Positions 1 through 64,000 of a stretch of 64,000 nt of DNA are shown here, in pieces. The translations under genes and the position numbers were made by a program. The stretch lies in NCBI GenBank assembly GCA_051294905.1, contig CM119371.1, forward strand, positions 30,940,001-31,004,000, read 5' to 3'. The number at the start of each line of letters is the position of its first letter. The stretch's first letter is position 1. The stretch is from Botryllus schlosseri (Eukaryota). Below the pieces are notes generated by a model. The model made no database searches, had not been told where the DNA came from, and saw only the letters and a list, made by a program, of their open reading frames with translations.

Positions 1-4
1 TTAC

Positions 5-2668
5 CCCGACAAACAAATCAGAAATAGCGAGATTCAATACCATTCGATTCATTAGCTTGTTATGTTCGGAACTGCTGGTGGCGACACCTCGGGTGATTAG
101 AGCAGGGTTGTAATGACTCGAGTCATGACTCGACTCGAGTCAGACTCGAGTCACGATTTTTTTATGACTCGACTTGACTCGAGTCATTTTCTTGAAATGG
201 GAAAATGACTCGACTCGACTCGAGTCAATATTTGGATTGACTCGACTTGTACTCGAGTCATTACGCATGACTCGCCCCAAGTCATTGACTCGGCTTATTT
301 TATATGACTTGAAGATGAAGAAATTTGCGAATCAAAATGGCTAGATCAACGCATCCGACGAATTCTGCCGATATCGCTATTTGTCACCACTGCTTTCGTT
401 GCACTTGTCTGATATCAGATATGCCGCCGTAAAAACAACAGAAAATGATACATAGTAGCAATGCGTTGTACAAAATCGTCCAGTGATGAAGAGGTAATGG
501 ATCCTCCGCAATTCAAGTACTCAAGACTTTTCAATTATGCAAGCAAACAATTGAATAAAAGTTCAATTAGAGCCAATGAAACGACTCAGATGGTGAAGAG
601 ACTGATAAGCTCATGTGTAGATTTGAAGGCTATGATTCTTTGCATTTTTGGGCGACTAGAAAGAATGAGTATTCAATGCTCTTCAGTGTGGTTCAAAAAT
701 GCTTGTCAATTCCTGCATCTAGTGCACTAGTGGAACGTGTATTCAGTAGATGTGGATTAATTCTGCGGCCATGCCGCTTTAACATATTTGAGGATCTCCT
801 TTCCACATTAGTATTTTTGAGGTGTAACTCATTTATTTGACCTGCTGTCTGTGAAAACACACAATGCCCCTCGTTCTTCTGATGTTTTGTTAGGTATGTG
901 CATTGTGCACGTGAGTAATAATGAATGGCTAATGTTGTGTGATGTTTGTACAATATGGCTGTTCTAAAATAACTTCTTTGTTATTTTGCTGGGTGGTTAC
1001 ATGATAAAATTGTTATGTTGCATAAAAGGAACACTGAATCTGGCTTAATTTGAAAAAAAGTGGAATCAATGATGTGAGAGGAGAATATTTTGGATTTGAA
1101 AATAAATGGAGTCTTTTAGTGAGAAATTCTTTCATATAATATAATTACATAGTAGTAAGCCGACTATTTTTTCATATCCTAAACATTCTACTCTAATAAC
1201 TTCACTTTTTCTAGTTGGAATTGAGTCAAATTTGCTATGAATCATATTTTTACACAATGTAACAATATCATGAGATAGCCGGTAAAATTCGAAAATCTCT
1301 ATTTGTAAATATAGTCCAAAATTTTCTTTCATAGCATTGCCTTCTACTGGTTGGAATTGAGCCAAATTTGATTTTTAGGCAATCTAGCAATTTTAAGAAG
1401 TAGCCAGAAAATTTGAAAAAATGTTTTTGAACAGCCCCATTGTACAATTATTTCTCCAATGCTGTAACTGCGATGTAGTCTGTAATGCAATTGAGAAAAC
1501 CTTTAGTATAATCAAAAGGTATCTGTTCTTTTGTCACTGCACAATGCACGTAGTTGCATGCACGCTTTTACAGCATGCTGACCTGTTGTAAATACCTCTA
1601 CATAAACATGCATCTATTGATTCTCTATCAACTAGTATCTTGACGTGAATTTGTTGGTTCTCTATCAGATAGTATGTAGACGTGAATTCGTTGGTTCTCT
1701 ATCAGCTATTCGTGAGCTATCGTTGATGTGTTCATAATAAAAACTGAATGCTTGTATTGGTGATGTATCAGACTGACAAGAGAGATATTTGATTTTAAGT
1801 TCTAAGATTAGTAAAGTTATCTTTAGCATCGGTAAATGAGGCCAGGACCTGTCCGTTATCTGCCTAAATAAACACGTGCCAAGACTCTGATAGGGACAAA
1901 ATGAGCATGTTTTGCAAACAGGGAATTCGATATCACCCAGGCAGGATTGAAAACATGAGTTGAACATGACTTCAATACTGTGACTTGGACTCGACTCGAG
2001 TCATAACACCATGACTCGGACTTGACCCATTAAACGGTGACTTGGACTCGGACTCGAGTCTGTGATGAATTGAAAATGACTCGACTCGACTCGAGTCAAA
2101 ACCACAAAAGTATGATTGACTCGTGACTCGGAACCATGTGATTTGGTTACAACCCTGGATTAGAGGCTTGATCACATGCCATAGGGACATCACAATTACT
2201 GCTGAGCATCCGACCAATGCCGCCAAGCCTGCAACAGATTTCGAAATATGGAAATTAAACTTTATTACTAGAGTTTGTAATGTCGATGTACATCTTCATG
2301 CCGATTTAAATATGCCAGCGTTTTGGCAAACTTCAGATTATGATATAGCCTACTATTCCGAAGTCACTGGAAGCAAACTAGTTTAACACTTTGCAATATG
2401 TATAATGCTAGGGACGTCGGCTCTACCTCATGCAAGAAAACCAGCATGGATGACTTTCATTAAATATCTCTTCAAATACACGCAAATAAAATTAACGTAT
2501 GACTTCACATAAATAACCTGATATTCAAATATATCTACTTATTATCCAGCAAATCGCAAGAATTGATTTGTTGGTGATCATTGACTCTTCATCCGAAAAG
2601 GCGCTCTTAATACACCCGGGTTGACATTCGTCGGATGCCGACTGACAATCCTTCACGCCGTCACATAC
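5..2668 (-). pseudogene. Paralogous LDLa-GPCR exons (last LDLa/TM1 and TM1-TM2), second exon disrupted by a hAT insertion; continues off the window start
   Basis: Exon 2668-2539 (130 nt, VCDGVKDCQSASDECQPGCIKSAFSDEESMITNKSILAICWII) matches 19872-19743. Exon 2228-2166 joined to 102-5 (161 nt, LAALVGCSAVIVMSLWHVIKPLI/TRGVATSSSEHNKLMNRMVLNLAISDLFVG) matches 18882-18722 in length and phase. Confidence 0.88.
103..2157 (+). mobile_element. Non-autonomous hAT DNA transposon with transposase remnant
   Basis: TIR CAGGGTTGTAA...TTACAACCCTG; perfect 8-bp TSD GATTAGAG (95-102, 2158-2165); subterminal GACTCGAGTC arrays. 613-840 encodes a hAT C-terminal dimerisation-like segment (FW...LSIPASSALVERVFSRCG...LVFLRCN). 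Confidence 0.93.
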
Positions 2669-2754
2669 CTGCAATAATAAATGAATGGTTCAGACGGATC
2701 ACTGGTGTCGATAATGCTCTACCCCATGTATCTTAGTAGAAATACAGTGTACAG

Positions 2755-4251
2755 CAGGGGTGTCAAACTCAAATTGCGTCGCGGGCCGGATTCAAACCAT
2801 AAAATGACTCGCGGGCCGAACCACTCAACTGATTCCAAAATGTTACTTCAGGTCCTTGCCCTTCGCTTGACTTCTTTGTTATCGAGCATATATTTATATA
2901 GATAAAAATGTCGATCACAGATCGCAGTGGTACTATTCTTCTTGGTAGCGATACCTTTATTCGCGAACAATTGAACTCGCGCAAATACGGGGATTGACCG
3001 GTTGAATATAGTTATGAACAGCTAAAACGTCGCTGCTAACGACGATATAAGTTGGCATATTTCTATGCTCCCCTTGCTTCATTCGTAATGTGGCCTCATC
3101 CCTGCGTCTGCATTGTGAGGGATACACGAGATTCAACTGGAAACGCGGACATTTGAAATTTGCGGGGCAGTGACCATAATGGAATTGATACATAAACTTG
3201 GCAATTTGTAGTCTCTGCATATCTTTTATGTTTGGGACACCGAATCTTCGAGTAGTGATTTATTCGGCGCTCAACCTGGCCCCATTGAGGCCCTGGCTAT
3301 AATGCATTCTGAAGTCACCAACTTAGTCATCTATACCAGTAAATGTTATGAAGTGAACTGAAGGAGGATGAAAAAATTAATAGCATTTTATACAATTACC
3401 AATGTCATAGACCAGTGGTTCCCAACGTGGACGATATGCCCCCCCCCACGGGGAGATTTGGCGGTCTAGGGGGCGAAAATAACGAAGGGTGGAATAGGAT
3501 CGCAATGTCGCGTTAAAACGGCTATATTGGAGTCAAGTCGGAGAAATTACCATTTTTTAGTCACGAAAATTTAGCTGTAGTGTAAATTTAGCTGTAAAAT
3601 TGTAATTTCGAGGTCGAGCCGAAAAGTTGACCTTTTTTAGTCAACTCGTCGGTGATTACAGTTTGTATGCTCATTTTTCGGTTCCCAATATTTGGGGGGC
3701 GATGATCGGTGTGAAGCTTGAAAAAGGGGGGCGATGAGTCGAAAAAGGTTAGGAACCACCGTTATAGATAATATTCCATCCTGAATATTCATTTTTTTGC
3801 AGCAAGCGAGGCAAATTTAAACACGGAGCCCCTATAACAGTAAAACGTGCCGTACTGGCCACGGTAAGAAGGCACGCCGCGAATGCGGGTTATGAGAGGC
3901 GATGCCCCCAGAAGTTTGGTTTATGATCCTATGGAGGGGTAAAGCGGGCGTTTGGGGGAGGCTTACGAAGATATGTTTCGGCCCTGAACTAGAGTGCAAC
4001 CACAACACCGCAGCCGGCTGCTAATCGTGTGACCTATGAATATGCTCGATATAGTCTCTGTCTTGGTGGGTGTTTAATGAAGGTTAATCTCAACATTTGT
4101 TATAACAAGTGCGCTCGATAAAATAAGCATTTTTGATCTACTCACCTGTGACAACCCTGTTGATAGATAATACAATAATTTTTCGATTTACTCAGAATGG
4201 CCCCGCGGACCGGATGAAATGGCCTGGAGGACCGGATGTTTGACACCACTG
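2755..4251. mobile_element. hAT (Buster/Charlie-like) MITE
   Basis: CAGGGGTGTCAAAC...GTTTGACACCACTG; TSD GTGTACAG at 2747-2754 and 4252-4259. Confidence 0.88.
3413..3761. mobile_element. GGGGGCGA-rich hAT MITE nested in 2755-4251
   Basis: CAGTGGTTCCCAAC...GTTAGGAACCACCG; degenerate TSD TCATAGAC/TTATAGAT; same family as 5768-6166. Confidence 0.8.
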
Positions 4252-4525
4252 GTGTACAGGATTGCAGCTATTAGGGTGTGCAATATAGAATAATACATAA
4301 CTACAGTGTAGTTATAATGGAACAGGGGTCGGCACTCGTCGTCGTACCACATGTCAAATCATCAACATGTCTAATGAAAACATTCGTATTTGTTTGGTTT
4401 TGCTCAGGTAGTTATATTTTGAGATTTCAACTAAACTACGTGCTTAGGTTACGGGTATGTTTCACGTGCCATGTGGACTGAGATATGTTGTGGTTTGACG
4501 CGGTGTACGTCATGTTCGTTTAAAG

Positions 4526-5262
4526 CAGTGGTTTCCAACCTTTTTTCTTCGTTCCCCACTTCTGATGTTGTATTAGTCTTCATTAACCACAACCCAAAAT
4601 TCCCCGGACTTATGCTTTCGACCCGTGTAAAGAAAACCAATTATTGTGGTAGTTACTCACTATTTTATGAAGAAACGTGAGTATCCGAGGTCGAGTTAAC
4701 CACATTGCTTTTCTTTTAACTTTATTCGTTACGTTGTATCAAACCTTGAGTTCACCAGATTGATATATCGGATGCCACGAACAAGCTATTCGCTTAATTG
4801 AGTGCACCCAATATTCCTGGAACGTTTGATAGTAGACATAAACAATCGTCTTTTACTGCTCGTACTAACTGTGTGATCCCAATATTAGTTATCTAGAATT
4901 CAAAATGAGTTTTTGTAAACAACACGCCATAAAATTGGCGACACATACAATTAGGGTGGTATTTAAAATAATTGGTTGTTTAAAACACTTTGTTTGAATA
5001 TGTTTTAAACAGTGTTTTGAACGAAGGCCTTTACAAAATGTGCCTATGCCATAATTGTGTAAATACTTTCCAAAAACATGTTGGATAAGCCTACGGACGA
5101 CGATTACGACGCGGTATCGCCGACATATGCGATATGGGATGGTTGGAAACCTCGAAGTAGTTGGTTCAACAGCTATAGTACGTATAGGATGTAGAATCGA
5201 GTGCCGCGATCGTATTATGATTTCTCTAGTGAGCCACGGGCCAAAAAAGTTTGGAAACCACT
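4526..5262. mobile_element. hAT-like MITE
   Basis: CAGTGGTTTCCAA...TTGGAAACCACT inverted termini; no clean TSD. Confidence 0.6.
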
Positions 5263-5767
5263 TAAGCACCAACAACCAGCTGAGAAGCGGTTGTTTCCAT
5301 TATAAATAAGTGTTTTCGACAGTGGCGGCTCGTCCTATAAGGCAACTGGGGCATTGCCCCACCTATCATTCTTTTCAATAACAATTATTTACGATTTATA
5401 CACGCACAGCAATCAATATATACCGAAATCTCAGTGAAAATCGCATTTTTCTTGTGCTTTCGCTTGTAAATTCCCATATATACCGAAGTCTCTGCTAAAA
5501 TCGAATTCTATATTCTGTGTTTTCGCTTTGTGAATGCCTAGCCGCGGCATGCCCGGTAGCGCTCATAACAAGATTTCACTATCTATTCTCTCAAAGACGC
5601 GCACAATAAAGAAACGGTGATTTACTCTCTCCTATTCATAAAATGACCGAACAAGTGGGCAACATAGCCTCGTTGCCCTAAGGTGTGATATAACAATCGT
5701 ATCTATATCTGAACTCGGTTACCGTCGTATGCGTTGATGGTATAGGTATAAACTTGATGGTATAGGT

Positions 5768-6166
5768 CAGTGGTTCCCAACGTGGGCGATATCGCCCCCC
5801 AGGGGGCGATTTGGCGATCTAGGGGGGCGAAAATGACGAAGGGGGCGACAGGGGGGCGAAAATGGACAAAGGGGGCGACGGGGGGCGAAAATAGCGAAGG
5901 GGGCGATAGGGGGGCGATGACGCGAAAAAACGGCTGACCTTTTTTTTTTTTTTAGTCATCCACCTAGCAATGCGGAGCGAAAAAACGTTATTTTCAGCTC
6001 TGAGCGGTGAAAGATGACCTTTTTTTTTTTTTTTTTTTTTTTTTTTAGTCAACCCGCCGGTGATTACAGTCTGTATGACCAATTATCGGTGCACAAAATT
6101 TGGGGGCGATGATCGGTGTTGACCTTGAAAAGGGGGCGATGGGTCGAAAAAGGTTGGGAACCACTG
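5768..6166. mobile_element. GGGGGCGA-rich hAT MITE (young copy)
   Basis: CAGTGGTTCCCAAC...GTTGGGAACCACTG; perfect TSD GTATAGGT (5760-5767, 6167-6174). Confidence 0.92.
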
Positions 6167-6329
6167 GTATAGGTCGATTTTGACGGTGTTACATACTTGG
6201 TATGTTATGTTGTGATGGTGGTATTTAACACTTCCCCAAGTGTCAGGGTAGCTACTGAAAGATTAGGGTAGTAATTCCGTTTCCGAAGTTGAGTGTGTGC
6301 TGATCCGTCATGGATCGCAAACAGATTTC

Positions 6330-7100
6330 ACTCGTATTGGGGTCCATTGATTTTGACGATGTTCCATACCGAGATCGGTCATGACATTTGGCACGGTAAG
6401 TCGTAATGTTAGTATCGAACGCTGTACCAAGTTTTAAGTTTGTCATTGAACTATGTTAGCATGTTACTAATAATTTTGTATCCTAAGTCGAGTGAGAGCT
6501 GACTCGTCATTTATCACTAACATTTTTTACGCAAAGCCGTTATTGGACTCAATTGATTTTAACGCTGCTCCCTACCTAGATCCATCATGAGCTTTTGCAC
6601 GGTATGTCTTGATTATAGTATCGAACGATGTGCCAAGTCTCAAAGTTGACACTCAATGATTAGGCAGTAATTCCGTTATCGAGGTCTAGTATGGCAGAGA
6701 TGTGCGCTGATCTTAGCTGATACTTAGCCCACCTAACGCATTGCGGATTTTACGTAAAAGCCGGCGTGTCTGTGCTAACGTTAACTGTGTTCCATACTGA
6801 GATAGGTGATGAGATGGTGATATCATGAAACAGTTTACTAACATTCTCGGTTTGCATTCAAATATTTACTTTTATTTTATATTCTCCAATGTCAATTTCA
6901 CCGTGAAATTGTGGCCTTCGAGCCATTTGCTTACAACCCCCTGTCAAGCGCGATAGCTATTTCGTTTTCGATAACGGCTAACAGCTGATCACTTGATCAG
7001 CCTATTACTCAGTAAATTTTACGCAAAATTCGGTGTTGGTCTGTTCGTATTAATTTTGACAGTGTACCATACCGAAAAGGGTCATGAAGCTACTTCTCGA
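6330..7100. repeat. Degenerate tandem repeat, unit about 200-280 bp
   Basis: Motif like GTTCCATACCGAGATCGGTCATGA recurs near 6361, 6568, 6790 and 7064; AGTATCGAACG.TGT.CCAAGT occurs at 6411 and 6617. Confidence 0.55.
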
Positions 7101-7219
7101 TGATGTCATGTAACAGTGTACTAAGTTTACGGCATTAATTCACGTATTTATTCTGTAATATAATTTCTAATGTCAATTTAGCAGAAGACTACTAGACAGT
7201 AAGCCATTCCAGTTATGTC

Positions 7220-9208
7220 CAGGGCTTTGGAGCCGGAGCTTGGAGCCGGAGCCCCGGAGCCGTGCAGTTATACATACCTGCAATCTCATCATCAACACAA
7301 CCTTGTTGGCCAATTGCGCGGTTCGAAAATAATGATCACTATGTATGCGAAATGGGAGAGAGGATAAAAACTTGATTTCGTGGCACATGTCGATGTGACG
7401 AGCACGAGCCGGGAAATTCCATCTCATCGTTGCTATGAATCAATTAAGCAAATGCTCGTTCTTTCGTGATAGTTCTTTAATCGGGCCGCGAAATTAGACA
7501 GTGTTATTAACTATGCAATTATGCATGCGAATTGGAATTCATTACTGCGCATGATCGTCAATCACTCCAGTAAACATTTTCGAGCGTGAATAGGGGATGG
7601 CAGAAGAGTAGCCCAAAACGCCGTTACACTCAGCGAACAATTGTCGCGGTGCGAGCTACTAAATGCGATGTCAGGACCCCATGGTATTTTATGTTGGAGG
7701 CAAGCTACTGATTTGATACGCGATTTCCAATTTGTAATCATCTGTTTCATAAATTCATTCTTGATGTCTGCGTGATACTGTACTATTTCCGGATAAACGC
7801 GCACTGTGACTTGTGAATGTGCATTGTTTAATTCGTTACGGGCACGGCGCAATGTGCATGGCACGATGGTTAATTAAGTTGCAATAATAATGAAACATCA
7901 TATTCTCCGTGCAATTGGTTATAGGCATGGCGCAATGTTTAATTCGATCCGTTTCAACGGGAAAATATTATATTCCGATAAACTTAATCGACACCGGATG
8001 GACTGGTAACGAGTGCTCCAATATCGAACTTCAAACCATTGGCCATTTGGTACAAATCGAATTTCTATTGATCATGTCGTGATGTCCCCCCATATTGCTC
8101 TTACTACAGTTACAGTTGAATAATCGCTTATTTAAAGAATGAATTGAGCTGTATGGCTTAATATTAACGAGTACAGTGCCTGTGTTAAAATTCCGCATCA
8201 GAATTTTCAACCTGTGCACAGCAATGACATGGAGTAAAGTGCGTTCTAGTGCAACTGTGATGTTATCGACAACTGACCAGTATTCATTAGCCGACACGGC
8301 GACACCTATGTCTTCGTTGCTACATCCGATGTTATTGACGGCTGACAGACTCTAGATTAGCCTACTATAGATAACTAACCTACGGGTAAATTAGTAATCT
8401 ATATAGACCAGGGGTGGCCAACCTTTTCGGCTAAAGGGCCACATGGAATTGACGAACGAGTGCGTTGCCCACTAGCCGCGTCAGGCGCGTAAAATTTTAA
8501 AAGGTAATATTAATATTACTTGGATATATTGCGGGTCGACTGTATACCGCCCGCTGAGCTCAGTTTGCAAGGACAGGATTATTCGGCATCTGGACATATC
8601 GATATCGAGGATTTCCGCTAATATACGACAATCATTTTGTGCCTACATTTCATCGTCGACAATCTTTTTGCGAGCGCAAACGCGAAAAGACTTTCTCTCG
8701 TAATTGCGAATATAGTTAGACTCAATCGGCTAAATCAGGCGTTTTTTTCATTTTCAGGAGGGGAAGGCTACAAATCAAGAAACCGTGTGACAATTAAACA
8801 CGCGAAGCGTGAAGAAAAAATTTACTACTCTTTTAGTTTATTGTAATGTACGACGATTTACTAAAATTGTGACTAGACCCTGGATCAGCCAATGCGTCGG
8901 AACTGATATTTTAGTCATCAACATCCCAAGTGTCGAGGCCAGACGAATCATAATCTTGGTTGGCCTTGCAAGTTCACAATCTGAGCAATTCAATTTCATA
9001 ATATAATAGGAAATTAGCTCTAGGGTTACTCAAAACCTTCTCGCGGGCCACATATGGCCCGCAGACCGCGAGTCGCCCACCCCTGATATAGACAGACACC
9101 TTCGATAGTTTTCAGAGCAAGAGCGTGAGCTGGAGTCGCAGCTAGTGTATGATAGAAGAAAGCTCCGGAGCTGGAGCAGGGCCAATTTACGGCTGCTCCA
9201 AAGCCCTG
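7220..9208. mobile_element. hAT non-autonomous element with GGAGCC subterminal repeats
   Basis: CAGGGCTTTGGAGC...GCTCCAAAGCCCTG; perfect TSD GTTATGTC (7212-7219, 9209-9216). Confidence 0.9.
8409..9085. mobile_element. hAT MITE nested in 7220-9208
   Basis: CAGGGGTGG...CCACCCCTG; perfect TSD ATATAGAC (8401-8408, 9086-9093). Confidence 0.88.
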
Positions 9209-9943
9209 GTTATGTCACAGTCTCCAGTTTCAAGGCCAAAATCTCCTACGTTGTTCCGAGACCGAAATTCCGAGGCTGCCTTCGTCTTCGTCAAATTCTA
9301 AATGATGCGTTGGATTCAATATGACCGAAGAGCCATATTGACCCTATATTTCCATTCTAACTTCAAAAGAGCCATATAATCAATCAACCACTACGTCACA
9401 ATTGAAAATTCGTGACGTCATGGTAGCGCAAATCCGAAATCTCTACATGGGATTCGTCGTTTGCACCGTATTTTTTCTTTAAAATCTCGTACTAATCATA
9501 CTGGTTGCCTTATTTCAGTAATGAGTATGCGAAACTTCAGTTACACAGATCTTCTGGAAGTTTTGTATTTTTAATTGTATTGCACTGAGAGGCATATGAT
9601 ATTTTTCGAAGCTTGAGAAAATTAACATTTTGGTTTCCAAGAGACGTAGACAACAGTAAAAGTATGAATCTACTTGTTACACGCTTTTTACAGTTAATGC
9701 GTCTTTTGGTGTTGCTTGATATTCCTGATGGCTAGTCTGATTACGGTTAAGCTTCTTACAAAATTTGAGACTTCCGTCAGTTATACGAGATCGTAGGTTC
9801 GTCTTGATGCTATTTTTAAATGCGAGGACCCATGATGACTTACGTAGCTGGATCGAAACATGGTCACTATACATCGGTATACAAGCCCACTGTAATGTGG
9901 GGTGCGTCTGTGAGGTGGGGTCAGGGGACGCAAGTGAGGCAGT

Positions 9944-10952
9944 GCGAGCCATAGGTTTCCGACCACTGCTATACACAATATCTCGAGTTATAGTCTTATG
10001 CTGCAGATTGTTAGCCTGGTTAAGTGCGAGCATGAATCGTGTTGAATTTCTGCTCCGTACGCCGTTCATGCAGTTTCCTCAGGCAGTGCCTCACCTGTCT
10101 ACTAGATTTTGAACGTTTTTACTGCCAAAATCACGCTAATTTGCCTAGTTATTAAAGCATGAAATGAAAAGTAGGGCATAGGTGAGTCACGGCCGGGCAA
10201 TTCCTTACCCGTGACCGCGCAATTGATCGTAAAAAAATCGAATTTATAATAACTGATATCAATCGAATGTAATTGTGGCACTGATTCCGATCATACTTCT
10301 CAATTCCCAAGGTATTCGGTGGTAACAAAACGTTGCGCCGCACACCCACATTTTACCAGCGACTATACAAATCTACGTTATCATGCAAGAACGTGGATAG
10401 CTATGGCCTTGTTTGTAATTTCAATTTGTTATTGTGAATGTTACTTCCACGGCAGTTCATTCAGAAGATCAGGAAGACAATGTGTATTTGAAAATTGCAT
10501 TGTGATACAGGCGCCGCCATGTCTGCTATTCTGTTTGATCAATCGACGTATCTTGCAAGGCGCAACCCAATATTTCGTGGCGGGTATATTGAATTCGGAA
10601 GTGAAATTGGTCGCCAGAGCGACAGCAACAGGACTTTGAAAGGGGAGCTCGAGCCCCTAACCCTAAATACGCCACTGTATAAACCTCTCAAAGACACTTT
10701 ATACTGCCGCGAGGATAATTATTCTGGTTGTGCTGAAGATTTATTGACAATAGTTGCTTCAATATTGATAAATTGGGCACAATAATAAAAATTTCGCAAA
10801 GAGCCATATATGGCTCGCGAGCCATTGGTTTCCGACCACTGCTATACACAATTTCTCGAGTTATGATGAGGCTTATGCTGCAGATTGTTAGCCTGGTCAA
10901 GTGCGAACATGAATCGTGTTGAATTTCTGCTCCGTACGCCGTTTACGCAGTC
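9944..10952. repeat. Local direct duplication of about 130 bp (9944-10076 and 10817-10952)
   Basis: GCGAGCCAT.GGTTTCCGACCACTGCTATACACAAT...GAATTTCTGCTCCGTACGCCGTT is present twice. It includes a MITE terminus plus flank. Confidence 0.75.
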
Positions 10953-11849
10953 TCCTTTAGATTTTAGAGCAATGATTTGAAGGTAAAGAGTCTCGGTCCT
11001 TATCAGTCTAGAAATTGTCCATGTCCATGTCCAATTGTCCATACATCTAATCGCACGCGGGAGGAACGCGCATTCTTACCTTTTCCAAAACGTATTTCGA
11101 TAAAAGTGAATAACTGAGGTATAAGCGAGGATAAGGACGCCTTGGTATACACTTTTACACTGATGGTGCGATAGGTAGTTTCTCTAGTTGGAACAAAATT
11201 GGGTATCGTGATCTGAAGCATGTGGTCTCTACTGCAACCGGTGTCTTGATATTACCCGATGGTCGACATTACTCGGTTAGAGTTGACTGTCTTATATTCC
11301 GATAAATCTGTTCCGAAGTAGTAACCACTGGTGAACTTTCAAAATCCGTATAGTTGAAAATCGATTTCGATCAACTTTAGTGCAGTAATTAGCATTTCAA
11401 TATCACATTGACCAGTCCGATTTCATCCGCAATATCCAAACGCATCGAGACGTCTCTTAGAATCGCGATGTGTAAAGATATAGGCTCGATGAGTTAGTAG
11501 ATATGCTCAGGATTCTCAGCGCTGTCATTATGGGTATTCCAGATTTCAATGAACTCGTCATTGAACATTTTGCAACTAAGAAGTCACGTGGCGCGCAATA
11601 CGCCTACTGATACAAACGTTAAAATATGCAGGTATGAACTACTGTACTTCATATTTTCTCCCGAGTAATTTGAAGAGTGTCAGGTCGAAAAGCTTCGGGT
11701 TTTAATATATTTCTGCCATGAAAATATTATCAAAATTTGAAATGTTTAAGCCTAGTTAACCATGCCTAATGTCTATATACCATACAAACTGCGTGTGACC
11801 ACCACGAAGTCCCATTTTCAAGTCGGAATACACTATTGTAGTTCTATAC

Positions 11850-12300
11850 CAATACCGAGAAAACCATTACTGAAAATGGACATTACCGAGAATGCCATTA
11901 CCGAGAATGGACATTACCGATAATGGACATTACCGAGAATGGTCATTACCGAGAATGGACACCACCGAGAATGGACATTACCGAGAATGGCCAATGTCAA
12001 GAATATAGCTTACTGGGACTGACGTTGTCGAGAAATTTATACCTGAGCATCGATACCGAATGTGGCAACGCCGTGATGTACTCACACGACCTGTGCATAT
12101 TCGTAACATGCCTGCATTGCATATATTGCATTCTCGGTAATGTCCATTCTCGGTGGTGTCCATTCTCGGCAATGTCCATTCTCTGAGGTGTCCATTCTCG
12201 GTAATGTCCATTCTCGGTAATGTCCATTCTCGGTAATGTCCATTCTCGGTGGTGTCCATTCTCGGTAATGGAATTCTCGGTAATGGTTTTCTCGGTATTG
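11850..12300. mobile_element. Foldback-like MITE: inverted arms made of 16-bp GAGAATGGACATTACC tandem units
   Basis: Left arm about 11850-11995 and reverse-complement right arm about 12128-12300 flank a unique spacer. This explains the MDITENGHYREWT ORFs on both strands. Confidence 0.8.
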
Positions 12301-12562
12301 ACCGGACACCCACTATTGTGACGTCATCTAGATTATTAAAATGGCGTGGACCTCTTGGCCCACCACCCGATATTGTCACGAGCCGCCACTGGTTTTCGAT
12401 TCAGAAATTTGACGAACACATTCAGCAATATGAGTATTTTATTTCTGGTCCGATTTGACTTTCATTCTATGATATTCTCATTTCGAATGATTACAATCAT
12501 ATTATGAAACGACCACACACAAATTGTATGATTGTAGCCGGCTCGTTGCGGAATACATCCGC

Positions 12563-15500
12563 CTACAGAACATCTGCCCTTTCCGTCATCGCTATGGCCT
12601 CCGTACGCGTCTGTGCGGTCCGGGATGGTGTTTTTCCGATCCGCCTTATTTTTCTCCAAGCAATTTCCGGCAGGTCCGAATAAAGCAGCGGGTTCAGGGC
12701 GCTATTTATCGGCACGATTATAAGTCCAGTTGGCAAGTAAACATCTTTCGGCATATTCACTCCTGTTTAAAAAAGAGTATTCGGCGTTAAATTACTCAGT
12801 GCTAAATCTGCACTTCGGTTGCTGTTCAACCATAGCCGTTTGAAAAAAAAAACGCAGATGTGTTCTACAATGCGGTGTAAAGTAGCAACGCCTATATTCA
12901 CAGAGGCTCCATGTTAATTAGTGTCGACTCTATAGTGATTATATTACATATCTCAATGCAATCACAAGCGTTGCCAATTACGCCAAAAATGCCTTGATAT
13001 GTACGTGTGGATGACTCCAACTTAATCCTCTGGCAATGAGCAGCCTGAGCACACGCTTCGCCCCATGATGTGCCATTATGTGTTAAAAATTCGTTCAGTT
13101 GCAATTGCGCCATGCGACTCGGTGGATCAAATGTGTTTGCCATAAATTTAATACATCCGCAATATCATCATTTTCGGGAGCAAAATGAGAGTATAACTCA
13201 AAAAAAGAGAAATGAGAGTTGCTAAAGCTAATATTAGGCGATGTAACTTACAAATGTGAGCATATACGTTTAGAAGCATGAAAATCAATCTAATTGGAGG
13301 ATTTACTTTGTTAGGAAGTAATCCTTTTTCCGTGTTCCCGAATATACTGTCCCAGACAAATGCAAAATGGTAATTGGTACCAACGAGAATTCCATATTAG
13401 AAATTAATGTCGTTGATTGTGATATATTCGTATTTTATAGTGAAGTGCATGTGAATAGGTGTCCTCGGTGTATTCACTGGTCATGCTGCAATGATATCCA
13501 ACGCATCACATAGCTGAAGCCATTTCGCAACTAGAAAATTGCTATTTCTAGGCACAGAATTGCGTTGGTGCGTTTCACAAGTACTTCTTTACCGACCTTC
13601 TCGAATATTTCGGTTGAAATTTATTGCTATAATTCTTACCATTCAGAGTCAGGAAGCCCATTATGCATATTGGTATCCAGCACGAAAAATCCGAAATCAC
13701 AATCCTTGTCAGCTTGCGTTGTAGGTTTTTGGTATCTTCGTTTTTCATGTCTTCGCCCATAGCTAAGTTCTTTCTTGCTCGTCTACCAAGCATTAAGACA
13801 GTGTGCAAATAAGGCTGTAACGACTCGAGTCCGACTCGAGTCACTATTTTTGATGACTCGAATTGACTCGAGTCATTTTCTCAAAATACGGAAATGACTC
13901 GATACGAGTCAATCTGTGAATTTACTCGAGTTGGACTTGCGCATTGCGCATGACTCGAACTAAGTTATATGACTCGAGAATCAGGCGACCAATACCGACA
14001 TCTCATTGTAATTTCGAAGAATAGTGAAGTAACCACACTACTGCGATTTCGTCTATTGGTGCTGGCACTTGAGAATGCCATCATAAACTGCTAAAAGTGA
14101 CAAAAATTAGTATATTATAAATGCTAAACATATCAGCAAACAGATTTATAAAAAGTGGGTTTAACACGACTTTAACTGGAAACTGAGCAGCAATGTTCCC
14201 TCTAAGCTGCGCACGTACGCAAATGCGCAGTACTTTCACGGTCTCTGCGCACAGAAAATCTAAGCTACGCGCAAAAAATCTTAAGTGATGACCTTTTTTT
14301 AGTCGTTACGCACTGTTTTCCAAGGGTCTGCGCAATGAGTTGGTGAGTGTGCGCAGACCCGTCAAAAATTAGAGGGAACATTGCTGAGCAGTCAACACAA
14401 TGAATTGGACTCGGACTCGAGTCACAATACCACGACTCATACTTGACCCTCTGATCTCTGACTGGGACTCGGACTTGACTTGGTGGGAATTGAACATGAA
14501 TCGACTTGACTGGAGTCAAAACTATAAAAGTGTCTCGGAGCCCAGTAACGTGGTTACAATCCTGGTACAAATTCCAATAGAGGCAAAAAGAAATCAGAAT
14601 TATAGGAAATGGATTGTAATGTTGATCAGAATATTACCATGTAAACCTTATTATTCGAGATAAGCTGTCGTCTAAATGTCAATATTCCCCGCAGTTGAAT
14701 TTATTTTGGTAAAACAAAATATACAGTTTTGAAGATACCGATTTCCCGATCATAACCGAGCACCTGCATAAATTGATTCCGAATCGAGTGTCAAGTTACT
14801 CATTGAGTCGAGCGATTGAATATCACTCATTATGCCGTCATACACACTTGGGGATTTGAAGAATTAAAATGCAGGCCTGCCCACCTTTCGTGCGACCAGA
14901 TATCAACTATTTTCAATAAAACTCTGCCAAAAATAATTTCGTCTGACTTTACTATAATTATGACGTAACGAATTATGACTGCTTCATGGCAATCTCGCAT
15001 ATTGAATGCATTTCCCTTTGCTTCATATTTTGGATGCTGTAGTGTGAAGGAATCATCGAATCGAAAATTAATTTTTATAACGTATAAATAATTGGTTATT
15101 AACCTGGGGAATACTGACGCCAATCTGCAAGCCTTCACAGAACCTCGTATTTTCTTCGAATCACAAAAACAAAAATCTCCAACAAGATTCATCTAACTAC
15201 GCATCGAATACGGCACTAGATTACTATTGCACAATGTTAGCGGCGACGCGTTAAAAGAACAAAACCATGAAAGTATAAAGTTTACACAGAACAAATATGT
15301 TATATGATGAGGTGTTGCAAATCGCTGTAATTTCTTCTATCCCCTTTCAGATACCCGTTCAATGCGGAGTCTCGCCATAGAAAGTGGCAGCGCGTTGTTT
15401 CGCCTAAACGCAGCAGTGTGCTATCACTTGCTCAATTACAAAGGAGCTCATATAAATTTTGAGACAGAATTGGCATTTCAGAAGGACGGGGTTTCGATTC

Positions 15501-18500
15501 CAATCCCCAGCCTCCCCTGCGTAAGCCACTGAGCACCACGTACCTTCGCAACAGTCAGTTTTCGACTACTGATAGGGCCGAGTTTTGTTACAACAACGAT
15601 GGCCGAGACGAGTGTATACTGTATAATCTCAAATCATAAATATGAGATGAGTGTTGTTGTTGGTGTTTTTCAAGGATTTCCCGTGTATGACTCGGATGTC
15701 CCCGAGTTTTCCATGGAACTCCGGTTAAGAACCTCTGGTATAAGTTCCGTATTGCAGTGATGGGATATAGTCACTACCTTTGAGCCACGAGTCATCTCGA
15801 GTCATTAGACATTCTGACTCGAGTCAACTCAAATCGCTCGTTTTTCTTGGAGGTGACTGGAGTCACAATTCAAGTCAAATTGAATTTTCGAAGTATGAGT
15901 GATGATTCAAAGTCATTACATTTTGCTACGTGCTTGAACGACAGATTTAATTGGCCATTTATCTTGTATCAAATAACGAACGTAAAGCTACGTTATTATC
16001 AGTCAAAATTGAGGATGGAATCCGAAGCTTCGAGAAGTTTTAACAAATTGACATGGTACAATACACTACCTTTCTACACATCTGTGAGAATATAAACGCA
16101 TAAACTATCTTCCTTCGATTTAAATCACACATGAGGGTTGGTCAGGGTGAGCACCGCGCAATGCAAGCACTGCACCGTCTAAGGAAGAGTGATACGTTGC
16201 TATTAGATTAATCTACTACTACTACGACAACATAAGCTGTGATCATTTTGTTTGTGGTCGATTTATTTGTGATGTAACCATGAAAGGTCAGTGAAACGTA
16301 AAATCAGAGAATGACCGGTTGCTCTCACAAGTGACATATTCGTACCGCGAACAGTCCGAAGATACACAAGATGCAGTGACCTGGAAGCCATTCACTTAAC
16401 GACTTGAAATTGGCTCGTAAATTTTGCTCCAAGTCACGAATCAATCCATATTTCTGAAGCGCCGAGTCAGTCAAGTCAAGTCATTTCGGCGAAGTTAGTC
16501 GAGTTAAGTCAAGTCATATCGAAATGTTAACTCGAGTCATCCTAACACTGCTGTATTGGAAGAATAATGGGCTGGTACTGCACGACTTCAATCATTTATT
16601 ACGGACAGGACTGTGATTTTAGTATATAGCCTACTTGAATCATTGTGTATAGCCCCATTCGGGTTTGGCATCTTGACAGAGCATACCTCTCCATTTATCA
16701 CGCACAAGCGTTACGGATAAACGTATTGTTTTTGAGCAATCAGTACATCACAAAACATTACCTGTAGAATTGAATGTAACAAACCACCATAAAAAGGAAC
16801 GATGAAAAGTTGATGAGCAGAAGAAAAAACGTGTATCCCCACGCCTTGTCCATCGACGGGTCGGGGAAAAACGTTGGAAGGCAAACTGTGTGGCTCGAAT
16901 AGTATCCGAATTCATACGCCACTGTTGTATTTGGATCAATTTTCTGGATCAGACCCCGCATTCGGCTCCAGTCTGTCTCTCTGTGAATCAGATGTCATTT
17001 ATCACAGGTAACGGTAGGGGAACCTGAGAAAGTGAAAACGTTACCCGGATTCCTGTATTTGATCCGCGATCAATGGGCTAAGCCAGTTTTTCATGTATGG
17101 GATTTCCTGATAATGCATCACCTTGAAAATGCTATTTTGGGAAAACCTGAACATTGAATATAAATTGACTGGGGGATTGATACTTTGTTAATTTGATTAT
17201 GGGTTCATAAATCGTATCTCGGACCTACGGATTGAAGGCAGAGGTGGGAGCGGAGGTGTACACTAGGATCAAACTAGGCACTAACCAAATGTTTTTATTG
17301 GACCCAATTAGATTCTGGAAACCAGTTTTCCAAACAATACGTGCGGACATCTGATATACCAACACCTATAAGTACATTCAAATAGGCCTCAACGGGAATT
17401 CAAACCGCATGACTTAAGGAAGCTATCTATCTATATTGTTGAACGAAATTTTGAAGCCCGTCGGTTACTAAAATTTACTGGAAATACCAAACTAGTTAAA
17501 TAGCCTAAAACGATAGCCAGACTCAAACAGAAAATCGTTAACGGACTATCAGATCAGACGCAAAGTAAGTTTAGTGTCACGTACCCAATGCTGCTGACAA
17601 AGTAATCTTCAATCTGCGGAATCAGCGGGATGATACCCAGCAATATCGATCCCGTCCAAGATATAGCAATCGCGATGGTCACATATGCAACGTTAGGTTT
17701 TGAGAAGGGTCTGGAATCGATAAGCGAAATGTATTGTAGAAAAATCCAACGATATACCAGAAAACCTTCGCTTCTGACTTACTGATCAACCGAGTCACGC
17801 CATTTAGTACAGTGTTGTGCAGAATTTTTTACAGGTGGGTGCTATCAGGTTTTTCAAGACAGCTGTTTTAAGTGGCGTGTGTGCACGGAAATAACTTTAG
17901 AAATATTGATCGGCAAAACAACAGTGATCAAAAATTAATCCATTATTGGAAATAACGAATGGGAGACAGCATTATGAAATAATTTGTATCAAATACGTCT
18001 ACATATTATAGTGAGTGGCCTGTAGAGCTATGCAAACGATATCATGCAGAGCAGGCAATCTCGCAGCCCATTAGGCCATGGTTAGGGTCTCCGTGTCCTG
18101 CAGTGGACAGGAAGAATAATTCAGAAACTCAATCAGGTATATTGTCCCGTCTCAAGGGAATTGCAATGGAGCTACCCACATGTCCAACGCTGACATGAAA
18201 AGTTTGAAGAAGTCATTCTGCGACTCGCACAATGATCGAAATTCTCTGCGTATTTGGCCTGCAGCCAACCGAATCAAATATTAGCCGACCTCGTAATGAT
18301 ATAAACAATCTGATGAGCCCAGAAACTGTATTGGTGATGGTATTGGTATCCACTATGCGGCAATCTACGTAAATAATGTATGCGCTTTGGTTGAAGGAAG
18401 AAACTTTATGGGATGATTGTACCGTCATGGATTCACAGGTATTATCTATCGTAGCAAGAGTATTTACCTCATAACAGAATATAACCTTTGAGCTGCAATT

Positions 18501-19872
18501 ATAACCATCGTGAAAACCGATTGCTCAGATCCAATGACCAATATCGCACCTAGTGCAGAACAGGTGCCGCTGCTTCTCCATTCTATGTCAACTTTGCAAT
18601 AATCCGTGCCGGATTGCGAAGCCTTTATGCATATCGAGAACGCATAGATCTGCAAAATGTGAGGGTGATATCCATGTGTGGTTGAATACGTTACATGTTG
18701 CAAAGGATCAATGTTTCTTACCCCGACAAGCAAATCCGAAACAGCAAGATTCAATACCAATCGGTTCATTAGTTTATTTGATTCCGAGCTGATTCTCGCT
18801 TTACTGCTGATGATTACGGTCTTGATTATATGCCGTACGGATATAACAACTACTGCAGAGCATCCGACCAATGCCACCAAGCCTGAGACAGAGTGCGAAA
18901 CACATTGCTACGATATTTTGTTACATCGATGCACACATAGTGCCGTGACTATACAAAACTTATTTGGGACGATTTTTGCTCTGTAGCACCGGAACTCATT
19001 TGACACGACGATGATGAATTTGATATTACTGCATTGACGCAGAAAGAAGTATGAAATTCGTTAAGAATGATAGGCACACACATTTTCTCCTCGAATAAAG
19101 CCTATCCAGTATAAAAATACACATCTGTGTGGCAATTAGTATATAGGGCATGATTTGTTGCATTACGCACTGGTCGCCAATCCGGAATGTGGCGCGAAAA
19201 CATGAATTTCCGCTTAACTTCAGATCATGATGTACGATTTCGACTCCTGAAATCACTTGCAACCAGCAATCTTCGCATTTTGTATTGAAATAAAATTTAG
19301 GTCTTTAATTCTTTGTGGTTGTACTGCGTAACAGATAACGTCTTCGTAAGACAGGATCTTGTATACATAACGTAAAAGGGAAGTGATATTGTCGGTACTG
19401 TATAAGCACTTGGTGTAGCAGTCACTTGGCGCTTATGCTCTGCGCCATGTGCGCCGGAAGGCTGCTAGGGGCGGAAAATTGTGAGGTGAAGACCTTTTCT
19501 TTCATTTAGTTAGTCAACACAACAAGATATCCAATAAATACAATTCAACAGCTCGAAATTATTTCAAAATTTGGGCGGCATTTTCAACGAAAGCCATCGG
19601 CAGCAACATATGCCCCTATGCTATCGTGTTTGAGTGCAATTAAACAAACATGGCCAACCGTCATTGAATATGTCGTTTAATACACGATTAATACCTCGAA
19701 TTCTTGTATGAGAAAATGCACAAAATAAATTAATATAGCTACTTATTATCCAGCTGATTGCAAGAATTGATTTGTTGGTAATCATTGACTTTTCATCCGA
19801 GAAAGTGCTGTTAATACAACCGGGTTGACATTCATCGGATGCCGACTTACAATCCTTCACACCGTCACATAC
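12563..19872 (-). CDS. GPCR seven-transmembrane domain and C-tail (LGR/RXFP type)
   Basis: TM2 LNLAVSDLLVG; TM3 CSALGAILVIGSEQSVFTMVIIAAQRL; ECL2 GYYSSHTVCLP; TM5 LLINFSSFLFMVVCY; TM6 RIVISDFSCWIPICIMG; TM7 VPINSALNPLLYS. These match LGR/relaxin-receptor 7TM motifs. Stop at 12565-12563. Confidence 0.92.
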
Positions 19873-22800
19873 CTGTAATAAAAAAATGATGCCTCCAACT
19901 AGGTCAGACGTATTAATGTTATTGATCAGGCAAGACATATCCGGCAATGCTTTGAGATGCAGCAAAGCTATAATTATAAGGATCAGACGTATTAATGTTA
20001 TCGGTCAGGTAAGACATGCACAGCAATGCTTTGAGATGCACCAAGGATATAGTTATAATGGTGTGTTATTTCGAACAATATAAAGGATGAAAGCGATTTG
20101 ATCGCTCGGTGGTTGACCGATTTTGGTTTACATCGTGCTAAATGTGAAAATGTCAGCAGCTGTATGTTAATATGTTGTGTTTACCACCGGCTGATAAATT
20201 CGGGTATTCAAAGCGAATAGAACTCACAGAATGATTTTCCGCATAATCCCTTGACGATGTGCACAATGAGTACAATTTATGGGCAAAAATATTTGTTGTA
20301 CTGACAAGTGGACCCATATGCATGCACCAAACGCTACTGACATATATTTGACCTTGCTTAATTTATTCGTCGAATATTCGCAGTAAGTCAAATTCTTGGA
20401 TCCGATGACACGTTATGGTCCGAAACCGCCAGTATACCATAGAGGCGTACGGACCAAGGTTTTACGGGATCCTTATCCAATCCTGTTCGATAAAATGGAG
20501 TACTGATTCAATCCGGATCCTATTTCCGTCTCAATTGTCAAAATCCAGATCCAAAAATATCATGCACAAGGTTGAGCATCTATTTGACCATGTCGTCGAA
20601 ATTAGACCTCGGTGATGCAATGGAATTTGCTATTAGGGATTTTTCGAATAATAGCGTTGCAATGCCGAAGCCAGCTTCGTCCAAGTTCACACAAAATATC
20701 GAAGTAAACAACATAAAGTCCCTTTCATCCACTAGAAATTTAGAATCCTGTCCTGATCCGAATCCAGCTGTTGGCCAAAAATGTGAATCCGGATCCAATC
20801 CATATTTTTTTGCGAATTTTATAGGGACTCCGCAATCTATTTTTGTAACTATAATCCAGCGGTTACCAACGTGAGCTATTTTGAAAAATAAGGAGGTGAA
20901 AATAACAAAGGGGGCGACTGGGGGGGCGATAGGGGGAGAAATGCTTGAACGTCCAGTGAGGTATATTTAATAACCACGGTCAAAAAGGAAATTTGAAGAC
21001 CGCTTATTCCGAATTTGTTACGAAGCAAAAGTCAACTAAACGGAAAGTAGACCCTGAAAACGTTTTTCCGAGCACCTACCACTCCAGAAAATGACCTTTT
21101 TTCAGACTTGGGCGAATTAATTCCCCAGCGATCAGAGTTACGTGATATGATTTCCCGATTACATTTCGGATCCGTAAATATGGGAGGCGGGAATTTGTGT
21201 CGAAATGTGTAAGGGGGCGATGACTCGAAAAAGTCTGGGAACCACTGAATAAACGAATATTAAAATATGAAGCATTGCAACGTTTACTTACCAATTCCAT
21301 AGAAAGATAATCCAACTTGCCGTCATCTTTGCAGGCAAAATGGTAGCAATTCGCTTCGTCCGCTTCGTTTTCGCAATCCTGAAGCACAAGTAAAACAGGT
21401 TTCAGTATCAAATTCATCTCAATATACAACAATCTTCAACGACTACTTAAGTGATGCGAGTCTTGGTCCTGCCTATTTCCAAAATATTTGGTTGCACCAG
21501 AAACGCTAAAAATTGTTTGCTTGCCTTCGTTGCGCATTCAGAAAATACTCAAAAGATTTGGTGTTCGGAACATAGAAGATATGAGAAAGCTAGAAATAAC
21601 CCAGTTTATATACCCTCAAATTTCAACAACTACTTCACCTCGGAGTCAAAAGCTCACAAGTACAATACACTCGCGTCCTCGAAGAACAACTACCAAAATG
21701 ATCAGGGCGGAATACAGGAAACACATTGCTCTATCAAGTATGCCGGACCATAATTGTGGAGCAGCATCTCGTCGGCTATACGACAGTTGTCGAGCATGTC
21801 CACATTCAAGTCTATATATAAGCAATTTCTGCTAAATGGATACCAGTCAGCCTACCGGACCCTGAGCTGACATATCGATCTCGCCGTCAGCCCCATGCTA
21901 CCTCATTTTGTCGCTTGCGTTCTATACTCTGCTTTACTTTTCATTCAGTGTGCATGCCTCTTCGCTACTTCGATTTTAGGCCCATGTGGGTCTACACATA
22001 TGGAATCACACTAAACTGAGAACAGTGGGCATTACGCGTCACTGCATAAAATACTGCTATTGATTTAATGCAGTGTTTCCCAACCTTTTTCCACCCACGT
22101 ACCATTTTGAGGTTTTATGCAGTGCTCGCGTACCACCTATATAAGTTACGTGCGTTTCCACAATTTATGACGTCATACTCACGTATTTGACCTATGCGAG
22201 GTGCATTAACACATTCTATTAAACTAGGCCAGGGATGTCAAACATACGGCCCGTGGGCCGGATCCGGCCCGCCAGACGATTTTATCCGGCCCGCATAGCA
22301 ATTCTGAGTAGGCTACATTGAAAAAGGATTATATTATACATCATATCCACAATAATAAAATGAATTAAAACGTCCGGGTTGACAGTTAAATATCTTGTAT
22401 TAATCACAACGCACACGCAGGGATAACGCCAGACAAGCTTTTTGCCATTCACGGCCCATTTCGACTACTCGTGTAGCCTATGGCCGCATTCCAGGGCATA
22501 GTCGTAATGAACGAGCTGGACGCCAAATACCCAGGTTAAAGTGTCTATGTCCATTTCTGGTGACCTCCGGAGTAATCTATTTAATGACAGGCTTACTATG
22601 CGCACCCAAATCGCGAGTGATCACTGGTAATGTTAAGGAAGGGGGTGATCATATAGTCGCACGCAGCGCGAAAAAAGATTCATATTCACCAATGAATTTC
22701 GTCATTGATATTAGTAGTTTTACATATTACCATCAAACATTTATCCTTTCTCATCCCGTGTGATCAGTTCCACTGGAATAGAGTTAAAGTAGGGGTGTTA

Positions 22801-25714
22801 AAGCAAGTTATAAATTATGATGCATCTTCGGGTGGGCCAATTTGTTAGTATAGTGAGGAGCACACGATTCGAGCTGATATATCCATGCGAGGCGCATCAT
22901 TTTCCACTGATGTTCGCATCTGTATTGTGGGGCTCTGATTGCAAAGGGTGCTACGATATTAAAATCGAAAAATGAACTCTTATTAAATCGCGCGCAGCGC
23001 GACGAATATTTCAAGATTAATTAAAATCTTTCAAGAAGTCGGGAGTCAATTCGAAAATTCGAATTCGCACAAATTCCCTCTTACGGCCACAAGTTGACGA
23101 ACCCCTGGACTAAAGCCAAGGGAACACTGAAATATGTCTACTTGCATCGCAGGTAATGCCATTGTTTTAGCGGCTCTTAACTGTATTCAACCGGACAAAC
23201 ATCGTATTTTCGTCAATTTCATTGCTCGCAAATAATGGTGTTGCGACTCGCTAGAATGAAACCCCTACGATCCGTGTATTATCTATAAATGCTTGATAAT
23301 AAAGTATTCCAGCGTGAAGCAATGGCACGAGGCAACATTTTGGATTCCGTTAACTGGTCCGGCCCGCGAGCGACTTCATGACTTCGATCCGGCCAGCGAT
23401 GCAATTTGAGTTTGACACCCCTGAACTAGGCATTATCAGCCAGGGTTGATGGGGATGTATGGAATTGTTTTTTCACCACCAGTCACAAGAAGAACAACTT
23501 GATGAACAACACACAACAAAAGTCAATTTATTTAATGCGATGGCTGCATTTTTTTATTTTCCACTAGCTTGCAAATGCGTGGCATACGTTTGCTTACAGA
23601 GAATCGAAAGTCATGTATGGGTGCAACAAGTCATCAGGGATGAAAATCCTTGCTCGCATTCCCACGTTCAAGGGAAAATTAGCAGCTGGGGAATAGCGGG
23701 AGACGATGGCTTCAAAAAACTCAAAATCAACCTCACCTGAACCTCCCTTCGGTCAAAAAAAAAACAGAATCTACTCGCGTACCACCTGGAAGACCTTCGC
23801 GTACCACTAGTGGTACGCGTACCACAGGTTGGGAGCCACTGATTTAATGAAATCTATAATCCATAACGGTTGTCCGATGGAACAGTGATATCCGATGTAG
23901 GCTATAATAAAACACCATACAGTCGACTTCGCTAAATTCAGACACTTTGCTACCGCCTTGATTACAGAATGATTCAAAATATAGTGTCCTTCCTGTATTA
24001 CTTGGTAACACAGCCATACTTTGTATTTAATAGTGGAGATAGAACACTGCAAAGCCATGCAGCATAGGCTGAAACAGTATTTTTATGCATCATTAGGTTT
24101 TACAAGATGGATGCAATTGTGTCTAAGAAAAAGCGACTATGAAGCTGACCCGAACTTGAATGGGATCATTTTCGATTGGAACCGAATCGAGCGTCATGGT
24201 CTCATCAGAATCACTCATCTTGTCTTAAAAGCAACGGATTAACGATGGGAATTGCCAACATGTGTCCGAATTACTGGGATTTTTTTATGTGCGGTTTTGT
24301 TTCGTTTCCGATAATTTTTAGCGAACAAAACGGTTGTCCGGGTTAACAGTCGTCCGAAATAATCGTATTCGACAGCATATGTTATTTTCTGGATTTTTAG
24401 TGTATTGAGCAAAAGAACGGGATGATACGAATATTGTATTCATCACGTATTTCAGAGAATGGCACAAACAGTAATTATAAGGTTATCGGCTCGCGCCTCT
24501 TCAATACTTGTCAGGGCGACCAAACTCCACCACTCGGAAGTCCGTCGTAATATACGTACATTTTGTTTATCGCATTTCTTCTCAATGGGAATATTCGGCA
24601 AAGGTTTGTCGGTGCAGTAAAATCTGTGGTGACAATAAGCAACATAAAACCGGTTTGCAGTTCGTACCTTGGAAACAGGTAGTCTACGTGTGACTACGGT
24701 ATAACAATGCTAACAAATATTTTATGGCGATGTTGAAGAGATGTCGCAGCATTATATTATGAGCAACCACATCTCCACCTACGCAAGTGAACAATATGGT
24801 AATTAAACGACAAAGAGGTTTCTCAGTAATTAGAAGTTGATGTGACTAACAAATAACCAATGGTGTTTATTTGAGTGACAAATATTTAAGCTGCAGTTCA
24901 GGGTAAATCATTTCAGAGAACGAAATCGGAGTAAACTTTTTATGCGTTCGCAAATCCGCTTATAAACTGTGTTGTATATTAATCTTTTGCAAATTATCCA
25001 TTTCGTTTTGATCAGATTGCATTATCTTAGGATACACCATCATATGGTGGGGGCTGAAGCGTTTTCGCATCGCATAGCCTGGTAGGAGTCAACGATCGTC
25101 TCTTTCATATTAGGGATAGTAATAACGAATAATAGACTTTTGACACATCGATTGCTAATAGGGCGACACAACAGTGTAAATATGTTTCATATCTGATAAG
25201 CAACGCGACCATGCAGTCGATCAGCTTATAAGGAAAACTTAACACATCTTCCACTCTGTTGTGATAACGCAGATAATACGCATTGAGATGATGTCAGAAC
25301 ATTGGATCAACCGATTGGAGATCGAAGAATGATTTAAAACAAGACTCTATATCATTTTCAGTTTGGAGAGTGTACCTTGAAATGCAGCCGATTTCGTCCG
25401 CGTAGTCGTTACAATCCATTTGTCCGTCGCACATATTTTTCACATCAAGGGTGCGATCGCGTTCGCCTGATATTCCGTATACTTTGCATCTATTCAAAAT
25501 AAAGACAACTGCGGTATTCCGAAATCACGCAATCTACACTATTGTCGTTGGTTGTCTTGAAAATTTGTTACCATGTCAGTCTATTTGTTTACTTTGACGT
25601 CAGTCAATAAACGGTAACAACCACGGTGTAGTGTTATATGAACCGAACTGTAAATTTGAGTGAACTGTAAATTTCCGCCTGTTGTAAAATGACCAATGTA
25701 GTCTACAACAACTG

Positions 25715-25748
<34 letters not shown>

Positions 25749-28700
25749 CCTCACCGCATGTTAGTCATACAAAATTTTCAATTGTTTATATGACGTATTA
25801 ATAAAACGATGTCCTCTGTTGTATTCACGGCGTGTTTGGACACTGCAGTGCCAATGCGACTGCCACCAGGCCGATTTTCGTTATTTTAATTCCGTAAACC
25901 AGGGGTTCTCAACCTTTTGGTCTTCGCGGACCCCTTTTGCACCGCCGCGGACTCCATAAGTTCTAGTACAAATTTAGCTCAATTATCGTGCAACCATCAT
26001 CTGTCTTATGTAACTATTAACTGTAAGATTGTGAAAACAGCAATATAGTGACTTCTATTGAAAACAACATCATTCTACTTATGTAGAAGTTGGGAAGACT
26101 TTCATTATTTCAAAGCGAATTCTGGAGCTGCGGTCGTATCCTGAAAATCCCCGTCATCGATTTGATACAAACGACTGCCGAAAATTTATTTTCACAAAGA
26201 TGTTGGCGAAATTGATAATAACGCGTGACGCTTCCATCGACACCTTTCAATTTGATCAAAACATATATGGCACCAGACTTGAGAAACAATTTTTTTTGAA
26301 TATATTACTTCCAGTCCCGTCATTTCTATTTTTATATCATCTCATCTTGAAGTTATTCGGAAATAGCGGTTAAGTATATCACAGGAGGAAATGGAATTTC
26401 ACAAACAAATTTTTCCAAAACCCCAACAAAACATCTGTAAACAGAAATATGTTCAGGCTATTGGCAATTTGACAATTGAAAGGAGTTTGCACCGTCGAAT
26501 GAAATAACATCTCATGTGCCCATTCAGTTTATGAGAGTCCCAAAGTTTAGCAGTTAAGAAGCGAAACTGCCTCGCGATTTCTCTTTATTAATGAAATACA
26601 AATTAGGTTACCAACCACTGCCGTACACACTGCTTTCGCGAATCAGATGACGAGCAAGGAGCCTAGCCTCCAACACTTAGGTAGGGATTCTGGAGTCACC
26701 GACGACCAGTCCAGAACCCGCAACCCATTGGTATTGCAGCTGTGTAATATTCAACTACGTGATTTCGCCACAAATCAAAATACGTAACAGGGCACTATAT
26801 GGTGCTCCGGAAACTAGCAAACATTCGTTTCATTGATTAGATTTCTGTCTCTCATTCCAATGTTGTCTTTATGTTACCGTGTCATTCAGTTATCTTCTGT
26901 TTTACTGTTGTTGTTGTTGTCGTTTGTAGTAGTAGGCCTATTCATGGTGTTTGTCTACCACTGTGGTCATGGTCATTAACACCTGACCTGGTTTGGGAAG
27001 CGAGTGGCGCAGTTGGTTAAACACTGCAGTCACGACACCAACGGTTGGTGGTTCGAGTCACGGCTCTGCCATGTTTCTATGTGTCGGAGGTTTATCTGGG
27101 CTCCTCATCGCTGATCCCGCTGTAATACAGCACATTGAAAAGCCTAGACGAAGAGAGAGCCGAACTCTAGAAAGGAGGCAGCAAATGAGCCGAAAAAAGA
27201 CTCAAGTTCAAGACATGCCATTATGAAATGTATGAAATTCACTGTGTGGGCGCAAATAACCACGATGTTGCAAGCGCCAATTATATGAGTTAATAAAAAC
27301 AACAACAACAACCAGACCTGGTTTCTTTGTTTTTGTTACGCAGCCGCCGACGTGTAGCACATCCCACTTCTAGGCTTTCATAAGACGCCGCTTACACGGA
27401 TTATATGGCGAGGAGGAGCTTAGATAATCCCTCAACACTTAGGTGGGTGTTCTGGAATGGATATCGGCCGGACTCGAACCCGCAACCAGCAGCTGTGGAT
27501 CATACGACTACGCTCTCTCGCCAAACTGTTTTACTGTCGGTGTGTTGTACGTTGCTCAACGCTACATGAGTCACTTTTACATTAACAAAGCAATAATCAG
27601 TTACGAAAATGCGTATGTCAGTAAGCGGAGTTATCAAGATAATTGTAATGTAACAGAATAATATAATTAATATTGAAGTAAACCCGAATATGTTCGGCTG
27701 ACACTCGTCAGCGGTAATCGTCAACAACTTTCTTCCGCTTAAATTCAATGTACAGTGAAGTCAACTATCATTAACGTCCGCCAACCAAGGAGTTCGTGTG
27801 TAATCTGAAAAAATGGTACATTGAACTTGAGCCGTCTGTGGACCTAATCATTTGAATTTTAGTGTCGGTGACGTCATATTTGGTGATACGATTGTTGATA
27901 TACAATGGTTTTTTTTCAACTGTCTACAAATTTCTTACGGTTGCCTTTAACGAGTGTCAGCCAAAAATATTCAGGTTTATTTCAATGTGAATATAGAACA
28001 GAATAGCGATAATCCACTAAACAAAACAAATAGTACTCATCAAACCTTCTAGGTCAGCACAAAATTCATTCAATGTATTGCTGCAAAACTCAGTGTTGGC
28101 GAGTTTAACAAAATCAATAGCCTGAAAATATGATCCAGTAATGTAATTTTCGGTGGTCTCGACAGGGCGTCTGTCGAATGGGGAAAGGCCTCAAATTTAT
28201 GCGACGGTATATCAATGTAGTGATAGTTCAGGCACTGCAGTGCTTGGCTGGGGTTGTCCTTTTAGCTTGCAAGCCGTGACTCATTGGGATGCAGCTAATC
28301 AATCACATAGCTCTTTATTTGGCAAATCAAAAGGGGAACTTACTATAGCATGTTTTTAAATCGCTCCTTTAGATTTAGCGCAATACTTGATAAAAGTTGC
28401 AGTATAAATAGAAAAAGTTGCAGAAACTTGAAACATAAAATTCCTTGAAAAAGCTTACAACATCATACTACACTTATTCTGAGTATTTAGGAAGCTCCCG
28501 GAAGCTGTAAAAAGATTCAAAAGTTGAAAAAACTTGCCCTAATAATAACCATATGAAGTTCTGTACTATTAAAAGTCATTACATGTGGCAAATATGGAAT
28601 GGGCTTGACCCTTATGCTCCAATATAAAAAAATCGAGTTCGTAAATTTCGCTTACTGAGGTATCGAAACCATTCTAGATCGGGAATACTTGAAGTACTTG

Positions 28701-31700
28701 TAGTAAACATATTCTTCGATGTTTGAGCAAAATTCCGTGATCGAGTCATCGCAACGGCATTCTTCGTCCATGAAGTCCCCACATTCTGGTATTCCGTCGC
28801 ATGCAGTGGCGACTGAACATATAGATAATCCCCAGTCGTATATGAGATGAATAATTATCGCCGATGATCATATTAGTAAATCGACAAAGTACGGCAGCGA
28901 ACGCTGAATCAATATTTTAAAGTTGAATATATTCGGACAAAATACGATAAGTAAACAGCCATAGAAGTGTTATAATAGTATCAATGACTCGTATATTGTC
29001 CACAAGAAATTGCTACTTCTATATCGCAAAAAAAAATAATTAGCAACTACGCTTGATCACACTAAAAAATAACAAATTTTATTCATATATAATATATATA
29101 CTAATGTTTTAAAGAATTAAACAAGGATGATAATTAGCTTGTAAATTGCAATACTAACGTTTGTTTATGTGGTATGGGTGGACGGTGGTCACAAACACCG
29201 ATTAAAATTATTGATGTCGAGACAAATAAGACTTACATTTTCCTTCAGGATACGAACATTCATAGCCAGGTCTTGCATCCACGGATTTCTCGCCGGATGC
29301 TAGTAGAAATTAGAGGATTTCAATGTCAGTTTGATACTGAATAGGCTACATATCAGTAAGATGTCCTGGACAAATAGAATATAAATAGGTATTAGGATTA
29401 TTTGCGTAACGATATAGGGCAGTGGATCTCGACCGGGGCTCTGGAAAGCATTTTCAGGTGTCCACGATACCTCTGAATTTGTCATCTAAATCATTTCTAA
29501 CCTAATTAGTTGAGATGGTGAGAACCTGTGAAAGGTTCAGGTTTGTGTCAACGTGAATCTTTTCGAGAGGTTATGTGTGAACGCGAACGTGAACCTCATG
29601 ACGTCACGTGACGTCATATTGCTAATTCCAACCCTACATTTCAGTGAAGTGATAGCCGATATCAATATACACGATACCGAGCGACGACTCCTGCCACATA
29701 ATGCCACAATGCTGAAGTACATATTGACGTTTTGAACGTCGTCAAATGTATCAACTCTGGCAATCAAAGGATAACATAATTTCATGAAATCAATATCTTC
29801 CATCGCTTCGCCAACAATTTCGACGAGGATTTGCAAGGGAATATGAGCTTACGCCTTAACGGTCTAGTCAAGAGCGGACGATGTATTCGGCGTCTGAGTA
29901 TTGCTCACGTTGATATTGAGCAGAGTGTAAACGGGTTTTTATACTTGCTACCAACAGCCAGCAACCAACACCCCAATCAGTGATTAAATCAGGATTGAAT
30001 TCGTACACACCTGCTAGCTTTTTACATCAGACAACGATATCAACTTCATTGATTGGTTGAATATGCACTATTCGCTGACTACCTACATGTAATGTTCCCT
30101 CTAATTTTTGACGGGTCTGCCCACACTCACCAACTCACTGCGCAGACACTTGGAAAACAGTGCGTAACGACTAAAAAAAGGTCATCACTTCGGATTTTTT
30201 GTGCGCAACTTAGATTTTCTGTGCGCAGAGACCATGTCAGCACTGCGCATTTGCGCACGTGCGCAGCTTAAAGGGAACATTGCCTACATGTAGTGTATTT
30301 CGCTCTTGATGTTGGGTGATTGCGGGTCAAGCTCACAGCAGAGAGTCACTACATATTCGAGCAAACTTTTTTAACAAACCAAATAAAATTTTTGAGATTG
30401 TCAAGGTGCATGCTCGTTTAGTGATGATTTTCTATGCTGTCAGCGCCATGCATTGGCCTGCAGTTGAAATCAATAAATTGCAACCAAAGATGTTGTAATG
30501 AAGTGAAAATTGTAATATATGAAAAAGGTTTACAGTGCTGAGCCTACCAAGGTTCGTTTATGAACGTGAACCTCACGTTCACACGATCCCCACTAATTAG
30601 TGACTAACTAAATTAACGTAGATCCTATGAAGCAGTTACGAAAGAAATGTGGAGGCTCACATCAATAGAAGGGCCGTTTCGGACAATATATCTTAATGGA
30701 AACTCATTTAGTTGCCAGTAACTTATGAAGGGTTCCCTTCCCGCATAGGTTAGATCAGAGAGTTGTTATTATAATTGGTGTCAGTTGAGTTGTATTTGTT
30801 TGAATCTTGTCTAGAAGTAAATTGAAAACAAATAGTGAATTGTGACCCAATAGAGTAGGAATTATAAATCGCATCAATAGAAGCCGAAGAAATGGAAAAT
30901 AACACAATAGCACAGTTGCCTACAGTTTTTGTAATTTTATATCTTCAATCGCACTCCTGTTGCTGTACTGTGCATTGTTCCAATGGTTCAGTTCCTACTG
31001 ATTCCATTTATAAATCGGACAATTTCGAGTCACAATTCATCATTTGGTTTTGAATTTACCTTTCATTCTTGTCCCTAACCGTATCGGGCGCTTTTGATAG
31101 GGGGCACGCGTAAATAAACCCTATGACAAACGTATATACTATTTAAAGACATATTTAAATCCATTAAAACCCCGACGTCGGTGAAGGCATTCAATATGTC
31201 TTATGTTTAACGAATAAGCGACACCACGAAAACATGATGGTATCAAATACTATGGCAAAAACTTACCCTTCGATTGGCAATGAGTTTCATCTTCTTTGTT
31301 CTGGCAATCGAATCTAAATGTATGAAATGTGAAGTGCACTATTTAGTGTTTATCATTCATTACATAAACTTTTGTTGGGCACATCTCATTAATTAGGTAT
31401 CTGCTATAGCGGGTTTGCAGCGTCAGTTTTCCAACGCCATATTAAGGCGGTTGTGAATGATTATTCTCACGAATTTTAAAACAGCAACGTATTAAATATT
31501 CCGAATATCAATACCGTGCTATGGAGCCGTACTGCTGTCTGCGCGGGCAGTCACGCAATTCAACAGGCGGCTGATATGGATAGTCAAACGAAATATGTAT
31601 AAAATAATATCCGGCTCATTATTGGAATATGTTGACCATGACACATCCGAATGATTTCATGAAATTGTGGACATCGCGGTTTGATGGTCTATTAAAACCG

Positions 31701-34700
31701 TCATTTGCAAACGTCGTGCTCCGTTCTACGCAAAGAAGGCGTCGTTGTGTACCACATTTCGCAGTGACGCACCCAGAGCAGATACGGAATATGTAGTGAT
31801 GATACCATGACCGTCTTTACAGAGTGATGGGTGTAATGCCGCGTCATAGTTGGAGACGGTTCGATGTGCCATAGTGGGAGATTTCTGTAGTACGGTCACA
31901 TGAATTGTCCGAAGCTTATGACCATGCGGTGTTTTTTAAGGTGTTTTGTTATGCACCTCCGTAACTTCGGCGTTATCGTATTTCCAAAGGAAAGTCTCAC
32001 ACTTCAGATAGAGAACTGCTAATCTAGAAGTTCATGCAAGGACATTTTTTATGTCAATATCTAGCAGCTTATGCCGTTATATATATTGGTATTCAACTGC
32101 AAATCCCCTTAGTCCATCTATGTCAAATGGATGCCATTCGGATTTTGCATTTGCTTACTCCCGCAAACATTTCTCATACTGTTAGTAATTCAAATTCCAT
32201 AATTTCGATGACAATGCCATTGATTCATGAAAAATCTCGCGAAATGATTCCTACTGTAACAAATAGATTCCCACATAAACGCATAAAAGTATAACATAGA
32301 ATATACGGACCATGACCGACCATACTGTCGTACTATCACCCTGATTAGACAAAAGTCCGGGGTATACATACCTCATGTCACAAACTTTTGTTGCACTGAG
32401 TAATATTGTACTTTCACTTTCCAGTGACACGCATTCCAGAAAAGGTAAACTGGTAGTATTATTCTGATTTGAAACTAAATTGAGGCAATACCACGTATGT
32501 TACGGTTCTCATTCGATAAAGCAACGGATTTTACCATGAGATATCTTTTCGCATATTTTCGGTCGAACTGCGGACTCGCAGAGACATTCGTCAGTGAGGT
32601 CAGGGCAGTCGAATATCCGGTCACACAGCTTAGAAACAGGTAAAATTAAAACCGGGTAGCTCAAACACTGAAAACATCTTCCGTCCGAATGATCTGGTTG
32701 AAAACCAGTAAATGCGAAATCTGATGGGAAATTCCAATGAAACGTTTACTCACATGTATCGTTTCCGGGACAAATGCACTCGTCAAAATCTGTATTTATA
32801 GATGTTAAGTATTATTGGGAGTTATATACGGTAGCAGTAGTCTATCAGTAAGCCAGTTTAGATGCAGGCACTATCGAAATGGTATCAAACCCAAAATTGG
32901 AAGCGGACGAATTCCTCGGGCTTAGTATAGACACATCTGTTCACAGCATTAGAAATGGTCGTGCTTAATTCCCAAATTCAGAAAGTCGCATTCGGCCATA
33001 TCGCAGTGTCTGCATGAGACTGCACCATCACCGAAACACACATTGAGATTAATTGGCGCAAAGTGAATAAACCAGTTACGATTGTAGAATTTGACTGCAA
33101 ATACTGATATATTTTGGACAGCAAGCACAAAGTATTAAAACTAAGATATAGAAAACTCCATGATTGCCCTTAATCGAGAGCTTGTCGAGCAGCTGATGCG
33201 GTATTATATTTTCAATTTGGAGGATGCCAATTGTATACTCGGCTACGAGCCTCAACTTGACGACTAGCTGCTGTACCCGCGCCTATCAGACGCTGGATAC
33301 GCTGCAACAGGGGTCTGAAACACGTGTCACGCGTGCTTTTTGCAGGCCAGGAGTGAATATGGCAATAGTAAACCACATTTTCACGATGTGGGTTGAATAC
33401 CAGTCTGACAGGGCCCGTTAAATAAGGCTTACTTAGAAATACATTGAATAACCCTATTGTTGCTGCTGCTGCCCGCAGTGTCATCTATAATTGGGAAGTT
33501 GACCCGCGAGCACATTTGAGTTTGAGACCCCTGCGCTACAACTATGAATAACATTTTTCACGACGATCGCATCAATAGCACATCCTTTGAGACATGGACT
33601 ATCACAAATCGCTGATACCCCACGTCTTCTACACAGCACTTGCTGATGCTATTAGGATTGTGACACGGGAAAGGCATAAACTATTATTCACCATTGATCA
33701 CCATTTGCAAAGAGATTAACATAGATGTAGAACTAATATGCTCTTAAGATACTGTCGGGGGCGGCATGTTTGAGGCATATGCATACTTCACGCCATATTG
33801 TTTCATTCACTCGTATAATCGAATTGGTATTCTATTGTGGTAAGCTTGGTTAGCTTGAGGCTAAGAGCTTGTTGTAAAAAACTCTTCTCTCAGTAAAACC
33901 CAGCTAATATTTGCATTAATTCAATGGAAGCAACTTATGCCGAAAGCTACGCTTCATATGTGTAGTATACACCTACCATTATCGCACCAGGACACTCCAT
34001 CACAAATCTTGGAATCTGGTATCATGCACTGCCTCCCGTTGCGATGGCATATTCTGCCTTGGAAATTGGTTTGTACGGGATTTTCGAATTCGTCGCTCCC
34101 GTCTCTGCGTTGGGCAATATAGTTAGCGATTTGTGAATGTTAGAGGTACACAATTTCAGTAATACAATACATGGTCTTACAGACGCAAGGTGAAGAGTGG
34201 ACGATATTTCGTTTCTTTAATCCTTTTTACTCACAAATGCAACGAAAATATCGTCTTTTCGAACCAGAACGCTCTTTAGATATTGCAATAGAACTAACTG
34301 CCCTCTCTTGTTTTACAAGATTGCCAAGGGCGCGATCGAACCAATGTAATTATCTTGGGCAATATTCGTTGCTGACATTAGGCACGAAATTATTTTTAGA
34401 CTTCATGGGTACTGGAATCCAACCATTTGATGAATCATAAGTCTCTCATATGAAAGAGTTTGGTCGATCGAAAAAATCTGTCATCCGTGTTGATATTTAC
34501 CGGTAGCAACCACGTAACATATTATCTAGATCGGCCTACCAACCTACTGCATACAAAACAACATGCGAGGCACTTCGAACGCGTATCTCCAAGATCGTGA
34601 AAATGCAACGTACTTTGCTATCTTTTGAATTTTCTTTATAGGGGAGATCTCTTTCAAAATGGTTGATATAGATACTTACAAGGCGATACAGTATAATTGT

Positions 34701-37700
34701 GTTTTTCTCTTATGCATTGCACAATCGCCAAGTATAGTATATATTATTACTCACCCGCAATGTTCATATCCATCACAAAAAGCATCTTCACCGATACACA
34801 TTTCCCCGTCAGCACAGGCAAATTCATTCGCTCTACACGATGAGCCTGGAATTCCACGGATATGTTTATGCGTCTGGTCGTTATTTGACCAACTTATCCT
34901 AATTTTATATTCTATGATGTTTGACATGCTATATAATATAGTTTATAGATTTCATTGAATACAGAGAAATAGTCACCGTCGCACAGTGCATCCTTGTCCG
35001 GAGCGTATCTTGGCGGTAGTACACATACTAAGTAGTTATTATCACTCCAGTAGTGCGGGCGTCGGCACATATTCAATTCTTCGCCCGTGGTTTCAAGCGG
35101 GGGTACTTGTGGCTCGTCTGCACCGTCCCTGAACAAAATGAACATTTATTGATCTGGAAAACTCTTACGTTAATCTGCAAGACCCCGGAGAAATAGGCCT
35201 ACCAGTATTCGATGTGACACAAAAACGAGAAATTTACAAACATTGCACATGTAACTGTATATTAACTGCAAAACTTATAAATTACTAAAGATTAACCCTT
35301 CCCAGAATGAACAGTGCATTGAGATAGTGTTGTAAGAACAAAACCATTCAAATAAGATTTTCGCAAAAATGGAAGGATTATAATTAATACTAGTTGCAAT
35401 TCAATGTGACCTCTGCTGTCTCCTTCCAGAGACAACTTCAGAAGTGATAGGCTTCGCCTTGAAAAGTGCCATCGGCCGAAACGCAACAGCGTGATACCAA
35501 CCACATATATGCAAATGAGCTACTAAATACTAACCTCTCCTGCGTACGCCACTGTTCACTAGGGGTTGTTCAAAAACATCGCCTGACACCTATTACGGTC
35601 AAGACGCACGCGTTGTCACAAATACTATTTATGATTTAAGCGTGTGTTCGGACCTTCATGGAACCCTGGTTAAGAATCACTATAGTTTAAAATACAGGGC
35701 AAGGATTATGTCTAGTATTTTCATTCGTCTACTGATCAAAGGGGTGTGTACAAACAATAGCTAATGTGTCATTGTATGGTTATTTATTCAATAATCAGTG
35801 TGCCACATCGCTCCCAAGAGTACATTCATTGTAGGTTAGTATATATTTGATTGAACTCAAAAAAATAAGTTTTCAAATACCGCAAGGCCAAGTCCGTAAT
35901 ACTGGAAATTATGTGGTGATCGACGTTGTAAAACTCGAATTATGTAACAATTAGACAATCCAAAAGTACCACTTTAGTTTATAATGTCATGGTTTTTGTT
36001 CGCTCACTCTTCCAGCATCCAGAATTTCACGACATTGCAGTGTCGCATTTTGCGTTTTATATGCAATTTACAGCACATGCAGCATTTATGATAGTATCGA
36101 TCGGTATCTTTGCCTTTGCAGCCCTTCATACATTCTGTTTTACACGCGCCTGACTTCATTGTAAAGTAATTGCTGCCAAATTGCACGGTTTAACTCACCT
36201 GTGAGTTGCGATATCGCCTTTTCAAGAAGCAGTTGGTACAGTCGGAAGGGCGACGACGTACCGATTACGAACCTCCAAAACATGGACATTTGACAGAGTC
36301 GTGTACAATATGATTAAATTCTTATGCTTCTTTATTTTGACCATCGCATAGTTACTATACCATAGATAACTTCTCGTGTCGGTATTTCAAATTTACGTTT
36401 TAATACCATAATTTCCCAAATTGGTTTCATTTTTTTTTAATGCGTGGCATTGAGCCGTAAACTCCTGCTAACAGATGTGAAAAAACAATAGTCATAATTT
36501 TTACAACGAATCTTTTATTCACATTTGTTTTTAAGCAATAAATGGGAATAATATGCGCGCATTAGCTAACGTGTCACAGGAAGTAATTGGAGCAATAAGT
36601 GCAAACACCGACATTTCGGCTTTACGCAAAGAGTCACGTTACATAATATTTCTGTCTCATAGACATGGTCGGAAACAATATTGCAAAAGCAATTCCCTGA
36701 TGTGCATACTTCAATCACCACGACATTACGCTTTTAGATGAATACAGTTACCAGCTTATAGCACTTTCCTCAGATTTAAATGAAAATCCTAGCATTTGCA
36801 TTGGGTGTATGGTTGCATTTTAAACAAGAAATATTTTAAACATACATGTTAAAATCATGTTTAAATTGTTTTTTTCTCTTAGCCACGACGTTTCTTTAAT
36901 TGTGACGTGTTAGTGGATTGGCATTGACAATTGGAAATATAGTATAAATATGGATCCTTTGACTAAATAGAATTCCGCTCCCTGTAATAAAAGGAACGAA
37001 ATATCAGGGATGGTGAGAACGTCTGAAAGGTTCAGGTACGTGTGAATGCAAACCTTTTTGAAAGGTTCTGTTTGAACGCGAACGTGAACCTCATGGCGTC
37101 ACGTGAGGTAATAAGGTAATTCCAACCCTACATTTCAGTGAAGTGCTATATAAATGTACAGCGCGATATCTAGCTACGACTCGGGCCACATTATGCTACA
37201 ATGCTGACAGACTATACTGACTTTTTAAACGCTGCCAAATATATCAACTGGAGAAATCAAATGATATAATAATCCCACAAAATAAATATCTTCCGTCGCT
37301 TGCACACAATTTCGACGAAGACTTGCAAGGGAATAGAAGGTTGCGGTCTAACGGTCAAGGCCCGACCATAATATGTATTGCTACATTGATATTGAGCAGA
37401 GTCTAAATAGGGTTTCTGTACTTGCTACCAATATTATCCCATTAACAAGTTATACAGGAATAGCCAACACCCCGATCACACGGATTTGTTTTTTTAATAT
37501 ACAATAAACATATCAACTCAGCATGGTCCCCGTACGCATGCTATATTTTTTACATAAGCCAACGGTGTATTCTTTATATAAATTTCATAAATATGGTGAA
37601 AAATCATCATTGGCTGACTTAACCTACATGTACGTGTTTCGATCGTGATATCTTGTGATTGCGTGTGAAGCTCACAGCAGAGTGTCACTAAATATTTACA

Positions 37701-40700
37701 AACGGAAAATTAGATATTTCGAGCAAGCTTTTGTAACAAAGCAAGTAAATATTTTTAGATTGTCAAGGTTCAAGCTTGTTTAGTGTTGATTTTGTTATGC
37801 TTCCAGCACCATGCATAGAGTAGTCCGCAATTGAAATGCAATTAATTTTAAATGTTATGAGACGTGGAAAATTTGTAATACATGAAGTTCAGTGCAGAAC
37901 CTACCAAGGCTCGTTTGTGTACGTGAACCTCTAAATTTCTGAGGTTCACACACGGAACGAGAACGTGAGCCTCACGTTTACACCATCCCTACAAAATATC
38001 TTCACTCGGACTATATCAATGATATATGGGGTTCACACTATTCAATATCGTATACGTCGACTATATCAAGTGGAAATGGTTCGTAGGCTTTTCAAAAGTA
38101 TTCGCAGAAATATTTTTTTGTTTTTTAAAGTCGCATTTTTCTGAAACACCGTTAAAGACATGTTTCAAACAATATGATTCAAAACACCAGTTGTTTTATA
38201 CGCACCAACTTATGCAACTCTATTTGGGTGGCCGTATTCCCTGCTCCCCATATAGGCCTACCAGCACAGTGTTCAAGGATGGTATAATATTACTGAAGGA
38301 GCGACCATTAAGAATATGTTCGTAATGTAAGTATTTAAGATCAATAGAAGTATTCATTAAACGCCCAAGCGACTGATTTCCATCGCTAATCAATCACTGA
38401 TGGGTGGTACTTACGAACAGTCCTTTACGCCATTGCAAAATTTTTTCACAGGTATACATCTTGACCCACGATCACAGGAAACTTCGTCAATGGTGCATGA
38501 TGAGCCTGAACGATATTAATGACTTTTATAGCTAGTCTTTGTCCGGATTGGCAACCCGCAGCTCTTCCACGCATCTGCTTTGGCTCTTCGTAGCTTAGAA
38601 ACAAACTGTACGTTTATTTTAAGCCACACCATTGTCACGCTAAAGCAACCTCTTTACGTCATTGCATTTACGAATTGATTGTGACGTAATTCCCACAGGC
38701 CGTATGTCAGAAATGCAATATTATCAATCCCTAGCTCACTGATATAGACAGCTCTAGATGCCTCGGAAAGTTTGTCGTTGGAATCCTAGGTTCATCGAGC
38801 ATCATCAGAGTTTACATCGGCGTACTGATATCGCACCTAAGTACGGCTTCGTTGCAGCTTGCATCGCATAGTTATTTTTAAAGCCACGAAGTCACGAATA
38901 TTAAATTGTGGCGTCATGTAGGATTAACATTGACAATTGGAAATCTTAGGTTAATATAGCTGCTTTAACGAAATATTTGTACTATTGCTGTTGAACTGAC
39001 TATTTTGAGGGTTCCAACCATCCCATATCGACATATGTCGGCTACTATATTGGGTGGTAACTATCCGTATGCTCATACATGATTTTTGCAACGTATTTAC
39101 ACAATTATGGCATAATTTTGCCACACAATTTTTTTTTTCAAAAAGGCCTTTGTTTAAAATAGTGTGTTAAAACATAGTGTTTTAAATTGCCGTTTGTTCT
39201 AAATGCAAACCTATTTATATGCCATAGTTTACACTGTTTCCACAATTGAGATTCCGGATCGCTACTGAGAAGTTGTGGATCACGTTCTGTTTAGGTTATG
39301 ATTTCAGATGTACCTTGGCATAAATAGAATGACACTGCACGGGGCGATCATCATTTTGGAGATGAAATAGAATTTGCGGCTCCCGGGTCAATTTCCTTGA
39401 TGATAAATGCGCTGAATTAGCTGTTTCTATGTTTAATGTTTCCGACCTACGCAGTGGCAGCATGAGCTGCCCGCCCATGACTTTCGTTGAAAATGCCGCC
39501 CCCTCTAAGTAGACCGCAACAAATTTCGACATAGTTTCATGTTCAAGCAACCTCTTCAATAAAATAATTACAAATAACATGCCGCGTCTCGGAAGTTCTA
39601 TATTGCTTGAGAAGCAAGCCTCACAATTTCAGCGTTTATAAAGACAAAAACAATGAAGACAAGAAATGATGAACGTATGTATTAGGCAAATAAAAAAAAA
39701 ATTAATAGCCGCCTCAAAACTGAACTTTTCGGGCTTTCGCCGAAGCGAAATCAGCGGCAATATCCTCAAAATCAAGTTTTTAAACGTTGTCTCATGCTAT
39801 AGAAAGAATAGATAGAGGTGATAGCCGATCGTTACTCATGGTAGAACGTAAATAAGACTTAATAAGTTTGAGCTTTGACAGGCTCCTCTTACAGCTCGCA
39901 ATTGAAACACTGATGGTCAGACAAAGCTTCAGACACGAGCACGAGCAGGAATATGGAGTCGAATCAAGTAGGTGCGATTTAACTAACCACTGTAAAACAT
40001 CAAACGTTGTTGCAGTACGATCAAACGTTCTTTCAATGCTCCACACCCGCCTCCTAAATCTGTCAATTCCCGCAGCGAACTCCATTTTAACAATACTGGC
40101 CTTGATCAAAAGCCCTGTTGCCCTTATGCCGGAAATTCAATTTAAAAGTTGGTCAGGGCAAATGAAACCAACCCGAAATAGCCGCCTGAATATCGGCATT
40201 GTTGGGAATAATCACTCGATAAAATTCTAATTATCATAGGTAATTTGCAATTGTGTTGCGGCGCTTCGATTGCTCGGCTTTGACGGCCATTTCGGAGTGG
40301 TTCCACTGCCATGCTCATATTTTAATTTGTGTGTTTCGGAATCAGTGCGACAATAACTTCCGATTGAGACCAGTTTGATTAAATTTTAGCACTTGGGTCG
40401 CCAGCTATGGGACTACCAATTACGCGGCTTTAGCCGGCTGTGCGCATTACACACTTTGCACTGTGCAGCCTCATTTTGCATCCTCCCTGGAGCCTGCCGC
40501 CCCTGGCGCAAAGCCATAACCACCAAGTGGCCGCTACGCCACTGGACCCACATAGTCGAGTGCAAGTGTGATGCTAATACACACAGCATATCATGTCATT
40601 ACAGAGAGACATGTCCCTATATTTCAAAGATCGTGCATAAAAATTGAACAGTGTCATATTCAATACTACCACAGTGGTGATGACGTAATAGCCTACTCGT

Positions 40701-43700
40701 TAGCATATCGACAGAGCAACTTTCACTACGTGGTAATTAGGGACATGTAATTGGTTTACTACATTATCTATATGCCATTGGCTACACGATCAACGGTGAC
40801 TATATACTGTGGGATAATAAACTTTAGTTATGTCACTATGGGGATTTACAAGGCTCGCCCAATCAGACATCCGTGACTTTTAGCTATGAACACATCAAAT
40901 TGGATTTTTACAAAGAACTGATGTTATAATTTGCAATTGATCTCGTGTTCGCACGTGAACCAGAATTGATGCATATTTGACATTCGGGCTGTAATGTACG
41001 ATAGCTCCTCCACGTTGTACATGCAATAAACCAATGTGTTACCTTCACAGTATTCATTCATATCCGACCCCAACGCTGACGTTAGCACACAGACCCTCGC
41101 AAATCCATAACCTGAATTGTACCGGCGACAACTAGTTACGGTCGAATTGTAATTTATACCGTTGTTCCAGTAGGGCTCATCCGACCCGTCTCTGTTTAAA
41201 TAACTTCGTATAAATCAAATTGATCATTCAAAGTCACTGTACAGTGAACATACTTTCCAGAACTTATAGTTTATCATTACGAAGCGTCAAAACATTATCA
41301 CCACAGAAAGAGATGTTACCGGTAGCTACTTCTTTACCCTGTAACAGAATTGAATAGCTTCGTGCAAATCCAAATTCCCGTAATTCAAATTTTGTACACG
41401 TCACTTCAAAGACAAATATCAAGGACACCGCGAGATGATTTGTTGCAAATCACGAAATCCACATTGTACTAATACTAATACGCACATGCAGTCTTTGTAG
41501 TTGTCACAAAAGCGGGTTTTCGGAATGCACCTTGACCCACTGGAACAGGAAAATTCATTCATCTTGCATGAAGATCCTGAAATGAGAAACGAATATTATT
41601 TTCCATGAATATATACCCCGACATTTCGTTGAATTTGTTGAAATTCGAAATCTAACGTCGGTTATCTTCTTCACCAGCGCACCATTTAGGGTAAAAATTG
41701 ACGTTACGTTGAAATTGACTCATATAAATATTATGGAAGGTAGGCCTACATTTCAAGTGACCCATCATATCTCGTAACATTCGTACTTCGTATGACGCAC
41801 ATCATACACCCATATAGTGTGGAGGGTGTGTGAAGACTTATGTTCTGCCGTTACTTCATGCATTCAGAGTGGTACAATTCCTGGTTCCAAGTATCCAAGA
41901 CAACCACTACAGAGACACTTGTACAAAGCAGCGGATTTTCGAAATGCGCCACTACATCTAGAAGTAGAACTAATCGTTTATTTAAACCCACAACTAGAAT
42001 TAGATGAATTAACCATAACACAGCTAACTACGCTGGATTCCGTTACAAGGTATTTATGTTTATTTTATCGAATCGGCTTTACACGTGAGCATCGACGCGA
42101 CTCTGCAATCGGAGCGGTTTCGACCCCTAAACAGACCCTTGCTACCTAGCCTGTTATAGCTGTGATGACCCTGAGCTTGCAACGTCTGCGTAAACATCAC
42201 TTAGCATAACATCGGTATCACGATTCATGCCAAACGACGACAGATGCCTTCTTGTCGTTCGGCAAGTATATTTTTGTGCTCAACTAGAACTTGAACTACC
42301 AACATTTCAAAATTCGCAGCTGAAACTGCAACTACTAAGAAACAGTGGCTAGTTGGCCATCAACTATAAATAAATGGGAAGTTTATACAAGTCTGACTCA
42401 TACATACTGACTCTGGGTTAGGGGTATGACAACTAAATTGATTGTTGATTATTGCCTAGCTATACCTTACCGTCGCATAATGTCTGTTGGTAAGGAATGA
42501 GTCTTGCTGGCAATATACAGAGGCGGTAGACACCATGAGAAAAATCACTACTTCTGCATAAAGTTACGTTGTCGCGTCGATGAATGCTGTTGTCATACAA
42601 TGTATGTTCGTCAGACCCATCTCTGAAAACATTGCATATGTATGAAAATGAACTCACTCGTAGCCTATTATAGACCGTTACGTGTAGCCTACTGCATTGA
42701 AATGTTAGCATGCGACAATGGAGCAAGTGGGTCAACATTACCTGTGGATTCGACTTGTTGGTCATAAAGTCACACGCTACGTGTCGATCAAAATTTTTAA
42801 ACGTTCGGCTCGTTAAAGAATTGAATGAAATAAATTATTTTTATACAGTAGATATGACGACTCCATAATGACTTTTTGATGTCATCAAATCCTATACGAT
42901 AAACACGTGCACAACTCCATAAATCGCGCAAGTTTACTTACGGACAATCAGTTAGTCCATTACAAAATCTATCTTTAGAAATGCAATGTGATCCATCCGC
43001 GCAACTATACTCCTCCAGAGTACACAACGAGCCTGCAATAAACATATCCTATTATTGATCTACAATCTACATCATCATTCAAAATTATTTAAAATAGCAT
43101 GTAGTGGAAATATGACATCACATATTTCGCTATAGCGTGGTGCTTGGATGAAGTACCGTTTCCCATGAAATTATTTTCAGGGAGCTCAAAATTTTACTCC
43201 TCGTCGATAAACAAAAGTTCGAATCCCAGCCACTATGAAATTGTTCCTTCCTTGAGAGGAATTTTGCTACTGTTAGCGAATATGCTCAGAGGTTAGTGGC
43301 GAACCGCATGTTGGTGACCCTACTATAAATATAATTCCAAATTGTGAAGCTAAGTAATTTTGCCATAAAAACTATTCAAGTGGTAGTAGAAGCGAGTTAA
43401 GTCAGAATCAATTTCAGTATTTCGATAAAGTAGAACTAGCCTACTTCGGTACTGACCACCTCTGCATGCATGACCGATCAAGACCACTCACATGATACCG
43501 AGTTGCACCAGTCCCAGAGGCTCGAAATCAGACAATAGCGAATATACCCATACCGGTACAGACGTTTTCCATTTGAGAAACCACAGTTGGCGGGAAAACG
43601 CATATCCTTCCCCGTATTTCCCCGCCTTCATATCTTCCACGACAGAAAGTAGAATTAGCATCGTAGTTTGCGTTATGTTTCCTTAATGGGGGCTCATCCG

Positions 43701-46700
43701 AGTTATCGCTGAAAGATAATTGTAGAAGTATACAGACAAATATTTTAAATCACCTTTCAGTGGGACTCGCAGGTAAAAGCTCTAATAATGCCTCAGTATA
43801 TATTCCATAGCTGTTATAATTACGTTTTATTAGCTCAGAGAAAACATCATTTATAATCTGCATTTTGGTGCCGTCATATAGTGATGAGGACCCAGCGACG
43901 TCCACCACAAACTGCACAACGCGCGCGCCTAAACACTTCCTACCTTTGGCAAGAAAAATAGACCTATACGATTGTTATGTAAATGGTGGAGCCTAAATTC
44001 GTTGTTATGAAAAATGAACGCTGAAAAAGGCTTCCCAACTCACGAATTTGGTCGCAGTATTCAAGGAAATCACAATCACAATCAATTTCAATTGGCTAAT
44101 GCAAATATCCTCAATATAACTAAATTCACTGCTTACGATGCGTGATCAACTGATCATACTTACTTGCAGTGTTCCCACTTATCACAAACCAAATCCGACG
44201 GAACACATCCCGAACCATCCGTACAAGCGAACTCGTTGCTCTTGCACGACGAACCTGAACCAAGTGAACATAAATGACGAACATTATTTTGAAATTACTC
44301 TATAGATTTTAGAAAGGGATTCAACATAATCTCGCATCAATCAAAACCTAATAAACTTCCAAATATTTAAATCCTCAATTTTCCGAATCATAGAGTTGAC
44401 GGATGCATAACTCCGCATTGCAAGATTTTGACTACGAGATCTCACATTTGTCGCATATTCGAATATACGTTTAGTGCAGTCACTTGTAAAATAAATATAG
44501 CCTGCAAGAACATTGCCTAATATTACATGGTACCGCAGTGCCCTACAACAACCCGTGGCGCTATCTACGACCCCTTTACACTATGTGCTTGCGACTTATT
44601 GCGAGCAGTCCCTGCGATGTTAAATGCAGTCCTTGAGTTGATGAAAGTAGCCAGTGTTGGTAGTCAGGTAGTAGTGTATGTAGCGTGGTAAATTTCTATT
44701 CAATAGCGAATGGAAGTAGCTATCTTCAATATAGGCCAAAACTACTTTAGGTACGGAAGGAGAAAAGAACGGTAAGTATTCAAGATGTAGATTCAAAAAG
44801 TCTTCGATACTATTAGCAACTCAAAGTATTGAATAGTATATTCATACTGAAACGGTGACGTCATTTTGTGATATGATTGTCGATATACCATGTTTGTTCA
44901 AATTCTCTACTAGCTGCAGACGATAACCCTGACAAGTGTCCGCCGCAAATATTCGGGTTCATTTCAATATGAAGATACTATTTCATTTTCTATTGAAGTT
45001 CTGTACCTCCGAGAAACTCATATGAGGTGGTGTCCTCCGAGATTTCAAGATCTATCTGCGTGAATAACGCAAAATGACTAATGATTCTACAAAATATGGG
45101 ATATTTTCGGAAATATACTCGGTTCCGGTGATGCAAGGGTTATTCTTTCAATTTCATAACAATTACACTTATGGCGAGATGTAAACCTACGAAAACGGGT
45201 TTTCACTTGGTAATAGCAACAGTTTAAAATGTTATTAGTTTTTCCTTCTTCTGAAAACCGGTCTAATAGCAGAAGTTTGAAGTAGTCTAAAAACACAGCG
45301 ACTTGAATACGTTGTACAGGTAGGCGAATGAAGTGCCTTGAAAGTACAACTACCTCCTTACTGAGCATCTCTGTTTTAGTGTCACTATGCGGCTAAACAT
45401 ATGCCAAGTTATGTAACTCTAAATAAAGGAATATCGCGATTGGTGAGATTCCAGTAAAACTCAACGTAATAAAAATGCGATTAAAGAACACATAGTGGAC
45501 ATAGATATCTAGCACATCTGGATTCCTAGTTAAATATTATTCACCGTCACATAGTAGATCTCGGTAAGGCATCAATGCAGGTGACAAAACATAAACCGGA
45601 TTGAGCCCTCTCCATGTTTGTACCCTACAGAAAGTAACATTTGCGGCGTACGTGACGTTGAAATCCCGCCTTGCGGACTCATCGGATCCGTCCCTGAAAT
45701 GTAAAAGAAATTATCATCTTTAAAGAGTTAGTGGCCTGAGACGACTTTGCCCGACATCGCAATCTGTTATGGCTGATAAACGGGTGAGGCGTCGTTAATG
45801 CCCAAATTCACGCGACTTCAAGGCTTAACCACATGATAGAATTATGTAGACAAATACACTGAATACACTATACCAGTGGTTCCCAACCTTTTTCGTCTCG
45901 TGGACCCCTTGGACGATATTTGAGCTAAAATTCCCCGCTATGAATAAGTTGCCTGTGACTAAAAAAGGTGCTTTTTACCGCACAACCATTTGTTGACTGA
46001 GCAATATATGGCCAAACATATTCAGATATGTCCGAATTATGTCGAATGCGGACCGAATTACACTCTGGTAAAGTACAGCTAAATTCGACCTATTTTTACC
46101 GGTTGGGTAGATGCCGAAGAAAAATAAATCACCAAGTCCACTTGCTATGACCTTCAGTTGAATCGACGAATTTGGTATGCTTTTTCACGTGAGCTCATAT
46201 GTTGGCTAAAAAGGTAAACATTTTCACCAGCGGCGTTTCGCTGAATTCGTCTTGACTTTTTCCTAATCAGTAGCAATTTGCTCGATAGGCAGTCACGGGT
46301 CTGACTCGAGTCAGACTCAAGTCACTTTTTCCTATGACTTGACTTGACTCGAGTCACTTTGCTGAAATGACTTGACTTGACTTGACTCGGCGTATCAGAA
46401 ATGTGGTTTGACTCGTGACTCGGAGCAAAATTCACGAGTCAATTTCAAGTCATCAAGTAATCGGTGTCGATAAAAATCACTGTATCTTGCATATGTTCGG
46501 ATTATTCGCGCAAGGCTGGTGTAACCCGTGAGAGCGACCAATCATTCAATGATCGTGCGTTTTACTGAGCCTCCATTGTTTTCTCACAAATATATTGATG
46601 GCAAACGAAGTGATCGAAGCTTACAGCCTACATTGTCGTAAACTATAGTATAGTAAAGTAGTCTAATAGTAAAATGTATATTTCTGTTCTGTGTTCTTAA

Positions 46701-48838
46701 CTTAACCAAACCTCTTGTTTTATTGAAACTTAATTCGAAAATAGTTTATATAGTCCTCAACCATTGGCGCAGGCTCGAATTGTATCATATCAATTTTCAA
46801 ATGGGTAATGTATTGCATCTTATCTCTATTTTTGCTGGTAACTATAAACTGAGGCTGTACTATTACTTACGTAGTTTATTAGTTCTACTTATATGTGAGT
46901 GATACATCGCCTTACTTGCGTGTATATTTAACTCTATATTCGTTCATCGGTTCAAAATCAATGACCACTCACTCTGTATTCCAGACAGCTAGTAAAATGC
47001 AATGACGTAATCATACCTCAAAAACGCAATTTGACTTGAATTGTGACTTGACTCGTGATTTGACTTGACTTGACTCGAGTCACCTCCAAAAATCGACTGA
47101 CTTGACTTGACTCGAGTCACCTTCGAAAATCGATTGACTTGACTTGACTAGAGTCAAAATGTGCAATGACTCGAAATGACTCGTGACTCGAAGGTAGTGA
47201 CTTGATCCCAACACTGGAATCATCTCGCGAGCCTAACTTTATCAGGTGGTGTAATATCTACGGAAGGAATTGAAACATCCACCTAGCTTAAAATCCGCCA
47301 ACGAAACATACAATTGTAAAGAACTAGTTTCATCCTTAACAGTTATACCATAAAAATTTAAAAACCTTGCAAGCCCAGTGTGTCCTCCGCTTCAAACCTA
47401 AAGCCGCATTCCCCCTGAAAATTTCAAAACTTGTCCCAAGGGACGAATTAACCCCCGGTTGCGAACCACTGCACTATACCCATGAGAAAAAAAAAACAAA
47501 ATTGGTGTATTTCCCTATTGAAAACAAAATTTGGTGGTAATGATGTCATTTTTACCCTACGCTATCACAGAAAGTTGGTGAATACACCTATTTTCTATTC
47601 GTGTATTTACAGTCCCCTGCTGCATTTATATCTCAATGTTAGTCAAGCCATGTCATGTCATCGGTGTCCAGCTAGGCGACGTTATACTGTGGGCTCTCGA
47701 CCGCGGCACTATCACGCCAATAGTATATTTAACGTGCAGTGTTGCCTGACCGATATCTTCACTTCATCACCTGTTGAAGGAGCAGCACTCCAAAAGATCG
47801 TGTGTGTAGAGAAAACGTGATCATTTGAAAAATAGCGTTTGAAACCAATGGCGGAAAGGTGAAAAAAACTTACCAGTATAAATATCTCTATAGACCGGAG
47901 GAAATAATATTATATACTCAATAGTAGGGATGTTGATATGTTGAATTATGAAATGAACATGTGCATTTGATCGTATTGTCAACATTTGAAATTGAAAATA
48001 TCAAATGCTAGTGGTTATTTTTTTGGTTTCAGTTAAAAATGTCATTTAAAATGTTGGTGTAGCCGTGCTGGTCTCAATGGTTTCTCGATAATGCAGAGAA
48101 ATTCATTGAAGTTAAAATGTGGGACCGCCATAATACATGACGCAGTTGGACCATAGGTGGCAAAATTAGTCTGCGTTTCTTTTCAAGTAGGAGCAGACGG
48201 TACGCCGTATCGGGCTATCTCAATTCAAGGAGGTCATAGCGATTTCCCCGACATGTGAAGACTACTTAAAGTGAAAGGTTCGAGAGTGATGCAAGTAGGT
48301 AGTATCAAATGGTAGATTTGATGGAATATGGTCGCCTACGAAGCAGTAAATCTGAGGTGTGCACTGTGCATACTCTCAATATTGCAAGATTTACAGAGGC
48401 GACGAGCGCAAAATGAGTAATTATACTATCTGAACGTAGTATCCACCACTATATATATTCAGTTACCGCAACACAAGCGGTATTTAACACGGTGCTCGTG
48501 AGAACATCAATCATCAAGGTGAAACAAATTACTTCTAAATGACAAATTGACGCAGCTTTTCTCAAACGAAAGCCACAATGCCAAAGTTACGAATTTGTAC
48601 AGCAGCCATTTTTTAAAACATTAATTCTGATATTTGGCTGCATGCCTCTGAGAATTATTGACAAAGGCTTTAGAAGTGGAAGCAAAAGATGAAATATTTG
48701 TAACAATGAGTGAAATGAAACTGATTTCCGTCAGCACTGTTACGCACGGGCAATCTTGTTGGCCGCTGAAAACTGCATACTTTGTCAAGCATCTTGAGCC
48801 ATCGGCACATTCGAATTCGTTTGCGGTGCAAGAGGATC
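12563..48838 (-). CDS. Multi-exon LDLa-repeat rhodopsin-class GPCR (LGR/RXFP/GRL101-like 7TM, no LRRs), 5'-partial, about 1140 codons
   Basis: Manually threaded exons, 5'->3' on the minus strand: 48838-48748, 45693-45545, 44254-44164, 43708-43554, 43032-42942, 42622-42471, 41576-41486, 41191-41043, 38505-38415, 35128-34977, 34845-34755, 34104-33977, 32789-32754, 32693-32535, 32474-32372, 31313-31267, 29299-29237, 28812-28656, 25489-25376, 24623-24560, 21378-21292, 19872-19743, 18882-18722, 18649-18468, 17710-17585, 16980-16762, 13782-13640, 12762-12563. All introns are GT..AG with matching phases, giving one open frame. No start or signal exon was confidently found. Confidence 0.85.
13811..14564. 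mobile_element. hAT MITE of the GACTCGAGTC family (related to 103-2157)
   Basis: Decayed termini AAGGCTGTAA...TTACAATCCTG; TSD GTGCAAAT/GTACAAAT; same subterminal arrays. Confidence 0.8.
14191..14383. mobile_element. 193-bp hAT MITE nested in 13811-14564
   Basis: CAATGTTCCCTCTAA...TTAGAGGGAACATTG; TSD CTGAGCAG; same family at 30090-30282. Confidence 0.9.
15755..16550. mobile_element. hAT MITE with GACTT/GACTC pentamer arrays
   Basis: CAGTGATGGGAT...ATCCTAACACTG; TSD CCGTATTG/CTGTATTG; inverted relative at about 46290-47216. Confidence 0.8.
19743..34104 (-). CDS. GPCR ectodomain, proximal part: about 7 further LDLa-like modules and hinge into TM1
   Basis: Spliced translations include KICDGVSWCDNDFDECIC, KLCDRIFDCPDLTDECLC, KVCDMRFDCQNKEDETHC, ACDGIPECGDFMDEECRC, MCDGQMDCNDYADEIGC, KCDKQNDCENEADEANC and VCDGVKDCKSASDECQPGC. 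These carry the CDxxxDCxxxxDE acidic Ca-cage motif of LDL receptor class A repeats. Confidence 0.88.
22071..23841. mobile_element. hAT MITE containing nested MITEs
   Basis: CAGTGTTTCCCAACC...GGTTGGGAGCCACTG; perfect TSD ATTTAATG. Confidence 0.88.
22230..23423. mobile_element. hAT MITE nested in 22071-23841; probably hosts a third element at about 22790-23107
   Basis: CAGGGATGTCAAAC...GTTTGACACCCCTG; perfect TSD AACTAGGC. Inner candidate TAGGGGTG...ACCCCTG with flanks AGTTAAAG/GACTAAAG. Confidence 0.85.
26995..27311 (+). mobile_element. tRNA-derived SINE
   Basis: A-box-like TGGCGCAGTTGG, B-box-like GGTTCGAGTC and (AAC)n tail. A diverged copy at about 49655-49980 shares CCATGTTTCTATGTGT.GGAGG. 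Confidence 0.7.
29510..30592. mobile_element. hAT non-autonomous element (GTGAAC-repeat termini)
   Basis: TSD CTAATTAG (29502-29509, 30593-30600); collinear with the copy at 37005-37991. Confidence 0.82.
30090..30282. mobile_element. 193-bp hAT MITE nested in 29510-30592
   Basis: Inverted copy of 14191-14383; TSD CCTACATG. Confidence 0.9.
33308..33533. mobile_element. Short hAT MITE
   Basis: CAGGGGTCT...AGACCCCTG; TSD CGCTGCAA/CGCTACAA. Confidence 0.8.
33977..48838 (-). CDS. GPCR ectodomain, distal part: six tandem exon pairs encoding atypical LDLa-derived repeats
   Basis: Six exons of exactly 91 nt (e.g. GSSCKSNEFACTDGSGCVPSDLVCDKWEHCN, GSSCKMNEFSCSSGSRCIPKTRFCDNYKDCI) alternate with 128-155 nt exons starting DGSDE/DNSDE/DGADE (e.g. 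DGSDEHTLYDNSIHRRDNVTLCRSSDFSHGVYRLCILPARLIPYQQTLCD). Confidence 0.88.
37005..37991. mobile_element. hAT non-autonomous element, second copy of the 29510-30592 family
   Basis: CAGGGATGGTG...CACCATCCCTA; TSD CGAAATAT/CAAAATAT. Confidence 0.82.
39452..40544 (-). mobile_element. Degenerate hAT element with transposase C-terminal remnant
   Basis: CAGTGGC...GCCACTG termini; flanks GACCTACG/GACCCACA. ORF 39792-40109 ends LCLTISVSIASCKRSLSKLKLIKSYLRSTMSNDRLSPLSILSI, a hAT dimerisation motif. Confidence 0.85.
45874..47471. mobile_element. hAT MITE with nested GACTT-array element (about 46290-47216)
   Basis: CAGTGGTTCCCAACC...GGTTGCGAACCACTG; perfect TSD CACTATAC. Confidence 0.88.
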
Positions 48839-49101
48839 CTGAAAAGGTGAGTAGGTAAGGAGAACAAGTTTTGTTGCTCTACGATCGCGAACAATCCGAA
48901 TTTAACTTGACCAAAACTTGCAGAAAAAAGTCGCAATTATATATGAGTTTATTTTTTAAATTATTAGGTTATGAGATGCACGAAAGATCTCAACAGTTTA
49001 AGATTTGCAGAGTGTCCTCTGGTTGTGCTTACTGTCAGTGGCCATGCAAACGGCCTCTAATCACACCCAGTATTTTTGGAAGACCCAGAACATATTAGGA
49101 G

Positions 49102-49555
49102 CAATGTTCCCTCTTAGATGCGCGTTTGCTGCCGAGAAATTCGGCGCTCGCTTCTGGGAAAGTCGGCACGCACAAAAAAATCTGTGCCGGACACAAAATA
49201 AATCCCAACATCACTAATTTGTAATCGGTACATCGCAATTAAACGTAGCGAAAGCATCCCTTTTTGTTGAAAATACATTAAAATGCGATAAAAAAAACTC
49301 TCAGCGAACATCAGAGTTTTGTAAAAATGTGGGAAATCGGGAGTCGAGTCAGAGTAAAGAATTTTACTGGCGACACTATATATTATCGGTAAAAAGCGGG
49401 TAATTCGGCTGAAGAGATGACCGGAAAATTAGCGGAAAATGCGGGTAAATCGGGAGTCCAGCCGTGGTAAACGGATGTTACGCACCGTTGTCCAAGGGAC
49501 CGCGCATTGAGTTGTTAGGTTTGCGCAGACGGGTGAAAAGTTAGAGGAAACATTG
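49102..49555. mobile_element. Longer relative of the CAATGTTCCCTCT MITE family
   Basis: CAATGTTCCCTCT...AGAGGAAACATTG termini; TSD not clean. Confidence 0.7.
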
Positions 49556-49993
49556 CTTAGATCCCAGGATCTAAAAGTATAATTTTTGGTTGCATCGTTG
49601 TAGGCAACTCTGCTATGTGGCGGAGGGATTCAAGCATATGATCTCGCCCTCATCGGAAGCGAGTGGCATAGTGTGCTCAGCGACACCTTCAGAGACATCA
49701 ATGGTTGTGGGTTTGGGTCTCGGCTTGACCATGTTTCTATGTGTTGGAGGTTTTTCCGGGCTCGTCGTCCCCGATCCCGCTGTTAACGAAGCGTCTTGAA
49801 TTGCCCAGAGGAAGAGTGAGGCGAGCTCTCAGAGTCGGCAACAGAGACAGAAATTGGACGAAAGGAAACGAAGAGTGAATGAAAGTGTGGGTGTGCGCAA
49901 GCATGAAAAGTCGGCTTCCAGTCCGAAAAGCAAAGATACTTCACCGATTTCACTGTCGTGGCGCACAAGGCACGATAGGCCATATCTATAGAG

Positions 49994-50320
49994 CATTGGT
50001 TCTCAACTTGGGGGTGCGCCTCCCTCGGGGGTGGGGAGTGAAAGCATCTGAAGGGGCGCGAAGAAACGGTCAACTGATTTTTTTCGCGCTCTGCGCCATT
50101 TACACCCAATTCACGCGTGTTTCTCTGTATGTAGACCGATTTTCATGTTTTTGAATTCTCTCATCAACATTCATAACCTTCCATGCCATCAAAAAATCTG
50201 TTGGGGTGGCTAGCATCCCAGTTGGATTTTGTGATATGACGATAAGGGGGGGGGGGGGCAAACTTTTCACTGTGGTAAAGGGGGGGGGGGCGTGTCTAAA
50301 AAACAGGTTGAGATCCACTG
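49994..50320. mobile_element. G-run-rich hAT MITE
   Basis: CATTGGTTCTCAAC...GTTGAGATCCACTG; TSD CTATAGAG/CTCTAGAG. Confidence 0.8.
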
Positions 50321-51087
50321 CTCTAGAGCCTGATAGGAGAGAGTTTTCATCATATATGAGATTTTGTGTACAGGAATCACAGTTTCGATGCGAGCATTTA
50401 TATCTTTAGGATATATGACCAGTTTCGGTCAACATGCATCCACAATGCGATGATAAAAGTACCTGCTGCTGTTGGCTCAAAATGATTACCTGTTCTCTGA
50501 AACCGTCAATCCCGGTTATGTTCTGGATTTAAAGTGGCCTTGATCGCGCCAGAGTGGAATATGTGGTTATTTCAAGAATTTTCTTTTAATTGATTGTTCA
50601 ATTTTGGTCTGTAATAAAACCAACTGCAGTACGCTATATAGCAGACCTGGGCAAAGTGCGACCCGTGGGCCAAATGCGGCCTGCGTAGCTATTCTGTGTG
50701 GCCCGCGAGAGGATGCTTTGAATCCCAAACATAAAACCTTATTTTTGAATGTTGATGTGTGGAGTAAAACCATAGGCCGTATCAACGGGACTGGAAATTC
50801 GTTTACTCTGAAGCCTGTTCAATAATACGCCGTGATTACGTTGCCTGCGTACCTCGCATGGTTAATCCACACTGTAAAAAATAAACATGGATTTTATCAT
50901 GGAAATGACATGACTTCCTCTTTCTCATGTTAATTCCAAGAAAACACCGACATGGTTTTAAAATCTCATGTTGACATGACAAAAACTTCCATGATGGGAC
51001 ATGATGGGAGCCATGTGTATGGTTATCAAGTAAGAGTATCACGTTGAGCTTTAGTGATATCATCATAATTATCATCATCATCGTCAC

Positions 51088-51437
51088 TGAGAGAGAGGAA
51101 GAGAGAGAGAGAGACAGAGAGAGAGAGAGAGGAGCGAGAGAGGGAGAGAGAAAGAGAGGAGGGAGAGAAGGAGAGAGAGGAGAGAGAGATAGAGAATAGA
51201 GCAGAAAGAATAGTGGGGGAGAGAAAGAAGGGAATGAGAGCATATATAAAGGAGAGAGAGAAAGAGAGAGGGGAGGGAGAGGGGAGGGGAGGAGAGAGAT
51301 AGGGGGGAGAGATAGAGAATAGAGCAGAAAGAAGAAAGGAGGAGAAAGAAGGGAAAGGGAGCATAGAGAAAGGAGAGCGAGAGAGAGAGAGAGAGAGAGG
51401 GGGGAGGGGGAGGGGAGGAGAGAGATAGGGGGGAGTG
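51088..51437 (+). repeat. Complex (GA)n polypurine microsatellite with internal duplication
   Basis: About 350 bp, almost purely purine on the + strand; GAGATAGAGAATAGAGCAGAAAGAA occurs twice. Confidence 0.9.
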
Positions 51438-51640
51438 AGAAATCAGACTTATTCTCGTTTTCACCATTGAGATGCTTTGACGATTGAAATGCGATAACCA
51501 TGCTATCCCTGAATGCTGAACGTTGAGCCGGATAGCCACGGATACCAGTTTTTTAGTCTTTGGTCTGACATGGCCGGGAATTGATCATATGACCTACCGA
51601 TCAAGAAGCAGGACGCTTTACCATTTCACTATATCGCTAT
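51438..51640 (-). mobile_element. Probable tRNA-derived SINE whose 3' tail is the CT-rich tract
   Basis: Minus-strand head TAGTGAAATGGTAAAGCGTC...GATCAATTCCCGG resembles A/B boxes and runs into (CT)n. Confidence 0.5.
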
Positions 51641-52822
51641 TTCAGCTGAGTGACAAGTAAACATCGTTACATCCTCACAGGATATATTGCAATACACAAA
51701 CATCGTGATTCGTACATAGCTACATCATCGCACGCAAACAACGCCGTTCGGTTACGGAGCCATAATGACTCCGGATTATCTGGTTACAAAACCAGTCATG
51801 CGTACAGTATAGACGTAGCGCTCAATTCAAAAGGATTGCAAAAAAGAGGAAGTTTGATGGAGTCGGTCATTTCATAGGTTGTTTTGTGAAAGTTGCAAAG
51901 TTTATGGCTTGTTGCTGTATTAAGCCGTGGATTGGATGGTAAGTATTAATGTATTTATTGTTCCTGTCTTCGTTGTAATATATCCGCCGAATCTGCAATG
52001 CGTCACTGGGTATAGTCGAACCTGAAGCAACTTAGTCGTATTCAGTCAGATACCGGCATATAGCGGGAACTGCCAAACGGCTGCAAATAGTGATCAAAGT
52101 TTACTGCGTATGCATTTGTATGTAGTTGTAGATCATGTGGTAGTTGGTAATGCGTTAGTAGTCCTAGACGTTTCACAAGCTTCCTTGCTTTTATTTTGTA
52201 CCGTACTGGCAATGTTAAAGTGAAGTATTTATCCAACTGTAGGAATATTCATCCTGAGGTGATTGAAAAAACTTCAGCTTTAAAAAATATGGGATATCAT
52301 GCTATACTTGAGCCTTTGATTCAAGATTTGAAAACCCTAGAAACATAAGAACCTGATGTAAATTTGTATTTTACAGATATACATACTGCAGTTGATTGTA
52401 ATGTTACTCCTGTGAGAGAGAGAGAGAGAATTTTTTATTCATCATCGCAAAATAACAAAACAGTAAAAAAAAATAGCATAAACTTCAGAATCACGGACAC
52501 ATACAAAAAAATGGTGACAGTGTCAATTTCAAAGCAAATGAGATGTGTACGAATATGATATACAGTTCATAGAATTGGCCAATATGTTTTACGATTGGAA
52601 GATGAAGCTGCAGCGAAGTGATCTGTTGATCATCGAGTCTACTGCAGCTGATCGAAGTAGATTGGCTATAAATTGCATACATCGTACTGCAACAGTGAAT
52701 TGTAAGACTGACTGGGTAAATGTAAGAGCACATGTTAGGATAAATGGAGGAAAAGAACAAATTGTACTGGTCCGAAACAAACGAGATAGATTGACCGGTA
52801 CTAGTTCGCACTAAAATATATT

Positions 52823-55800
52823 TTAGCTTTTGTATGATTCAATAAGGAAGGCACGATACATGGTTTTAAATACATATAAAGTATTGCTCCTAATATGCGA
52901 AGGAATGGAGTTCCATATCAGAGGACCTTGATAGGCAATGGTTTTGTGATGAGCCTTAGGTAAATACAGATTCATAACAGAACCTCTTGTAAAATGAGAA
53001 TGATGTTCACTGATAGGTGTAAAATAGTCCGAGAAAATGCCAGGTAGGGTGTTATTGTAGAACTTATGCATCAAGATGCCGACTTCAAATCTATAAATAT
53101 CATCAATTTTCAAAATTTTTAAATTATAATATAAAGGGTTAACGTGATCTCTACGGTTGGCAAGGCATATTAGCTTGATGGCTTTATTTTGCAGGCTCCT
53201 AACTCGATTCAAATGTTTCTCCCATGTGGATCCCCAGAGAATGATACCATAAGTTAGATGAGAGTGAAATAAGGTATGATAAATCATTATCCGAGTGGAC
53301 TGTGGTAAGATAAAACGTGACTTTCGAATGATACCTATGGTTCTAGATAGCTTGATGCAAATAGAGGTTATATGTTCACCCCATGTCAGATTGTTATCAA
53401 TAACTATACCTAAATAATGTATTCTTTTCTGTAGAATCAGGCTTTCCCTATTCAGCCTTATATCAATCTTGCTATTCGAGTTCCTTCCAAAGAGCATACA
53501 GTGAGTTTTTGAGGTATTTATGGTTAATCTATTTTTATTCATCCAATCCAATATTTTTTGCAGGTTTGAGTTGCAAGAGGACTCCAAGTCAGTTATATTG
53601 TTCGACGACAGCATCAGAGATGTGTCATCTGCAAATAACTGGATAGTAAACTCAGAGGCATTATTTAAGTCATTTATGTAGATCAAAAACAAGAAGGGAC
53701 CTAGAACGGATCCTTGTGGTACACCCATTTCAACTATTGATTTATCAGATGAAAATTCGTTACTTTTGACAAATTGACTTCTATTATTCAAGTAAGACTC
53801 CAATAGTTTATACATCACTCCTCTAAATCCATAGTGATGTAATTTACCTAGTAGTATAGTTCTATCGACAGTGTCAAATGCCTTTTGCAGATCTAGATAA
53901 ACACAAATGGTTGATAGCTTCTTAAACAGGCTCTGATAGATGTTATCAACACTGTCAATTACAGCATGCAAGGTTGAGTGGTTTTCTCTAAACCCAAACT
54001 GGTTTTTAGATAATATATTAAATTCATCTGTGAAGTTGGTTAATCTAATAAGCATTAATTTTTCTAAAATTTTAGAAAAGACTGGTAATATTGATATTGG
54101 TCTATAGTTGGATAACTTGAGTGGATCTCCTTTTTTGAAAACTGGAGTCACACGTGCTACTTTGAGACAATCAGGAAAGATCCCAAGTTCGAAACATTTG
54201 TTAATCAATACAGTGAGGGTTGGCGCTGTTATGAATATGGTTTCCTTCAAAATATTAACAGGAACACCATCAGGCCCCGTTGCCGAGTTTTGTTTTAGAT
54301 TGTGCACAATTGTTATGATCTCATTCTCTGTTGTTGGTTCAATAAAAATTGAGTTAGGTTGGGGCCTACCTAGGTAGTTCTTGTAAGTTCTAGATAACAC
54401 ATGTTTATCTGCTAGATTTTTTCCAATGTTCGCAAAGTATTGATTAAACTCATTGCATATGTCTTTCTCAGCAGTAATAATGACATTTTCATTACTGATT
54501 TTCGATGGAAATTTTTTTGGTTTGGAGGTTTTGAATAATCGATTGAAGAGATTCCAGATTTCTTGTTGATTCCCCTGAATCTTTTGGAATTGGTCCCGGT
54601 AATAATTACTTTTAGATTTTTTCTTCAATTTGGTAAGAATATTAGTGTACTTTTTGTAAAAAATTATTTTATCAGCATTGCCTGATAAAAAGTGACTTTT
54701 ATATAGTTTACGTCGAGTTGCTATGGATTTACGGATTGCATGAGTGAACCAAGGTTTGGTCGAGAACCGGCGTTCTTTGCGCGTTAGTTTGCGAAGAGGT
54801 GTGTATTTGTCCAAAAGTGAATTAATACAACTAATGAATGAGGTAAAGCATTGGTTAATGGTATTGGGTTCGGAACTGCAGACGGGTTGTAGGTCAGTTA
54901 ACGCTTCAGTAAGTTCGGATGAAAACAAATCAAGTGAGAGTCTTCTATAGTCGCGAATAAAAGATATTTTTGGTTTAACTCCTGGAGAGATATTAGCAAT
55001 CTTACAGAATATTGGCAGGTGATCAGATATATCACTGATCAATATACCAGAGTCGTGCTGAGAGTAGTTGTTCGTAAAGATATGATCAATTAGCGACTGA
55101 GTCTTTTGAGTTATTCTAGTAGGGTCATTTATCAGTGATTGACAAGAATAGTTAGTTATAAGATCAGCTAGTTCCCTAGAGTATTTATTTGATGTTTTAA
55201 GAAGGTCTATGTTGAAATCTCCTAGCAGGTAAAATTTCTTATGCTGTGCAGTAAGCTTTTCTAGGCAATTCTCAAGAGCTTCAATAAACTGAACCAGTGG
55301 TTGGTGGGGGTGTCTATAGATAGCTCCTATGACAATATTAGATCTATTTTTGTTGCAGATCAAGGGGGTCTCTATCCAAAGTTCTTCACAACTTTTTAGT
55401 TTTAGATCAAATTCAGTGATAGTTTGAAATTGGATACTACTTCTAATGTAAAACCCCACTCCCCCAACTACGTTTGGAGAGTTCGCATTTATGAATGAGT
55501 ATTCATCTAAGCCAATTTCATATGGTAGGACCGAGGCTAGTCGAGTTTCACTGATTGCAATTATGTCAGGTTTATGACTAAGATCTGAAATTATTGAGGA
55601 AAGAATCCCTATGTTCCTAGGTAGAGATCTCACATTTGCATGTAATAACAACATAGAAGGACTATCATCAAACAAGCAATTGAGGTTTTCAATGTTATGA
55701 TAGCTAGTACCAATAGGTAGGCTCATTCTCGGTGACCAAAGGTATTCTTGTGAAAGTTGCCAATTGTCAAGCAAAGAAAAAGGTAATATGGAGTTAACAC

Positions 55801-55969
55801 ATTGAAAACAATAGTAGTTCGCTTCGGATGATCCAAGACAATTAAATTGAAGAATAGTCAAATTACTACACTTGAGATGGAGCCAAGAATCACATAAATC
55901 ACAGCAAATAGCTCTCTGATTTGATTTACAGGGTTGTCGGCAGAAGCCGCAAGGAAACCTAATAGGCAT
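52823..55969 (-). CDS. LINE ORF2: PHD finger + APE endonuclease + reverse transcriptase (1048 aa)
   Basis: N-terminal C4HC3 (CGFC...CCDLC...HLKC...CFQC); endonuclease motifs HANVRSL, ISETRL, LGDFN, IDHIF, SDHLPI; RT motifs YRPISIL, DLQKAFD, GVPQGSVLGP, FADD, YLG. Confidence 0.96.
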   Translation of the reverse strand: MPIRFPCGFCRQPCKSNQRAICCDLCDSWLHLKCSNLTILQFNCLGSSEANYYCFQCVNSILPFSLLDNWQLSQEYLWSPRMSLPIGTSYHNIENLNCLFDDSPSMLLLHANVRSLPRNIGILSSIISDLSHKPDIIAISETRLASVLPYEIGLDEYSFINANSPNVVGGVGFYIRSSIQFQTITEFDLKLKSCEELWIETPLICNKNRSNIVIGAIYRHPHQPLVQFIEALENCLEKLTAQHKKFYLLGDFNIDLLKTSNKYSRELADLITNYSCQSLINDPTRITQKTQSLIDHIFTNNYSQHDSGILISDISDHLPIFCKIANISPGVKPKISFIRDYRRLSLDLFSSELTEALTDLQPVCSSEPNTINQCFTSFISCINSLLDKYTPLRKLTRKERRFSTKPWFTHAIRKSIATRRKLYKSHFLSGNADKIIFYKKYTNILTKLKKKSKSNYYRDQFQKIQGNQQEIWNLFNRLFKTSKPKKFPSKISNENVIITAEKDICNEFNQYFANIGKNLADKHVLSRTYKNYLGRPQPNSIFIEPTTENEIITIVHNLKQNSATGPDGVPVNILKETIFITAPTLTVLINKCFELGIFPDCLKVARVTPVFKKGDPLKLSNYRPISILPVFSKILEKLMLIRLTNFTDEFNILSKNQFGFRENHSTLHAVIDSVDNIYQSLFKKLSTICVYLDLQKAFDTVDRTILLGKLHHYGFRGVMYKLLESYLNNRSQFVKSNEFSSDKSIVEMGVPQGSVLGPFLFLIYINDLNNASEFTIQLFADDTSLMLSSNNITDLESSCNSNLQKILDWMNKNRLTINTSKTHCMLFGRNSNSKIDIRLNRESLILQKRIHYLGIVIDNNLTWGEHITSICIKLSRTIGIIRKSRFILPQSTRIMIYHTLFHSHLTYGIILWGSTWEKHLNRVRSLQNKAIKLICLANRRDHVNPLYYNLKILKIDDIYRFEVGILMHKFYNNTLPGIFSDYFTPISEHHSHFTRGSVMNLYLPKAHHKTIAYQGPLIWNSIPSHIRSNTLYVFKTMYRAFLIESYKS

Positions 55970-56011
55970 GGCTATCAGACAATCTCATCATCATAGATCC
56001 ACTTTTTCGTA

Positions 56012-56767
56012 TTATAGGAAAATGTTGTACCTTGATAAGTCCTCATCATTTTTGATTGACATAGCTCGGTCATCGTCATTCTTTTTCAGGTAGGTAACTC
56101 CATGTCTTGTCCAAATGTATTTAAATGCATTGGCTTTTTTGTACTTGTGACAGGCATTGAATCTAGTACGGTTTGACTTTGTGAGGCTTTCATTGATATA
56201 AATTTCTCGTTCTTTATGTAATATTGATCTGTTGCTGAAGATTGCGTCTCTGACTCTCCTCGAGCAGAATTTGGCTAGTATGACCGGATGTGGATAGTCT
56301 TCGGTGGGTTTCCCAAGTCTGTGGCATACACTTATGTCATGTTTGCTGATGTTCACTTCCAATTTTTTAGCTACAGTGATTACTAGATCGTCAGTACATT
56401 CATTCTTGTTGTAGGGAATTCCTTTTATTTCTATACATTCTCTTCTCCCATACTGGTCAAGGTCATTGATTGCTCTGCATGCTTCATTATTTGAAGACTG
56501 TAGGTCGTAAACCATTTTCCTTAGTTCACAATTTTGAGATTTGACTTCGGATAGTTCCCGGTCTGAGGTGTCGAGTTTTTCTTTGATTTCTTCATACTTC
56601 GCGCTTAGGAACTCAGCACTCTTTTTAAGTTCTTGCACTTCATTCATCAGATCAGCAAATTTCTGTCCAGTTTGATCTTTTTGTTCGTCAATTTTCTCTG
56701 TCAGTATATCCAGCTTTGACAGGATGGTCTCATAATCCACATTTTTCTTGATGGTCCTTTGTGTCAT
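56012..56767 (-). CDS. LINE ORF1 (coiled coil + RRM-like + C-terminal domain, 251 aa)
   Basis: Heptad-rich N-half, DQYGRRECIEIKGIP, HRLG and IYINESLT...YIWTRHG motifs typical of CR1/L2-group ORF1p. It lies 42 bp upstream of ORF2 on the same strand. Confidence 0.9.
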   Translation of the reverse strand: MTQRTIKKNVDYETILSKLDILTEKIDEQKDQTGQKFADLMNEVQELKKSAEFLSAKYEEIKEKLDTSDRELSEVKSQNCELRKMVYDLQSSNNEACRAINDLDQYGRRECIEIKGIPYNKNECTDDLVITVAKKLEVNISKHDISVCHRLGKPTEDYPHPVILAKFCSRRVRDAIFSNRSILHKEREIYINESLTKSNRTRFNACHKYKKANAFKYIWTRHGVTYLKKNDDDRAMSIKNDEDLSRYNIFL

Positions 56768-57082
56768 CTTTGAGCATCACAGTTCAGTACAATGCACATA
56801 TATTATAGGTATATATGTAGGTATATGTTCCTTAACACAATCAAAAATGATATTTGTGACATTGAAAATGAGGCTGCTGGAGATCATGAACGACTGAACG
56901 AGTGATTACAGTGGATCACAGATCTGAGATAGCTGAAACTGTGAGAACTGTATTTCGGAGTAATATCGGGGACAGTATATTCAACTTCTATATTACGACG
57001 AGGCATTTGCCTCGTATGATCTCTCGACAATTCAAGATAAAGGAGTAATACGACTAATCTTGACAGACGATGAAAGTAAGTA

Positions 57083-57526
57083 AACTACAAAAAGAAATTT
57101 GACAAATTTGGTCTCAAAATTAGACAAATTTGGTCTCAAATTTAAGAAATGAGGATGATTTGGTCTCATTTCACCACCCACTCACCATAAATGCTATTTT
57201 CGACTCAGACAACCATATATATATTGATCTGAATAGTACATGTGAGTAGTAAGTGGCATGTACCTTGATAACTATATCTAGTGAATATCTTGTAAACTCC
57301 TTAGTACAGTATCATCCCAACACTGCAAATTCTGGTCTCTCATGCTTCCCCTTCGCTCAGACCCTAACATTGAAAAGGATGCCCCCAAAGCACCCCTACT
57401 ATTTTCGATCAATTCCGGTCTTACTTTTAAGACAGAAATTACTTGGTAAGACTAATTTGTCTTTAAGACTTTTTCTGCTAAAAAATCGATTTGAGACCAA
57501 ACTTGTCTAATTTTTTTTTTGTAGTG
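57083..57526. mobile_element. CACTA-type MITE
   Basis: (C)ACTACAAAAA...TTTTTGTAGTG with internal inverted GACAAATTTGGTCTCAAA/TTTGAGACCAAACTTGTC; TA flanks. Confidence 0.72.
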
Positions 57527-57820
57527 TAATTATTACCACACATAAATTGGTAGGCTACTATACTAGGATTACACTCTTAACGCATATTCGAAGAGTTGTT
57601 TCGGGGTTCCGAACGACACTGATTCCAAATATGACCTTGGTGTTTTCAAATTGTCTCTGGTTTTGGTGATATCCCATGGGGTTATTTTGACGAACGTCAC
57701 ATTTTCACTGTATGGTCCAGATAAAAAAAAACGGCTAAGAAATTAAATCTACTTGTTATACTGAACACTGTATTAAATCAAAATGCAGTAAAATAATTAT
57801 ATTTAGGGTAATTGGATTTA

Positions 57821-58764
57821 CCGTAATTTTCCAAGTATAGTACGCCCCCATGTATAATACGCACCCCTAAAATAGCATGTAAATTCTGGGAAAAAGCCTG
57901 TACCCATGTATAGTACGCACCCTGCATTTCAGTACATGAATAGTTCCGATTTCGTATACGATGTCATTCTGTTTTGCGATGTCACTCTTGAACAATCATT
58001 ACACAGCGATCGCTAATCATTATACAATTAGCGGGATTGTCTTTGAACGATAGTAGATAGCAGCCAAAGCCTGCGAGGCGGGCGGCGCGATAGTTCAGGC
58101 TAGCGACACAGCATCTTGAGCACGAGAAGACCTTTTACAGATGCGATTGCTAATCATTATAAAATTAACGGTATTGTGTCTAAACGATAGTAGATAGCAG
58201 CCAAAGCCTGCGACGCCGGCAGCGAGTTAGTTTAGGCCAACGAACCGACATCTTGCGCACGATGCCTATTATAGATGCAATTGCGCCTAGGCTAAAGGTT
58301 ACGTAATGCGCAACAGGTCTGTTGGAGATGCGACTGATTACGCAAGCGATTATATCTTGCGCACATGGCCTCTTGTGTATGTACTATGTATAAATTGCGT
58401 ATGCGATTGTTCGGGCTGGTCGTTGACGCGATGAATTGGCGAGAATTGCCACGCACGAGTGCCTATTAGTGACCTAATTTTGCTCGCGTACAAACGGCAA
58501 ACCAACTCAGCAGGAGATCGCGTGCTTTTGCACACGACTCTCGTTAATTGGATACACGCGTCGCTTCCCACTTATTACTGCGCGCGATGGCTGAAAGTGA
58601 TGCGCGATTGGAAACAAACATGAAGAATGAAGATAGGTGTGATTTCAAGTTTTTTATCGAGGGAGATTTTTTTCAAGCGCGTTGTTCCCATGTATAATAC
58701 GCACCCCCCGATTTTAGGGCAAAAAATCGTGAAAATTTTGCGCATTATACATGGAAAATTACGG
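57821..58764. mobile_element. Tc1/mariner-pogo-like MITE
   Basis: CCGTAATTTTCCA.GTATA.T.CGC...GCGCATTATACATGGAAAATTACGG; preceded by TA; internal ~110-bp duplication. Confidence 0.78.
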
Positions 58765-59831
58765 GTATCATAATTGGAGTTTTTTATAGATTATTTCTTA
58801 AGAGACCACATCATATTTAGAGTGGTGCCCCTTTAATTTCAACCTTGCAATCGATTTCTTACAAGCACGTTGCTATTTTTGCGCTGAAGAGATATTTCCA
58901 TGGCTAAGCCAAGTATTATCGTGACTCTTCTATACTTGTGCAGAGAAAGCTGTTTGCAAAGTCAACACATCTACCCTTCCGAAGACGAACTTAGCGTCGA
59001 CGAGCATCAAAAGGAAATAAGTCAGAGTGGAAATAGAGGGTGCCAGATGAAGAGATGCTGCAAGATCGAATGAGAAGAACTTTTAAATCAGGCCGCGACA
59101 GTGTCGTAAATGGAACATCAGCAAGAATACTGATGGAGAATGAAGATCAGTTTGGACCCATGCTCCCTTGGTAGGTACAATCTAACGCAGTGGTTTCAAA
59201 CACAACATTGCCATGATCGAGTCAATCTGCGACTTTGCAACAAACTCACAAAGTGTTCGTTTTACAGAATGCTATGATAGTACAAAACAAACTACATATA
59301 TATATTCCTGAAATAATTTTCGATAGTTGTGACATATCCTCGACCACAAGCCCGACCTGTGCTTAAATTGAGACTACTGATAGTACTAAAGGCTCCTGCA
59401 GACAAACTTAATTAATTAGCTATGATGTAAATCTGTCACAATGTTCAGATTTTGGAAGAAGTGAAAATATGTTGCCTGAATCAAGCCTGTTTGGATGTTG
59501 ACTTGACCTCAAAGATTTTGGAAAAGACTTGGAGCTCAGCACTCAGTCTCCTGCAACCGCAAGAAATTCCGATAGAAATTCAAAAAGTTATGGGTAAGTA
59601 AGATACTTTCGCAAATTGAGTTAGTTGGCGGTCAATATCTGTCGAGTAGTTCTAGTCGCGGATTGTGAAAAATGATTAGTTCAAATTTTAGTTGCGGGTT
59701 TCGGGAAGTGAGTAATTCTTGTTCCAGCTTCGCAGTTGTGTAGGTGCTCAATAACTGAAAAACACATGTCATCGCGAGGGTGGGTTGAAATCGAATAGCC
59801 TACCTGAGTGATTCCACAGATCTAGTTGGTT

Positions 59832-60969
59832 CAGGGATGGGCAATTATTTTTCTCTGCAGGCCACTTCAGTAATAGAAAGTAAGTTGGCGTGCCGAGCCA
59901 AGCCAACATGTTCAGCTATATTCTCCATTGTATTGATTTTATTTATAAATGGAAAGCAGTGAATTACATTTTTAATAAATACGTCTCCGTGGATGTGTTG
60001 ATATTAGATAGCCTAATGAGAAAAGTACGGTTAATTAACGAAATGAAAATTTATATTCATTTTCCCTCCTAATTCAAGATAATGTTAAACATGATACATT
60101 TTGAATTCTCTGTAATCCTTGTTTTTATATCAATACATTAAAAGGTAAGCTATATCTTAACAGTGCGACTTGATGAAATTGACATATATATATATCGGTT
60201 TCGGCCGACATGTGGCGGTACTTCTGGTCAAGATTTCCTCGCCGTTCAGCTTTTTTGCAGCACACTTCGCAGAGTCACATGTTAGCCGAAACGTCATTGT
60301 CAACGTCTTGGTGTGTCCTGACGCGCTAACGGCCGACGCCGAAATGCTAATCTCTATAAATTAGCTGTTCTTGCGGGTAGAGTGGTACCCATATTATTAT
60401 CAAAACATCTAGTCACTATATATCGCACGAAGAAAATTTGAATTAAATTTCATAAATTATAGGATTTATGTCCATTTACGAAGTAATTTTTGGTGCTTCG
60501 AGCTCGGGCCCTCTCCATTTGAGGGGTCTGGGATGCGGCAGTTGCGGCCCTGTGTTTAGTGCTCCATACCTTCTTTGCATTTCAGCTTTTGACATGCTTT
60601 TTATGATATGTCCATTCACCCTTTATGTATGATGAGGTCTCAGTCAAAACGCGCACTGACAATGGCAACAAAGAAGGTTTGAACCAAACTATACGGAAGG
60701 AGTAACTTATTGTGACTTATTGTTACGACTTTGCTACATTGACTTGATTTTAAATCTGGATTACGCATACAAGCTTGGGAGGGACGTACGCTATGTAATC
60801 GCGATATATTATTGAGCAGGTTTCAAAGTAAATCAATTTCCGTTCCAGCTCAGTTCATCCAGCTTATGGTTTTATTCAGCAATATTCAAAAGTAGGTTTT
60901 ATGTTTTTAATTCCAAAAAATGGCCACACGTGCTTCTCAAAATAGCGGGGCTCACTTTGCCCATGGCTG
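59832..60969. mobile_element. Old hAT MITE
   Basis: CAGGGATGGGCAA...TTGCCCATGGCTG; degenerate TSD AGTTGGTT/AGTTCGAT. Confidence 0.6.
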
Positions 60970-61703
60970 AGTTCGATGTATTATAGTTCGTTAGTTGCGG
61001 ATTTATAAAGGTCATTACTTGGTAGGATATTATGGAAATAGGGTATTTCAAGTTGCCGATTTTAAAAACTGTCTGGTTCCTAAGGCAATGTTGAAATTTG
61101 CATATTTTTTGCCACGCCCATATTTGCAGTTCACACTACACAAACAGTAACTGCATTCATTTAATTTTTGTAACTGCATTTATTTAATTTTTAAACCGTT
61201 TTTTTTCTCGAATGTTTCACTTGAGCTGATCTCTCACTTCTCATTCAGGTAATCAGAAATTGGACTGGGTGGTCGGCATACCCACCATTTTCAATGAACG
61301 CTTCGACAGCTTCCTGATTGTGGATAAGGTGAGTTGTTGATAATGGCCAAAACTGGTTTGCTCAATAATACTACAAGACAATACTACAATAATAATAATA
61401 ATAGTTAATTCAGATTCAAGTGCTCGAATTATTATGCCCAGCCCTACAAACAATGTGAGTTTAGTGTGCGCCATTGCCTCGCGGGAAAACCAGTCCAAAA
61501 CCATTGATATTGTTAGTTGTGATTTAGTTCGTAAGCTCCTGATTTGAAAAGGTTGCTAGTACTAGTTCTAGTATCAAATTTTAAAAAGTTCTAGGTATAG
61601 TTGTAAGTTATAGTTATATTTGTGGATTTTGAAAATTGAGTAATTTTAGTTACAATTCTAGTTTTGAATTTTATAAGGTGATTGATTAGTCCTAGTTTTA
61701 GTT

Positions 61704-62027
61704 TCACTTGCGGGTTTGAAAAAGCGAGTAGTTCTGTTTTCGGAATTCCCAGAAAAGACACAAACAACCTTTGGCCGGGTCGCAATCACCAAAGTTGAAC
61801 TCCGTCACCAAAATACAAGTTTTCAAATCCTGGATTAACCGCCCATCCGTGCAATAATCCATCCATTTATTAATAATTGGATAATCGTAGGTCGTAGGAC
61901 TCGTAGCATCAAATAGTATAGTGGTGCAGAGGTAAAGGAATGGAAGACTGTGCATGTGTGCATACTTGATATTGTCAAGTGAAAAGTAGATTTTGTACAT
62001 ACCGAGACAATTCATAGACAAGGTCAT
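61704..62027 (-). pseudogene. Second degenerate EnSpm-type transposase fragment, opposite orientation
   Basis: LGMYKIYFSLDNIK...RLIQDLKT parallels the 52100-52350 remnant (PLIQDLKT). Confidence 0.45.
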
Positions 62028-64000
62028 TGTAATGAGGTGCTAATAGATTTTTGTCATCTTAAATGGCTGTGATTGACACAACTTTAAACCACCTTGGAAA
62101 CTATTCATATGTATTCTATCAACCCGTGTGCCTTGAATAGTGCATGCATGGTAATGACATTTATATTCATTATAGGATCCGAAGAATGTCAACCCGACGA
62201 TGAAGTGCGATACTCTTCAGAAAAAGTGGACAATCCATTTCGTTTGGGAATCTGTCGATGGACTAATGAGTTTCCATCATACAGTGGCGACATATTGCGT
62301 TTTCAACATGAAGTTTGCGCCAGCGTCAGCGAGTTCATTGAACTTTTCGCAGATTTTCTTGCAAACATTCCAGATGTCACATACAGCTAAATACATCTAA
62401 CCACAGGGTATGTGTACATTAGTAGAGGTGAAAGGTCAATTTGAAGCATTATTAGGACATGGGTAGAGACATGGATGTCAACAGGTCTACATGGATGTCG
62501 ACAAGTTATCATGGGCCTTTTCCATGTCAACATGACTCAGGTGGGACCAGGTCTAGACTATGGGTACACCCATGATTATTTTTTACAGTGTACGAAACAA
62601 CATATACTTTAATCCTTCAAAATTCCGGACATTTAGGCATAATTTAGAATTTCCTCCCAGACGCTGTTTGAACGTTGAAATTTCAGGCATGACCGAGAAA
62701 TTCCGGACGTAAGGCAACCCTATCCTAGACCAACGATCCGATGGGTGCGTCGTCCGAACTATTTTCAGAGGTTTCATTTGGAAATAACTCCTGAAATAAT
62801 AGATATAGTCAATGATATATATACGATGATTGGAAACTCCAGTGAGCTCTGCGTTTGAGCGCGTCGCGAGTCATGCTTCACCAACGGTCTGAAATCGATG
62901 TAAACAAACGGTTCGCTTCTTCAGGAAATGGCGTTAACGTAGCGAAAAGGTTTTTATCGAGACCTCTGTTGCAAGTGAAATGTGTTCATACTGTACAGGT
63001 TTTGGCCAATACCAGTAGCATGGCGAAACTGATGTACCAGTGTGCCTACGTGATGAACATTGTGATCGGAGGTGGTCTCGCCGTATCAAATAACGGGAGG
63101 GGGTGATACTTCATAGTACGAGGTAGAGTTGGAATCAGGTCACTATCTTCAAGTCATTGCAAATTTTTAATCAAGCCCCGAAGTAATTTCTAAATTTTTC
63201 AAGTCAATTCAGCCGGGTTCTAAAACTATCTCTGAAGTCAGGCCTTCTGAAGTTGTGAAAGTAGGCAAAACCTACTTGAGGATATCGCAAAAAGCATCAC
63301 GTTTTTGAAGTAATAATAGTCATTATTCCTTTGTTACGGAGATTCATCTTGTGATTCGAATGCTCCTATATACAATTGAATAAATAGAAATATTTTTGTT
63401 TGATACTTATCAGGAGTAGAGAGTCTTTATTTCATCCAACCAAAATACATAACAAACGGCAGTGATGGTGGTACAGAAAATATGCTTGCAAGTAATCGTC
63501 AGCAGCTTGTAGATACAGTATATACAATTGACTAACGAACTAATACAATGTATGGTCTAACTCTTTTCTTCATACTACTCGAGTTCTTTTCGGACTGTTC
63601 ATTTTCTGCTTCAACAAGTCGATCCAATTGACTAACAAACGTCTGCAAAATCTGGCCTTTACCTACTTTTTCAAACTACTTCATGAGTACAATTCCCCAT
63701 GATATGATGGTATATCTTATAAGTGTATGTGTGCGCAAGAGCGACCCACAATAAGTAGAAAGTCCCTGCCACTGTCCATTTAAGGTTTTATAGACTTGTT
63801 GACAGCCAATGATACATAAATGATTGTTCACAGCATAGACTTTGTATATTCATTTAATTGTAATATTGTCCATGTCCAGTTTGTCAACTCTTACAACCAT
63901 AGTTGACTTGCAAGATGGTGACTTCGAAGAATGGGACGGAATAGAGACTGTCCAACAATCCCCTTCACTCAACAAATTCCCGCACTTACACATCACCATT

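What the first reader, a model, noticed from the sequence alone, without database searches (positions are those of the whole stretch)
33977..48838. Ectodomain built from a two-exon, 8-cysteine LDLa-derived repeat, tandemly repeated six times
Seen: six exons of exactly 91 nt (phase 1->2) encode LDLa Cys1-Cys5. Each splices to a 149-155 nt exon (phase 2->1; the sixth is 128 nt and divergent) that supplies the DGSDE acidic motif. The canonical sixth Cys just after DE is missing. Instead there is a ~45-aa, often N-glycosylation-sequon-bearing segment with three Cys (C-R...C-V/I-L/F...C-D/E/T-G). Known: canonical LDLa is ~40 aa with 6 Cys. Inference: this ~80-aa phase-symmetric cassette may be an unnamed composite module. 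Its inter-Cys sequence differs greatly between units, as expected for a diversifying ligand-recognition surface.
Basis: partly seen in the sequence, partly recalled or inferred. Interest (0 to 1): 0.82.

Follow-up and report, generated by a model that had tools for sequence, protein, structure and literature searches.

The report
Fused LDL-repeat pair in sea-squirt receptors
A sea-squirt cell-surface receptor gene repeats an 80-residue unit that looks like two LDL-receptor-type repeats fused and trimmed into one unnamed domain with a variable, positively charged loop, a real and apparently undescribed variant inside an already known receptor family whose ligand is unknown.

Summary
The repeat is real. 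It is the outer arm of a minus-strand ascidian LDLRR-GPCR gene (LDLa repeats, no LRR, relaxin-receptor-like 7TM). Corrections: only units 2-5 have 8 Cys, unit 1 has 6, and unit 6 is another type. Segment B has no Pfam or PDB match, but is most likely the remnant of a second LDLa repeat. Styela, Phallusia and Clavelina receptors carry a 10-Cys pair (LDLa without Cys6, then LDLa without Cys1) with the same 13-residue Cys spacing (33 of 35 cases). A spliced Styela clava model has four 8-Cys units. Cysteine parity, and joint loss of Cys4 and B's middle Cys in unit 1, point to a bond between the two repeats (inferred, not shown). I read 73 B exons in this genome. The frame is under purifying selection (dN/dS about 0.3). 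Only one Arg-rich loop (6-19 aa) varies strongly (0.77, not above 1). The classical LDLa ligand pocket is mostly lost. RNA reads did not cover the exons. Verdict: new variant of a known kind; ligand-surface role plausible, unproven.

The parts
48748..48838 (-). Exon A1: LDLa Cys1-3 and Cys5; Cys4 replaced by Phe
45545..45693 (-). Exon B1 (149 nt): acidic motif, linker, Ca and Cc; middle Cys (Cb) replaced by Tyr
44164..44254 (-). Exon A2: LDLa Cys1-5
43554..43708 (-). Exon B2 (155 nt), three Cys
42942..43032 (-). Exon A3: LDLa Cys1-5
42471..42622 (-). Exon B3 (152 nt), three Cys; query of the B-only model
41486..41576 (-). Exon A4: LDLa Cys1-5
41043..41191 (-). Exon B4 (149 nt), three Cys
38415..38505 (-). 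Exon A5: LDLa Cys1-5
34977..35128 (-). Exon B5 (152 nt), three Cys, no sequon
34755..34845 (-). Exon A6: LDLa Cys1-5
33977..34104 (-). Exon B6 (128 nt): acidic motif plus Cys2'-Cys5' of a complete second repeat (terminal, ancestral-type unit)
32754..32789 (-). 36-nt micro-exon supplying D-E-C-x-C (Cys6' and an extra Cys) to unit 6; also in paralogue L028
32535..32693 (-). Exon with the tunicate-type C-F-x-C ... D-E-C-x-C LDLa-like repeat, typical of LDLRR-GPCRs
   Evidence: same motif in Ciona models
19741..32474 (-). Further predicted LDLa-like juxtamembrane exons (32474-32372, 31313-31267, 28812-28656, 25489-25376, 24623-24560, 21378-21292, about 19875-19741); exon chain not fully resolved
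12563..18889 (-). Exons of the rhodopsin-family 7TM domain (relaxin-receptor/GRL101-like), ending at a stop near 12563
   Evidence: (7tm_1 E 8e-4)

Best explanation
The gene is an ascidian LDLRR-GPCR whose N-terminal arm is a string of fused LDLa pairs. Step 1 (shown by sequence comparison): ascidian receptors carry a 10-Cys pair, an LDLa without Cys6 followed after an 8-19 residue linker by an LDLa without Cys1. Step 2 (inferred from cysteine parity, using the recalled textbook bonds 1-3, 2-5, 4-6): the orphan Cys4 of the first repeat bonds to the orphan Cys3' of the second and locks both into one domain. Step 3 (spacing shown, history inferred): in the Styela-like lineage the second repeat lost Cys4', Cys6' and its acidic calcium tail and ends just after Cys5'. 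That leaves 8 Cys: 1-3, 2-5, 4-Cb (=3'), Ca-Cc (=2'-5'). Step 4 (shown): both exons together are phase 1-to-1, and the cassette is tandemly repeated, five times here and at least ten times in one paralogue. Step 5 (inferred function): the first half stays a calcium-stabilised LDLa scaffold, the glycosylated linker shields it, and the hairpin of the second half shows an Arg-rich loop of variable length. That loop is the most likely surface for binding large, probably acidic extracellular ligands, with signalling through the 7TM domain. The ligand is unknown.
For: Family: 7TM exons; best named hits are Styela GRL101-like/relaxin-receptor-like proteins; no LRR; family defined in PMC2396169. Ancestral pair: 35 LDLa motifs without a nearby Cys6 in 16 of 43 homologues; 33 of 35 have a Cys 13 residues after the Cb-equivalent. 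Of these, 21 are complete (Cys4' at +8, then Cys5', D-E, Cys6'), 7 lack Cys4' but keep Cys6', and 5 are the truncated 8-Cys type. Own units have Cb-Cc = 13 in 47 of 50. hhalign aligns Cb-Cc to Cys3'-Cys5' without a gap in that segment, E 5e-4, probability 31%. Copies on C3, C13 and C15 end C-x-D/E, like Cys5-x-D. Ciona models show the same motif by eye. Bond: unit 1 lost Cys4 and Cb together; chance of two of three losses in one unit 0.05, and of exactly that pair 0.002. Coding and folded: 50 of 52 units keep 8 Cys with no stop; dN/dS about 0.32 in the LDLa half, the linker and Cb-to-end; spliced Styela model P0013 has four units; AlphaFold2 of one Styela unit gives pLDDT 79.9, pTM 0.66, its first half matching LDLa structures at rmsd 0.6-0.9 A over about 35 residues; LDLa C-termini superpose onto model residues 50-65, so the B hairpin lies where Cys6 normally sits. 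Loop: 6-19 aa, 23% Arg against 4.5% elsewhere, mean charge +2.5 against -4.7 for the LDLa half, dN/dS 0.77. Sequon in 49 of 52 B segments, 57 against 18+-4 in shuffles.
Against: No disulfide was observed. The co-loss is a single event, and the 0.002 figure is for a pair named after seeing it. One paralogue unit lost Ca alone, so unpaired Cys can occur. The superposition ends split between the Ca strand (50-55) and the Cb strand (59-65), so the model does not pick Cys4's partner. B has no profile similarity to the A exons, and in the model it is a hairpin plus helix with no fold match. Only 27 of 52 B segments beat the 95th percentile of Cys-fixed shuffles against the full-type profile. The five AlphaFold2 models range from 56.7 to 79.9. 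No exon reads or junctions of this gene in four RNA runs. No start or signal-peptide exon could be joined to A1. Loop dN/dS includes 1 and fits relaxed constraint. No ligand or expression data for this gene.
Confidence: 0.65

Rival explanations
1. Same fused domain, but it is a structural spacer: a stiff, glycosylated stalk whose loop drifts under relaxed constraint, while ligand is bound by the juxtamembrane repeats or the 7TM loops.
For: Loop dN/dS 0.77 (0.50-1.09) is not above 1. Unit number varies between paralogues (5 here, at least 10 at C1:31.57-31.61 Mb). Units keep position-specific identities across paralogues (tree). In RXFP1/2 the LDLa module is not the ligand-binding part (PMC4561518 passages).
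Against: The loop keeps a positive charge in 48 of 50 units and Arg after Ca in 49 of 50, which pure drift would not keep. About 45 close paralogous ectodomain exons in one genome suggest diversification of the outer part.
Confidence: 0.3
2. Other connectivity: Ca is simply a displaced Cys6 (bond Cys4-Ca) after a 15-residue insertion, and Cb-Cc close a separate small appendage.
For: Ca is the first Cys after the acidic motif. About as many LDLa superpositions end near Ca (model 50-55) as near Cb. B shows no profile match to the A exons.
Against: Unit 1 lost Cys4 with Cb, not with Ca. In the 21 complete pairs this scheme would need a non-canonical Cys3'-Cys5' bond. Ca follows F-x or another hydrophobic residue, like LDLa Cys2.
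Confidence: 0.15
3. Classical LDLa function: the units bind lysine/arginine residues of lipoproteins or protease complexes through the acidic calcium cage, as proposed for Ciona LDLRR-GPCRs.
For: Hypothesis in PMC2396169 section 14. The D-x-x-D-E motif is invariant in 52 of 52 units.
Against: The exposed aromatic residue and acidic positions used for such binding (PMC5847621 passages; mapping to Cys4-2, +1, +3, +5 is my own) are mostly absent: Trp at Cys4-2 in 0 of 50, any aromatic in 10, Asp/Glu at +3 in 4, all four in 1 of 50.
Confidence: 0.1
4. The B exons are not constitutively spliced in, or this copy is a decaying gene.
For: No exon reads in four RNA runs; 5' exon unresolved and a LINE lies upstream; unit 1 lost two Cys; B5 has a weak donor.
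Against: Skipping B would join a phase-2 end to a phase-1 start and shift the frame. Sixteen exons join without a stop. Paralogous B exons are under purifying selection. The Styela model includes them.
Confidence: 0.07

Closest known systems
Ciona LDLRR-GPCRs (Kamesh et al. 2008, PMC2396169)
   Same: LDLa-type repeats at the N-terminus, no LRR, relaxin-receptor-like 7TM, lineage-specific expansion; same C-F-x-C / D-E-C-x-C juxtamembrane repeat; Ciona models carry LDLa motifs without Cys6 followed by a C..C-x-L-P segment (by eye).
   Different: The paper says most repeats follow the classical LDLa structure and, in the parts I read, does not describe the Cys6-less pair. The truncated 8-Cys unit was not seen in the 24 Ciona passages shown.
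Styela clava LOC120346100 (P0013) and LOC120338026 (P0023), RefSeq 'uncharacterized' proteins
   Same: Signal peptide (P0013), four tandem 8-Cys units, one complete terminal pair, C-F-x-C repeat, 7TM: the same architecture. Arg after Ca in 5 of 5 truncated units.
   Different: Shorter linkers (11-15 against 15-17 residues after D-E) and shorter loops; about 45% identity in the 7TM exon; annotated only as LDLa plus 7tm_1.
LDLa / complement-type repeat (Pfam PF00057)
   Same: First half matches by sequence and predicted fold; acidic calcium motif kept.
   Different: Cys6 absent; 8 Cys in about 80 aa; second half has no calcium motif and a predicted helix; usual ligand pocket mostly missing.
GRL101 / type C LGRs (RXFP1, RXFP2; snail GRL101 clusters, PMC12297450)
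   Same: Related 7TM with LDLa modules; clustered paralogue families; a snail GRL101 cluster is associated with schistosome resistance (passages).
   Different: Those have leucine-rich repeats (and a lectin domain in the snail cluster); none was found here.

Membership tests
Ascidian LDLRR-GPCR | Rhodopsin-family 7TM similar to INSL3/relaxin receptors | tested here: met
   7tm_1 hit; a profile of a 7TM exon retrieves Styela 'relaxin receptor 1-like' and 'GRL101-like' proteins at E about 1e-26; tblastn tiles TM1-TM7
Ascidian LDLRR-GPCR | One or more LDLa repeats in the N-terminus | tested here: met
   6 of 6 A exons hit PF00057, 5 above cut-off
Ascidian LDLRR-GPCR | No leucine-rich repeats | tested here: met
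   No LRR hit in the exons scanned or in the full-length Styela homologue of the same architecture; its ectodomain tiles onto the window directly into TM1. Some small exons remain unresolved.
Ascidian LDLRR-GPCR | Expression in blood cells (EST-based in Ciona) | tested here: inconclusive
   Four bulk RNA runs of unknown tissue gave no exon reads
Canonical LDLa module (PF00057) | Six Cys in about 40 aa with Cys6 shortly after D-E | tested here: not met
   Next Cys lies 20-22 residues after Cys5 in 50 of 50 eight-Cys units
Canonical LDLa module (PF00057) | Acidic calcium-binding motif after Cys5 | tested here: met
   D at Cys5+2 and D-E at +5/+6 in 52 of 52; Cys4+1 is D in 32 and N in 18. Calcium binding itself not tested.
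Canonical LDLa module (PF00057) | LDLa fold of the first half | tested here: met
   Model of the Styela unit against CD320, VLDLR, LRP1 CR7, LDLR LA5: rmsd 0.6-0.9 A over 34-36 columns, Foldseek probability about 1, E 0.008-0.1; Z up to 4.8
Canonical LDLa module (PF00057) | Disulfides 1-3, 2-5, 4-6 (recalled) | not testable with these tools
   Model coordinates are not returned; connectivity inferred from parity and co-loss
LDLa ligand-binding repeats of the LDLR family | Exposed aromatic residue plus acidic residues that grip a ligand Lys/Arg | tested here: not met
   All four positions present in 1 of 50 units; Trp in 0 of 50 (feature described in PMC5847621)
Second LDLa repeat (for segment B) | Homology of Ca, Cb, Cc to Cys2', Cys3', Cys5' | tested here: inconclusive
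   Spacing identical in 33 of 35 homologue motifs and hhalign E 5e-4 but probability 31%; no match to A-exon profile; no LDLa fold match for B alone
GRL101 / type C LGR | LRR domain between LDLa and 7TM | tested here: not met

The most novel reading that the evidence does not exclude
The unit is a new disulfide-locked binding scaffold made by fusing two LDLa repeats, and its Arg-rich hairpin loop works like a CDR. Dozens of receptor genes, each with 5 to 10 or more different units, would give styelid ascidians a germline-encoded repertoire of recognition GPCRs for microbes, conspecific cells or settlement cues.
Probability: 0.18. Interest if true: 0.78.

Novelty: new variant of a known kind. 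Interest (0 to 1): 0.5.

Why it matters
LDLa repeats are treated as independent 40-residue beads with three internal disulfides. An ascidian-wide pair joined by a bond between repeats, later trimmed to a domain with a new display loop, would be a clear case of a domain born by fusion and loss, with all intermediates (10-Cys, Cys4'-less, 8-Cys) still present. It explains why Pfam sees only half of these ectodomains, and it weakens the published guess that these orphan receptors bind lipoproteins through the usual LDLa pocket. It gives a small expressible unit and one defined loop to test in a large orphan GPCR family of the closest invertebrate relatives of vertebrates.

Tried and rejected
RNA: no indexed RNA holder was listed. 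Four raw bulk runs (about 5.9 billion letters, 6-13% of each run) covered only intronic repeats and showed no joint at the exons; this does not test splicing. Complex prediction of exon A3 with exon B3 and calcium: no verdict, score 0.12, alignments not used; not evidence either way. Fold searches of B alone: Foldseek best E 4.7, VIA no match at Z 2 or more; absence shows no new fold. PDB sequence search with the B profile: one chance row at E 0.53. Pfam on 52 B segments: best family in 3 of 52 at E 0.003, taken as chance. ESM Atlas: B exon gave only low-recognition bacterial rows; the Styela unit gave generic LDLa clusters. Representative search with five B exons: 9 hits, 6 read as unspliced B-exon ORFs from unnamed ENA/Logan contigs, 3 unrelated repeats. 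It missed the Styela proteins, so it is not sensitive enough to prove absence outside tunicates. A 52-sequence B profile against longer proteins found 1 of 2888 candidates, again an exon ORF. A single 7TM exon query found nothing. My first idea that Cc is Cys4' (because of the C-D-G ending) was dropped: the 13-residue spacing fits Cys5'. Using superposition end points to name Cys4's partner was inconclusive. A candidate signal-peptide exon at 59335 does not join A1 in frame. Rfam: no match. Literature searches listed no paper on this unit; the library lacks most subscription journals, and InterPro, SMART, CDD and PROSITE were not available. A Ciona immune-cell preprint had no occurrence of LDL, GPCR, RXFP, relaxin or LRP.

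Full report
Observation. The finding lies on the minus strand. Twelve AG/GT-bounded exons alternate between 91 nt (A, phase 1 to 2) and 128-155 nt (B, phase 2 to 1) at the coordinates given under parts. An A-type scan finds 6 on this strand, 0 on the other and 0 in 30 shuffles, and 16 exons from A1 onward join without a stop. A exons match Pfam Ldl_recept_a up to Cys5; the five regular B exons match nothing. Three corrections matter. A1 lacks Cys4 (TTC) and B1 lacks its middle Cys (TAT), each one base from a Cys codon. B6 has four Cys and is completed by a 36-nt micro-exon with D-E-C-x-C. So there are four 8-Cys units, one 6-Cys unit and one terminal unit of another type.

The gene. Downstream lie tunicate-type LDLa-like exons and then seven-transmembrane exons ending near 12563. 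No LRR was found. This is the LDLRR-GPCR architecture described for Ciona by Kamesh et al. 2008 (PMC2396169; passages; section 14 in full; text passages of supplement 1; the domain figure in supplement 3 could not be seen as a picture and may bear on what they noticed). The closest named proteins are from Styela clava, then Phallusia and Clavelina, so the window is taken to be from a Styela-like ascidian. The 5' exon is unresolved.

Spread in this genome. One B exon gave 61 matches at E up to 10; a 7TM exon gave 86 at E up to 0.01, about 60 of them strong. Nine TM6 exons lie in tandem at C1:30.93-31.73 Mb. In the window and about 205 kb of that cluster I read 55 A-then-B units, 52 regular and 3 terminal. 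Eighteen further B exons were read in 19 loci on C1, C3, C5, C13, C15 and C29; the C5 locus had none. Of 73 regular B exons, 71 keep all three Cys. One paralogue has at least ten regular units in a row. Only part of the cluster was read, so all counts are lower bounds.

Anatomy. In the 52 regular units (73-90 aa, no stops) 50 have 8 Cys. Spacings are nearly fixed (6, 5, 6, 5, 20-22, variable, 13 in 47 of 50) except Ca-Cb, which runs from 6 to 19 residues and is 23% Arg against 4.5% elsewhere. Sequons occur in 49 of 52 B segments (57 against 18+-4 in 200 shuffles), nearly all in the linker before Ca. Arg follows Ca in 49 of 50; the loop averages +2.5 and the LDLa half -4.7. Fifteen non-overlapping closest pairs (pS up to 0.45, chosen from 50 units) give dN/dS 0.32 for the LDLa half, 0.31 for the linker, 0.32 from Cb to the end and 0.77 (0.50-1.09) for the loop. 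Choosing low-pS pairs inflates these ratios, loop alignments are uncertain, and no pair includes this gene's own units, whose synonymous sites are saturated. On the tree, units group by array position across paralogues (22 of 49 inner branches well supported).

Origin of B. Among 43 homologues retrieved by the 7TM profile, 24 hold 127 LDLa-type acidic motifs; 35 of these, in 16 proteins, lack a Cys within five residues after D-E. In 33 of the 35 a Cys lies 13 residues after the second following Cys. Twenty-one are complete second repeats lacking only Cys1 (Styela, Phallusia, Clavelina, one unnamed). Seven lack Cys4' but keep Cys6' and sit before the C-F-x-C repeat. Five, all Styela, are the truncated type with Arg after Ca; that Arg is in 0 of the other 28. 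Styela P0013 has a signal peptide, four truncated units, one complete pair and the 7TM, the same layout as this gene. Ciona models show the Cys6-less motif too (by eye). B6 with its micro-exon has the complete 7+5 spacing. hhalign pairs Cb-Cc with Cys3'-Cys5' (E 5e-4, probability 31%); 27 of 52 B segments exceed the 95th percentile of Cys-fixed shuffles. B does not resemble the A exons. The homology therefore rests on spacing, position and intermediates more than on scores.

Disulfides. With the recalled bonds 1-3, 2-5, 4-6, the complete pair leaves exactly Cys4 and Cys3' unpaired, so they most simply bond to each other. Loss of Cys4' with Cys6' removes one whole canonical bond and leaves Ca-Cc as 2'-5'. 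Unit 1 lost Cys4 and Cb together (0.05 for two of three losses in one unit). Against this, one paralogue lost Ca alone. AlphaFold2 gives B alone pLDDT 71 with a hairpin and a helix, and a Styela unit pLDDT 79.9, pTM 0.66, with a wide spread among models. Its first half is LDLa. LDLa C-termini land on model residues 50-65, so the hairpin sits beside Cys4, but the rows split between the Ca and Cb strands.

Function. The calcium motif is kept, but the aromatic and acidic positions that grip ligand lysines in LDLR-family repeats (PMC5847621 passages) are complete in 1 of 50 units. This weakens the lipoprotein hypothesis of PMC2396169 for these units. The variable basic loop on a conserved frame is the best candidate surface. 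A spacer role remains open, and in RXFP1/2 the LDLa module activates rather than binds (PMC4561518 passages). Ciona ESTs for the family came mostly from blood cells, and a snail GRL101 cluster is linked to parasite resistance (PMC12297450 passages); both are analogies only. Four RNA runs gave no exon reads, so expression and splicing of this gene are not shown.

Novelty. The family is known and the proteins are in RefSeq as uncharacterised. Eight literature searches (listings only, apart from the papers named) showed no description of the pair or of the 8-Cys unit, within an open-access library. Earlier scan notes held none either. Whether the pair exists outside tunicates was not settled. Verdict: new variant of a known kind, interest 0.5; the repertoire reading has probability about 0.18.

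Noticed in passing
window 52826-56776, minus strand: Apparently intact non-LTR retrotransposon: 1053-aa ORF with PHD, endonuclease and reverse transcriptase, and a 254-aa ORF1 with coiled coil and Baculo_FP-like hits; probably in the first intron or just upstream of the receptor gene.
   Followed up: partly
window 1-2690, minus strand, continuing to G000:C1:30937689: A second receptor copy about 82-90% identical in the last ectodomain and 7TM exons. No LDLa exons were found in the 10 kb between it and the main gene, so it may be a partial duplicate without the outer arm.
   Followed up: partly
G000:C1:41319173-41327824, plus strand (L043): Two B-type exons with no C-F-x-C or 7TM exon listed downstream (lower-bound searches): possibly a secreted, orphan or differently ended gene.
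   Followed up: partly
G000:C1:31650478-31668071: Two terminal-type and C-F-x-C exon sets (one with a stop) without a listed 7TM exon before the next array: partial duplicates or one very long gene.
   Followed up: no
G000:C29:119753-195545 (L013, L014, L016): Near-identical A+B units in tandem, a recent expansion of the cassette.
   Followed up: partly
G000:C3:18667770-18669923, C12:16588325-16590220, C13:11.95-11.99 Mb, C6:10.58 Mb, C1:17.8-18.0 Mb: Related receptors in long open frames of 430-865 aa, that is intron-poor copies, several with canonical LDLa repeats.
   Followed up: no
window 32535-32693 and homologues: The C-F-x-C repeat lacks Cys3, and the preceding repeat carries one spare Cys (D-E-C-x-C, or Cys6' without Cys4'), which suggests further bonds between repeats along the whole ectodomain.
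   Followed up: partly
window 59251-59335, minus strand: Signal-peptide-like short frame upstream of the LINE; neither donor joins A1 in frame.
   Followed up: partly
window introns, for example 36890-37960, 38000-39120, 44830-44990, 46300-47220: Dispersed repeats and MITE-like elements that collect nearly all RNA reads; short tandem arrays listed, GA-rich tract at 51089-51440.
   Followed up: no
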